A DNA stretch of 55,703 nt, from the IMG/VR virus record IMGVR_UViG_3300020156_000034, positions 1 through 55,703 of that record. One strand, 5' to 3'. The DNA comes from a virus (Duplodnaviria > Caudoviricetes). Made by a program: the position numbers and the translations under genes. Shown in pieces: positions 1-55,703 of the stretch (positions within the stretch are counted from its first letter, which is position 1; each line of letters starts with the position of its first letter). A model generated the notes under the pieces. It made no database searches and had not been told where the DNA came from. It saw nothing but the letters and a program-made list of their open reading frames with translations.

Positions 1-68
1 CTGAGTACAACCCCGCGCACCATGCCGAGGATTGCCCGCACGACTGGATCGAGAGAGGGGAGGCGTAG

Positions 69-257
69 ATGCGAGGGTTCTACAACTACTACGCGCCGAC
101 GGTTATCCCCTGCGAATGTGGCTCGAAGGAGCCGTACTGGCACGGACCAGAGGACGGAGACCGTCACTACTGCTGTGACCCCTGCTGGGCTGTGTCGAGC
201 CATAACCCGGAAGCGGTGCAGCATCCGAGCAAGGCGCCGACGAAGGGGGGGTGCTGA
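69..257 (+). CDS. Small Cys-rich hypothetical protein (possible Zn finger)
   Basis: GGAGG RBS; CECG...CCDPC; stop overlaps the next ATG (TGATG). Confidence 0.6.
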   Translation: MRGFYNYYAPTVIPCECGSKEPYWHGPEDGDRHYCCDPCWAVSSHNPEAVQHPSKAPTKGGC

Positions 258-481
258 TGCGCACCACCCTCGTGCTGCTCGTCCTGCTGGCGGTGGCGCT
301 CGGCTTCGTGCTCGGGCGCCGCTTCGCACCCATGCCGACGCTGGTCATCTGCGACAGCGTCTGGCCTGATCCGATCACCGACCCGCGCGATCCCTACCTG
401 CGCCACGTCATTCCTGCCGGGGACTGCGTGCTCGGCCCCTCGGTCCACGGTTCCCCGGTAGAAGTGAGGTTCATCGACTAA
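257..481 (+). CDS. Hypothetical protein with N-terminal membrane anchor
   Basis: MRTTLVLLVLLAVALGFVLGRR; translationally coupled to both neighbours. Confidence 0.65.
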   Translation: MRTTLVLLVLLAVALGFVLGRRFAPMPTLVICDSVWPDPITDPRDPYLRHVIPAGDCVLGPSVHGSPVEVRFID

Positions 482-1209
482 TGCCGAACCATGTGACAAC
501 GACGTTCACGATTGAAGGCCCGGCGGAGGATCTTGCCCGCTTCCGTGCGACGCACGTCATCGTCGTGGAGAAGAAAGGAGAATCCGACATCTTCCTGGAC
601 TTTCGGACTGTGATTCCGATGCCCGCCATTCTGGATGGGATCGTCAGCGGCAGCCGGACGGATCTGGCGGTGCAGTACATCACCGGGAAGCGACTGCACG
701 AGATCACCAACAACGAAACCGTGGCGAAGATCGCCGCGATGTTTCCGCCGCTTCCTGCCGAGGAGATGGAGCGGCGGTACAGCGGCTTGACGACCGAGGA
801 CCTCGCGATGGGCGCGCGCGCCCTGCAGGCGATCGAGGAAACAGGCCATCCCACCTGGTACGAGTGGTGCCTGGCGTCGTGGGGCACGAAGTGGAACAGC
901 TACAACTTCAGCATCGTGGACGACGGCCCCACCCGGTTCGTCTGCCGGTTCGATACGGCATGGAGCACACCGACGCCAGTCCTGACGAAGCTCGCCGAGC
1001 TTTACCCCGCGCTGCAGTTCACCTCCCACAGCTACGACGAGGGGGGCTACTTCGAGGCCCACGGGCAGGGGCTGCGAGGGCAGTTCGTCGAGCGTACCCA
1101 GGACCCAACGGACGTCGGCTACGAGTTGGCCTACGGGCGTCCTCCTGATCGTGACGATGACGACGAGGCCGAACAAGTAGACGCGGCCTCCAGAAGCGGG
1201 GAGGCGTAG
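481..1209 (+). CDS. DUF1281/YubB-like ferredoxin-fold protein
   Basis: MPNH start, WYEWC..WGTKWN and FDTAWSTP motifs, which are typical of this mobile-element family. Confidence 0.75.
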   Translation: MPNHVTTTFTIEGPAEDLARFRATHVIVVEKKGESDIFLDFRTVIPMPAILDGIVSGSRTDLAVQYITGKRLHEITNNETVAKIAAMFPPLPAEEMERRYSGLTTEDLAMGARALQAIEETGHPTWYEWCLASWGTKWNSYNFSIVDDGPTRFVCRFDTAWSTPTPVLTKLAELYPALQFTSHSYDEGGYFEAHGQGLRGQFVERTQDPTDVGYELAYGRPPDRDDDDEAEQVDAASRSGEA

Positions 1210-1458
1210 ATGGCCGTTGATTTCGGACACGACGAGAGCGCCGAGCTGCTGAACGACCGTGCGAAACGCCTGAAGTGGGCGAAGTTTTACGCGCAGCGGG
1301 CGGAGGCAGTGGCTAGATCCGCTGCGGCGAGCCTCGAAAGGATCGCGATGGGCGAGGGAACAGTAGTGGACCGCTGGCAAGTGGCCCGCGCGGTCAGGGG
1401 GTTGCGTTTGGCCGCTGACCGGATTGAGGTTCGAACGCTCAAGGGAGAAAGCCGATGA
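1210..1458 (+). CDS. Hypothetical protein
   Basis: GGAGG RBS; operonic packing. Confidence 0.65.
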   Translation: MAVDFGHDESAELLNDRAKRLKWAKFYAQRAEAVARSAAASLERIAMGEGTVVDRWQVARAVRGLRLAADRIEVRTLKGESR

Positions 1459-1697
1459 TCGTCTACATCCTGTTCCACGAGACGAACTGCGGCCACTCGG
1501 ATGAGAGCGACGGCTACGTCGAGGCGGTCTACGCGACCCAGGAAGCCGCGGAGGAGGCCCGTCTCGCGGCCATCCGGGAAGCCCGGGACCGCGGCGACGC
1601 CATCTACTACGACCCCGACACCGACGAGGAGTTCGCAGAGAGTTGGGAGCACGACTGGCGCGTCGAGGCACACCAGGTGATTGGAAGGGCAGAATGA
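1455..1697 (+). CDS. Hypothetical acidic phage protein
   Basis: ATGA overlap; GGAG RBS. Confidence 0.7.
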   Translation: MIVYILFHETNCGHSDESDGYVEAVYATQEAAEEARLAAIREARDRGDAIYYDPDTDEEFAESWEHDWRVEAHQVIGRAE

Positions 1698-2068
1698 GCA
1701 TCAAGATGCGGCAGAAGGTAGAGCGGGAGATCATCAGCGCCTTCGTGAAACAGGCACTCGCGGCTGGTTACCGCCTGTCCGTCAGCCTCGAGCGGGGCTT
1801 CGATCTCAAAGTCGGTGATCCCATGCTCGGCTCTACCGATGCGGACGCGCTCATTGAGGAGGCCATGGCCGGGGATGATGCGCACATCTTCGTCCACGCG
1901 GCTGACGGTCCGTTGAGGGATGAGAAGACCGGCTCGCTGGTGACCGTAGGCTGGGTCTACATCGTCCTGGGAAACGACGGGTGGGACGTGATCAGCGACT
2001 ACTCCATGGGTCTCGACAAGCTCGGACTGATGGCCGAGTCGGAAAGGATCTCGAAGGAATACGAATGA
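1694..2068 (+). CDS. Hypothetical phage protein
   Basis: ATG at 1694 overlaps the previous stop; GNDGWDVISDYS motif. Confidence 0.7.
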   Translation: MSIKMRQKVEREIISAFVKQALAAGYRLSVSLERGFDLKVGDPMLGSTDADALIEEAMAGDDAHIFVHAADGPLRDEKTGSLVTVGWVYIVLGNDGWDVISDYSMGLDKLGLMAESERISKEYE

Positions 2069-2280
2069 GCCCGGCGAAGCGTAAACGTCCGTATTCGCGA
2101 GACTTCGGCACCACCGGCCGCAAGGTCGATCTCACCGTCAGCGCCATCCCGGCGCGACTGCGCACGTCCGCCAGGGCGAAGGCGAAGCGGGAGCGGGTGA
2201 GCCTTCGGGCCACCCTGCTCCGATGGCTCGCCAACTGGACCGCCGGACGCCGTCCTGACGAAGACGCACCATCGAATTGA
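2065..2280 (+). CDS. Small basic protein, possible ribbon-helix-helix regulator
   Basis: ATGA overlap; pattern LTVSAIPARLRTSARAKAKRERVSLRATLLRWL. Confidence 0.55.
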   Translation: MSPAKRKRPYSRDFGTTGRKVDLTVSAIPARLRTSARAKAKRERVSLRATLLRWLANWTAGRRPDEDAPSN

Positions 2281-2351
2281 CGAGCCAGCACGATCCGTCT
2301 ACACTGGCACCTTATCCGGGAATCTGAGGGGTAAGGAAATCAGGTCTCACA

Positions 2352-2360
2352 GCCGGGCGG
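2352..2360 (+). promoter_or_regulatory. GCCGGGCGG late-gene upstream motif, copy 1 (in a hairpin that covers the GTG start)
   Basis: Same 9-mer at 8717, 23957, 24628 and 40302, each 23-27 nt before a start codon. Confidence 0.55.
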
Positions 2361-2378
2361 CCGAAAGACCGACCGGCT

Positions 2379-2948
2379 GTGCAGCACTTTCAGGACAGCT
2401 TCAGTCTCGCTGAGGAGCCCCAGCGCATCGCGCGCCGGCTGATTGCGGAGGATCCGCAGTTCCCCCACCTCAAAGAGGCCGATCCGCTACTCGCGGTGCT
2501 CTTCTCGCAGATGGAAGTCAGGCTGCATGGGGCTCGCGCGGCGGCGATCGTGGCGCTCCCGAAGGTGCAGGGGACCTTCCGCAACCTCTTCGAGTTCCTG
2601 GTAGCTGCGTTCGTGGCCCCGCTCTGTGGGTGGCACGATCCCGACTTCATCATCGTGGTCGACGCGGCGATCTGGCAATCCCTCGACGCTGAACGCCGCG
2701 AGCGCCTCATCTTCCATGAGCTGTGTCACGTGGTCGCGAAAGAGGACGAGTTTGGGGTGATGCGCCGCGACAAGGAGTCCGGTAAACCCCTGCTGAAGCT
2801 GGTGCCACATGACGTCGAAGTCTTCCACGCCGAAATCATCAAATACGGGCCGGAAGTCTGCGAACTCGAAACGGCGTGCGAAGCGATCGTCGAAGGCGCC
2901 GCGCAAGCGAAGCGCCGCCGCTTCAAAGTCATCGGCAAAGCATCCTGA
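2379..2948 (+). CDS. Putative phage metallopeptidase
   Basis: HELCH (HExxH) and HDVEVF..IIKYG motifs; located just before the terminase genes. Confidence 0.8.
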   Translation: MQHFQDSFSLAEEPQRIARRLIAEDPQFPHLKEADPLLAVLFSQMEVRLHGARAAAIVALPKVQGTFRNLFEFLVAAFVAPLCGWHDPDFIIVVDAAIWQSLDAERRERLIFHELCHVVAKEDEFGVMRRDKESGKPLLKLVPHDVEVFHAEIIKYGPEVCELETACEAIVEGAAQAKRRRFKVIGKAS

Positions 2949-2964
2949 TCCGCCCTCCCAGGCG

Positions 2965-3465
2965 TTGACGACGGTTGACCAGGCCGCAGACCCCACCACG
3001 CCGACCGTCAGCCCCCGCTGGCGCGTGATCCAACGCGCCGTCTACACCTTGATCGACGAGGGAAAACAGCCCACGCAGGCCAATCTGGCGGTGCAGCTGG
3101 GCGTCTCGCGCCAGGCAATCTGGAAGTTCTTTCGCAGTCAACCCGAGTTCCTGAAGTGGCTGGACGACCAGATGCGGGCCGAGAACGAGGCCCTGATCGG
3201 CCCCCTGGCGCGCCGGATGTTCAACATTGGGATGCAGGGCAGCGTGCCGCACGCGGATATGTTCGCGAAGCTCGTCACGGGGCACTACACGCGCAACCTG
3301 GGCTCGCAGCTGCCGGGCGGCGACGCACCCTCTCAGACCAACTTCCAGATGAACTTCCTGATCCCTCGGCCGGAGTATCCGGAGGCGCCTGGCCAGGCCG
3401 CGCTGCCGGCGGTGCGCGAGGCGATTCCCGGCATGGTCATTCCGAACGTGGCGGTGAACCGGTGA
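2965..3465 (+). CDS. HTH protein, probable terminase small subunit
   Basis: HTH PTQANLAVQLGVSRQAIWKF; upstream of TerL; TTG start is uncertain. Confidence 0.6.
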   Translation: MTTVDQAADPTTPTVSPRWRVIQRAVYTLIDEGKQPTQANLAVQLGVSRQAIWKFFRSQPEFLKWLDDQMRAENEALIGPLARRMFNIGMQGSVPHADMFAKLVTGHYTRNLGSQLPGGDAPSQTNFQMNFLIPRPEYPEAPGQAALPAVREAIPGMVIPNVAVNR

Positions 3466-3782
3466 CTGACAACTCCAAATCCTTAATCGAGAACCCGAAA
3501 TCACCGGCCGTCCGCCAGGACGTTACCCCGCCCGGCACGTCGCCGACGGCGGCCGGTGTCTTCCGGGAGGCGATCGACCGGCAGATGGACCCGCTCCTCG
3601 AGCGGCCGGTGCACGGGATCGAGGCGGCGGCGGGTGTCGTGAACGGCCAGGGTGTGGTGGAAGGGCAGGTGAGTGTGGCGACGAAGAAGGCGGGCACGTT
3701 CGCGCTGTGGGGCCAGGCCGCGACTGGTTTCGGCTACACCGTCATGGCGAAGTGGCGCAAGACGTTCGGCGGTGGCAAGTGA
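3462..3782 (+). CDS. Hypothetical protein
   Basis: GTGA overlaps at both ends. Confidence 0.6.
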   Translation: MTDNSKSLIENPKSPAVRQDVTPPGTSPTAAGVFREAIDRQMDPLLERPVHGIEAAAGVVNGQGVVEGQVSVATKKAGTFALWGQAATGFGYTVMAKWRKTFGGGK

Positions 3783-4858
3783 AGGCGGCGGAAGTCGAGA
3801 TTCACATGCCGGGGTGTCGTGTGCGCGGTGGTGGCCGCTGCACGTGCGATTGGGCCGAAATCGAGGAAAAACGGGCCAACGAGCGAAATTCGACCGCACA
3901 GGAGGCTCGTAGAGCGACGATCGCAACGTCGCCCATACCCCAGCACCCCCCGTTTGACGAGGAAATCGCCCGCATGGAAGGGGAGGGAGGGGAACCGCGG
4001 GACGGTGGTGCAGCGGCCAGCACTCCGGTCTCCAAAACCGGCGACGCGGGTTCGACTCCCGCCCGTCCCGCCACATCCTTCATGATCCGCAACACCCTCT
4101 ACGGCTTCAATCCCGAGCGGTGGCGCAGCGCGGCACGCCCGTTCGTGCTGCGCGGCGACGTCGTTAATCACCACGCGGACGAGCCGTTGTTCGCGCCGCA
4201 CCCGAAGCAGGTCGCGTTCTTCGAGGGCGACGCGCCGAGGATCTTCCCGAACTATCCGCCGTCGGGCCGCCCCGTCGAGGAGCTGCCAAAGCATCAGCGC
4301 CGGCAGTATGGCGGCCGATCCGTCCGCCAGTGGTTTCGCGAGATGCGGGCCGAGGAGTTCGCCCAGGCAGTGGACTACCTGGAGTTCAGCATCCTCGGCG
4401 GCAGGTGGCGAAACGGCGTGCCGTGGACGCTGTTCGACACGCAGGCCGTGATCGAGCGCGAGACCGCTGCGCACTACTCACCGGAGCCGGACGAGTTCGC
4501 ATACTTCGTAGACGCGTCAGGGCTTCCAACCGCTCGCGAGCTGTGGAACCACTCGGGCCGGTCTGGCCGCTACGACATCCACCGGGAGGTGATCCAGCTC
4601 TTCGCCGCGCATCCGGGGGACTACAAGGTGGTACGTTCGCGCCGGTGCTACGCAGGCCGTCCCGCGGGAACCATGTGGAGAGTGCGCCGCGATCGCGTGA
4701 TGGACCCGAAGGCGTTCACGGTGATCGGAACCGACGATCCGGGCGGCCGCTGCAAACCAGAGTACTGGTCGCTTCCCCGGCTCGAGGACCACGAGCGGCT
4801 GTGTGATGAGCCTGACCGCGAAGGCGGCGGCATCCTCGGAGGGACAGGGAGATGGTAA
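3779..4858 (+). CDS. Hypothetical protein; frame reads through tRNA-Trp (alternative start ATG 4082)
   Basis: GTG coupled to the upstream stop; no stop until 4858. Confidence 0.5.
   Translation: MKAAEVEIHMPGCRVRGGGRCTCDWAEIEEKRANERNSTAQEARRATIATSPIPQHPPFDEEIARMEGEGGEPRDGGAAASTPVSKTGDAGSTPARPATSFMIRNTLYGFNPERWRSAARPFVLRGDVVNHHADEPLFAPHPKQVAFFEGDAPRIFPNYPPSGRPVEELPKHQRRQYGGRSVRQWFREMRAEEFAQAVDYLEFSILGGRWRNGVPWTLFDTQAVIERETAAHYSPEPDEFAYFVDASGLPTARELWNHSGRSGRYDIHREVIQLFAAHPGDYKVVRSRRCYAGRPAGTMWRVRRDRVMDPKAFTVIGTDDPGGRCKPEYWSLPRLEDHERLCDEPDREGGGILGGTGRW
3999..4073 (+). tRNA. tRNA-Trp(CCA)
   Basis: Acceptor GGGACGG/CCGTCCC+G+CCA; D stem GTGC/GCAC; anticodon arm CCGGT-CTCCAAA-ACCGG; T arm GCGGG-TTCGACT-CCCGC. 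Confidence 0.9.
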
Positions 4859-5166
4859 AGACCATCCGCCACGCGATCGCCCACCTGCTCGGCCTGGCGC
4901 CCGCGAGCTGGCACGTCATGTTCGACGGCACCGGCACGCCGTTCTGCCGCGTCCAGTTCTGCGAGACGTGCTTCGCGCCCCTGGCGGTGGCACCGCTCAA
5001 TCTGTCGAAGCGCGAGCCCGCGCGGTTCGAGCCGGTGGCGCTGGCGCCTGGTATCGGTCAGCTCCGCCCGATCGAGCCGCCACGCCGGCCGACGGTGGCC
5101 GACGTCGGCGCATTCCTCCGGGGAGATCCCGCATCCGTAGGTGCGGGCCGTGGTCGCGAGGGGTAG
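4852..5166 (+). CDS. Hypothetical protein (CxxC)
   Basis: Purine-rich RBS; CRVQFCETC. Confidence 0.55.
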   Translation: MVKTIRHAIAHLLGLAPASWHVMFDGTGTPFCRVQFCETCFAPLAVAPLNLSKREPARFEPVALAPGIGQLRPIEPPRRPTVADVGAFLRGDPASVGAGRGREG

Positions 5167-6811
5167 CAAGGCGCAGCTGATCCCGAGGGAGATCACCTTC
5201 GGGTACAAGAGCAAGGCCACTGGCCAATGGTGCGGGCCCCAGCCGAAACAGGCGCTCGCGCACGTCTGCCTCGCGGATCACCTCTTCTACGGCGGCGCCG
5301 CGTTCGGCGGCAAGTCCGAGTTCGCGATCGTCGAAGCGATCACCACCTGTCTCAGCCGCCCTGGCTGCGAAGTCGCCATCTTCCGCCGCAAGCACACCGA
5401 GCTGAAGAAATCGCTGATCCCCCGCTTCATGCGGCTCGTGCCGCGCTGGATGGCGAAGTTCAACAAGCAGGATATGTGCGCCGTGTTCTTCAACGGCTCG
5501 ATCCTGTGGTTCTGCCATTGCCAGCACGAGGACAGCGTCTACACCTACCAGTCGGCCGAATGGCTGCTCCTCATCATCGACGAGGCGTCGCACTTCACCG
5601 AGTTTCAGGTCGATTACCTCATCACCCGCGTGCGCACGTCCGTTCCGGGGTGGCGAACGCGTGTCATCTTCACCTCGAACCCGGGGAACGTCGGCCACGG
5701 CTGGCTGAAACGGCGCTTCGTGCGGCCGACCGCCGCGGAGCTGGGGAACCGGCCGCCCCCCGCGCCGATGGAGGTCTGGCGACCGCTCAAGACGGACCCG
5801 GCCGACCCGACACCGCCCGAGCACGTGAAGACGCGGTGCTTCATCCCGGCCCGCTCCGAGGACAATCCCGCCGGCATGGAGGCGGACCCGACGTACATGG
5901 CGGGCGTCTGGGCGCTCGGCGGGGACAAGGCGAAGCAGCTCGCCCTGGGCGATTGGGACGCGAACGATTCGATGATCGTCGGCCCCGACTGGCGCGCGAA
6001 CCACCTCGTGACCGAGGGTGACACGCTGCTGCTGCACCAGGGCGTGCCGCTGCACACGCTGCTCGACTGGCACGTCGTGAACAAGCCCGATTGGAAGCCG
6101 CCGGCCGGCGCGACGATCTTCGGCTCCGTCGATTACGGCTACGGCGCGCCCTGGTCGTTCCACCTCCACGCGGTGTTTCGCTCGGCCACCGGGAGCACGC
6201 ACACCAGGACGTTCTTCGAGTACTACAAGGCCAAGGTCCGCGACGTCGACCAGGCGCGCCTGATCCGCGAGGCGATCGTGCGGCTCATGGCGTCGAAGGC
6301 GGAGGGTGGCTGCTCGATGGAGAAGCCTACGTGGATCGTCGGGGACCCCGCCATGTGGAACAGCCGTGCGGAAATGGGGATCTCGAAGTCGATCGCGGAG
6401 GTCTACACCGATGAACTCGTGAAGATCGGCGTCGGCTTCATGCCGGGCGCGAAGGGGCGCGGCGCGCGCGTCTCGAGGCCGCAGCGGTGGAAGGATGCGC
6501 TGTCCACCGGCGAGGATGGACTCCCGCGCTGGTCCGTCACCACCGCCTGTCCGCACCTGATTCGCACCGTGCCCGAGATCCCCTGGGACGAGGATGATCC
6601 GGAAGTGGAGGACGGCGAGTCCGAGAACCACGCCTATGAGGGCGTCGGCCGGTTCTTCGAGGCGCGGCCGTTCGCCGCGCGCGCGGCGGCGCCGGATCCC
6701 TACAAGGATCTCAGCGACGATCCGATCTCGAAGGCGCACGCTGAGGCGCTGGCGAAGCGGGCGAGCCCGACGCCGAAGGTGCTCGACATAACCGGCATGA
6801 TCGTCACCTAA
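5141..6811 (+). CDS. terL: Terminase large subunit
   Basis: Q motif PQPKQ, Walker A GGAAFGGKS, Walker B LLIIDEASHF, TSNPG, nuclease motif SVDYGYG. Confidence 0.93.
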   Translation: MRAVVARGSKAQLIPREITFGYKSKATGQWCGPQPKQALAHVCLADHLFYGGAAFGGKSEFAIVEAITTCLSRPGCEVAIFRRKHTELKKSLIPRFMRLVPRWMAKFNKQDMCAVFFNGSILWFCHCQHEDSVYTYQSAEWLLLIIDEASHFTEFQVDYLITRVRTSVPGWRTRVIFTSNPGNVGHGWLKRRFVRPTAAELGNRPPPAPMEVWRPLKTDPADPTPPEHVKTRCFIPARSEDNPAGMEADPTYMAGVWALGGDKAKQLALGDWDANDSMIVGPDWRANHLVTEGDTLLLHQGVPLHTLLDWHVVNKPDWKPPAGATIFGSVDYGYGAPWSFHLHAVFRSATGSTHTRTFFEYYKAKVRDVDQARLIREAIVRLMASKAEGGCSMEKPTWIVGDPAMWNSRAEMGISKSIAEVYTDELVKIGVGFMPGAKGRGARVSRPQRWKDALSTGEDGLPRWSVTTACPHLIRTVPEIPWDEDDPEVEDGESENHAYEGVGRFFEARPFAARAAAPDPYKDLSDDPISKAHAEALAKRASPTPKVLDITGMIVT

Positions 6812-7014
6812 GCGTGGATCGACCGTTCGCCCGAGGGCAGGTGCTGGCGCAGCATCTCCGCGGCGAGGTCGTTCACCTGGTTCGGCGGGCAGTTCTCCAG
6901 CTGGCGCTTGATGTCCATCTTGAGCTTCCACCAGCGGTATTCGGTCTGGCGGGTGCGCGCGCGGAGCAGGTTGCGTGCGATGTAGCGATCGAGGGCTTTG
7001 ACAGCGGCGTCCAT
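6808..7014 (-). CDS. Hypothetical protein, antisense to the late operon
   Basis: MDAAVKALDRYIARNLL... looks like a helical protein; convergent stop overlaps the terL stop; start uncertain. Confidence 0.5.
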   Translation of the reverse strand: MDAAVKALDRYIARNLLRARTRQTEYRWWKLKMDIKRQLENCPPNQVNDLAAEMLRQHLPSGERSIHA

Positions 7015-7223
7015 GGGCGTCCCGTCCTGCCAGGCGAGTGGGTAACGGGCTGCGCCGTGATACGAAACGCAGCCGTTCCCGATTACATGCCCATCTGTCC
7101 GGAAAGCGGACGGAAGTTGCCCGGCGGTCACGGTTTGAGCAGGAACCGTGCCGCCGCGACACCTATATGTTGCGTTCGCGTCAGAAATATGCACAATGGT
7201 GTCTCGACTCAGCCTTTCCCAAT

Positions 7224-7472
7224 ATGGACCCACGAGAACGCGCCACGGCCGTTGCTCTCGCTGATCGAGAGGGCTTCCGGACCTTCCGGAAGACTGCCCT
7301 GACATCTGCGCGCCGGATGGACGTCGCCTTCGCCGTCGAGACACCACACGGCGTCGTCGAGGGCAAGCCCGGCGATTATCTGTGCCTGGACGTTATGGGC
7401 AAGCCCTATCCCTGCGATGCCGAGACGTTCGAACGCTCCCACACCGAATCTGTCGAAGGAGACACCTACTGA
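7224..7472 (+). CDS. PGDYG-like small phage protein
   Basis: ETPHGVVEGKPGDYLCLDVMGKPYPCDAETFERS motif. Confidence 0.65.
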   Translation: MDPRERATAVALADREGFRTFRKTALTSARRMDVAFAVETPHGVVEGKPGDYLCLDVMGKPYPCDAETFERSHTESVEGDTY

Positions 7473-7972
7473 TGGGCGCCGGCGCCAACGTGACCCGCAA
7501 ACGCGTCGTGGACCTCGCGGAAGAGTGCCTGAAGCGCACGAACCTGTGCATTTCGGACCTCTCGAAGCTGAACGCGTCGCACAACGCGCTCGCGAACAAG
7601 ACCGGCGCTGACATCGAGAAGATCGAGCAGCGCGTGACGGGCGCCTCGGCGTGGTGCCAGCGGACCGAGAACAGCCTGACGAACCACATGGGCGCTCAGG
7701 CGCTCGTGGACCAGGAGCTCGCCGCGGAGATCGCGACGCTCCGGTCCGATCTGGTGTGGTTCGGGCGGCACCTGACCCGCTGGCAGCGGTTCCGCTGGCT
7801 GTGGACAGGGAAGGTTCCGGTCAACGCCATCGCAGCGCAGGAGCGGAGGGATCGCGAGGCGTACGCTGCGCGCTTCGCCAAGACGACGTCGCCGGCGCCG
7901 GAGAAGACGGTCCACCGGACGGATAGCGTCCCGTCCTACTCGCCGAACGCGGCGCACAGGCCCATTCCGTGA
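7472..7972 (+). CDS. Hypothetical coiled-coil protein
   Basis: GGAG RBS; TGATG coupling. Confidence 0.65.
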   Translation: MGAGANVTRKRVVDLAEECLKRTNLCISDLSKLNASHNALANKTGADIEKIEQRVTGASAWCQRTENSLTNHMGAQALVDQELAAEIATLRSDLVWFGRHLTRWQRFRWLWTGKVPVNAIAAQERRDREAYAARFAKTTSPAPEKTVHRTDSVPSYSPNAAHRPIP

Positions 7973-8259
7973 GCTGGCTACGCCTCCTCCTGCCGTTCAT
8001 CACCCGCGGCATGCACGCCGCGAAGATCGAGCGTCTCGAGGACCGGATCGCGCACCTCGAAGGCCAGGTGGCGACCCTCACGGAGGAGCGGAACTACTGG
8101 CGGACGCGCGGCGAACGCCTGATGGATGCTGCCCTGGCGCGCGCGGGCGCGATCCACGAGCCGACGATGGTGAACAAGCCGCCGGCGCCGCCGGTGAGTG
8201 CCGCGGCGCTCCTGACGTCGGCGCTGGGGATCAGCGAGATTGAGTCGGGGAGGTCCTGA
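7969..8259 (+). CDS. Hypothetical coiled-coil protein
   Basis: GTGA coupling; heptad pattern. Confidence 0.65.
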   Translation: MSWLRLLLPFITRGMHAAKIERLEDRIAHLEGQVATLTEERNYWRTRGERLMDAALARAGAIHEPTMVNKPPAPPVSAAALLTSALGISEIESGRS

Positions 8260-8459
8260 TGGCGGCGGTCGTGTGGAACACGGTGCCGGAGATTCAGCGG
8301 TCCTACGGGACGCTGGCGGCCGCGATCGAGCGGTATCTCGACGGGGACATGCCGGTGGAGCAGCAGGTCGCCATCGAGCGGGTGGTGGATCCGGCGCTGA
8401 TTGCGGCGATCGCGCAGACGCGGTTGCTCAAGCGGTTGGTCCAGGGGCTGGGCTGTTGA
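8259..8459 (+). CDS. Hypothetical protein
   Basis: GGAGG RBS; TGATG coupling. Confidence 0.6.
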   Translation: MAAVVWNTVPEIQRSYGTLAAAIERYLDGDMPVEQQVAIERVVDPALIAAIAQTRLLKRLVQGLGC

Positions 8460-8465
8460 AAGTGA

Positions 8466-8541
8466 CGCGACGTGGAGCAGTGGTCAGCTCGTCCGGCTCA
8501 TAACCGGGAGGTCGCAGGTTCGAGTCCTGCCGTCGCAACCA
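8466..8541 (+). tRNA. tRNA-Met(CAT), initiator type
   Basis: Full cloverleaf with encoded CCA; C1xA72 mismatch; A11:U24 pair; anticodon loop CTCATAA. Confidence 0.92.
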
Positions 8542-8714
8542 GTTCGAGAACTTCGCAGGAGGATCCGCGCTTCGATCCTGCGTCTGTCGGGCGAGGGGGC
8601 GTCGCGCGGCGCTGATCCGAAGATCAACCCTCGGTCGAGCCAACATCTTGGCGGGTTCCGATGCCCCGCTCGTGAGCATCGGTGGTTGCGGGGCGTAGCG
8701 TAGACACCACGAAC
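8542..8714 (+). ncRNA. Candidate structured RNA between tRNA-fMet and the portal gene
   Basis: Closing stem GTTCG/CGAAC encloses several hairpins (see findings). Confidence 0.35.
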
Positions 8715-8716
8715 AA

Positions 8717-8725
8717 GCCGGGCGG
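8717..8725 (+). promoter_or_regulatory. GCCGGGCGG motif, copy 2
   Basis: Begins 23 nt before the portal GTG at 8740. Confidence 0.55.
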
Positions 8726-8739
8726 GTTTGGTCGGGTGC

Positions 8740-11184
8740 GTGAACGAAGAGCAGGACATCGAGCAGTTGGACGACACCGCGGCGGATGCTCCCGCTCCCG
8801 CGACGTCCGCTGACGTGTCCCGGCAGAAGGGGCGGCAGGTCGACTATCAGGGCGCCGGCAAGCGCCTGATGGAACGCTGCATCACGGACGCCAAGAACAA
8901 CACCCCCCGCCTCGACCGTGACCGCGCCGACTGGCAGAACCTCCTCTTCCATCGCGGCGGACGCGACAATCACTGGTCCGTCTGGGACCGCACGACGCAA
9001 TCCTACGTCCCCCGCGGCACCGATCCCGAGAAGGGCGGCCTTCCGGAATGGGTCCCGCGGGCCTGCACGAACGTCTTCGCCACCAAGATCGACGGCATCG
9101 TCGCGATTCTCGACCAGTCGGACCCGTCGAAGCTGTTCTACCCCGCGACCGACGACGACGCGGACCGCGCGGCCGCCGAAGTGGCCGAGGACGCCGATCC
9201 CGTCCTCCTCGAGGAGATCGGGTACGACACCCACCGGCCGCAGTTGAACAAGCTCGCGACGCTGACCAACGGCGCCGCGCTCATCGTCTGGTTCGACAAC
9301 GACCCGAAGTACGGTCAGCAGGACATCCCGCTCCTCGCGTGCCCGACATGCGGCGTGCAGGTGACGCCGATGGTCCTTGAGGATGAGGGCAACGTCTGCC
9401 CGGGGCCGGAAGGCGCAGAGGAGCCCTGCGGCACCGACGGCGACACGTTCGAGCCGGTGATCGATCCGCTCGGCGTACCCCAGGGCGTCCCCTACAACAA
9501 GGGGAAGCTGTGCTCCGCGGTCATTCCGAGCTTCGAGTACTCCATACCGTCCTCCGCGCGCATCGCCAACTCGAACATGGTGCCCTGGGTGCTCACGCAC
9601 TCCAGCATGGCGAAGGAAGACGTCCTGGCGCGCTGGAAGAAGGCGAAAGCCGTGCTCGACCGCGCCTCGAACAACAAGGTCGGCGGCTCGCAGCGCGCCT
9701 TCGCGCGCGCGATGAAGCAGCTCTCGTCCCCGATCCGGGCGCAGCAGGGCGCCACGCTCACCAGTTCGGGGATGAACGAGCCGACGGTGTACATCCTCCA
9801 GCACGATCCCATCGACGAGGACGACTTCTACTTCCCGGACGGCTTCCACGGCGTGATGGTCGAGGACGAACTGGTCGAGTTCGGCCCGTTGCCGGTGAAG
9901 GACGACGACGACCGCGCGCGCAAGAGCATCTTGCTCCGGTCGTTTGCGAACTCGCCGGGCAGTCCGTACGCCAAGCCGCCGGCCGATGATCTCGTGCCGC
10001 TCCAGATCAGCCGCAACCTGGTCGAAAGCCTCATTCAGCTGATCCTCATGCACGACGCGGCGCCGCGGAACTGGATTCCGCTGAGCGTCACGCTCGAAAA
10101 CCAGCCGACCGGCCGCCCGGGCGAGTCCATCTTCTACCGCTCGACCATCCCGGGCGAGAAGCCGCAGACGGACCGCGGCGTCAATCCTCCCGAAGGTCTC
10201 TACAAATACCTCGAGATGATCGACGCGAAGTTCGAGGAGCTGTCGAAGCTCAATTCGGTCCTCGCGGGCGCGCGTCCCGAGGGCGATCCGACGCTCGGCG
10301 AGGTCCAGCGGCTCGAGGAGAACGGGATGCGGGCCTTCAAGGAACCGCTCGAACAGCTCATGACGTTCGAGCGCGACCTTTCCCGGCTCCTCCTCTGGCT
10401 GGCGAAAGACACCGCCTGGGCGGACCGCGCGCGCCGCATCCGCGGGGAGAACGGCCAGTGGGAGATCCGCGAGTTCAACGCCGCGGACATCGGCGGCAAG
10501 GTGGATCTCCTCATCGAGAAGGCGTCCGCCTGGCCGAAGAGCGTGCTGGCGCGCCGGATGGCGCTGAAGGAAGCCTTCGAGATGGGCGCGCTCCCACCGC
10601 CTGCCCAGGATCCGGAGCTGCAGCTCAAGGTCCTGACCGAGCTCGGCCTGACGGAGATGAAGCCGTCGATGGACGCCGACCGGAAGCAGATCGCGCGCGA
10701 ACTCGATCGCTGGAAGGCGGCGACCATGCCGCAGGAGATCGCGCCGCCGAACCCCGACACGCAGGAATTGCCGTTCCACTTGTTCTTCAAGAAGCAGTTC
10801 CTGAAGACGGAGGAGTTCGAGCAGCTGACGGCCGCCAATCCCGCTACGGCGCAGGCGATGGTCCAGCACGTTCAGATGATCCAGCAGATCCTCGCGCAGC
10901 AAGCCGCCGCGGCCGCCGCCGCACAGAACCCGCCTCCGCCGGACAACCGCACGCCCGCCGAGAAGGGCGACGGTTCCGCCGTGGAAGAGGCCGTGGCCAG
11001 CGGGGCGCTCATGCCCGCCGATGCCGCACCGCAGGCCGATCCGATGCAGGACGCGTTGAACGCGGGGGTGCTGATGCCCGCCGCGGCCGTGCCTGGTCCG
11101 ACCGGCCCCTCGATCGACCAGTTGATGGAGGCGGGCGCGATCGCGCCGGCGCCGCAGGATTCCGCGACCGCGCCCCCCGGATAG
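8740..11184 (+). CDS. Portal protein
   Basis: About 814 aa, between TerL and scaffold/capsid; helical, with a long Q/A/P-rich tail as in podovirus portals. Confidence 0.8.
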   Translation: MNEEQDIEQLDDTAADAPAPATSADVSRQKGRQVDYQGAGKRLMERCITDAKNNTPRLDRDRADWQNLLFHRGGRDNHWSVWDRTTQSYVPRGTDPEKGGLPEWVPRACTNVFATKIDGIVAILDQSDPSKLFYPATDDDADRAAAEVAEDADPVLLEEIGYDTHRPQLNKLATLTNGAALIVWFDNDPKYGQQDIPLLACPTCGVQVTPMVLEDEGNVCPGPEGAEEPCGTDGDTFEPVIDPLGVPQGVPYNKGKLCSAVIPSFEYSIPSSARIANSNMVPWVLTHSSMAKEDVLARWKKAKAVLDRASNNKVGGSQRAFARAMKQLSSPIRAQQGATLTSSGMNEPTVYILQHDPIDEDDFYFPDGFHGVMVEDELVEFGPLPVKDDDDRARKSILLRSFANSPGSPYAKPPADDLVPLQISRNLVESLIQLILMHDAAPRNWIPLSVTLENQPTGRPGESIFYRSTIPGEKPQTDRGVNPPEGLYKYLEMIDAKFEELSKLNSVLAGARPEGDPTLGEVQRLEENGMRAFKEPLEQLMTFERDLSRLLLWLAKDTAWADRARRIRGENGQWEIREFNAADIGGKVDLLIEKASAWPKSVLARRMALKEAFEMGALPPPAQDPELQLKVLTELGLTEMKPSMDADRKQIARELDRWKAATMPQEIAPPNPDTQELPFHLFFKKQFLKTEEFEQLTAANPATAQAMVQHVQMIQQILAQQAAAAAAAQNPPPPDNRTPAEKGDGSAVEEAVASGALMPADAAPQADPMQDALNAGVLMPAAAVPGPTGPSIDQLMEAGAIAPAPQDSATAPPG

Positions 11185-11367
11185 GGGCCGTCGCACACAG
11201 ATGTTGATGGGGACCGACCGCATGCACGTCGTCGTAACCCCGCCCGGCCGGCGACAGGCGCTCGGACCGGTCCCCATCGGCAACACGCTCCTCGCGCGAA
11301 AGGCCGCGAATCACCGTGGTGAGTCGCGAGGACACAGCGACGCGACGCGTCGCGTTACGGAGGCTCG

Positions 11368-12417
11368 ATGAATCGCATTGGCAAGGTCGCCTGGTTCGCT
11401 CACGGTTTTGTGCCTCTCATGGATGCACCGGACGCCGTGGGTGGCGGTGGCGGCGCGGACCCGGACGACGCAGGGGACGGCTCGCAACCGTCGGAAGACA
11501 GCGTCGACGTCGACAACAATCCCGAAGGTTCAGGCGCCACTGCTCCCAACAGCAACGGCGATGACGACGCCATCGAGGATCTGCTGATCGACGACGAGGA
11601 AGACGACGATCAGGCACAGAGATCACCAGAAGAGCGGATCAAGAAGCTCGCAACCAAGAACCGGAAACTGCGGCGGCGGCTGGCGAAAGCGGCCCCGGCG
11701 CTCGACCGGATCAAGGGGCTGGATCTCGACGCACTGATCTCACGCGCGAAGACGGCGGAACAGCTCGAAGCACAGCTTCAGCGGAACCCACGTCTGCGCG
11801 CGCTCATCAACGGCGAGGACGAGCCTGAGCCCGCCTCGCGCCGCACCGCCCGCACCCCGGACCCCGAGGATGCGGACTTTGACCCCAGCGAACTTCCGTT
11901 CGACGAGAACGAGAACGACGTGAACAGGTACTTCGGAAAGCTCGCGCGCAAGAACCACGAGTTGTCTCGTGAGCTGCGCAAGGTGAAGGCAGACCTGACA
12001 GACATCCGGTCCACCGACACCAAGCGCGTGGAGCAGACCGAACAGCAGGAGTGGATCTCGGCGATCAGCGCCGCAGCGAAGCAGATCGAAGACGAGACGA
12101 CCCGAATCCTGTTCAAGGATGCCATGGTCGCCGCGTTCAAGAGCCGGCGCGACCACGGTCGCACGCCGCAGCAGATCATCCAGCACTACCTGAAGGGTAA
12201 GGTCTCGCCTCAGACCGAGAAGCGGGCCGCCGCGGCCGCTGCCGGCGGAGCCAAGCCGGGTGCCACCGCCCGCGCGGCGACGCAGCAGCGCATCGCCCAG
12301 CAGACCACCAGTCAGACAACGCGCACGTTTGCGGCCAACGGCTCGCCCGCGCCCGCCAAGAAGACCCGCGAAACCATCGCGGACGTCAATCGGCGGATCC
12401 GGAATCTCGGGCAGTAG
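11368..12417 (+). CDS. Capsid scaffolding protein
   Basis: GGAGG RBS; very acidic N-terminus, coiled coils, basic C-terminal helix; directly before the capsid gene. Confidence 0.75.
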   Translation: MNRIGKVAWFAHGFVPLMDAPDAVGGGGGADPDDAGDGSQPSEDSVDVDNNPEGSGATAPNSNGDDDAIEDLLIDDEEDDDQAQRSPEERIKKLATKNRKLRRRLAKAAPALDRIKGLDLDALISRAKTAEQLEAQLQRNPRLRALINGEDEPEPASRRTARTPDPEDADFDPSELPFDENENDVNRYFGKLARKNHELSRELRKVKADLTDIRSTDTKRVEQTEQQEWISAISAAAKQIEDETTRILFKDAMVAAFKSRRDHGRTPQQIIQHYLKGKVSPQTEKRAAAAAAGGAKPGATARAATQQRIAQQTTSQTTRTFAANGSPAPAKKTRETIADVNRRIRNLGQ

Positions 12418-12444
12418 GGCACGTAACGGCGCCGGAGAACGCTT

Positions 12445-13791
12445 ATGAAGAATCGCATGTCACTCGCCGGCACGCTGGTCCTGCTCATGTCAGGCCAGGC
12501 GTCCGCGCACATGCCGGGGTCGGACCTCTCGCAGTGGGACCCACTGTTCAAGGACGACTACGCCCCGGCCATCGTCAATCAGCTCGGTGACGAGAACGTC
12601 ATCCTGAAGTTCATGGAGTCCGAGACGCCGGACGACACCTGGCAGGGCCGCAAGAAGGTCATCCCGATCAAGATCGGCCGCAATTGGGCGACCGGCTCGA
12701 TCGGCGCCGGCGGCCGCCTGCCGCAGGCGGGTCGCTCGGCCTACGAGAACTTCGAAGTGCCAATGCGGGACACGTACACCCGCGTGGGCTTCGAACGCTG
12801 GGTCATCGAGCAGAGCCGCAACAAGAAGGGCTCCTGGCAGCAGGTGATCCCGGCCGAAATGGAAGCGGCCACCGAGGACCTCGCGTTCCAGCGCAACCGC
12901 GTGTGCTGGGGCTACGGTTCGGGCATCCTCGCCCTGGTCAACGGCGCGCAGAACGCCGACACCACGATCGAAGTGGACTCGCCCGGCAACGTGGCGGGCT
13001 CGGTCATGGGGAACCGCTACCTGTTCGGGGATGACACCTCGGGCATGTTCGTGGCCTTCCTCGACTCGAACAACGTGGTGCAGGGCACCGGGACGATCAC
13101 CGGCTACTCGGCCGCGGGCACGTCGATCACGGTCGACACCCCGATCACCTGCGACGACAACGCCAAGATCGTCATGGCGCAGAACGCGTCGCAGAACTCG
13201 TACAACAAGGAGCCGGAAGGCATCCTGGCGGGGATTGACGACGGCACCTACGTGGGCACGTACCACGGGCTATCGCGCACGCAGTACCCGATCCTGAAGT
13301 CGCACATCGTCACCGGCGTGGGGGCGCTGTCGCTCGACGCGATCCAGCAGCCGATCGACGCCGTGTCGATCCGCGTGGGCAAGACGATCGACTTCTTCGC
13401 CGCCGAGCACGCTGTGCGCCGCGCCTACCTCGCGCTGCTCGAGGCCGACCGCCGCTACACCGGCGCAAACCTCATGGCGCCGGACGGCGGCACGAAGGCC
13501 GCGAAGAAGCCCACCGGCAAGGCGATCACCTACGGCGACATCCCCATCGTCGTGGACCGCGACGCGCCCTACCGGATGCTCTTCGGCATCAACAAGGGCT
13601 CCTGGACCCGCTACGTCGAGAACGAGGGCCAGTGGGCCGACGACGACGGGCACGTCATGAAGTGGGTGTCCGAGTACGACCAGTGGACCGCCTTCTTCTA
13701 CATGCTGGACAACTTCCACTGCCAGCAGAGCAACCGCAACTTCCGCATGGAAGGCATCGACGTCACGCAGCTGCTCGCGCACTCCTTCTAA
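12445..13791 (+). CDS. Major capsid protein with signal-peptide-like leader
   Basis: Position after the scaffold; 448 aa; strongly biased codons; pattern LFKDDY..IVNQL...GRLPQAG; downstream hairpin. Confidence 0.85.
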   Translation: MKNRMSLAGTLVLLMSGQASAHMPGSDLSQWDPLFKDDYAPAIVNQLGDENVILKFMESETPDDTWQGRKKVIPIKIGRNWATGSIGAGGRLPQAGRSAYENFEVPMRDTYTRVGFERWVIEQSRNKKGSWQQVIPAEMEAATEDLAFQRNRVCWGYGSGILALVNGAQNADTTIEVDSPGNVAGSVMGNRYLFGDDTSGMFVAFLDSNNVVQGTGTITGYSAAGTSITVDTPITCDDNAKIVMAQNASQNSYNKEPEGILAGIDDGTYVGTYHGLSRTQYPILKSHIVTGVGALSLDAIQQPIDAVSIRVGKTIDFFAAEHAVRRAYLALLEADRRYTGANLMAPDGGTKAAKKPTGKAITYGDIPIVVDRDAPYRMLFGINKGSWTRYVENEGQWADDDGHVMKWVSEYDQWTAFFYMLDNFHCQQSNRNFRMEGIDVTQLLAHSF

Positions 13792-13813
13792 GGAGCGCCG
13801 GCGGCTGAAACAT

Positions 13814-13851
13814 CCCGCCGGAGGGTCACAGGATCCTCCGGCGGGCGCTTC
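13814..13851 (+). terminator. GC hairpin after the capsid gene (terminator or mRNA stabiliser)
   Basis: CCCGCCGGAGG/CCTCCGGCGGG perfect 11-bp stem; weak U tract. Confidence 0.6.
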
Positions 13852-13874
13852 ACTCATCAATACACAGAGGCTTT

Positions 13875-14498
13875 ATGAACTCGATCATTCCGGACGGCGC
13901 AGAGATCAAGGATCTGACGGCGGCGCAGAACAACCCGACGATGAAGATCCGGACGGATCAGCCCGTGGTCTGCATCAACCGCGGGCGCAAGCCACTGTCG
14001 GACGCGTTCGACGGGCGCCACATCACCATTCCGCCCGGGCACTTCCGCATGGAGTACGGCGCGGCGAAGCATTTCCAGATGCGCCTCATCGTCCCGGGCA
14101 CCCGCAATCTCGAGGTCGGCGGGTTCCAGAGCTGGATCGGGATTCTCGGCACCGAGGACGGCCGGATCAAGGTCGACAAGCCGGAGCTGTGCCGGCCGTT
14201 CACCGACGAAGAACTCCAGAAGTTCGGCGAGGCCGTCGAGGCGATCGACCGTTCGGCCATGAGCAACGCGGCCGATCGCGACGTCAAGCCGACGTCGGTG
14301 GCGCAGGTGCAGGCGCACACCTTCGGCCAGGGCGGCGGCCGGCCGCAGATCGACGCGTCGGCCCAGGCGACCCCGGGCGCGGCCGAAGCCGCGGACGACG
14401 TGTTCGCCCCCCCGGCCGAGAGCGCCACGCGCGAGGCCCAGGCGGAAGCCCAGGCTGAGGGCGCGGCGCCCGCAGCGACAGGACGGCGCCGCCGGTGA
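13875..14498 (+). CDS. Hypothetical head-module protein
   Basis: GAGG RBS; ORF follows the capsid gene. Confidence 0.75.
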   Translation: MNSIIPDGAEIKDLTAAQNNPTMKIRTDQPVVCINRGRKPLSDAFDGRHITIPPGHFRMEYGAAKHFQMRLIVPGTRNLEVGGFQSWIGILGTEDGRIKVDKPELCRPFTDEELQKFGEAVEAIDRSAMSNAADRDVKPTSVAQVQAHTFGQGGGRPQIDASAQATPGAAEAADDVFAPPAESATREAQAEAQAEGAAPAATGRRRR

Positions 14499-15025
14499 GC
14501 ACCCCGCACGTTCCGGTCCCCGTGCACTTGCGGCTTCCGCCGCAGTTCGAAGACGTGCAGGGCTATCTCCGCCTGATCGATCCGGAACTCCGGATTCGAC
14601 GTAGCGCGGAGAACGGCATGCTCTACGTCCTCGAGCGCCGGTGTCGGCGGTCGCCCGCGGTGAACACGGGGATGCGGGACCAGTCGGATATGCACATCCA
14701 GGCGCGGGACGGCTACATCCACGTCGCCACCACGCTCGAAATCTGGCTCACGAAGCCCTGGAACATCGTGCGCGCGCTCGTCGAGGAGGGCGCGGACCTG
14801 TGGGCCGAGGGTGGCGCGCAGAAGTACTGCACCGAGCAGGAATACGAAGAGAACTGGCAGAAGGAAACCCGGAAGCGCCGGCGCCTCGGGCTCTACCGAG
14901 ACATCGCGATCGACGGGATCCGCGCGCTGGACCGCATGAACATCGGCGGGGAGCGCACCAGATTTAACAATCCGGGAGTGCCCGGCAGGACACACGCGGA
15001 TTTTATCGGCGCCCCGGCGTCGTAA
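14495..15025 (+). CDS. Hypothetical head-module protein
   Basis: GTGA coupling. Confidence 0.7.
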   Translation: MSTPHVPVPVHLRLPPQFEDVQGYLRLIDPELRIRRSAENGMLYVLERRCRRSPAVNTGMRDQSDMHIQARDGYIHVATTLEIWLTKPWNIVRALVEEGADLWAEGGAQKYCTEQEYEENWQKETRKRRRLGLYRDIAIDGIRALDRMNIGGERTRFNNPGVPGRTHADFIGAPAS

Positions 15026-15416
15026 GAGCCCGATGAACAGACCAGCCGCGCTTCAGACGGGTGCGAATAGTGACTGGATTCAGTCCCTTTTCGTTCGCCC
15101 ACTCGTGCAGCGACCTGGTCGCACCCATAAACGTCAGGCGCGTCGTGAGCCTGGTGTTGTTCATCTGCTCGACGTGCCTGGCCCACCGGACGTTGCCCGG
15201 TTCGTAGTCGCGGTCATTGTCGATGCGTTCCAGTTCGTGCTCAGGCGTCGGACGAGGACCCACGTCAGCGATGAACACCTTGAATCGGCGCCAAGAAGGG
15301 TGAACCGAAATGCCGCGGCCCCCATAGCTGGCGTACGAGGTCGCGCGTGGGTTCGTGCATCGCTGAATCATCATCGCCCAGCAGTTGTACTCGGCCGGGC
15401 GTTGGCGGAACGGCAT
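15003..15416 (-). CDS. HNH-type homing endonuclease-like protein
   Basis: W..MIQRC.NP....Y..YGGRGISV...W..F..F..DVG.RP....LERIDND..YEPGNVRWA. Confidence 0.85.
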   Translation of the reverse strand: MPFRQRPAEYNCWAMMIQRCTNPRATSYASYGGRGISVHPSWRRFKVFIADVGPRPTPEHELERIDNDRDYEPGNVRWARHVEQMNNTRLTTRLTFMGATRSLHEWANEKGLNPVTIRTRLKRGWSVHRALTTPGRR

Positions 15417-15422
15417 AACCCG

Positions 15423-15451
15423 AGTGTATTCGGGATCTGTCGTCTTAACAA
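15423..15451 (-). promoter_or_regulatory. Sigma70-like promoter for a leaderless HNH mRNA
   Basis: Minus strand reads TTGTTA-17 nt-TACACT-6 nt-ATG. Confidence 0.5.
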
Positions 15452-15536
15452 CCCCGATCTGACGCTCACGACAGAAGGTCGTCAGGTCGGACAGGCCGCT
15501 CCGGCCTAACGGAGCAAGAAGGAAGGGGAGATCCCT

Positions 15537-15911
15537 ATGCGCTCAGACTCCAAGCGTGTGATTGGCAAAGCCGCCAGCTACACCATCAACCCGAACGGCG
15601 ACCGCGGCGGGTCGGTGTTCACGAACGACGGGGCCACCGGCGCCGTCGACTTCACCCTGCCGACGCCGAACGCGAACGCGCTCGGTCTCGAGTATCGAGC
15701 CGTCGGCGTCGCGGACTTCGCGGTTGGCTTCGTCGGCGCCACAGCCGGCGACATCGTCACAAAGAACGACGTCGCCGCGGATTCCGTCAAGGCGCAGACC
15801 GCCGGCGAGATCATCGGCGCCGAGCTGCTCGCCCGCTGCGTGAAGGTCAGCGGCGGCTACAAGTGGCAGGTCATCGGCGTCGCCGTCGGCCACACCTACA
15901 CCGTCGCGTAA
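15537..15911 (+). CDS. Putative capsid decoration/head-fibre protein (paralog A)
   Basis: FTNDGATGAVDFTLP...GVAVGHTYTVA; homologous to the next gene. Confidence 0.6.
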   Translation: MRSDSKRVIGKAASYTINPNGDRGGSVFTNDGATGAVDFTLPTPNANALGLEYRAVGVADFAVGFVGATAGDIVTKNDVAADSVKAQTAGEIIGAELLARCVKVSGGYKWQVIGVAVGHTYTVA

Positions 15912-15984
15912 TTCCGGGCCGGTGGCGCGTCCTCGGCTCCTCGTTCATCGCTTTGTTTCCGTGTTTCGTTGAAGGGAGATCCTT

Positions 15985-16551
15985 ATGAAGAAGAACCTGC
16001 TCTACGCCCTCATGGCGTCCGTCGTGGCGCTCCTCGTCCTGGCGATCGCGCCGCTGTTCGGCGCGCCGGCGCCCACGCTCGACACCTACGGGTCCCTGGG
16101 CGTCATCGGACTGGCCGGTACCACGTTCCTCCTGGCCGAGCCGACGGTGAAGAACCTGATCGCGCTCGGCTATCTCAGCGCCACCGGACAGCTGAACATG
16201 GTGCGGCGCGTGGTCGCGAAGACCGCCGACTATGCCGTGCTCGCCTCCGACGGGTCCGGCACCCTGTTCACCAACCGCGGCGCGGCCGGGACGGTGATCT
16301 TCACCCTGCCGGCGCCGGCGGCGGCGCTGGCAGGCTACGTGTTCCGGTTCAAGGCGCACGCCGACCAGACCATTACCGTCAAGACGGCGACCGCTGACAC
16401 CCTCGTGGTCCTGAACGACGCGGCGGCTGACTCGCTGTCGCTGTCGACGGCCGGCGAGAAGATCGGCGGCGAGATCGAGGCGTTCTGTGACGGCACGAGC
16501 TGGTTCGCCAGCGGCGTGGCGGTGGGGCACACCTACACGATCGCCACCTAG
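15985..16551 (+). CDS. Paralog B, with hydrophobic N-terminal extension
   Basis: FTNRGAAGTVIFTLP...GVAVGHTYTIA preceded by two hydrophobic segments. Confidence 0.6.
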   Translation: MKKNLLYALMASVVALLVLAIAPLFGAPAPTLDTYGSLGVIGLAGTTFLLAEPTVKNLIALGYLSATGQLNMVRRVVAKTADYAVLASDGSGTLFTNRGAAGTVIFTLPAPAAALAGYVFRFKAHADQTITVKTATADTLVVLNDAAADSLSLSTAGEKIGGEIEAFCDGTSWFASGVAVGHTYTIAT

Positions 16552-16560
16552 TTCTGAGGC

Positions 16561-16628
16561 GGGGCTGGGCGCGGGTTTCCTCCTTGGCGGTGGGTCCCCC
16601 CCTTCCGTCGGCCCGCGTGCCAGCCCCT
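16561..16628 (+). terminator. Long GC-rich stem-loop in intergenic DNA
   Basis: GGGGCTGG..GCGCGGG pairs with CCCGCGT..CCAGCCCC. Confidence 0.4.
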
Positions 16629-16664
16629 CTCAGGATGTGACGCAACTCTTCTCAGGAGATCGCC

Positions 16665-17168
16665 ATGCAGCTGTTTCTGAAGCGTCTCTCGCTCGCCGTG
16701 GCCGCCATCCTCCTCGCCGGCGTCATCGCGCCGAACGTGGAGCCGCCGGCCGAATTGCCCCTCATGCCGCACGAGATCCGCACCGACGGGTCCCTGCGCG
16801 AACAGTTCAACGCACCGAGCGAGCTGGATCGGTGGCTGCTGGCCAACGGGCTGCTGGAGCCCGTGACGCTCGAGGCGCAGGGCACGCGCGCGCCGGTGCG
16901 GCTCATCGCCCCGTATCGGGTCACCGTCGGGACGTCCGCCGAGCAGGTCACGGATTCCGGCAACGTCAACGGCGGCGTCGTCATCAAGGCTATTTGTCCA
17001 GGGCAGACCATCTATGTCGGCGTCTCGTCCTCGGTGACGACGTCCACCGGCTACCCGCTCTCGGATGGTGAAACCCTCACGTTGGAGGTTCGGAATGCGA
17101 ACGCCCTCTATGTCATTGCGTCGGCTGCTGCTCAGTCTGTCGCTGTGCTGCCTTTCTCTCGGTACTAG
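16665..17168 (+). CDS. Putative virion protein with signal peptide (beta-rich)
   Basis: AGGAG RBS; MQLFLKRLSLAVAAILLAG; C-terminal IYVG...TSTGYPLSDGETLTL beta domain. Confidence 0.7.
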   Translation: MQLFLKRLSLAVAAILLAGVIAPNVEPPAELPLMPHEIRTDGSLREQFNAPSELDRWLLANGLLEPVTLEAQGTRAPVRLIAPYRVTVGTSAEQVTDSGNVNGGVVIKAICPGQTIYVGVSSSVTTSTGYPLSDGETLTLEVRNANALYVIASAAAQSVAVLPFSRY

Positions 17169-18063
17169 CGTCGGTCCGGCGTTCGCGCAGCAGTCCGGTC
17201 CCGGCGTGCTGCCAGGCGGCAGCGGGGGGGGTAGTGGTGTCACCGTTCCTGGATCCGATACCCAGATCATCTTCAACGATGGCGGGTCGTTCGGTGCGGA
17301 CAGCGGGCTGACGTTCAACAAGGCGACGGACGCGCTCACGATTGGGGGCAACGTCACACTGCTGGGCGAAGCCGCCAACGTGCTGGCGCTGAGAAACGGC
17401 ACGAACGCGCAGCAGCTCTTTCTCTATAACAGCTACACCGATGCCAGCAACTACGAACGCTTCCAGATGGCATGGTCGGGCAACACGCTCTATCTCAACA
17501 CAGCCAAGGGGGGCACGGGCACGGCACGGGGACTCACTATTCGCACGGATGGTAGCGGTGACCTGTCGTTCGGCACCGCTGCAACGGATCGGTGGAAAGT
17601 CGGCGGAACGAATGGTCACTGGCTGGCAGGGGCAGATAACACCTACGACATCGGGGCAAGCGGGGCGACACGCCCACGAGCAGGCTACTTCGGCACCTCA
17701 GTGAATATCGGAGGCTTCGCGAGACTGACTTCCTCAAACATCGCCGTCCCTGCAATGCAGGTGAAGTCCCTCGACGGTTCTACGTGGACCCGTATTGAGG
17801 CACTAACCATTGGCGTGCAGGCTGCTGGCTACATTGATTGGGCGGGCCGCAGCTATATCACGTCCCCAGCCAACGCGCAGATTCAGTTCAACAACACAGC
17901 AGGCACATCGAGCTGCAAAGTCATCTGGGGCGATGGCACTCCTGAGTCTGCCGTCGTGGGCAACGTCTGTGACTTCTACCTCCGCACCGATGGTGGCGCA
18001 GGCAGCACGTTCTACGTGAAGGAATCGGGCGCAGCCACCAACACCGGCTGGGTCGCAAAATAA
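17110..18063 (+). CDS. Fibre-like virion protein with signal peptide
   Basis: GSDTQIIFNDGGSFGADSGLTF and GTPESAVVGNVCDFYLRTDGG..TFYVKESG...TGWVAK fibre motifs; leader ends in AFA-QQ. Confidence 0.7.
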   Translation: MSLRRLLLSLSLCCLSLGTSVGPAFAQQSGPGVLPGGSGGGSGVTVPGSDTQIIFNDGGSFGADSGLTFNKATDALTIGGNVTLLGEAANVLALRNGTNAQQLFLYNSYTDASNYERFQMAWSGNTLYLNTAKGGTGTARGLTIRTDGSGDLSFGTAATDRWKVGGTNGHWLAGADNTYDIGASGATRPRAGYFGTSVNIGGFARLTSSNIAVPAMQVKSLDGSTWTRIEALTIGVQAAGYIDWAGRSYITSPANAQIQFNNTAGTSSCKVIWGDGTPESAVVGNVCDFYLRTDGGAGSTFYVKESGAATNTGWVAK

Positions 18064-18080
18064 ACCAAGGGAGATCAATC

Positions 18081-18494
18081 ATGCGAAAGCTCGCTCTACT
18101 ACTGCTCATCGTGCTTGTTGCGGTTTCGCCCCTTCGCGGAGAGTCCCCGGAATCCACGACCCAGATGAAGCTGGCGGTGGAACCGACGTTCCTGGCGCGG
18201 CTGCAGTACGTCATGGTCCAGCAGGCCCGCACGGTCAAGGCTGAAGCCCTCGACACCGCCTGCCACGCTGAGCGCACGGCCTTCGCAGATCGCGTGATCG
18301 ACTTCCCACCCGAGATGGCGGCGAAGTCAGCGGTGATGCTGGTGGGCGGCGTCAATCTCATCGGGACCGTGACGGTAACTCCAGCTTCAGGGGACACACC
18401 CGAGAGCGTGACCACCTCCGTCACCGACGCGGCGCTCCTGTCGCAGGTCGCCACGTTCTGGAACGCCCTATCCAAATGCGACACCGGGAGTTGA
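18081..18494 (+). CDS. Hypothetical protein with signal peptide
   Basis: GGGAG RBS; MRKLALLLLIVLVAVSPLRG. Confidence 0.7.
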   Translation: MRKLALLLLIVLVAVSPLRGESPESTTQMKLAVEPTFLARLQYVMVQQARTVKAEALDTACHAERTAFADRVIDFPPEMAAKSAVMLVGGVNLIGTVTVTPASGDTPESVTTSVTDAALLSQVATFWNALSKCDTGS

Positions 18495-18498
18495 CATC

Positions 18499-18957
18499 AT
18501 GCTGACAGCGACATTGCTCGCGGCGCTCCTGGCCGGCCAGGCGCCGTCTTCCACGCCCATCGCTGACGCGATCCCGTCGATCGACGTCCGCACCATCGAG
18601 CGGCAGGACGCCGCGTCGCCTCGGCCTCCGCACCGGGATCACGGCTACGGCTTCAAGCTGCTGATGGTTGGGAACGTCGTGGTGATGGGAGCCGACATGG
18701 CCGGCACGATGACCTGTATCGCGGAGCGGACCTGCGTGGAGGTCAATCTGCTCCAGAAGCACCTTGTGGAGAACCGACCGATCCTGGCGGGCGCCGTCAA
18801 CGGGCTGCAGACTGCTGCCATCCTCCTGTGGATGGACCGGGTCAGCCAGAAGCGGCCGAAGCTCGCCAACGCGATCATGGCCTTCTGGTTGGTCACCCGC
18901 GGCTACGTGGCCTTCGTCAACAACAAGCGCGTGCTCGAGCAGGGGCGGGGGCGGTAG
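18499..18957 (+). CDS. Hypothetical membrane or exported protein
   Basis: Hydrophobic N-terminus and further hydrophobic segments. Confidence 0.65.
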   Translation: MLTATLLAALLAGQAPSSTPIADAIPSIDVRTIERQDAASPRPPHRDHGYGFKLLMVGNVVVMGADMAGTMTCIAERTCVEVNLLQKHLVENRPILAGAVNGLQTAAILLWMDRVSQKRPKLANAIMAFWLVTRGYVAFVNNKRVLEQGRGR

Positions 18958-19926
18958 ATGCACCAGACCCGTCGGGAGTTCCTCGACGACATCCTCGACT
19001 TCGTCGGTCACGCGAACGACCCGGGCGCGCGGAACACGATGGAGCGGATCCTGAACCGCGCCATCGAATCGATGTGGAACAAGCGGCCCTGGCCAGTGTT
19101 CCTGCATCCGACGGCGTACGAGTTCTCGACGCTGGCAAACACGCGCGCCTACGGCCTGCCGGTCTGGTTCGGACGCGTGAGCGGGATCGATGGCGCCATC
19201 CGCAACCTCACGACGGGGCAGCGACTCTACCCGTCCACCCGGGAGAAGCTCGAGGCGGAGGACCCCACGGTGGGGACTTCGAACGAGGCCGCGGGACCGC
19301 CGAGGGTCTACTACCTTGCAGGCGTGCAGCCCGTGCACACCCAGCCGGCGGCATCCGGCGATGCACTCGAGGTCCTCTCCGACAGCGCCGCGGACACCGC
19401 GGTCAGCGTCCTCATCGGCGGGATCAACGGGGATGGGCAGTGGACCAGCGTGCAGGTCACGCTCACCGGCACCGTCGCCGTCCCCGCCGGCACCTGGCGC
19501 GAGGTGTTCGAGTTCGCGAAGGCGTATCCGGACGGCACCACGCCAGCCACGGAGTTCACCAGCAGTGCCGGTAGCGTCACGCTGCGGAAGGTGACCGGCG
19601 CCACGGAGCTCCAGATGCTCCTGCCTCAGGAAAGCGCGCGCGAGGTCCGGGTGTTGAACCTGTACCCCAAGCCCGATCAGGCCTACGACATCGCCGTGCC
19701 GTTCCTTCGATCGCCGCGGAAGGCGTGGAAGGATGCCGACGTGCTGCCCTTCGGCTGGGGCCCGGCCCTGTTCGAAGAGTGCCAGATCGAGTGGCAGGTG
19801 CAGGCCGGCGACCTGTCGCGCCAGGCGGCCGCCCAGACGGCTCGGCCCGCGTTCATCGATCTGACCTGTAACGAGAACGCAGCGGCCGCGCAGATGAACC
19901 GCCGCCGGGAGCCCTTCCGGGGATGA
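18958..19926 (+). CDS. Head-tail adaptor (tail tubular protein A-like)
   Basis: ILNRAIESMW...WP...YGLP and LYPKPDQAY motifs; directly precedes the nozzle-like gene. Confidence 0.65.
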   Translation: MHQTRREFLDDILDFVGHANDPGARNTMERILNRAIESMWNKRPWPVFLHPTAYEFSTLANTRAYGLPVWFGRVSGIDGAIRNLTTGQRLYPSTREKLEAEDPTVGTSNEAAGPPRVYYLAGVQPVHTQPAASGDALEVLSDSAADTAVSVLIGGINGDGQWTSVQVTLTGTVAVPAGTWREVFEFAKAYPDGTTPATEFTSSAGSVTLRKVTGATELQMLLPQESAREVRVLNLYPKPDQAYDIAVPFLRSPRKAWKDADVLPFGWGPALFEECQIEWQVQAGDLSRQAAAQTARPAFIDLTCNENAAAAQMNRRREPFRG

Positions 19927-22034
19927 GCGAGACCCGCCCGTCGATCGTGCTCGACTGCGAGGACTTCTCCCCGGGATTCTTGGACACGCCCGAGCCAGAT
20001 ACCCTGCCGCGCGGCGCCACGCCGGACGCGAAGAACGCGTTCTTCTACCGGCTCGAGACGCAGGATCGGACCCGCGCCACGATGCGCCGGCGAAAAGGGT
20101 GCCGCCTGATCAACCCGACTGCGATCGCGTCAGGCGCGGCGATCGACGGCATCTGGCAGTTCGACCGCGAAGGGGCGGACTCCGAATTGGTCGTCATGTG
20201 CGACGGGGCGCTCTACGTGTGGGACGGCGTCGACGCGTTCACCGCGATCACGGACGGGGGCGGCTTCACCGCTGGGAATGACACGTATGCCATCCCATTC
20301 AAGAACAACCTGATCGTCTCGGACGGCACGGTCACGAAGCGGTACGACGGGACCGCCTGCTTCACGCTGGGTTTCGTCGCACCGACCGGGGCCCCGACGC
20401 TCACGGTCGGCAGCACCACGGGTGTCACCGGCACGTATGAAGGCTTCGCGGTCTGGGTCGAGGAGGACACCGGCCACGAGAGCAGCCCGAGCGCCATCAC
20501 GTCGGCCGTCGCGTTCACGGACGACAAGCGGGTCTGGGCGAAGCCTGCGGGATCCCCGCCGGCGAACGTCACACACTGGCGCGTCTACTGCCGTCGCACG
20601 GACACGAACGAAAACAACTTCTTCAAGACGGGCACCGATCAGGCAGTGGCCACCGCCAGCTACGAGGAGGCGACGTCTGACGCCGCGCGGCGCGACATCG
20701 GCCCACTGACGCAGTCGAACGACGTCCCGCCGGCCTTCGCCCTCACCGAGGAGTACAAGGGCTACCGCATCGGCGTGAAGGCGAACAGCTCAGACCTCTA
20801 TATCTCGAAGCAGTTCGACGCCGAGAGCCAGGCCCCACGGGACGTGTTCCCGGTCGGCGGCCGCGGCGAAGCGAAACCTGTGCGCAGCGTCCGCAAGTAC
20901 GGGGAGGACTGTTTCGTCCGGAAGCCGACGAAGACCTACCGCCTGGTCGGCGATCGCGTGCCGTTCGCCATCACGCCGGTGGACTCCAGCTACGGCTCGG
21001 TGAGCCAGGCCGCCGGCATCGAGATCGACGGGCTCTGGTACGACTGGGATGAACAGCGCGGGCCCTACGTATCCGATATGAACAGCCTGTGGTCGTCGCT
21101 GGCAGACGATCGCATCGCCGGGCTGGTGGGAACTGTCAATCGCGTGTATCTGAGCAAGATCCGCGTCGCGCACTACGTGTCGCTGAACATCGTGCAGTGG
21201 GCGATCCCTACGACCTCCAGCCGGAAGCGCACCATCATCGCCTACAACTACCGGCTCAAGCGGTGGCTTCCGCCGATCACCGGCATGGAGTACGCCTCCA
21301 TGTGCACGTTCACCACAAATGCCGGGGCCTCCGGCCTCTACTTCGGGGACGAGTGGGGTCGCGTCTACGAGATGTACAGCGGGGAGGTCGACGGCGTTCC
21401 CAGCGGCTCGACGTCGGTGGCGATCACCGTCGCGACATCGGGCTCCATCACTGCGGATGCCGCGTCCTTCTACACGACCGGTGACGGACTCGCGGGGATG
21501 CCGGCCGCCGTCCGGAGTCCGTCCGGCGCCTGGCAGTGGGTCCGCATCCAGTCCAACACTGCAACGGTCCTCACGCTCGACACGAGCAACGGTCCCGCCC
21601 TCGCGCCTGTCCCGGATGGGGATGGCGAATGGCTCGTGGTCGTCGGGGGCATCGAGTGGTATTGGGACACGCCGCGGCTGACCGGCGGCAATCGCATGAT
21701 CGAAAAGCGGCCGTACTCGCTGGCGATCGAGGGCGGAGCGACGTCCTCGTCGCATCAGCTCGAGGTCAAACTCCGCTACAACCGCGGGATCGGGTTCGAT
21801 ACGACCTACGCAATCACGTTTCCGTCGACGGGCATGGCCTGGGGCACCGGCACGTGGGGTACGGATGCGTGGGGCGCTGGCGGCACACGAGCCATGCGCA
21901 AACACCGGCTGAACCGCTCCTTCTTCGACGTGCAGATTCGGGTGCAGAACTTCTACCCCAATCAGCCGTTCGAAATCACGGCCTACGTGCTGACGGCTGA
22001 TTGGCAGACGAGACGACGGGTGGCATCCGTATGA
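19923..22034 (+). CDS. Tail nozzle/stabilisation protein (beta-propeller-like)
   Basis: 703 aa, beta-rich; ATPDAKN...MRRRKGC start; podovirus gene order. Confidence 0.65.
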   Translation: MSETRPSIVLDCEDFSPGFLDTPEPDTLPRGATPDAKNAFFYRLETQDRTRATMRRRKGCRLINPTAIASGAAIDGIWQFDREGADSELVVMCDGALYVWDGVDAFTAITDGGGFTAGNDTYAIPFKNNLIVSDGTVTKRYDGTACFTLGFVAPTGAPTLTVGSTTGVTGTYEGFAVWVEEDTGHESSPSAITSAVAFTDDKRVWAKPAGSPPANVTHWRVYCRRTDTNENNFFKTGTDQAVATASYEEATSDAARRDIGPLTQSNDVPPAFALTEEYKGYRIGVKANSSDLYISKQFDAESQAPRDVFPVGGRGEAKPVRSVRKYGEDCFVRKPTKTYRLVGDRVPFAITPVDSSYGSVSQAAGIEIDGLWYDWDEQRGPYVSDMNSLWSSLADDRIAGLVGTVNRVYLSKIRVAHYVSLNIVQWAIPTTSSRKRTIIAYNYRLKRWLPPITGMEYASMCTFTTNAGASGLYFGDEWGRVYEMYSGEVDGVPSGSTSVAITVATSGSITADAASFYTTGDGLAGMPAAVRSPSGAWQWVRIQSNTATVLTLDTSNGPALAPVPDGDGEWLVVVGGIEWYWDTPRLTGGNRMIEKRPYSLAIEGGATSSSHQLEVKLRYNRGIGFDTTYAITFPSTGMAWGTGTWGTDAWGAGGTRAMRKHRLNRSFFDVQIRVQNFYPNQPFEITAYVLTADWQTRRRVASV

Positions 22035-22342
22035 CGATCCGCGGCGTAGACCCAGCGACCGCCCTGGCGATCGACGCCCTCCGCGGCGAAACGCTCCCGT
22101 TCTGGGGCGCGTATGGCCCGGTCGTTGAGGTCACATTCCCCGTGGCATCCACCCGCCGCGACATCGCGCACGGTTTGTCACAGGTGCCAGACGGGTACTT
22201 CATCGTCTGGGCGGACGGCACGCTGTTCGCGGAGCCGGGTGTGCTCTGGACGAAGGACCTGGCCTACATGCGCAGCGGCGCCGACAACGTCCACGCGCGC
22301 ATCATCTTCTACACCGTTCGGGAGGCATACCGTGAAGCATAA
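22031..22342 (+). CDS. Hypothetical tail protein
   Basis: ATGA coupling; IAHGLSQVPDGY (H-G-L fibre/lectin-like motif). Confidence 0.6.
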   Translation: MTIRGVDPATALAIDALRGETLPFWGAYGPVVEVTFPVASTRRDIAHGLSQVPDGYFIVWADGTLFAEPGVLWTKDLAYMRSGADNVHARIIFYTVREAYREA

Positions 22343-23291
22343 ACTTCTGCTCCTTCTCGCCATGCTAGTTCTGCTGGCGACGCCCGCGCAGGCTCAGATC
22401 ACCATTACGTACACCTTCACAAACGGCACGTCGGCCGACGCCGATCAGGTGAACAGCAACTTCTCGACGTTGGCCACCAACGCCCTGAACCGCACCGGAG
22501 GTACCATCACCGGCAACATCGGAGTGAACGCCGGCGTCACCATCGATGGCGTCGACATCGGTGCGGCGCTGGGCGGTACCGGCACGCCGACCTTTGCGAG
22601 CGTCACGATCACTGGGACGGGCGCGAGCGCCCTTGACATCGGCGGGGGGCTGAACGCCGGCACCGGCGACGTCGCCATCATCGATGCGACCGGGAAGATT
22701 GCGGGCATCAGCGATGTCTACTTCGCATCGCTCGATGGCTCGAAGTTGACCGGTCTGAACGCCACAGAGCTGACGACCGGGACGCTGCCCAGCGGCCGCC
22801 TCTCCGGAACGTACAGCAGCGCGCTCACGCTCTCGAGCGCCTCCAATGTGCTGTATGGCAGCGGGGCCAATCTGACGGCGCTGAACGGCACGCAGATCAC
22901 ATCCGGCACAGTCGCGGACGCGCGCCTCTCGGCGAACGTCCCGCTGATCAATGCCACGACCAACACCTTCACTGGTGCGATGCGGTACGGCACGTCGCAG
23001 GTGCTGAGTTGGAACGCGAAGACCACGGACACCAACTATCAAGCCTCGAGTGACGGCTTCGTGGTGGTATTTGCCGACGCCATGAGCCCTGGCGGATTGG
23101 GGTTGCTGGAGGTGCTGTCGGACGCGGTCTCGACTCCCACGACCAGACGGGCGCTCGAGGTCGTCGCGAATGATGCGCGCAGCGTCATGGTGCCGATACG
23201 CAAGGGCGACTATTACAAAGTGGCCACCACGACGGACAGCGGAACCATTAGCTTCACGGCCTATTGGGTTCCCATGGGCACGGCAGGGTAA
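22332..23291 (+). CDS. Tail fibre-like protein with signal peptide
   Basis: GGAGG RBS; MKHKLLLLLAMLVLLATPAQA-Q; YTFTNGTSADADQVNSNF attachment motif; GSGANLTALN and SGTVADARLS repeats. Confidence 0.75.
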   Translation: MKHKLLLLLAMLVLLATPAQAQITITYTFTNGTSADADQVNSNFSTLATNALNRTGGTITGNIGVNAGVTIDGVDIGAALGGTGTPTFASVTITGTGASALDIGGGLNAGTGDVAIIDATGKIAGISDVYFASLDGSKLTGLNATELTTGTLPSGRLSGTYSSALTLSSASNVLYGSGANLTALNGTQITSGTVADARLSANVPLINATTNTFTGAMRYGTSQVLSWNAKTTDTNYQASSDGFVVVFADAMSPGGLGLLEVLSDAVSTPTTRRALEVVANDARSVMVPIRKGDYYKVATTTDSGTISFTAYWVPMGTAG

Positions 23292-23320
23292 TCAATCACA
23301 GTAGGGTGAGGAGGCGTCTT

Positions 23321-23710
23321 GTGAGAACACAGAGCATCGGGTGGATCGTCGTCGTGACGTGCGGGATCTTTGGAGCAGCCGTTTCTGCCCAGGAGAAGCC
23401 GATCGCGCCTCCAGCGGCCGTAGCGGAAGGCCCAGCGCCGCAGCTCACCGAGGTGGAGCGGCTGAAACTGGAGCTGCTGCAGGTGCGCACGTCCTATGCG
23501 CAGCTCCTGGCGAACTACGACGCGTGCAAGGCGGAAGTGGGGACCGCGTTCAATACGCTCGGACGGCTGCGTGCCGAGGCCGCCACCGCCGAACTGACGG
23601 CGGAGGAGGCGAAGCTGAAGGCGGCCATCGAGGCGGGGCACCCAGGATACCGCTGGGATCCGAAAACGGGGACCTTCACGAAGAAGCCGCCCGATCCGGA
23701 GAAGAAGTAA
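23321..23710 (+). CDS. Coiled-coil protein with signal peptide
   Basis: GAGGAGG RBS; leader ends in AAVSA-QE. Confidence 0.7.
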   Translation: MRTQSIGWIVVVTCGIFGAAVSAQEKPIAPPAAVAEGPAPQLTEVERLKLELLQVRTSYAQLLANYDACKAEVGTAFNTLGRLRAEAATAELTAEEAKLKAAIEAGHPGYRWDPKTGTFTKKPPDPEKK

Positions 23711-23955
23711 TGCCGCCGGCGGTGCAGTTCGAGGCCATCGGGCGCTCGGTGAGGCGGTCGGGGGACCAGTTCATTGTCCGCGTGGACTACATGCGGAAGA
23801 GCGATGGAAAGCTCGTCGGGCGGGTCGAACACAAGGTAAAATCCAAGTCTGCCATCAAAGCTGCGGTCGATGCGCAACTCACCTCGTTGAAGAACGCGCA
23901 GGACGAGGCGGACGCGAACTTCGACATCGTCGGCAAGGTGCTGGGGACGATCTAA
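23710..23955 (+). CDS. Hypothetical protein
   Basis: TAATG coupling. Confidence 0.65.
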   Translation: MPPAVQFEAIGRSVRRSGDQFIVRVDYMRKSDGKLVGRVEHKVKSKSAIKAAVDAQLTSLKNAQDEADANFDIVGKVLGTI

Positions 23956-23956
23956 G

Positions 23957-23965
23957 GCCGGGCGG
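23957..23965 (+). promoter_or_regulatory. GCCGGGCGG motif, copy 3
   Basis: Begins 23 nt before ATG 23980. Confidence 0.55.
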
Positions 23966-23979
23966 CCACGGAGTCTCAA

Positions 23980-24603
23980 ATGCCTATCCCACTCGCAGCT
24001 CTCGTCGCCCTTTCAGCCCTCGGTGCCGGGGCCGGTGCTATCTCGAGCAACATGTCGAATCGGCGCAACGCGGAGGCGCAGGAGCAGATGTCGCGCGAGC
24101 AGATCGAGGCCGAGGAGCGCCTGGCACGTCAGAAGCTCGCGGCCGACGAGTCGATGGCCGACCCCTTCCGCCAGCAGCTCAATCAGGCGAGCGCGATCAA
24201 GAAGCTGGATCAGCTCGAACGGGCCAGCTACATGCCCGTCGGCATGACGCCCGCCGGCCCGTACGCCGGGTCGGTACCGACAATGACCGGCGGCTACAGC
24301 TATGAGAAGAGCCCTGAACTGATCGGGTCCGCGGGTGCGATCAAGCGTAACGTCATGGCAGGCCACACGGCGCCGACAATGACGAACCCGGCGAACCACG
24401 GCCGCACGGCGGCGCTCGACCTACTCCGCATCCTGGCCGGTGATGTGGACGCGGCCGATCCCACCGCGTTCAAGTCTGGACCGCACGCCGGTGGCGTGAG
24501 TGGCACACGGGCCGTGCCGCGTGGCGCGCGGCGCGGTGCGGCGTCCGTGAACGTTGGTGGCGTACGGTCGATGGACTCTCGGCTCCAGCCCTCGTTCGCG
24601 TAA
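23980..24603 (+). CDS. Putative ejection (pilot) protein 1
   Basis: Ala/Gly hydrophobic N-terminus followed by a Q/E helix, the pattern of P22 gp7-like proteins. Confidence 0.6.
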   Translation: MPIPLAALVALSALGAGAGAISSNMSNRRNAEAQEQMSREQIEAEERLARQKLAADESMADPFRQQLNQASAIKKLDQLERASYMPVGMTPAGPYAGSVPTMTGGYSYEKSPELIGSAGAIKRNVMAGHTAPTMTNPANHGRTAALDLLRILAGDVDAADPTAFKSGPHAGGVSGTRAVPRGARRGAASVNVGGVRSMDSRLQPSFA

Positions 24604-24627
24604 GTTTCAGCAAGACCCTCAGACCTT

Positions 24628-24636
24628 GCCGGGCGG
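24628..24636 (+). promoter_or_regulatory. GCCGGGCGG motif, copy 4
   Basis: Begins 23 nt before ATG 24651. Confidence 0.55.
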
Positions 24637-24650
24637 GCTAGGACCGTGGG

Positions 24651-26510
24651 ATGGACACCTCGTTCAGTTGGGATCAGCAGGATCAGTCGGACCCACTCCG
24701 CCAGCGGAGCCGTGCGAACGCACCCGACCTTGGGATGTCGATCGACGGGTTTCGCACCGAGCTCCCGAACGAAGCCGCTGACTTCGGCTTGGATCGCCCC
24801 TCCTTCGCTGGGATCAACAACCCCGCCGGAGAAACCCCTGCGCCCACGGGCGGAATGCCCACCGCGACGGCCGTGCCGAGCGGCTCGCGCGTGCCGTCCA
24901 CCGGCCCGCTGACCCCGTCTACGGCCTCCGCGCCGACGGCGCCAGCGGCCGGCGCCGGGCAGCGCGCCAGCGGCTATCGCCAGACCGTCGAGCAGATCCG
25001 GACGACCCAGGACCCGAAGCAGCAGGCCATCCTGAAGGACCAGCTGTCACGGTCTCTCTATTCCGACCTCAAGACCCAAGGCCACGACGTGAAGTGGCAG
25101 GGAAATCAACTCATCATCGACGGCCGTCCGTACATCGTGGGCGGCGATGACACCGCCGCAGCGTCCGGGATTCAGTCGGAAGAGGACTCGGTCGTGGTCG
25201 ATCCGCCGCCGGTGGATCACAGCGAATGGGACACCGACGGCTACGACCCGCCGCAGTACACGGCTGGCGCCGCTGGCGCCGCCCCATCCGGCTGGGACCA
25301 GGCGAAGTGGGACAACCCGAGTCATCAGACCCCGAAGTACGTCGGCGGACGCATTTTCAGCAACTTCGACGCGAACGACCCCGCGCAGGTCTCCGCAGCG
25401 GCCGCCGAGGTCGCCAAGGCGTACCCAGGCGCACAGTTCAACGGCAAGGACAAGATCCGCCTGCCGTGGGGCGAGGTAATCGACTTCGTGGAGAACGCGT
25501 CCGGTCCGGGCCCGAAACGCTTCGCATGGCAGTCGGACCGCGACCCGCAGAACGCGCCGGCCCCGCAGAGCGCACCCGGGCTCACGTCCTCGATCGCGGC
25601 GCCAGGCGCCGCCGGGGTGCCAGTCAGTGGCGAGCAGCCAAGCGCCTACGCCCCACCAAACCAGGGGGCACCGGCATCGAACCAGTTCAACCTGAGCGCA
25701 CCGACCTACACGCCCGGTGAGATCAGCGACGACGACATCCCGAACTTCTCGTTCGAGCAGATGCTGTCTCAGTTGAAGGGCGACCAAACCGACGCGCAGC
25801 TCGAGGAGATGATCCTGAGCTACCTGAAGAACCCCGAAAGCCTCGACGCATTGACCGTCGACACCATGAAAGCGAAGTCGAAAGACGAACTCGCGGAAAT
25901 GGCGGAACTCGACGAGCAGGAACTGCGCGCGCTCGGCGCCTCCATGGGGATCGACGACTCGCCCTGGCTCGCCTCCGAGCTGATGTCTACCCGCCGGGGC
26001 CGTGATCGAGCCCTCGTCGAGAGCAACCGGAACATCGACCTCGAGGCGGCGACCACCCGCGGCGCGGAGCGGCGCGCGGCGGCCGAAATGGGCGCCAGCT
26101 ACGCGAACTCGCGCACGTCCCAGAAGCAGGCGATGGTCGCCCTCGCGGCGGATACGTCGCTGAAAACCGCGGCGCTTCGCGGCGATCGCATGGCCTTCCG
26201 CGAGTCGATCAAACAGAAGGCGACCGAGCTGGGGCTCGCGGCGGACCAGCTGCAGCTCAATTACACGATGGGGCTCATCGATGACGCGACCCGCCGGTAT
26301 GGCATCAACGTCGGCGCCTCGATCGACCGCGAGAAGCTGGCGCAGGCGGGACGGGAGTTCCAGGAGGAACTGGCGTTCAAGATCATGGCGCTCGAGCAGG
26401 CCGAGCGGCAGTTCGGCGCGCAGTACGGGCTCGACTTCGCCAAGACCCAGCACCAGATCGACGAAGACCACTACCAGCGGTACGAACGCGCCACCGACAT
26501 CGAGGAGTAG
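24651..26510 (+). CDS. Putative ejection protein 2
   Basis: Pro/Ala linkers, helical C-terminus (AERQFGAQYGLD); position before the giant gene. Confidence 0.6.
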   Translation: MDTSFSWDQQDQSDPLRQRSRANAPDLGMSIDGFRTELPNEAADFGLDRPSFAGINNPAGETPAPTGGMPTATAVPSGSRVPSTGPLTPSTASAPTAPAAGAGQRASGYRQTVEQIRTTQDPKQQAILKDQLSRSLYSDLKTQGHDVKWQGNQLIIDGRPYIVGGDDTAAASGIQSEEDSVVVDPPPVDHSEWDTDGYDPPQYTAGAAGAAPSGWDQAKWDNPSHQTPKYVGGRIFSNFDANDPAQVSAAAAEVAKAYPGAQFNGKDKIRLPWGEVIDFVENASGPGPKRFAWQSDRDPQNAPAPQSAPGLTSSIAAPGAAGVPVSGEQPSAYAPPNQGAPASNQFNLSAPTYTPGEISDDDIPNFSFEQMLSQLKGDQTDAQLEEMILSYLKNPESLDALTVDTMKAKSKDELAEMAELDEQELRALGASMGIDDSPWLASELMSTRRGRDRALVESNRNIDLEAATTRGAERRAAAEMGASYANSRTSQKQAMVALAADTSLKTAALRGDRMAFRESIKQKATELGLAADQLQLNYTMGLIDDATRRYGINVGASIDREKLAQAGREFQEELAFKIMALEQAERQFGAQYGLDFAKTQHQIDEDHYQRYERATDIEE

Positions 26511-26513
26511 GCC

Positions 26514-27398
26514 ATGCCCATTGTTGAAGACATCCTCGCCGGTATCGGCGGAGCAACCCGCGGCGGCATGGAGGCGTACTCCTGGGAGAAGGAGCACCAG
26601 CAGAAGGAGCGCGCCATCACCAGCCGTGAGGAGATGACGAAGCTCAAAGAAGAGATCCGCCTCATGATCGCGGATCTGAACGAGGGCGGCCGCAACACGC
26701 GCCACGAAACGCCCAGCGGGAATACCCTCGTCACCGTGGAGGGCGCCAACGCGCGGCATGAGACGCCGAGCGGCAACACGATCCTGACGGAAGGCGGGCG
26801 GAACGCGCGGCACGCCACCGATGACGCGACGCGTCGGTTCGTTCACACGACGCCGAGCGGCAACACCATCAATCTGGAAGCTGGACGGGACCGCCGATGG
26901 CTTGAACCGAGCGGCAACGCGGCACTCGGCGCCGAGACCACGCGACGCGGCCAGGATCTCAATTTCACGCTGGGAAACACCCGCGATGCCACGGCGCGCC
27001 GCGGCCAGGACGTGTCGGCCGACACCACACGTCGCGGGCAGGACGCCGCCACAGAGCGCGCACGGATTCGGGGGGCTGGCTCCACCAGCCCTTACAGCGG
27101 GCTCTTCGATGTGCCGGCTACAGGTGGCACAACCAAGGGCACGATCCCCGTGACGCCGCGCCAGGCAACGCCGGCCGGCGGCGGCACCGGTTCGGCGCCG
27201 GTGTCCCCGCCGGCATCCACCGAGGCGGCACCGGCCGCGCCTGACGCCGCAGCACAGCGGCGCACCGAACTCGAGACCCGCGCGGCCTCGACCCTTCAGC
27301 AGTACCGCGCCGAGACCAATCCGCAGAAGAAGGCGGCGCTGCGTGCGGAATTGCTGCGCCTCAGAGCACAGGCGGCCGAACTCGGCGGGGGACGCTGA
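26514..27398 (+). CDS. Putative ejection protein 3 with internal repeats
   Basis: PSGN repeat x4 (TPSGNT x3); RRGQD x3. Confidence 0.6.
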   Translation: MPIVEDILAGIGGATRGGMEAYSWEKEHQQKERAITSREEMTKLKEEIRLMIADLNEGGRNTRHETPSGNTLVTVEGANARHETPSGNTILTEGGRNARHATDDATRRFVHTTPSGNTINLEAGRDRRWLEPSGNAALGAETTRRGQDLNFTLGNTRDATARRGQDVSADTTRRGQDAATERARIRGAGSTSPYSGLFDVPATGGTTKGTIPVTPRQATPAGGGTGSAPVSPPASTEAAPAAPDAAAQRRTELETRAASTLQQYRAETNPQKKAALRAELLRLRAQAAELGGGR

Positions 27399-27401
27399 CC
27401 C

Positions 27402-39400: not shown

Positions 39401-40265
39401 CCCGGTGCCCGGCGGCTACATGAAGGTCGCGAAGCCCTTTGAATGGGCGGCGCCGGCGAACCTCGTCGAGGCCGGGCTGGACTACGTCAAGAAGCAGAAC
39501 CCCGACGCGCTGCGCCGGATTCGGCCAGAAGGCACGCACGCGCTGGTCAGCGTCCTCGTCCCGACGGCGCTGCTGCCGCTGATCGAGGCGCAGGCGAACT
39601 ACAGCGCCTTCAGAGACACGCACATCGTGAGCCCCTGGCAGGAAGTGAAAGACCCCGCGCTCCAGTACAACGAGTGGACGACCGAGACCGGCAAACAAAT
39701 CGGGGAGCTGCTCAACGTGTCGCCGGCGAAGGTCGACCACGTCATCTTCGGGTACGGCGCTGGGTTCGCGCGTGGAATCGTCGATTACGGGCTCGACCCG
39801 GCGCTCAAGGGGCTCGGGATTGTCCCGCGAGGCAGCGAGGAGCCGGCAAAGAAGTGGCAGCGTGTGCCTGTCGCGGGGACGTTCTACCGCGATCGCGAGC
39901 CGGACAACAGCTCACAGCCGATTCAGGACTTCTACCGCGCCTACGAGCAGGTGCAGGGCTACGAGGCCACGATGAAGGCCTACGCGAAGACGGGGGAGCG
40001 GGAGAAGGCAGAGGCGCGGCGGACGGCGGCCCAGGCGCAGCCGTGGTTCTCCAGGGCGGCCCAGATCAAGGCCACGAAGGAAGACTTCGAAGAGGCCGGA
40101 CGGATCATCGACGCCATCTACAAGGCGACGCCCGACCAGTTGACCCCCGCCGAGAAGCGGGAGCGCCTCGACAAGGTGTACCGGCTGATGAACGATCAGG
40201 CGCTCGACGCGCTGGGTCGAAAAAAGCCGCCGCTGCCGGTGGCTGGACGCTCGGGAACGCGGTAA
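27402..40265 (+). CDS. Giant polyvalent, DarB-like ejection protein (2H phosphoesterase, zeta-like kinase, N6-adenine MTase, SNF2-like helicase, HExxH, LPD38-like C-terminus)
   Basis: HVTVKYG and HATIAY; GGNASGKT; LEPAMGVG and NPPF; HVVGAGKT, DEAH, ATGTP, QREGRIIRQGN; HEFGH. Confidence 0.88.
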   Translation: MPQKPVTPSVWEEIDLELSAQTPSVATPAGKSVWDEIDAALSESERRRASYGEMADQMGPAVPSVLPMRADRMTSRPQSAILPQVRQPAATPPAPIATGPSLDEIIEAKKTGREIPRIAPMAAHEPSADQATSRAIATARTAQPATPHTEDAPPVPFGLPTAMPAHRQQVRIKPEATVTDRAIDVGLTAVKGAISLPETAVGLADVGLQGFLNAGNPNGPFPGGILGKGLEAVGFHPALAKQVLDQYYSDRQKFANQSVEQADGLIATAVEALRNPETIVHAGIESLALMGAGGLAGRGMAKLGMARHLAPGVGEGVVALGSGAEGLRQQTPTGTLTAPQTAIAGASGALTTGFGLLGSKIAKGLRIADVDTMLAGAAADGEAARGLVQSIIYGAVSEGLLEELPQSVQEQVAQNIALDKPWHEGVDHAAVVGAFTGGLMGGGSQVIDRAGSALRPTPPSTPEESSRGQAPSPAPGAAGEAAPPVVPPVAARPGDTLMEAPVAPSPDATPVAPATTPAASDPIIQAIDEALAETPAPAPEFAPVGAEDRSQLSALSSQLSAPGGDVLDRVTGKLASGERLGTPEARAAFEEQQRVDLSRKSEVGSAKRESGDVHKFSSTQVDLPPAAATKIRELAASIPDTDLAADGRESTPHVTVKYGLHTRDVEEVRSLLANERPVTVTLGRTSHFAGVEDGTADAVMVDVDSPDLHRLNAKIATALKTTDTYPNYKPHATIAYVKPGLGEKYSGRTDLEGETITLDAVTFSSRTGDTFTIPLGPASGGRSAAEMTDEELAASIIAEVDAELAGAQPAADPVLLVGSRFKAEGREWSVKAMKPGQGTQLEQVGTTGPDKSRVTSRWVSDSELRVMLAEDAAPAASEGDAEANAPTKGAKPNVTHNAERDSIEVRFKAKPTPEVLAALKGAGFRWAKGNRAWYRGLKGRSYYPVAEEVRKLVRTAGGVAGTPAIPVTPKIVGEPAGNGTVPVTPKGRREVVSADGVVFDLQTVDPDKLIDSLSGPAKGSVPVTQKREAIAEQRAKNKATRDAAIQRIKDKLKNQATAGIDPEIVTEMVTVMRTYISDGILDFKEAVLLFQEDFGANARKLDRYFEIAWRRLRNEDRKVADVLAEAAPNVFDEIDAEVSKITVKPFNLSGKAAEVQARAIAALEADPRGFKNRYLEQFGRVLNADNASELFEDYAASDEARATLGAAVRAPASALIESLFEDLLAQPPLHGKEPIVVFTAGGNASGKTSGITDERSADIVFDSTFSSPTPSQANVERVLASGRDARVRYVYRDPLKALLDGALPRAMGEANGRTVTVRGLAATHIGSRETVLKLAEHYAGDSRVTFAIRENTEDDIVDRDTKWLKGKAYNDRDVLEGHLFDALDAEHAAGRIDDAVFEGTKGVGRRAGEDRRGDGRGVSQERREKPRDSAAPADGTSKDEVGADGESTRRPGAADSQPLDGSPAEDDGPPASGRKAGGRGTRGGAADTGGRGAGGVRGDGAGSGQGTAPGDLGVPADGGRRPTPAKRRSGGMARPGKSGLDYRISDADAIGSGGDTAKIRANLAAIELLKRIESEGRKATKDEQAVLVKYVGWGGLASIFKPENWYSGDGKKLKDLLTDEEYAAARASTPNAHYTSKDVVDAVWSAVKRLGIDHGRVLEPAMGVGHFFGLMPRELAGDTTWAGVELDSTSGRIAQQLYQSAQIQIKGFEAALLPDNFFDLAIGNPPFGNYPIHDPEFRGRPRALSSAIHNYFFAKALDKVKPGGVMAFITSHYTMDAKDSTVRTYLAERATLLGAIRLPNTAFKANAGTEVVTDIIFLQKREQPVRASELSKADLLWTRTGSVLDGKATINEYFIRNPHMVMGEHALEGSMYSDKEYTVTATGDLAEQLKAAIKKLPRNVVDTAPVQKPVEEQLEEFVPAPDVVKPYAFTLQDGKLMVRDGGRLTKVTVPDGTKTRIVGMMGVRDVLRDTMRTMLTAEATDAEVKVQQGKLAKVYDAFVKKHGYIHDPANQRAFGDDPDKPLLLSLEDWDSREKKATKAPIFTKRTLSPARPITHVETAGEGLILSLNVRGRIDWNYMSTVVGQSVEDLQAALAGQVYENPAGGWDVADAYLSGDVRQKLDEAKAAAALDPKFQANVEALEKVQPEPLGPADVSGRLGASWIPASDVSAFVDEILEERGAVKVAYVPAIAAWAVQERGFNIRTNTNNNTKWGTPRATAVKILDDALNGRFISVYDTTTDGKRVLNPKETAAAREKQAALEAEFASWVWRDSARADRLLEFYNRHFNNIRLRTFDGTHLTLGGMALEVVLRSHQKDAIWRTLQTPNTLLAHVVGAGKTFVMIGSAMEKRRLGLAKKPMIVVPNHLVEQTAKEFLRMYPAANVLMTTKKDFEAGARKKLMARIATGDWDAVIVAHSSFGKVPVSNERFNAFLEDQLAELEEALRAAKHESSGRDATVKELEKAKRRLEAKLKDRRKEDTQDKTVTWEEIGVDALYVDEAHLFKNLYFPTRMTRLAGLPNSESDRAFDMLLKVRHVQEVNNGGGVTFATGTPISNTMAEMYTMQRYLGMDDLASRGLAMFDSWAKQFGVAVNSLELAPEGRGYRMRTRFAEFTNWAELAKMYRTFADVLTADKLKLPTPKVKGGSGQPVTSPASPELKAYVTDLVERAEQVRKGRVDPKKDNMLKIVGEGRKVALDLRLVGFAHPDPEGKLFASAERISDIYFRWKDKKGTQLVFSDLGTPSSDGFNVYDELKRILVERHKMPADQIAFIHDADTDAKKQRLFNDVNAGRIRVLIGSTEKMGAGTNVQKRLVALHHLDAPWRPSDIEQREGRIIRQGNEFRDADPDGFEVEIYRYLTEGSFDAYMWQTLESKAKFIAASTSDNLTARKIEDMDAVVMNAAEMKAAASGDPRVFEKVKLDSDVQRLEILASSHEDTQWALRRNLANLPVELTQQQNRLAVIEEALAALAPAEPFEVEIGGKTFTEPGKAGTELRRVAWDVFEKHTTKVRVPIGKHRGMVIDVITEDGGSRKKPVKNAETGEITERQANFPSVYVRHEASGWVAYIASPDTIATSSSSDDVGLMQKVRHAASGLPGQRTEQLGIIANTEKRLKQAQEGVKPFEHAEKLKELKARQAKLNAELNLDVQSQATAAPVVDEADGDEIRTETGGSDDGVSSMAGPSTGLPQPKGPAIPVTPRMRPTEIVKRLRTGLGAIPVNVGRFRQQALGIYKQKPQAIRVKVANDLQTVAHEFGHHVDISILGIDRKDKRWKNELIQLGMATSKPSYTQSQIRQEGAAEFFRLFLIEPHTAQKEAPEYFAEFERRLDAQPHAELKKLLLETRADLQGLISQDPGTRGELRIDFTGTDTPSAFQRFRENPKATIRDLSRLWIDDLKALRVAVEEMADARPLEFRKNAYVLARVARGSASMAEGFLEVGVRGRNGRFIAPSLADAISPVKGQLEEFSKFLVALRVLEVRGLKNKETGMSADEALGLLDRYVHRGYVGALHALEQERAEGLTNRTQAEYDAAIAAAEHAVQAEVKEGFESFDQARQNVSAFQRGLLQYAREFHALSDAQFRKLEREFFYVPLQRVMDDVAGAFAGGARKFANRTLPIKRMKGSGRDIINPLEAIIRNTFAMVDMVEKNEAMAALVQQADRAVGSGKWLEKIPTPQVATKFNLSQVGDNVREAMADAGVDLPDNFELDELVRVFTPASFTLPGSNIVTVIRNGKREFWQVNDQPLYDALTAIGAQATSKLIEWAEKPAKLLRAGATLTPGFIARNPTRDTVVAFMQSRYGFIPVYDSVRGFIELALGTDAAKLFRTSGVMQSALVGMDRDLVRKEIRNLSERDRIDFFKHVVFHPVDLLRALSSSFESATRMGEFRLALNAGGRERRAGVLGIAQRLTSKNRPARNEETLTRATLAARDVTTDFQRAGVIAREINRFDAFFNARLQGYVRMAETAKRDPVGTALNATMLGLLSWALWWMHEDDEEYFKLPDWERNAYWHIPVPGGYMKVAKPFEWAAPANLVEAGLDYVKKQNPDALRRIRPEGTHALVSVLVPTALLPLIEAQANYSAFRDTHIVSPWQEVKDPALQYNEWTTETGKQIGELLNVSPAKVDHVIFGYGAGFARGIVDYGLDPALKGLGIVPRGSEEPAKKWQRVPVAGTFYRDREPDNSSQPIQDFYRAYEQVQGYEATMKAYAKTGEREKAEARRTAAQAQPWFSRAAQIKATKEDFEEAGRIIDAIYKATPDQLTPAEKRERLDKVYRLMNDQALDALGRKKPPLPVAGRSGTR
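29052..29086 (+). repeat. Heptamer tandem repeat (CAGCTST-like) x5
   Basis: cagctgt cagctct cagctct cagctgt cagctcc. Confidence 0.8.
29193..29227 (+). repeat. Heptamer tandem repeat AGTCGGA x3 plus 2 degenerate copies
   Basis: agtcgga agtcgga agtcgga agtgcga agcggga. Confidence 0.75.
31510..31725 (+). CDS. Nested +1-frame ORF, candidate antitoxin
   Basis: Overlaps the end of the zeta-like domain; helical C-terminal half AAALAKIDAEMDAAFRKNVVKNREIQQ. Confidence 0.45.
   Translation: MTEMSSKATSSTLSTPSTQPAGSTTPSSKAPKVSAAALAKIDAEMDAAFRKNVVKNREIQQRRRTERLKTR
31732..32052 (+). CDS. Nested +1-frame gene, TnpV-like
   Basis: GAGGT RBS; LGLQILSHWTDHRPKMTARLRAAGKLE resembles TnpV; the main frame here is G/R-rich low complexity. 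Confidence 0.65.
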   Translation: MENRLGGLGLQILSHWTDHRPKMTARLRAAGKLEAAVHAAEQLTLEAEAQAVYEGMAPDQARELHRETWAFLPTEDDVPHLPSGDPAEWRAPASPDSTTVFPTPTR

Positions 40266-40301
40266 AATCTGACGCTACCGACAGAATGATCTGACCCCAA
40301 A

Positions 40302-40310
40302 GCCGGGCGG
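40302..40310 (+). promoter_or_regulatory. GCCGGGCGG motif, copy 5
   Basis: Begins 24 nt before GTG 40326; shares AGCCGGGCGGCCGAA with copy 1. Confidence 0.55.
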
Positions 40311-40325
40311 CCGAAGGGTGGCGAC

Positions 40326-40934
40326 GTGCCGTCCACGCGCTATCTGCCGATCGCCGGAACCTGGGCTTGGAACGACGCATGGTGCATGCGCGACGACTCC
40401 CCGTTCGCCCTGATGATGGCGCGGGAGGGATTCGCGCCCCTCCGTGCGCAGGACGGCCGGCGCTTTCGCTGGTCCACCGCCCTCGACGGTCTCTTCGGTG
40501 ACGATCGCCACTGGCTCGCCGGGACCGACGCCCTCTACTACTTCCTCCAAACGGTGCCGCTCGAGCACCGCAACTTCATCGCGCACTCGCACGGCGGTCA
40601 GCTCCCGCTGCACTTGGCGTCACAGGGTGTGCAGATCCGATCCCTCATCACGGTGGGAACGCCGAAGCGCGCCGACGTCGATTCAGAGGCCGCGGCGAAG
40701 AACATCGGCACGTGGCTCCACATCTATGACCTGAAGCGAGACTGGATTCAGTGGCTCGGCCAGGTCGGGGACAAGCAGCTGAACGCCGAGCGTTCATTCC
40801 GCATCCCCCGCGTGGTCAACCACCCCCTGACCGGCATCGGTCACTCGAAGATCCTGCGCGACGAGCGATTCCTTCACTACTGGACGGCTAACGGTTGGCT
40901 GGACGTGCTGCGCACGCCCGTGGCGGCTGTGTGA
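40326..40934 (+). CDS. Alpha/beta hydrolase (lipase/esterase-like)
   Basis: AHSHGG nucleophile elbow; LITVGTP; downstream D and GHS. Confidence 0.8.
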   Translation: MPSTRYLPIAGTWAWNDAWCMRDDSPFALMMAREGFAPLRAQDGRRFRWSTALDGLFGDDRHWLAGTDALYYFLQTVPLEHRNFIAHSHGGQLPLHLASQGVQIRSLITVGTPKRADVDSEAAAKNIGTWLHIYDLKRDWIQWLGQVGDKQLNAERSFRIPRVVNHPLTGIGHSKILRDERFLHYWTANGWLDVLRTPVAAV

Positions 40935-40957
40935 CCCCCACCAAGGAGAGCAAGGGT

Positions 40958-41368
40958 ATGGGACACGACGAAGTCGGGCGACTCGATAAAACGATCATGG
41001 CGCTGACGAATGCGATCGCGGAGGAGAGCGCGCGTACACGCCGCGAGCTGAAGACCGACATCGCCAGCGTCAGAAGCGACGCGTCGGCCGCTCACGAGCG
41101 GATCCGCACCGATCTCACGGAGTTCATCGGTGAGGCCACCGTGCAGCAGACGCTCCTGCGCGCTGACGTGGAGTCCCACCGGCGCCGGTTGGATGCGCTG
41201 GAGAGGCGCCGCACGCCGACACAACCTCCGTCGCTGCCGGACGAGGCGAAGGCCGTCACTCGCCGGGAGGTCGCGATCTACGCCCTGGGCATGACCACGT
41301 GCGCAGGAATCATCGCCATCGTCTACAAAGCCCTGCCGGCCCTCGCGGCGCTCATGAAAGCCAACTGA
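40958..41368 (+). CDS. Holin-like/XhlA-like membrane protein
   Basis: Coiled coil plus C-terminal TM helix; directly before the endolysin. Confidence 0.5.
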   Translation: MGHDEVGRLDKTIMALTNAIAEESARTRRELKTDIASVRSDASAAHERIRTDLTEFIGEATVQQTLLRADVESHRRRLDALERRRTPTQPPSLPDEAKAVTRREVAIYALGMTTCAGIIAIVYKALPALAALMKAN

Positions 41369-41370
41369 AC

Positions 41371-41976
41371 ATGGACATCCAGCCGATCATTGCGAAGCTC
41401 GCGCCGCGCGCTCACCATGTGTACCGCCAAGCCTTCGCGCGCGCGGAGGGGCTACCGACCACGCCACTGCGCCTGGCGCACTTCCTCGCGCAGTGCTGCC
41501 ACGAGACGACTGCCCTCACGGTCCTGCAGGAGAACCTGAACTACACGAGCGCGGAGCGGCTGTGTGCGGTCTGGCCGTCCCGGTTCCGCACCGTTGCCGC
41601 GGCGCGTCCGTTCGTCCGCAACCCGGCAGGCCTTGCGGAGGAAGTCTACGGCCAGCGCATGGGGAACCTGTCGCCCGGTGACGGCTGGCGTTACATCGGC
41701 CGGGGTCTGCTGCAACTCACCGGGCGCGAGGCCTATGCCGAAATCGGGGAGCGCATCGGCGTCAATCTCGTGGCTCGCCCTGAGCTTGCCGCACTCGAGA
41801 CGCACGCGTTGCCCGTCGCGCTCGCCGTCTGGAAGTGGAAGGGCTGCGATGCGCACGCGGATGCCGATAGCGTGCGCCTGGTGACGCGGGCGATCAACGG
41901 GGGCCAGATCGGCCTGCGTGATCGCGAAGAGTGGCTGGAGCGCACGAAGCAGGCCGTGATGGAGATGTCGGTATGA
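41371..41976 (+). CDS. Endolysin, glycoside hydrolase family 19
   Basis: AHFLAQCCHET, ENLNY, YIGRGLLQLTGR..Y, INGG. Confidence 0.92.
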   Translation: MDIQPIIAKLAPRAHHVYRQAFARAEGLPTTPLRLAHFLAQCCHETTALTVLQENLNYTSAERLCAVWPSRFRTVAAARPFVRNPAGLAEEVYGQRMGNLSPGDGWRYIGRGLLQLTGREAYAEIGERIGVNLVARPELAALETHALPVALAVWKWKGCDAHADADSVRLVTRAINGGQIGLRDREEWLERTKQAVMEMSV

Positions 41977-43709
41977 GTGGCTGGTATTCCAAGTTCACGC
42001 CGGACGGGCGCCGGTTGCTCTCGGGCGAGGTGATCATCCTTGACCATGGCGAGCCGGTGCTCCTGCGCGACGGGCGGATCCGCGGGAGCAATCCCTGCCC
42101 GCTGAACAATCGCGAGTTCGTGTGGAACCCGGGGGACCGCCGTGGCGCCCGCACGTTCGACTTCTGGACCGGCACCGACCTCGAGGTCTACCCGCGGGAG
42201 CTCAGCGAGCTGGCGGCCGGCGGCGGCGTGATCGCTGGGCGCGATGCCGAGCGCGGCGAGCTGGTCATCATTCGACCGGGGCAACCGGTGGAGATCATCG
42301 CCGGCGCCGGACAGCCCTCGGTGGCAGCTGATGGCGAAGTGGTCTACCGGGTGGGCGACGACAAGATCGAGCCGTTTATCTGCCGCACGGCAGTCGCGTG
42401 GGGCGACGGCCACGGCCGGATTCTCGCGCATCGCCGGGGATCGTCGGACGTCCAGGACGTAACGGTCGGAAACTGGGAAGCGCGCGCGTTCCTGTTTGAC
42501 GGACCGGATGACGAGCCCTGGACGCTCTGCATGGGGCCGGGGGGCTCACTCCGGTGCCGGCCGCTGTTCGGCGTCGACGGCTACCTGGCGCCGCCTGCGA
42601 AGACCGGCGACAACCGCAACATCCTCGCGCACGCCGTCTGCCTCGAGGGCCGCGTGCTGGCTGTCTGGCAATCCACCTCCGGCGAGCAGATCACCCACAA
42701 GTTCGATCTGGCGCTGCGGCCGGAGGACCTGACCCTTGTCGCCGTGCCGAGCCCTGCGCCGGCGCCTTCACCTGTTCCGCCTTCACCTGAGGTTCTGATA
42801 GTGAGCACACCAAATCATCACGCGGTCGTGGAGGAAGTCAATCGCAAGTTCCCTCACCTGTTAGTCGCGAACACCGAGGAGACGGTCGGCGAGTTCACCG
42901 AGCGATCAGTGCTCGCGCTCTCGGCGGTGGACCGCAACTGGGGGCACGTCGGCAAGCAGCCTGGCGAGAAGCAGTGGAATGGCCACGCCGTCGACGCGGC
43001 GAAATACAGGACCACCGGGCAGGTGATCGACTTTGTTATCGGCGCGGGCTCGGGCAATCCGACCACGACGACGTGGATCGAGCAGCCGTCGCGAGAGGGC
43101 AACGACTGGACGCCGCCAATCCCGGTCGGCGAGAGACCGGCCCAGGGGCCGACTCCCGCACCTGGTCCGGCTCCGCCCGCGCCGGCACCGCCGTCGTCAG
43201 GTCACGCATACGAGCGGGACGATGACGAGCGCGACGAATGCGACCGGATCATGCCGGACGGGTCGCAGTGCGATCAGCCGCGGGCCGCGGCGATTCACGC
43301 GGGGGTGTCGCCGCAGCCGCCCGCACCGCCACCGCCTCCAGCGCCTGGCCCCACGCCGCCGCCACGGTCGGATGTCGCCTCCATCCTCTCGCGCCTGAGC
43401 GGAATCGGCATGGACGTGCTGGCGGTGCAGGCGCTGATTCGTGGTCTGCCGCCCACGCAGCTCCCGGAGCCGCATGTCTGCCCGCCATCTCCCCCCTGCG
43501 ACCTGCCGCACGGGACCGCGCCGACCGGACCGCCGATGTCGGAGCCTGAACTCCAAGCGTTCGTGGCTGAGCTGGCGAAGGCGCACGCCGGCGGCACGCG
43601 TCGGATCATGCCTCCAGCGGAACTGACGTTCCTGCTGTTCGGGTTCCTCTGGGAAGGGGTGAGCCGCGAGCGAACGCTCGAACGGGCCCGAGAGCGCGCA
43701 CAGTCGTAG
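41973..43709 (+). CDS. Multidomain Pro-rich hypothetical protein in the lysis cassette
   Basis: GGAG RBS; beta-rich N-terminal half; Pro linkers; central VIDFV domain. Confidence 0.65.
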   Translation: MSGWYSKFTPDGRRLLSGEVIILDHGEPVLLRDGRIRGSNPCPLNNREFVWNPGDRRGARTFDFWTGTDLEVYPRELSELAAGGGVIAGRDAERGELVIIRPGQPVEIIAGAGQPSVAADGEVVYRVGDDKIEPFICRTAVAWGDGHGRILAHRRGSSDVQDVTVGNWEARAFLFDGPDDEPWTLCMGPGGSLRCRPLFGVDGYLAPPAKTGDNRNILAHAVCLEGRVLAVWQSTSGEQITHKFDLALRPEDLTLVAVPSPAPAPSPVPPSPEVLIVSTPNHHAVVEEVNRKFPHLLVANTEETVGEFTERSVLALSAVDRNWGHVGKQPGEKQWNGHAVDAAKYRTTGQVIDFVIGAGSGNPTTTTWIEQPSREGNDWTPPIPVGERPAQGPTPAPGPAPPAPAPPSSGHAYERDDDERDECDRIMPDGSQCDQPRAAAIHAGVSPQPPAPPPPPAPGPTPPPRSDVASILSRLSGIGMDVLAVQALIRGLPPTQLPEPHVCPPSPPCDLPHGTAPTGPPMSEPELQAFVAELAKAHAGGTRRIMPPAELTFLLFGFLWEGVSRERTLERARERAQS

Positions 43710-43718
43710 AATGGGGCC

Positions 43719-43967
43719 GTGTTCGGCCCCATTCTAAACCTCTGGATCGACAACGAGAACGGCCGGATGCCCGAGGAACCCGTGAGCCATCAGGTGCCGC
43801 CGCACCTCGAGTCGGTGGAATGGCGGTTCTGGTGCGCCTGCGGCTACCACTGGAAGAGCACAGGCGATGCGATTCTTGTCGGAACGCGGTGGGCGGCGCC
43901 GTCGCAGGCCTGCGTCAGCTGCCATGCCTGGGTCCAGGGTAAGGGGAGAGCCGAGCCGCCAGCGTGA
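43719..43967 (+). CDS. Small Zn-ribbon-like protein
   Basis: CACG...CVSCH. Confidence 0.5.
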   Translation: MFGPILNLWIDNENGRMPEEPVSHQVPPHLESVEWRFWCACGYHWKSTGDAILVGTRWAAPSQACVSCHAWVQGKGRAEPPA

Positions 43968-44046
43968 TTGTGGCGTGATTCCAGGTGTGCCTTTTTACCT
44001 CGTAGGCGTTACCTCCTGACCCCGCCGAAAAGTGCCCGTACAGCCG

Positions 44047-44070
44047 AAAGCCCCGCAAAAACGGGGCTTT
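44047..44070 (-). terminator. Rho-independent terminator downstream of the tRNA fragment
   Basis: AAAGCCCCG-caaaaa-CGGGGCTTT. Confidence 0.75.
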
Positions 44071-44072
44071 AT

Positions 44073-44126
44073 TGGTGGACGGCGCGAGGATCGAACTCGC
44101 GACCTCCGCATTGCGAATGCGGCGCT
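44073..44126 (-). other. attP core: 3' part of tRNA-Ala(CGC)
   Basis: Reverse complement gives anticodon arm CCGCA-TTCGCAA-TGCGG, T arm GCGAG-TTCGATC-CTCGC and GCCGTCC-ACCA (U70). The 5' half is absent. Adjacent to the integrase. Confidence 0.88.
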
Positions 44127-44185
44127 TATTTTCAAAATATCTAAAGATATCTTCGTTTTGTCAGGCTCCGTGATTCGTGCGTGAT

Positions 44186-45313
44186 TCAGGAAGCCCGTCG
44201 GCGCCGCGGCTTCACCGCTTCCACCGCTGCCGTCGCCTTCTCGTCGATCAGCTCGTGATAGATCCCAAGTACCACACCGGGGGTCTTCCAGCGCCCGACC
44301 TTCTGCACCGTCCCAATATCGTGACCACGCGTGAGCATCCGGGTCGTGCCGGTACGTCGCGTCGACCAGTGGAAGGTCAGTCCGCCGTTCTTCTTGCCGA
44401 AGGGGATCCCAGCCATTCCGCAGTAGCGTTCGAGCATCTGTCGGATCCCGTTGCGTCGATCGCGTTGCGTCTCGGCTCGGCGCCGACGCGAGAAGTAGTA
44501 CTCCGTCCCGTCGTCTGGCACCTGGTCGAGCGCCTTCTGCGCGCGTTTCGAGAGCGGTACCCAGAAGCCGCCTCCGGCCTTCGGGTCAGGAATCCACAGG
44601 ACGTTCTCATTGCGATCGGCGCGTTTGGCGTCGAGCACGTCCCCCATGCGCAGTAGGCTGTCGAGCGCCAGCAGGTAGAGCGCCTTGTCGTCTGGTGCCA
44701 TGACCTTGAGCAGCTTCGCTTCCTCGTCTTCTTCCATCAGCCGGCGCTTCGGCGTCGTCGCCTTCTCGTTCTTCATGCCGTAGAGCGGCGATGCCTCGAG
44801 ATACGTAGGTACGGCTGATTGCATGATCGTCTTTAGCAGTGCGACCTCTCGGTTCACCGTGCGAGGTCCGGCCTGGACCGTTCGCGCGGCGGTGCGGAAC
44901 TTGGCCGCGACCGTGGTCGGTTTTGTCAGCCGTGGGGTGATCCACTTCTCCTTCACAGTCGCCCTGGTGATAGCTGACAGCTGATAGCTTCCGAATACCG
45001 CCAGCAGCTTCGGCAGGATCTCCAACTCCCGCTCCTTGCCTTTCCGCTTCGGCAGTTCGTGTTCGCGGAACCAGTCCGCCTGCTCCGCGAAGGTGCGTTG
45101 CGGTTTCCGTCCTGGGATGTTGCCGCCGGCGAGCTGCGCCATGCGGGCGAAATAGTGGTGATCCGCCAGGGTGCGGTTGGCTTTCCGCAACTGCGGTGAT
45201 GGCGCATCGCTCCGGATCCTGGTCCGTTCGCGCAACGGGTTGCCCTTGGCGTCCGTGAAGCCGTCGAGCAGGATCCAGAAGAACGGTGAGTCTGACCGTT
45301 TGTAGACGCCCAC
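44186..45313 (-). CDS. int: Tyrosine integrase
   Basis: MGVYKR..S.FFW arm-binding start; TVNREVALLK; LLRMGD; FHWSTRRT; VGRW; C-terminal Tyr. Confidence 0.88.
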   Translation of the reverse strand: MGVYKRSDSPFFWILLDGFTDAKGNPLRERTRIRSDAPSPQLRKANRTLADHHYFARMAQLAGGNIPGRKPQRTFAEQADWFREHELPKRKGKERELEILPKLLAVFGSYQLSAITRATVKEKWITPRLTKPTTVAAKFRTAARTVQAGPRTVNREVALLKTIMQSAVPTYLEASPLYGMKNEKATTPKRRLMEEDEEAKLLKVMAPDDKALYLLALDSLLRMGDVLDAKRADRNENVLWIPDPKAGGGFWVPLSKRAQKALDQVPDDGTEYYFSRRRRAETQRDRRNGIRQMLERYCGMAGIPFGKKNGGLTFHWSTRRTGTTRMLTRGHDIGTVQKVGRWKTPGVVLGIYHELIDEKATAAVEAVKPRRRRAS

Positions 45314-45679
45314 CTACTTCCTCTGGAGGCCGTCAACGAGCCGGATCAACTGGCGTTTGATGTCAGCGGAATATCCGATGAGCGTCTGGTCCTGGGCGCT
45401 CAGCGGCGCGCGCGCCGGCCCAAACATGCGCTCGATCAATCGCGCGGTGTCGCCCTTGCCGGCGAGCTCGAGGAAGCGGGCGGGCGGCTGTCCCGTCACC
45501 TCCGCCAGGCGAAGGAGCGTTTCGACGCTGACGCGGCGATCTTTCAATCCTCGCACCAACGCCGACTGACTGAGGCCCACGGCCGCCGCGAGTGCGGCGT
45601 TGATGCCGCGCGTCTTGCCCGTGACCCCCGCGAAGCCCGCCCGCTTCGCGGCGGCCATCACCGCATCGTAGAGTGTCAC
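45314..45679 (-). CDS. HTH (XRE-like) regulator
   Basis: ALAAAVGLSQSALVRGL...SVETLLRLAEVTG. Confidence 0.7.
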   Translation of the reverse strand: MTLYDAVMAAAKRAGFAGVTGKTRGINAALAAAVGLSQSALVRGLKDRRVSVETLLRLAEVTGQPPARFLELAGKGDTARLIERMFGPARAPLSAQDQTLIGYSADIKRQLIRLVDGLQRK

Positions 45680-45960
45680 TTTCCCGTTCCAAGCTCGCGA
45701 TCGATTTCATCGATCAGGCGTTTGAGGCTGTCGTCCCCACCAGCGTTGCGCCTGGCGCGCAGCTCGGTCACGGATACCCAGCCACCGGAGGCCGTTACCA
45801 GCAGCCCGTGCTCCGCCCGTCCTGTCCAGCGATCGACGCGGATCAGCGCATCGTGGTGAGTCGCGTGCGCCCGCCATTCGTAGCGGGGAAACGCGGCGTG
45901 CAGCAGCAGCGCCGCGGCAATGATCGTGACGCCGATGAACCAATCCCGTCGCCTCATCAT
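45676..45960 (-). CDS. Small membrane-anchored protein
   Basis: N-terminal TM helix; RVDRWTG; in the immunity region. Confidence 0.65.
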   Translation of the reverse strand: MMRRRDWFIGVTIIAAALLLHAAFPRYEWRAHATHHDALIRVDRWTGRAEHGLLVTASGGWVSVTELRARRNAGGDDSLKRLIDEIDRELGTGK

Positions 45961-46373
45961 GGCTCCGTTCCATTGAGATCACTCGCCACCTCGGCGGCTG
46001 TGCCGAGATGCGTGATGTTCAGATACGCGCAGCTGTCTCGCACTACCACGTGTGCGCGGCGGCTGGTTCCCAGCAGTGTGTAGGTGAACTCTTGAGCGAC
46101 GCGGTGTTTCCGTGCCGTCCACGCCGCGACGTCCACCGTTGTTGCGAGTTCGCCGCCGACCACGTCCTCAACGCGGCGGTTGAGCAGCCTGCTCGGTGCG
46201 ACGAGCAAGGCTCCGGGGGTATGTTCGGTATATCCGATGTACTCCAATCGATCGCAGTCGATCCGGATGGTGATGTCGTGCATGGGCATCCTAACGAGGT
46301 CTTTCGGCACGAGGCGTAGAACCTTAGCCGGTCCGACCTTTCCGACGAAAGGACTCCCGTTCTTCACGGGCAC
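45957..46373 (-). CDS. Hypothetical protein (possible PAS-like fold)
   Basis: LEYIGY...LLNRRVEDVVG...FTYTL pattern; start uncertain. Confidence 0.45.
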   Translation of the reverse strand: MPVKNGSPFVGKVGPAKVLRLVPKDLVRMPMHDITIRIDCDRLEYIGYTEHTPGALLVAPSRLLNRRVEDVVGGELATTVDVAAWTARKHRVAQEFTYTLLGTSRRAHVVVRDSCAYLNITHLGTAAEVASDLNGTEP

Positions 46374-46875
46374 CTTCCTTTCCGACGGCCTCCACGAACG
46401 ACAAATGATCGAGGACTTGTTTTGTTTGCGCAGCGGTGAGCTTGCGAAAACGGTTCACGAACTCGGCTTCCAACCCGTGAATGACCACTATTCCCTCCAG
46501 CATTGGTAAATCGTCTGGAACTGCGGGCGCGCCCGGATGACTCCGGTTCCAGTGCAGCACTTCCAGCAAGCGCAGAGGGTCTAACCCCAGGGTCCTCGCG
46601 AGCATATAAATGACCGGCGCCGGTGGCGAGGGTCGGTGCCCCTCCTCGATTTGCCACAATTCGGATCGGCTTAGGTCCACTCCCTTTGCTTTCAACCGAT
46701 TAACGGCCCCCTGTAGTGACAGCCCAGCCTCAAGACGGGCCGTTCGCAAGAGCGCCCCGAACGCGGCTGTCGCCGGTCCGGCATCCCCAGCAGCACCCTT
46801 CTGCTTTTTCGCCTGTTGTTTCACGTGTGCCTGACAGGGTAGGTCGGCCGGTAGCTGTGGCGAAAGGGGAGTCAT
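46324..46875 (-). CDS. cI-like XRE repressor
   Basis: FGALLRTARLEAGLSL...SRSELWQIEEG.RPSP..VIYMLARTLGLD; divergent from cro; start at 46875 or 46824. Confidence 0.8.
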   Translation of the reverse strand: MTPLSPQLPADLPCQAHVKQQAKKQKGAAGDAGPATAAFGALLRTARLEAGLSLQGAVNRLKAKGVDLSRSELWQIEEGHRPSPPAPVIYMLARTLGLDPLRLLEVLHWNRSHPGAPAVPDDLPMLEGIVVIHGLEAEFVNRFRKLTAAQTKQVLDHLSFVEAVGKEGAREERESFRRKGRTG

Positions 46876-46885
46876 AAAAAATTGT

Positions 46886-46914
46886 TTGACAGGCAAAACG
46901 ACTTCACCGATACT
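46886..46914 (+). promoter_or_regulatory. Early rightward sigma70 promoter
   Basis: TTGACA-17 nt-GATACT; the predicted +1 falls on GTG 46921. Confidence 0.8.
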
Positions 46915-46920
46915 TGTCTC

Positions 46921-47130
46921 GTGACGAAAACAGCTAACCGGCTTCGCGTTCTGCGAGCCGAACGCCGATGGAACCAGCGCAAGACAGCGCAGAAGGCCAG
47001 GATTGGCTTCGACCGCTACTGGCGCATCGAAAACGGCCACACCGAGCCAACGGGCGATGAGATCGCGTCCCTCGCCAATCTGTTCAAAGTCACGCCCTCC
47101 GAGGTCTTCCCCTGGGCGGTGACGGCGTGA
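46921..47130 (+). CDS. Cro-like HTH regulator
   Basis: NRLRVLRAERRWNQ...YWRIENG.TEP...IASLANLFKVTPSEVF. Confidence 0.85.
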   Translation: MTKTANRLRVLRAERRWNQRKTAQKARIGFDRYWRIENGHTEPTGDEIASLANLFKVTPSEVFPWAVTA

Positions 47131-47237
47131 CCGGAGAGGCCCTGCGTCGATATGCGCAGCTGCACGGCGTCGTCGCTGCACTCAAGTTGCTGGCGGACGC
47201 CGTCAACGCGCCTCAATCTCCGGAGCCGTCGAAGTGA
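47127..47237 (+). CDS. 36-aa hypothetical protein (not in the ORF track)
   Basis: GTGA coupling at both ends; MTGEALRRYAQLHGVVAALKLLADAVNAPQSPEPSK. Confidence 0.5.
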   Translation: MTGEALRRYAQLHGVVAALKLLADAVNAPQSPEPSK

Positions 47238-47584
47238 GCGGCGTCCACGGCGTCCGAAGCGGCGTGCAGCGCGGCCAGGTCGTCCGAGAGGGCCGCGGCC
47301 GCGCGGCGCAGGCGAAGCTGAAGCCGACCGACCTGACGGATGCGGCGCTCGACCTGTCCCGCGAGGTTTATCTGACGCTGGCGCAGGCGGCACGTTACCT
47401 CAAGAGGTCCGTCGGCGCCGTGAAGATGCTGAAAAAGCGGGGGGTGATTCCGCCCTATTGCTACACCTACCTGGGCGGCTCGCTCCTGTTCATTCGTGAG
47501 GCGCTGGACGAACTGCTTCAGAAGAAGGAGCGGCTGCAATTGGCGCGGAGTGGTTCTGACGCTGTTCATGGAGAGAGAGGTTAG
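47234..47584 (+). CDS. Excisionase-like HTH protein
   Basis: YLTLAQAARYLKRSVGAVKML..RGVIP...LFIREALDE. Confidence 0.7.
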   Translation: MSGVHGVRSGVQRGQVVREGRGRAAQAKLKPTDLTDAALDLSREVYLTLAQAARYLKRSVGAVKMLKKRGVIPPYCYTYLGGSLLFIREALDELLQKKERLQLARSGSDAVHGERG

Positions 47585-47589
47585 CGACT

Positions 47590-47970
47590 GTGAGCCTGGC
47601 AACGCTACGAAACGATTCCGCCGAGTCTTTCCACTCCTCCCCACGAGTGGAAACCGATGGAAAGTCCCTGTCGCTGCGTTGCCTCAACGAGGCGATCGAC
47701 CATAGCGCCATTCCAGCGAAGACGCTGGCCGACGAGGTCGGCGTGAGTGAGGGTGAGTTTTCGAAGCTCCGCGCAGGACGGTTCAGGCTCGAGCATCTGG
47801 ACCGCCTCCCGCCCGAGGTCATCGCCGACTGGCAGCAGCGGCTCGAGGCCGCGAGGGGAGAGCTGGGACAGTCCCGCGAAGAGGTGGTGATGGCGCGTGC
47901 CGCCCATGCACTCATCGACGCGCTGGCGGTCCTTCGCACCGGCCGCCGCATGGTGAAGGCGCGACTCTGA
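47590..47970 (+). CDS. HTH protein (CII-like position)
   Basis: AKTLADEVGVSEGEFSKL. Confidence 0.6.
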   Translation: MSLATLRNDSAESFHSSPRVETDGKSLSLRCLNEAIDHSAIPAKTLADEVGVSEGEFSKLRAGRFRLEHLDRLPPEVIADWQQRLEAARGELGQSREEVVMARAAHALIDALAVLRTGRRMVKARL

Positions 47971-47989
47971 CTCGCAGGGGAGTGAGCAC

Positions 47990-48358
47990 ATGGAAATGGT
48001 GATCGGTTGCGTGTTGATTGCGGCGGCGGTGGTCCTGGCGCTTGTGCCTGATTTCAAGGAGTTACGAGATGTTCGACGCCGTCTGCGCGTGGCTCGTGAA
48101 ACTGAGGAAGCGCGTCACAGCTGCACGCACCGCGAACCAGCGCGTCCTGGCTTGCTGGCTGAGAGGGCACCAGTTCGGCACCCCACAACTGGCGGACGGG
48201 CGGATGTTTCTCTGCTGCTCGCACTGTCAGCACCGGACGATCGGCTGGTGGTGGGAAATCAAGAGGCTCGAGTGTTCGAGACCCGCCTCCTGGCCTTCAA
48301 GCGCGAACTGGCTACTCGGAACGAATCGCTCGACGGGCTCCGGATTGAACGCTCATGA
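47990..48358 (+). CDS. Hypothetical protein with N-terminal TM helix
   Basis: Hydrophobic N-terminus; purine-rich RBS. Confidence 0.55.
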   Translation: MEMVIGCVLIAAAVVLALVPDFKELRDVRRRLRVARETEEARHSCTHREPARPGLLAERAPVRHPTTGGRADVSLLLALSAPDDRLVVGNQEARVFETRLLAFKRELATRNESLDGLRIERS

Positions 48359-48696
48359 GTGATCGGAACTACGCGCAGGAGGCCGCGCAGATCGTAGCGG
48401 GGCAGAGCAGGCTGATTCCCGAGAAGGCGCACCTGCTGGCGATGGCGGGGCAGGTCCAGTCCGCGGCGATGAACGTCGAGACGCTGGCGAAGAGCCTCGC
48501 GGCGGTGATGGTCGACAACGATCTCGTCACGATGACGCTCCCGAAGGAACTGTTCGACGAGGTCGCGAAGCGCCAGGCGGGTATTCAGATCGAGCGACGG
48601 CCTGACGGCAGCATCGCCATCAGCCGCACCGGGCTCACGCCGGAGGAGGAGATTCGCCAGAAGGCGACGCACCCGCAGGTGCAGAAGGTCCAGTAA
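48355..48696 (+). CDS. Hypothetical protein
   Basis: ATGA coupling. Confidence 0.65.
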   Translation: MSDRNYAQEAAQIVAGQSRLIPEKAHLLAMAGQVQSAAMNVETLAKSLAAVMVDNDLVTMTLPKELFDEVAKRQAGIQIERRPDGSIAISRTGLTPEEEIRQKATHPQVQKVQ

Positions 48697-48750
48697 ACGA
48701 CGAAGGCCGAGCTGCTGGAACAGCCCGGCCCATGAAAGGAAACCAACGAG

Positions 48751-49815
48751 ATGCCCCCAACTGTAGCGAATCCCCCTCAGACAGGTCAAGCCATGTCAAA
48801 GCCGACCGATAGTCAGGCCCTGGCGACGCGTGAGCAGGCGCTGGTCCCGGACGTCATCACCACCCCGGCGGAGTTCAAGCGGTCGCTCAGTGTCTGGCAG
48901 AGCGAGCACTACCACGTGCTCACGCCGCAGGCGGACTTCGGCTCCCTGCCGCCGCAGTGGACGATCGTGCCGTCGATCGTGAAGCTCGATCCGGACCCTA
49001 ATGCCGGCGACGTCTACCGCGACAGCCTGTTCTGCAAGGGCGACGAGGTTGCCCCCACGAAGGTGGCGTTGCGCAAGCTGGCGCGGGGCGGCGGTCTGAG
49101 CTGGACGACTCGCCGGACCGACTCGGGCAATGTCCAGAACTACTGGTCGATGAGCGCCACGATCAGTTACCGCGGCTTCGATGGGCAGATGAAGACATCG
49201 GAAGCATCCTACGAGTGGGACCTGAGGGACGGCTCCGCGCGCATCGGCAACATGAGCGCGAAGGAACTCAACCGCGCGCGCCTGAACGGGTATCGGCGGT
49301 GCGAGGCGGGCGCCATCAATGCGGCCATTCGCGAGTATGGACTGAAGCAGAAGTACTCGCAGGAGGACCTCCTGAAGCCCTTCGTGGTGCTGAACCTCGT
49401 GTTCAACCCCGACATGGCCGATCCGCAGCAGAAGGCGGCGGTGCTCCAGAGCGCCCTGACCAACACGGCGCTGCTCTACGGCTCCACCGAACCGGAGCCG
49501 TCCGGCTCCCCCAAGGGGAGAGGGGAGGTTGTCGGAGAGTTCAACGCCAACGAGCCCGAGCCCGAAGTGCGGGAGTTCGACGCGGACGAACCCGCCCAAG
49601 CGAAAACCGCCGGCGTGAAGATCCTCAGCGTCGGCCAGGTTGGTGAGCGGGACGAGTTCATCGTCACCATCGAAGGCGGACGGAAGCTGCGCACCGACGA
49701 TCGGATGATCGCCAACGCCTGCGTCAGGGCGAAGAAGGCCGGGACGGCGCTGCCGCTCGTCGTCGATGACCAGGGCGAGATTCTTGAAATCGAAGCGGAG
49801 GACAAGGGGCTGTGA
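48751..49815 (+). CDS. Hypothetical protein, candidate single-strand annealing recombinase
   Basis: Precedes sbcD/sbcC; acidic linker and small C-terminal domain. Confidence 0.5.
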   Translation: MPPTVANPPQTGQAMSKPTDSQALATREQALVPDVITTPAEFKRSLSVWQSEHYHVLTPQADFGSLPPQWTIVPSIVKLDPDPNAGDVYRDSLFCKGDEVAPTKVALRKLARGGGLSWTTRRTDSGNVQNYWSMSATISYRGFDGQMKTSEASYEWDLRDGSARIGNMSAKELNRARLNGYRRCEAGAINAAIREYGLKQKYSQEDLLKPFVVLNLVFNPDMADPQQKAAVLQSALTNTALLYGSTEPEPSGSPKGRGEVVGEFNANEPEPEVREFDADEPAQAKTAGVKILSVGQVGERDEFIVTIEGGRKLRTDDRMIANACVRAKKAGTALPLVVDDQGEILEIEAEDKGL

Positions 49816-51074
49816 CGCTCCATCGCTTCGTTCACATCGGTGACCTGCACCTGGGGCCGAACAGCCGGAACGCCGATCGGCGCGCGGCGCTCGACCAGAT
49901 CATCGCAGAGCAACGCACCCAGCCCGTCGCGGCCTGGCTGATCCCGGGTGACTTGAACCACGGTCGGCAGACGATCGAGGACAAGAACTACCTGACCGAT
50001 CGCGTTATCCAGATGGCGGACCACGCGCCGGTGGTCATCGCGTACGGCAATCACGACCTCCCCGGGGACCTCGACTACCTGACGAGGCTCCACTCGGCGT
50101 GGCCTATCTACGTGGTCACGCGTCCCGAAGTGCTCACCGTGCCACTCGGCACGGGCGGCGTGGCAGCGATCTATGTCCTGCCATATCCCACGCGCGCCGG
50201 CCTGATCGGGGCCGGCGTCCCGTCTGACGGGGTCGTGGATGCTGCGCGCGGGGCACTCGACATCATGTTCATGTCGGCGGCGGCGCAGCTCGAGGAGGCG
50301 CGGAAGGGCGGCGCCGTCACGCTGGTGATCGGACACGTCAACGTCGCGGGCTCCGTGTCCTCGTCCGGTCAGCCGAACATCGGCAAGGAAATCGAGGTCG
50401 ACCCGGCACTCCTGCAGCGGTTCGGCAACATCTACATCGGCCTGAACCACATCCACAAGGGTCAGGCCATCGCAGGCGCGGTGTATCCCGGCTCCGTCTG
50501 TCGGTTGGATTGGGGCGAAGTCGAAGAGAAGCACTACTTGATCGTGGAGTGTGCGGCCGATGGGTCCTTCCAGTGGTGGCCGCAGCCGATCGACGTCGCC
50601 CCCATGTATCACGTCGAGGGGGAGCTGACGCGCGAGTCGTTCACGTGGCACCTGGGCGACACGCCCGGCGATGCCCCGGAGTCGTGGGACGGCTGCGAGG
50701 TGCGCGTCCGCTACCGCTACAACGCGGAAGAGAAGGCCGCCCTCAACGTCGACCTCGTCGCGGCGCCGTTCGCCGGTGCGAAGCGGCTTGAGTTCGACCC
50801 CATCGCGGTGCGCACCCGCGCCGTCAGATCGCCCGAGGTGGCCGCCGCGGTCACGCTCGAAGCCAAGGTAGAAGCGTTCGTCCGGATGTCAGGGCTCCCA
50901 TGGGGAGAAGGCATGGAAACGAAGTTCGCCGCCCTCCAGAATCCGGACGGGGCCGCGTTCCTCACCCAGGTTCAACAGGAATTGTCAGGGGCCGTCGGAT
51001 CCACGCAATCCCGTGATGGCTCCGCTTCAAGTGTGGCGGTCCCTGACAGTGATCTCGCGGGGGTGGCACTGTGA
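49812..51074 (+). CDS. sbcD: SbcD/Mre11-like nuclease
   Basis: DLH, GD, GNHD, GH and HIH metallophosphoesterase motifs. Confidence 0.9.
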   Translation: MTLHRFVHIGDLHLGPNSRNADRRAALDQIIAEQRTQPVAAWLIPGDLNHGRQTIEDKNYLTDRVIQMADHAPVVIAYGNHDLPGDLDYLTRLHSAWPIYVVTRPEVLTVPLGTGGVAAIYVLPYPTRAGLIGAGVPSDGVVDAARGALDIMFMSAAAQLEEARKGGAVTLVIGHVNVAGSVSSSGQPNIGKEIEVDPALLQRFGNIYIGLNHIHKGQAIAGAVYPGSVCRLDWGEVEEKHYLIVECAADGSFQWWPQPIDVAPMYHVEGELTRESFTWHLGDTPGDAPESWDGCEVRVRYRYNAEEKAALNVDLVAAPFAGAKRLEFDPIAVRTRAVRSPEVAAAVTLEAKVEAFVRMSGLPWGEGMETKFAALQNPDGAAFLTQVQQELSGAVGSTQSRDGSASSVAVPDSDLAGVAL

Positions 51075-53614
51075 AACTCGAAACCCTTTCCCTCCGTGGC
51101 GTGCTGCGATTCAGCGACACGCAGACGCTCGACCTGCGCGCGCTGCAGCCAGGGCTCATCGGCATCGTGGCGCCGAACGGCGCCGGCAAGACCAGCCTGC
51201 TCGAATCACCCTTCGCGTGCTTGTATCGGGAGTTCCCGAGCCGGGACCGGGAGATGTTCGACTACGTCACCCGCGCGGACGGCTTCATCGAGACGACGTT
51301 CGAGCTGGAAGGGCAGGGGCTCTTCCGCGCGCGCCTGGCGCTCGACGGTCCGCACCGGAAGGCGGAAGCGATCCTCGCGCGCATCGCCGCCGATGGCTCT
51401 CAGGTGATCCTGAACGGCGACAGCAAGGTCAGCACCTACGACGCCGCGATCCGGCAATTCCTGCCGGACCGGGCGCTGGTCCTTGCCTCCGTGTTCGCGG
51501 CGCAGAACCGATCGGGGTCCTTCGCCAAGCTGGATAAGAAGGGGAAGAAGGACCTGTTCGCGAAGCTGCTCGGGCTCGACCACTATGAGGAGCTGGCGAA
51601 GCGCGCGAAGCAGGCGGCCGACCTCACGCAGCAGTCGATCGACAGCCTCTCGGCCCGGCGGGACCTGCTGGCGAGCGACGCCAGCCAGAAGATCGCGGAT
51701 GCCCTCGACCAGCTCGCCCAGCAGCTGCAGATCGACGGCGGCACGATCGAACTCCGCCGGGCCGACCTCGGCCCGCAGATCGGGAACCTCGACGCCGCGC
51801 TGACAGCGTGCCAGGAAGCGGCCGCCCAGCATGCCGCCGCGACCTCGAGACAGGACGCGGTCCTGCGCGACATCGGCCGGCTGACGGCGGAGCACCGCGC
51901 GGTGGAAGAGACGCTCCGCAGCTTACCGGCCGCCGAGGCGCGGGAAGTGGAGGCCGTATCCGCAGCTCTCGAGGGTGCCAGACGGCAACACGTCAATGAC
52001 GTAAAGGACACGTCAGCTCTGGACGCGGAGCTACAGGAGATTGACCAGCAGGAGGCCGCCACACACGCTGATGCCGACAGGCGGATCCAGCGGAATCAGG
52101 AGCTGGCTGGGCGGGCCGACGCGATCCGCGCGGCCGTGGAGTCAACGCACGCGGCCCAGCTCGCCATCAAGGCGAAGCGCCAGGCGCAGGGCGAACTGAT
52201 GGAGCGCAAGGACGCGCTGACGCGGCGTGAGCAGGTGCAGCGTGACGCACTGTCGGATGTCCTGACCGCAGAGCGCGAACTGGCGTCGGCCCATGCGGCG
52301 GCTTCCCGCATCGGCAACATGCCCTTCGGTGAGGATTGCGCGCCGTGCGGCTTCCTCGTGGATGCGGTCGCCGCGAAGGCTCAGATCCCCGGGCTTGAGG
52401 AGCGCGTCGCGGCGCGGTCAACGATCGAAGCCGAGATTCAGCAGATCGCCGCCGAGGCTGCTGGGATCGCGGCCGACATTCACGCCATCAGCGGCGACGT
52501 CGCGAGACTCGAAGAACAGATCGCGTCGGCCCAGAAGGATGCCGCGGCCGAGGCAGACCTTGCGGCGGCCGAGGAACGCATCAAGGGCCACGAGCGGCGG
52601 AAGACGGAAGCCACCGAACTGGCTGTGAGTCTCCGCGCGGCCGCGCACACCAGGGCAGACCAGCGCGTAGCGCGGCTCGATGCCGACCTGAAGAAGGCGG
52701 AAGCGGTCCACGCGAGTGCGCTCGGCGCCTTGCGGGAGCGGTTCGACCGTCAGGCCACCGAACTCAACGCCACCAGGGTGCGCCTTGGCGATCAGCTCGA
52801 AGCCCTGTCCGTGGAGCGTAACGAACTGGAGGCGACGATCGCGGCTACCGCGGCCGCCAGCGTCGACGCGACCCGGCTGACGGCGGACCTCGCTGCCGCC
52901 CGGCAGGAATGGGACGAGACGACGAGCGCCCTCGCCAGCGTGCGCGCGCGCGTCGAGGACCTGAACCGCCGGCGGGAGGAGTGGGTGGCGAAGCACGACG
53001 AGTGGGTTGGCGTGACGCGCCAGGTCGAGCGCCTGACGGCCCAGCACGTCGAGTGGACAAACCTCGCCAAGGCGTTCGGGCGGGACGGACTGCCGGTCCT
53101 CGAGATCGACGCGGCCGGGCCGACCATCTCCGGCCTGGTGAACGACCTCCTGCGTGTGTGCGGGATGGGCCGGTTCTCGGTGGACCTCGTCACCCAGGAA
53201 GCCAAGGTGACGAAGGGGAAGGACGGCTCCCTCTACAAGGACTCCTTCGAGCTGAAGATCCTCGATGCCGAGCGCGGCGGGGAACCCCGGGACCTGTCGG
53301 ACCTGTCGGGTGGTGAGCAGGTCATCGTCGATGAGGCCCTGAAGCTGGCGATCGCCATCTACGTCAATCAGCGGAACGTCGCGCCGATTCGCACCATGTT
53401 CCGGGACGAGACGACGGGCGCCCTCGATCCGGAGAACGCGCTGCGCTACATGAGCATGCTGCGCCGCGCCCACGAAATCGGCGGCTTCCACCACACGCTG
53501 TTCGTCTCGCACAACCCGGACTGCTACGCCATGGCCGATGCCCAGGTGCACATCGCGGACGGTCAGATCAGCGTGCAGGAGCCGCCCTACGCGGCGGCAG
53601 CGGAGGCGGCGTGA
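51071..53614 (+). CDS. sbcC: SbcC/Rad50-like SMC ATPase
   Basis: PNGAGKT, coiled coil with central CAPC, LSGGEQ, DETTGALD, SH. Confidence 0.9.
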   Translation: MKLETLSLRGVLRFSDTQTLDLRALQPGLIGIVAPNGAGKTSLLESPFACLYREFPSRDREMFDYVTRADGFIETTFELEGQGLFRARLALDGPHRKAEAILARIAADGSQVILNGDSKVSTYDAAIRQFLPDRALVLASVFAAQNRSGSFAKLDKKGKKDLFAKLLGLDHYEELAKRAKQAADLTQQSIDSLSARRDLLASDASQKIADALDQLAQQLQIDGGTIELRRADLGPQIGNLDAALTACQEAAAQHAAATSRQDAVLRDIGRLTAEHRAVEETLRSLPAAEAREVEAVSAALEGARRQHVNDVKDTSALDAELQEIDQQEAATHADADRRIQRNQELAGRADAIRAAVESTHAAQLAIKAKRQAQGELMERKDALTRREQVQRDALSDVLTAERELASAHAAASRIGNMPFGEDCAPCGFLVDAVAAKAQIPGLEERVAARSTIEAEIQQIAAEAAGIAADIHAISGDVARLEEQIASAQKDAAAEADLAAAEERIKGHERRKTEATELAVSLRAAAHTRADQRVARLDADLKKAEAVHASALGALRERFDRQATELNATRVRLGDQLEALSVERNELEATIAATAAASVDATRLTADLAAARQEWDETTSALASVRARVEDLNRRREEWVAKHDEWVGVTRQVERLTAQHVEWTNLAKAFGRDGLPVLEIDAAGPTISGLVNDLLRVCGMGRFSVDLVTQEAKVTKGKDGSLYKDSFELKILDAERGGEPRDLSDLSGGEQVIVDEALKLAIAIYVNQRNVAPIRTMFRDETTGALDPENALRYMSMLRRAHEIGGFHHTLFVSHNPDCYAMADAQVHIADGQISVQEPPYAAAAEAA

Positions 53615-54039
53615 TGCTCGACAGGAGAGCGCCGGCGAAGCCGGAACGCGGCGAATACCGCCTGAAGCAGAAGGCGAAGCGGCGTGAGTTGGTGAACAAA
53701 GAGGACGCCATCAAGGCGGACTCCAAGCGCCGCGACGGGCACCGCTGCCGCTGGTTCCATGAGACGCCGGAGGAGGAGCGGGAATGCCGCGACCTCCGGA
53801 AGGACTCCGCCCACATCGGCCACAAGGGCATGGGCGGTGACAAACAGCTACTCCGTACGAAGCGTGAGCTGCTGGTGACGATGGGCCTGCGCTGCCACGA
53901 CCGGTTCGACAAGCGCGGCGATCGGCGCGTCGTCTTCCTGACGAAGGACAAGGCGGACGGGATCATCGCCTGCGAGGTGAAGCGCGGCGGCCGGTGGGTT
54001 GAGATCGGGCGCGAAATCTCGATCGGCGTCTGGGCGTGA
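53611..54039 (+). CDS. HNH-like protein
   Basis: RRDGHRC...AHIGHKGMGG...RCHDRFD. Confidence 0.6.
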   Translation: MMLDRRAPAKPERGEYRLKQKAKRRELVNKEDAIKADSKRRDGHRCRWFHETPEEERECRDLRKDSAHIGHKGMGGDKQLLRTKRELLVTMGLRCHDRFDKRGDRRVVFLTKDKADGIIACEVKRGGRWVEIGREISIGVWA

Positions 54040-54153
54040 CACGAACGAGGAGCACGGGTGAGGGTCCGGCGCCCACTCAATTCTGAGTCGCCCTTGGAAC
54101 AGGCGGCGCCCGTGCTTCGCGTTGGTGTTCTGACAGTTCAACAGGAGAGGTCA

Positions 54154-54483
54154 ATGGCAGACGAGACGAGCGGAACGGACCAGATCACGAAGAGCCACGA
54201 TGCGCTGCCCGCGAAGATGCGGCACCAGATCGAGGAGTGGTTCACGTACCACAAGCCGCAGGCGACCCAGCCCGAACGCTACGTACGGATCCGCGCCGCG
54301 GCGAAGCACCTGGCGCTGGAGATTGCGGCCTGCACGCCGGTGAGCGCGGACCAGAACGCGGCTTTCCGGAAGCTCCGCGAGACGGTGATGACCGCGAACG
54401 CGGCGATCGCGCTGGAGCCGGTCCCGACCGGGCTCGACCAGAACTTGCCAGCTACGACGCTCGGGGCGTTCCGCGGACTGTAA
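54154..54483 (+). CDS. Acb2/Tad1 hairpin-like protein (candidate anti-defence sponge)
   Basis: FTYHKP...Q..RY..IR..AK.LA..I...TP.S.....A..KL.E.VM.ANAAIA. Confidence 0.55.
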   Translation: MADETSGTDQITKSHDALPAKMRHQIEEWFTYHKPQATQPERYVRIRAAAKHLALEIAACTPVSADQNAAFRKLRETVMTANAAIALEPVPTGLDQNLPATTLGAFRGL

Positions 54484-54719
54484 AGGGCTCGACCGCGGCA
54501 ACGCTCCGCACCTTCGGCTGGATGGTTTGAACACCCGAGGGAAATGCGTGACAGCCGGAGAGACGGCACCGAATCCCGCGCGGTGGGTTACAGACCACGG
54601 CGCGGACTGCTGCGAACGCCAGCGCAGGCAAGCACAAAGGGCCAGAACACGCGGCCCGGCGTGAGTATCAGGCGTGCCTTTCCCGGTTTCAGAGCAAACC
54701 GGGTGCATTCACAACACAC

Positions 54720-55091
54720 ATGACCAGATCAATCGAGCGTCGTTTCGAGCAGTTCCATGCGGAGAACCCGCATGTCATGGCGAAGCTCCGCGAGATCGCC
54801 CTGGCGGTGAAGCGGTCCGGGAAGAAGCAATTCGGGATCGCGGCGCTGTTCGAGCGTCTGCGCTGGATTTCAGAGTTCGAGACGTCGAACGACGCCTACA
54901 AGTTGAACAACTCGCTGCGGGCGCCATACGCGCGGGCGCTGATGGCGCAGGAGCCGGACCTGCGCGGGTTCTTCGAGACGCGCGAGCGGGCGCGACGGCC
55001 GCAGCAGACGCAGGTGCGGCGGCACTTCCGCCGGAAGAAGGGAGCCCCGAAGCCGCCGGCGGCGCCGACGATGGACGCGAGGCTCTTCTGA
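54720..55091 (+). CDS. Hypothetical phage protein
   Basis: FEQFHAENPHV...FERLRW...YKLNN...PYARALM. Confidence 0.7.
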   Translation: MTRSIERRFEQFHAENPHVMAKLREIALAVKRSGKKQFGIAALFERLRWISEFETSNDAYKLNNSLRAPYARALMAQEPDLRGFFETRERARRPQQTQVRRHFRRKKGAPKPPAAPTMDARLF

Positions 55092-55703
55092 TGCGCTGTC
55101 GGAAGACCGCCAGCACCCGCACCTACGTGAAGGTCGAGGCGATGCTCCCGAACCGTCTCGAGCTGCACATCGGCCGGGAGTTGCGCAGCCCGAACCGCTG
55201 GCTGGGCGGCCGCAAGGAGTACTACGAGTCGCAGGCCTGGGAGCGGATCCTCCTGGGCGGTATTCGGAGCCTCCCGCCGTCCGTGCTGTTCCGAGGTTGG
55301 CCGCCCGGGCGGCGCCGGGTGCAGGTGACGCGCCTGGTGCCGGGAAAGCGGAACCTGCTGAAGGACGACGACAACCGCGCGTACCTCGGGAAACCGCTGA
55401 TGGACGCGCTGGTGCGCCTCGGGTGGCTGCAGGACGACCGACGGAAGTACCTCGAATCGACCACGCCAATCGAGGACGTGTCAGACGACAAGCGGTACCT
55501 CACGATCCTCGTGATGGAACCAGCGGAGGAGAAGGTAGATGGCAACGAAGGGATTCACAGAAACGCTGAAGGAGGTCCGGGACGGGGACCTCGTGGTGGA
55601 GCTCACGGCTCGGATGAAGGAACTGGTGGAGGCCGTCACGGGCACCCAGAAGTCCGGAAAGCTCGTCATCACGCTGGGGCTGAAGCCGATGTCGAAGGGG
55701 GCC
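55091..55703 (+). CDS. rusA: RusA-like Holliday junction resolvase (no stop before the window end; not in the ORF track)
   Basis: Manual translation gives SPN...KDDDNRAYLGKPLMDALVRLGWLQDD (DxDN..K...D...DD). Confidence 0.7.
   Translation, partial: MRCRKTASTRTYVKVEAMLPNRLELHIGRELRSPNRWLGGRKEYYESQAWERILLGGIRSLPPSVLFRGWPPGRRRVQVTRLVPGKRNLLKDDDNRAYLGKPLMDALVRLGWLQDDRRKYLESTTPIEDVSDDKRYLTILVMEPAEEKVDGNEGIHRNAEGGPGRGPRGGAHGSDEGTGGGRHGHPEVRKARHHAGAEADVEGG
55539..55703 (+). CDS. Hypothetical phage protein, partial
   Basis: GGAGGAG RBS; MATKGFTETLKEVRDGDLVVELTARMKELVEAV..TQKSGKLVITL. Confidence 0.65.
   Translation, partial: MATKGFTETLKEVRDGDLVVELTARMKELVEAVTGTQKSGKLVITLGLKPMSKGA

What the first reader, a model, noticed from the sequence alone, without database searches (positions are those of the whole stretch)
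12445..23710. Virion module in which the capsid, fibres and accessory proteins carry Sec-type signal peptides
Seen: eight structural-region genes start with a hydrophobic leader, most with a basic n-region and several with an AxA-type site. They are the capsid 12445 (MKNRMSLAGTLVLLMSGQASA-HM, with a GGAG RBS at this ATG), 15985 (MKKNLLYALMASVVALLVLAIA), 16665 (MQLFLKRLSLAVAAILLAG), fibre 17110 (MSLRRLLLSLSLCC...PAFA-QQ), 18081 (MRKLALLLLIVLVAVSPLRG), 18499, fibre 22332 (MKHKLLLLLAMLVLLATPAQA-QI) and 23321 (...GAAVSA-QE). Portal, adaptor and nozzle lack such leaders. Established: tailed phages assemble in the cytoplasm and their structural proteins normally have no export signals. Inference: this phage may fold or add fibres and decoration proteins in the periplasm, assemble heads on the membrane using signal peptidase for maturation, or display receptor-binding proteins in the envelope. 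Any of these would be an undescribed morphogenesis route.
Basis: partly seen in the sequence, partly recalled or inferred. Interest (0 to 1): 0.85.

Follow-up and report, generated by a model that had tools for sequence, protein, structure and literature searches.

The report
Export signals on phage tail fibres
In this soil-bacterium phage the tail fibres and a few small neighbouring proteins, but not really the capsid, start with genuine-looking bacterial secretion signals, which suggests that the fibres are exported before they join the virus, a route not described for tailed phages and still unproven.

Summary
The window is a complete 55.7-kb temperate short-tailed phage. A close prophage sits in a Vicinamibacterales (Acidobacteriota) genome.

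**Observation:** partly confirmed.
- Leaders with a ribosome-binding site are real on 15985, 16665, 17095/17110, 18081, 18499, 22332 and 23321.
- Only 17095, 22332 and 23321 are textbook cleavable signals (AxA|Q).
- 15985 and 18499 look like membrane anchors.
- The capsid "leader" is a variable N-terminal extension. It is absent in the closest relatives and not signal-like in most others.

**Strongest result:** the post-nozzle fibre (22332) belongs to a family with 1269 cluster representatives.
- Of the best 150, 117 carry a hydrophobic leader, and 114 of those have Gln at +1.
- 21 start exactly at that point (MAISIPYTF) with no leader and no Gln.
- The host proxy also puts Gln at +1 (15 of 35 AxA sites) and encodes a glutaminyl cyclase.

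**Reading:**
- The signals are genuine Sec/signal peptidase I signals (about 0.8).
- The exported fibres are the virion's own and join the particle after export (about 0.4).
- Membrane assembly of heads is not supported.

This scan has flagged the same pattern before on other phage DNA. I found no description of it in print.

The parts
12445..13791 (+). Major capsid protein. Residues 1-22 (12445-12510) are a variable N-terminal extension that only resembles a signal peptide.
   Evidence: phrog_14242 major head protein, E 2.2e-46, match from residue 27. GGAG lies 7 nt before the ATG. Relatives L015 and L016 start at MPGSD, and others carry non-hydrophobic extensions.
15537..15911 (+). Small conserved protein with no leader. 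It is a paralogue of the C-terminal domain of 15985.
   Evidence: tblastn found it in all 13 related loci. It aligns with 15985 residues 71-188.
15985..16551 (+). Paralogue with two predicted N-terminal hydrophobic helices, then a beta domain that resembles tailspike and baseplate anchor domains.
   Evidence: AF2 mean pLDDT 80.5, helices 3-25 and 32-50. Foldseek hits: KP1 baseplate cup 9f4a_LS E 3.8e-4, Pa223 capsid spike 9ny6_C 2.1e-3, CBA120 TSP4 N-terminus 7rej_A 3.4e-3. The leader is absent in orthologues of L008, L009, L015 and L017.
16665..17168 (+). Leader-bearing small protein with a highly conserved C-terminal domain of about 95 aa. Its end overlaps the start of fibre 1.
   Evidence: phrog_30212, E 1.5e-9. 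54 homologues at 51-83% identity: most have a hydrophobic leader by eye, and 10 are 96-100 aa and start at the domain.
17095..18063 (+). Fibre-like protein 1. Predicted signal peptide 17095-17187, cleavage AFA|QQ.
   Evidence: GGAGG lies 6 nt before ATG 17095. Residues 50-163 match the annotated S-CBP4 tail fibre, and the C-terminal 50 aa match many annotated fibres and tailspikes. The same leader plus QQSGPGVLPGG occurs in L008.
18081..18494 (+). 137-aa protein with a strong hydrophobic leader. Not found in the related loci.
   Evidence: No Pfam or PHROG family.
18499..18957 (+). DUF5658-like membrane protein immediately upstream of the adaptor-like gene.
   Evidence: PF18902, E 9.6e-5, 23.5 bits against a cut-off of 25.2. 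A clear DUF5658 protein (E 4.6e-11) sits in the same position in L034.
18958..19926 (+). Adaptor-like protein with no leader.
   Evidence: Conserved at 40-62% identity in relatives. No PHROG or Pfam hit.
19923..22034 (+). Nozzle-like protein with no leader.
   Evidence: Weak sequence hit to the six-chain entry 8jov_A, 'Virion-associated phage protein', E 0.0026. Homologues lie directly upstream of the fibre in 14 of 15 loci. None of 11 homologues has a leader.
22031..22342 (+). Small conserved protein between nozzle and fibre, with no leader. Function unknown.
   Evidence: Atlas neighbours are viral hypothetical proteins only.
22332..23291 (+). Tail fibre 2. Signal peptide 22332-22394 (GTG start, cleavage AQA|QI), a conserved N-terminal domain of about 60 aa, a shaft, and a jelly-roll knob.
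   Evidence: family with conserved leader and A|Q. (synteny and leaderless orthologues). Knob residues 223-315 match XepA 6i56_D: Z 10.6, rmsd 2.0, 89 aligned. The start overlaps the stop of 22031-22342 by 11 nt.
23321..23710 (+). Small protein that looked helical and coiled-coil-like to my eye (not computed), with a predicted signal peptide (GTG start, cleavage VSA|QE).
   Evidence: GAGGAGG before the GTG. Orthologues in L003 and L017 have different leaders followed by Q.
23980..24603 (+). It is a candidate internal or ejection protein.
   Evidence: The role is inferred from position only.

Best explanation
**What the leaders are.**
- The leaders on the two fibre proteins (17095, 22332), on 23321, and probably on 16665 and 18081, are genuine Sec signal peptides cut by signal peptidase I.
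- They are written in the dialect of an acidobacterial host that places glutamine at the new N-terminus, which a glutaminyl cyclase can then cap.
- 15985 and 18499 are membrane-anchored proteins rather than cleaved ones.
- The capsid extension is not an export signal.

**How I think it works.**
- The head, portal, adaptor-like protein, nozzle-like protein and internal proteins are built in the cytoplasm as usual.
- The peripheral parts that are added last, the fibres and perhaps small accessory proteins, are exported to the periplasm and trimmed there.
- They dock onto the finished particle only when holin and endolysin lysis merges the compartments, or afterwards in the lysate.

**Shown here.**
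- The leaders are translated.
- They are conserved as leaders.
- The cleavage motif is coupled to Gln.
- The fibre is syntenic with the nozzle gene.
- Leaderless orthologues exist.

**Inferred.**
- Export and cleavage actually occur.
- The exported pool is the virion's own.
- When and where the fibres dock.

**My odds.**
- Signals functional: about 0.8.
- The whole chain, including post-export joining: about 0.4.
For: **Translation of the leaders.**
- Every leader start has a Shine-Dalgarno sequence.
- No alternative start lies between the leader and the conserved mature sequence.

**Fibre 22332: first homologue set.** 120 of 177 homologues were listed. 95 of those fit a strict pattern, and of those 95:
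- 93 have a leader of at least 15 aa with a hydrophobic core;
- 92 have a net positive n-region;
- -1 is Ala in 89;
- -3 is Ala or Val in 77.

**Fibre 22332: profile search.** A profile of the mature N-domain found 1269 cluster representatives. Of the best 150:
- 117 have a hydrophobic leader, with Gln at +1 in 114;
- 22 begin at the domain itself: 21 leaderless forms that open MA/MS/MP/VP and never have Gln there, plus one truncated leader form (SSTSAQ...);
- 3 more have short or less hydrophobic leaders, also ending in A|Q;
- 8 match only internally.

**Host grammar.** In 400 kb of the Vicinamibacterales genome that carries the closest prophage:
- 15 of 35 AxA/VxA signal-like starts have Gln at +1;
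- Gln makes up 3.4% of residues overall (binomial p 1.6e-13);
- that genome encodes a glutaminyl cyclase (PF05096, E 2.7e-92).

**Evidence that 22332 is the virion fibre.**
- It lies directly after a nozzle homologue in 14 of 15 viral loci spanning GC 50-67%.
- In 5 of those loci (4 distinct sequences) the orthologue has no leader and starts MAISIPYTF, exactly at the predicted cleavage point.
- Those leaderless forms match PHROG tail-fibre families (phrog_9017, E 3.1e-12) and annotated fibres of cultured phages.
- The N-domain is conserved while the C-terminal parts vary, including one with a Peptidase_S74 domain.
- The compact relative L017 has no other fibre candidate.

**Evidence against a host gene.** The domain was found in 1 of 301 sampled genomes of the phylum, and there only inside the prophage.

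**Operon structure.**
- The genes are tightly packed or overlapping.
- No promoter-like site was found, and only 4 weak terminator-like sites against 8.8 expected.

**Docking to the nozzle.** Complex prediction, nozzle plus three copies of fibre residues 22-115, gave weak support.
- Score 0.55, best of three controls 0.28.
- The mark was reached by 58 of 80 solved complexes and 2 of 110 mismatched pairs.
- At 0.60 or under it was reached by only 7 of those 80 solved complexes and by both mismatched pairs that passed.
- The runs agree in at least 79% of contacts, and the partner's pLDDT is at least 84.
- My own alignments were used, and copies rather than single chains, so the calibration holds only roughly.
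Against: - No experiment and no trained predictor: every signal call rests on my own heuristic and on sequence patterns.
- Nothing shows that the exported pool is the pool that ends up on virions.
- The nozzle, the proposed docking partner, has no leader, so the model needs a step that has not been described: assembly across compartments or after lysis.
- The complex score is in the band where passes are more often wrong than right, unless the guess was likely beforehand.
- The 22332 fibre has no cysteine in its mature part, so oxidative folding gives no reason for export.
- In the family of fibre 1, only about 10 of 120 listed homologues have a leader, by eye. The usual N-terminus (MAYKFNPFTGNLD...) is missing from the leader-bearing forms, so that fibre may not dock on a virion in the ordinary way.
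- 18081 and 18499 have no demonstrated link to the virion.
- The phage has an integrase, so products expressed from a prophage are conceivable.
- Leaderless fibres form essentially one group in a poorly resolved tree, so the natural experiment may amount to a single event.
Confidence: 0.4

Rival explanations
1. The leaders are real export signals, but the exported fibre-like proteins are not virion parts. They would sit in the periplasm or on the cell surface of the infected or lysogenic cell. There they could mask the receptor, which would give superinfection exclusion or protect progeny from sticking to debris. Alternatively they could act as adhesins, as the signal-bearing trimeric MAT fibres of Bdellovibrio do.
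For: - The architecture matches Bdellovibrio MAT fibres. In the passages I read, Caulton et al. [quoted passage not shown]
- The phage is temperate: it has an integrase at 44186-45313.
- Fibre 1 lacks the usual fibre N-terminus.
- 18499 is a membrane protein and 18081 is an orphan.
- Matrishin et al. 2023 (PMC10367356, passages read) interpret signal-bearing Q-rule genes of Porphyromonas phages as envelope modifiers.
Against: - The 22332 family always follows the nozzle gene, and its leaderless orthologues sit at the same place in sister phages.
- With this reading, the window and L017 would have no fibre at all.
- The genes are translationally coupled inside the late operon, with no promoter or convincing terminator of their own and no GC deviation.
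- The domain is essentially absent from host chromosomes: 1 of 301 genomes, and there only in a prophage.
- There is weak docking support to the nozzle.
Confidence: 0.3
2. The leaders are translated but do not drive export of the functional pool. They would act in the cytoplasm as a pro-peptide, a membrane tether, an assembly or chaperone handle, or a delay device. They would then be removed by another protease or kept.
For: - Tailed-phage assembly is cytoplasmic in every studied case (established knowledge).
- Matrishin et al. 2023 suggest that signal-like capsid N-termini are removed by prohead proteases.
- Three families here (fibre, 16665, 15985) tolerate loss of the leader.
Against: - The leaders have the full n/h/c layout of Sec signals.
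- -1 is Ala and -3 is Ala or Val, the signal peptidase I rule.
- +1 Gln is present in 114 of 117 leader-bearing forms and in none of 21 leaderless ones. This matches the host's own exported proteins and would have no reason in the cytoplasm.
- No protease gene was recognised in the module.
Confidence: 0.15
3. One reading: the capsid itself is a Sec substrate and heads mature at the membrane with signal peptidase.
For: - The window's capsid N-terminus reads MKNR, then a hydrophobic core, then ASA|H, with a good Shine-Dalgarno sequence.
- Its hydrophobicity (2.12) lies within the range of the host signals.
Against: - The closest relative (L015, 80% identity) and L016 start at MPGSD with their own Shine-Dalgarno sequence and no possible extension.
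- L007, L008, L009-11, L013, L017 and L036 have non-hydrophobic extensions.
- L002, L003 and L006 have hydrophobic extensions without an AxA site, ending instead in a conserved LDRxY motif.
- +1 is His, not Gln.
- DNA packaging by terminase needs cytoplasmic ATP (established knowledge).
Confidence: 0.03
4. Artefact: the leaders are gene-calling over-extensions in a GC-rich genome, and the true starts lie downstream.
For: High-GC genomes have long open frames. For 22332 and 23321, the longest ORFs listed do start further upstream.
Against: - Conserved mature sequence begins directly after the leader, with no start codon in between.
- A strong Shine-Dalgarno sequence precedes each leader start.
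- Independent homologues from hundreds of contigs show the same layout.
Confidence: 0.02

Closest known systems
Type I (Sec / signal peptidase I) signal peptides that obey the 'Q-rule' (Bochtler et al. 2018, PMC5837995; abstract and passages read)
   Same: - A positively charged n-region, a hydrophobic core, AxA at -3/-1 and Gln at +1.
- The host proxy shows the same bias and has a glutaminyl cyclase.
   Different: - The rule was described for Bacteroidetes. The paper's main text does not mention Acidobacteria.
- Here the substrates are phage fibre proteins.
- Cleavage and pyroglutamate formation were not measured.
Podovirus tail fibres (annotated fibres of Synechococcus phage S-CBP4, Prochlorococcus phage P-SSP7 gp17, Roseobacter phage CRP-4)
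   Same: - Shared fibre modules by sequence.
- The gene lies beside the nozzle gene.
- A conserved N-terminal part and swapped distal parts.
   Different: - The annotated S-CBP4 fibres begin without any leader.
- This family adds a cleavable signal in front of the N-terminal domain.
Bdellovibrio bacteriovorus MAT fibres (Caulton et al. 2024, PMC10769870; passages read)
   Same: - A signal peptide, then a conserved N-terminal domain, then a phage-fibre-like trimeric body with variable tips.
- Some end in an S74 chaperone-protease domain.
   Different: - MATs are multi-copy chromosomal genes of a predatory bacterium, displayed by the cell.
- This family sits in a phage late operon after the nozzle gene and was found in 1 of 301 host-phylum genomes, only in a prophage.
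- Sequence homology to the MAT N-domain was not tested.
Signal-bearing genes of Porphyromonas gingivalis phages (Matrishin et al. 2023, PMC10367356; passages read)
   Same: - Tailed phages whose genes carry signal peptides that obey the host's Q-rule.
- A signal-like capsid N-terminus is noted there too.
   Different: - In the passages I read, the genes named are capsid, spanins and unknowns, interpreted as envelope modifiers.
- Tail fibres are not mentioned in those passages.
Filamentous phage coat proteins (Ff pVIII and pIII); recalled, not from a call
   Same: Virion proteins made with cleavable Sec signals and assembled at the envelope.
   Different: A wholly different virus type with no head, terminase or portal. 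There every virion protein is a membrane protein before assembly.

Membership tests
Sec / signal peptidase I signal peptide | Positively charged n-region followed by an uncharged hydrophobic core of about 7-15 residues | tested here: met
   Met in the window for 15985, 16665, 17095, 18081, 22332 and 23321. In the fibre family, 93 of 95 have the core and 92 of 95 have a net positive n-region. 18499 has no positive n-region.
Sec / signal peptidase I signal peptide | Small neutral residues at -3 and -1 (AxA rule) | tested here: met
   Met for 17095 (AFA), 22332 (AQA) and 23321 (VSA). In the family, -1 is Ala in 102 and Gly in 13 of 117. Poor or absent for 15985, 18081 (LRG) and 18499.
Sec / signal peptidase I signal peptide | Score from a trained predictor (SignalP, DeepTMHMM) | not testable with these tools
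   No such tool was available. Only my own heuristic was used.
Sec / signal peptidase I signal peptide | Export and cleavage shown experimentally | not testable with these tools
   Needs reporter fusions or N-terminal proteomics.
Q-rule substrates (Gln at +1, pyroglutamate) | Gln directly after the cleavage site, in a host whose own exported proteins do the same and which has a glutaminyl cyclase | tested here: met
   +1 is Gln in 114 of 117 leader-bearing forms and in none of 21 leaderless forms. Host proxy: 15 of 35 AxA sites against a 3.4% background. PF05096 found in G001 at E 2.7e-92 and not found in G002. Pyroglutamate itself was not measured.
Phage tail fibre / receptor-binding protein | Sequence homology to annotated tail fibres | tested here: met
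   17095: S-CBP4 fibre, plus a C-terminal motif shared with many fibres and tailspikes. Leaderless orthologue of 22332: phrog_9017 E 3.1e-12, phrog_7760 E 9e-10, and the CRP-4 and P-SSP7 fibres. 22332 itself gave only one weak hit in the cultured-phage collection.
Phage tail fibre / receptor-binding protein | Conserved N-terminal attachment part with exchangeable distal parts, encoded in the tail module | tested here: met
   (N-terminal 60 aa conserved, the rest divergent). (directly after a nozzle homologue in 14 of 15 loci).
Phage tail fibre / receptor-binding protein | Physically present on the virion | not testable with these tools
   No cultured member exists. The only evidence is a weak in-silico docking result.
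Bdellovibrio MAT-type cell-surface fibres | Chromosomal, multi-copy genes of the cell itself | tested here: not met
   1 of 301 sampled genomes of the host phylum, a single copy inside the prophage.
Bdellovibrio MAT-type cell-surface fibres | Homology of the conserved post-signal N-domain | not tested
   No MAT sequence was fetched.
HK97-type major capsid protein (phrog_14242) | Profile match over the full length | tested here: met
   E 2.2e-46, residues 27-438 against profile positions 4-388 of 396. The 22-residue extension lies outside the profile.

The most novel reading that the evidence does not exclude
A large, mostly uncultured lineage of short-tailed phages builds its particle in two compartments.
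- DNA-filled heads with adaptor and nozzle form in the cytoplasm.
- The receptor-binding fibres are sent through Sec, cut by signal peptidase I, capped as pyroglutamate, and stored in the periplasm.
- The two halves meet only when lysis breaks the inner membrane.

The signal would then be a conserved, host-tuned part of virion morphogenesis. Related phages can drop it without changing the mature fibre.
Probability: 0.35. Interest if true: 0.85.

Novelty: new variant of a known kind. Interest (0 to 1): 0.65.

Why it matters
Tailed-phage assembly is taught as a purely cytoplasmic process. If the host-recognition fibres of a widespread phage lineage are exported first, several things follow.
- A step of morphogenesis happens across, or after loss of, the inner membrane.
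- Fibres could double as receptor blockers before release.
- Fibre N-termini would be chemically capped.
- Annotation pipelines that treat "signal peptide" as evidence against "virion protein" would mislabel receptor-binding proteins in soil and sediment viromes.

The leaderless sister clade gives a ready-made comparison for experiments. The Gln coupling gives a precise peptide to look for by mass spectrometry.

The side observation matters on its own: a Vicinamibacterales genome follows a Q-rule so far described for Bacteroidetes.

Tried and rejected
**Searches that returned little or nothing.**
- Pfam and PHROG scans of the leader-bearing proteins gave almost nothing.
- Sequence search of the PDB gave nothing for either fibre. 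For the nozzle-like protein it gave only E 0.0026 to 8jov_A.
- The nozzle-like protein had no match in the cultured-phage collection.
- The Atlas gave only viral hypothetical clusters for the 16665 domain and for 22031-22342. The H-lectin and PRD1 P5 rows score under 0.9 and are leads only.

**Structure and complex prediction.**
- The single-chain AF2 model of the 22332 fibre was poor (mean pLDDT 57.2). Only the knob could be used. The N-domain fold therefore stays untested.
- Complex prediction gave only weak support. It is cited with its controls in the evidence.

**Ideas I dropped.**
- Disulfide-driven export: mature 22332 has no cysteine, and the other counts are unremarkable.
- Tat export: RR occurs in some leaders (17095, L003, L007), but 22332 has KHK and the leaders are short and very hydrophobic. 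This was judged by eye only.
- Lipoprotein signals: no lipobox before the Cys residues of the 17095 leader, by eye.
- 16665 being the orthologue of the 126-aa gene upstream of the adaptor gene in the leaderless clade: BLASTP E 0.14, not supported.
- 23321 being a spanin: the lysis genes lie elsewhere (GH19 at 41299). Not pursued.

**Host assignment.**
- The window's integrase and endolysin have their best G001 matches on other contigs.
- The giant protein's C-terminal third matches G001:C1 at 31.5-34.8 kb, collinear with the window.
- Host assignment rests on that prophage and on the record titles. The third genome hit is a 31.9-kb contig binned as Myxococcales.

**Literature.**
- Six searches found no paper that describes Sec signals on fibres of tailed phages.
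- For PMC3556154 and PMC5723332 I read passages only. Neither bears on the question.
- Subscription journals are not in the library, and paper supplements were closed. The supplementary gene tables of Matrishin et al. 2023 could list tail genes that I could not see.

**Tree.** The careful tree search did not finish. Only the quick tree on 62 columns is reported.

Full report
**What the window is.** The window is a whole IMG/VR virus record of 55,703 bases, rated 100% complete, with about 66% GC.
- It has a large terminase, portal and HK97-type capsid protein.
- It has a 4287-aa polyvalent protein (LPD38, 2H phosphoesterase, zeta-like, methylase and SNF2 domains), a GH19 endolysin and an integrase-sized gene on the minus strand.
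- Capsid relatives at 71-80% identity occur on 13 viral contigs and in three genome records.
- Two of those three records are Vicinamibacterales (Acidobacteriota) metagenome-assembled genomes.
- One carries the phage at the start of a 655-kb contig, collinear at least to the giant protein.
- I therefore take a Vicinamibacterales-like diderm as the host. This rests on binned metagenomic assemblies.

**Checking the observation.**
- All eight named genes exist.
- Each leader start has a GGAG-type ribosome-binding site 5-8 nt upstream.
- Fibre 1 more likely starts at ATG 17095. Genes 22332 and 23321 start with GTG.
- My crude heuristic finds N-terminal hydrophobic leaders almost only between 12.4 and 24.6 kb. 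By my count that is 9 of 17 genes there against 2 of about 37 elsewhere (p 1.8e-4).
- Portal, adaptor-like and nozzle-like proteins have none, and neither do 11 nozzle homologues.
- The genes are packed or overlapping. No promoter-like site was found, and fewer terminator-like sites than in shuffles. GC does not deviate. They therefore read as part of one late operon rather than as inserted cassettes.

**The capsid.**
- The 22-residue extension is probably translated here, because the ribosome-binding site precedes it and none precedes M23.
- The closest relative (L015, 80% identity) and L016 have no in-frame start within 45 codons upstream of MPGSD. They carry a ribosome-binding site right before it.
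- L007, L008, L009-11, L013, L017 and L036 have extensions of similar length that are not hydrophobic.
- L002, L003 and L006 have hydrophobic extensions that end in a conserved LDRxY instead of an AxA site.
- The PHROG capsid profile begins at residue 27.
- The window's version is thus the only one that imitates a signal peptide, and it has His, not Gln, at +1.
- I read it as a variable N-terminal arm, not an export signal. Its hydrophobicity alone (2.12) does not exclude recognition, since 15 host signals range from 1.04 to 3.47.

**The post-nozzle fibre (22332).** This is the core of the finding.

*First homologue set.* 177 proteins were found and 120 were listed. Nearly all start with a leader followed by AxA|Q[IV][TS] and a conserved mature N-terminus. 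By a strict pattern, 95 of the 120 qualify. Several of the other 25 fit by eye. Of the 95:
- 93 have a leader of at least 15 aa with a hydrophobic core;
- 92 have a net positive n-region;
- -1 is Ala in 89;
- -3 is Ala or Val in 77.

*Profile search.* A profile of the first 60 mature residues, run against 1.84 billion cluster representatives, found 1269 proteins at E up to 0.001. Of the 150 listed:
- 117 have a hydrophobic leader of at least 14 aa, and 114 of them have Gln at +1;
- 3 have short or weaker leaders, also ending in A|Q;
- 22 begin at the domain;
- 8 match only internally.

Of the 22 that begin at the domain, 21 read M-A/S/P-I-S/T-I-P..., and none has Gln there. One is a truncated leader form. 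So Gln appears only where a leader precedes it.

*Tree.* In a quick, poorly resolved tree (62 columns, careful search unfinished), 20 of the 21 leaderless forms fall in one group together with one leader-bearing form. At least 3 changes of state are needed, and 0 of 500 label shuffles were as low. The root is unknown.

**Is it the virion's fibre?**
- In 15 viral loci that carry the N-domain (L023-L037, GC 50-67%), tblastn found a nozzle homologue directly upstream in 14. L023 has a 729-aa gene in that place by ORF listing.
- In L025, L026, L031, L033 and L035 the orthologue starts MAISIPYTF or MAILIPYTF, exactly where cleavage is predicted in the others.
- L023 carries the leader although its capsid is 64-67% identical to those of that group.
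- The leaderless forms match PHROG tail-fibre families and annotated fibres of cultured phages.
- The N-terminal 60 residues are conserved while the rest varies. One member ends in a Peptidase_S74 domain.
- The knob of 22332 is a jelly roll. The best match is XepA 6i56_D with Z 10.6, rmsd 2.0 and 89 aligned, followed by many C1q/TNF-like and phage tip domains at Z 7-8, which is near background.
- The compact relative L017 has no other fibre candidate.
- The domain was found in 1 of 301 sampled genomes of the host phylum, and only inside the prophage.

*Complex prediction.* Nozzle plus three copies of fibre residues 22-115 gave weak support.
- Score 0.55 against 0.28 for the best of three controls.
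- The mark was reached by 58 of 80 solved complexes and 2 of 110 mismatched pairs.
- At 0.60 or under it was reached by only 7 of those 80 solved complexes and by both mismatched pairs that passed.
- Runs agree in at least 79% of contacts, and the partner's pLDDT is at least 84.
- The calibration is only rough for this kind of job.

**Host grammar.**
- In 400 kb of the prophage-bearing genome, away from the prophage, I found 353 candidate genes.
- 76 have signal-like starts, and 35 of those have an AxA or VxA site. 15 of the 35 have Gln at +1.
- Gln is 3.4% of residues overall (p 1.6e-13).
- That genome encodes a glutaminyl cyclase (PF05096, E 2.7e-92). The second Vicinamibacterales genome gave no match.
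- This is the Q-rule described for Bacteroidetes (Bochtler et al. 2018; abstract and passages read). That paper's text does not mention Acidobacteria.
- The three canonical leaders in the window (AFA|QQ, AQA|QI, VSA|QE) follow it. So do the leaders in the relatives: VHA|QV, ASA|QT, VDA|QI, AYA|QS, AFA|QE, VAA|QT, LAA|QQ and AAA|QI.

**The other leader-bearing genes.**

*Fibre 1 (17095).*
- It shares a widespread fibre module (GSDTQ.QFNDGG...) and a common C-terminal fibre motif with annotated fibres.
- Of 120 listed homologues (250 found), only about 10 have a leader, by eye. Most begin MAYKFNPFTGNLD..., which the window's protein lacks.
- A signal has therefore replaced the usual N-terminus in this lineage. 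That makes a virion role less certain for this fibre.

*16665.*
- It has a C-terminal domain of about 95 aa that is 51-83% identical across 54 homologues.
- Most have a hydrophobic leader, by eye, and often an A|Q just before the domain.
- 10 are 96-100 aa and start at the domain.

*15985.*
- It is a paralogue of 15537. Its beta domain resembles anchor domains of tailspikes and baseplate or capsid spikes (Foldseek E 3.8e-4 to 1e-2).
- It is preceded by two predicted helices.
- Orthologues in L008, L009, L015 and L017 lack the leader.

*18499.* It is DUF5658-like. A clear DUF5658 protein sits at the same place in L034.

*18081.* It was not found in the related loci.

*23321.* It has a leader and a body that looked helical to my eye. 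Orthologues in L003 and L017 have different leaders followed by Q.

**Interpretation.**
- Three families (fibre, 16665, 15985) exist with and without a leader in related phages, and the mature part starts at the same point in both forms.
- Core particle proteins never have a leader here.
- That fits parts that are added last and can bind a finished particle wherever they meet it.
- I therefore favour export of the fibres and some accessory proteins, with docking when canonical holin and endolysin lysis merges the compartments or in the lysate.
- That purified fibres or tailspikes can bind fibreless particles in vitro is established knowledge for T4 and P22, recalled rather than taken from a call.
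- Why export happens is open. The pyroglutamate cap may stabilise the protein, as reported for Bacteroidetes (PMC10653852, abstract seen in the listing). Early receptor masking is another possibility.

My odds:
- signals functional, about 0.8;
- exported fibres are the virion's own and join after export, about 0.4 overall;
- exported but not virion parts, about 0.3;
- not exported, about 0.15.

**Comparison with what is known.**
- I found no paper describing Sec signals on fibres of tailed phages. Six searches were run, and their limits are given under Tried and rejected.
- Nearest in print are Matrishin et al. 2023, on signal-bearing Q-rule genes in Porphyromonas phages (capsid, spanins and unknown genes), and Caulton et al. 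2024, on Bdellovibrio MAT fibres.
- This scan has noted signal peptides on tail fibres and nozzles of other uncultured phages several times. Later checks priced the bold reading at 6-30%.
- What this window adds:
  - leaderless orthologues at the same locus;
  - the coupling of leader and Gln;
  - the host's own Q-rule with a cyclase;
  - a nozzle without a leader;
  - the failure of the capsid claim.

**Limits.**
- No trained signal predictor and no experiment.
- Host assignment comes from metagenome bins.
- Some counts were made by eye, and are marked where so.
- The contig look-up tool and paper supplements were closed.

Noticed in passing
L055-L074 (G001 contig C1, 100-500 kb) and L075: The Vicinamibacterales genome that carries the related prophage seems to follow a 'Q-rule'. 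15 of 35 AxA/VxA signal-like starts have Gln at +1, against 3.4% Gln overall. It also encodes a glutaminyl cyclase (PF05096, E 2.7e-92). The rule is described in print for Bacteroidetes, and the 2018 paper's text does not mention Acidobacteria.
   Followed up: partly
window 15003-15416 (- strand): A 137-aa gene on the opposite strand interrupts the late operon between 14495-15025 and 15537. To my eye its sequence looks like a homing-endonuclease or DNA-binding protein. No family search was run on it.
   Followed up: no
window 18499-18957; L034 1106-1390: A DUF5658-type small membrane protein lies immediately upstream of the adaptor-like gene in the window (E 9.6e-5, below the cut-off) and in a distant relative (E 4.6e-11). 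Its role is unknown. It could be tied to handling of the exported proteins.
   Followed up: partly
window 12445-12510 and capsid starts of L002-L017, L036: The capsid has a variable N-terminal extension of 17-24 residues in most relatives, often ending in a conserved LDRxY/W just before MPGSD. The extension is absent in L015 and L016. Its function is unknown.
   Followed up: partly
window 15537-15911 and 15985-16551: Two paralogous small proteins share a beta domain that resembles tailspike and baseplate anchor domains (CBA120 TSP4 N-terminus, KP1 baseplate cup, Pa223 capsid spike). Orthologues in L008 and L017 are extended to 398 and 298 aa.
   Followed up: partly
window 16665-17168: The C-terminal domain of about 95 aa (…APYRVTVG…AVLPFSRY) is one of the most conserved proteins of the module, at 51-83% identity over 54 homologues. 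It has no known family beyond phrog_30212 (unknown function).
   Followed up: partly
window 27402-40265: A 4287-aa polyvalent protein with LPD38, 2H phosphoesterase/Acb1-like, zeta-like, Eco57I-type methylase and SNF2 helicase matches.
   Followed up: no
window 23707-23955: A small open frame of about 82 aa with no leader fills the gap between 23321-23710 and 23980. By eye it resembles the 88-aa gene at L017 13757-14023.
   Followed up: no
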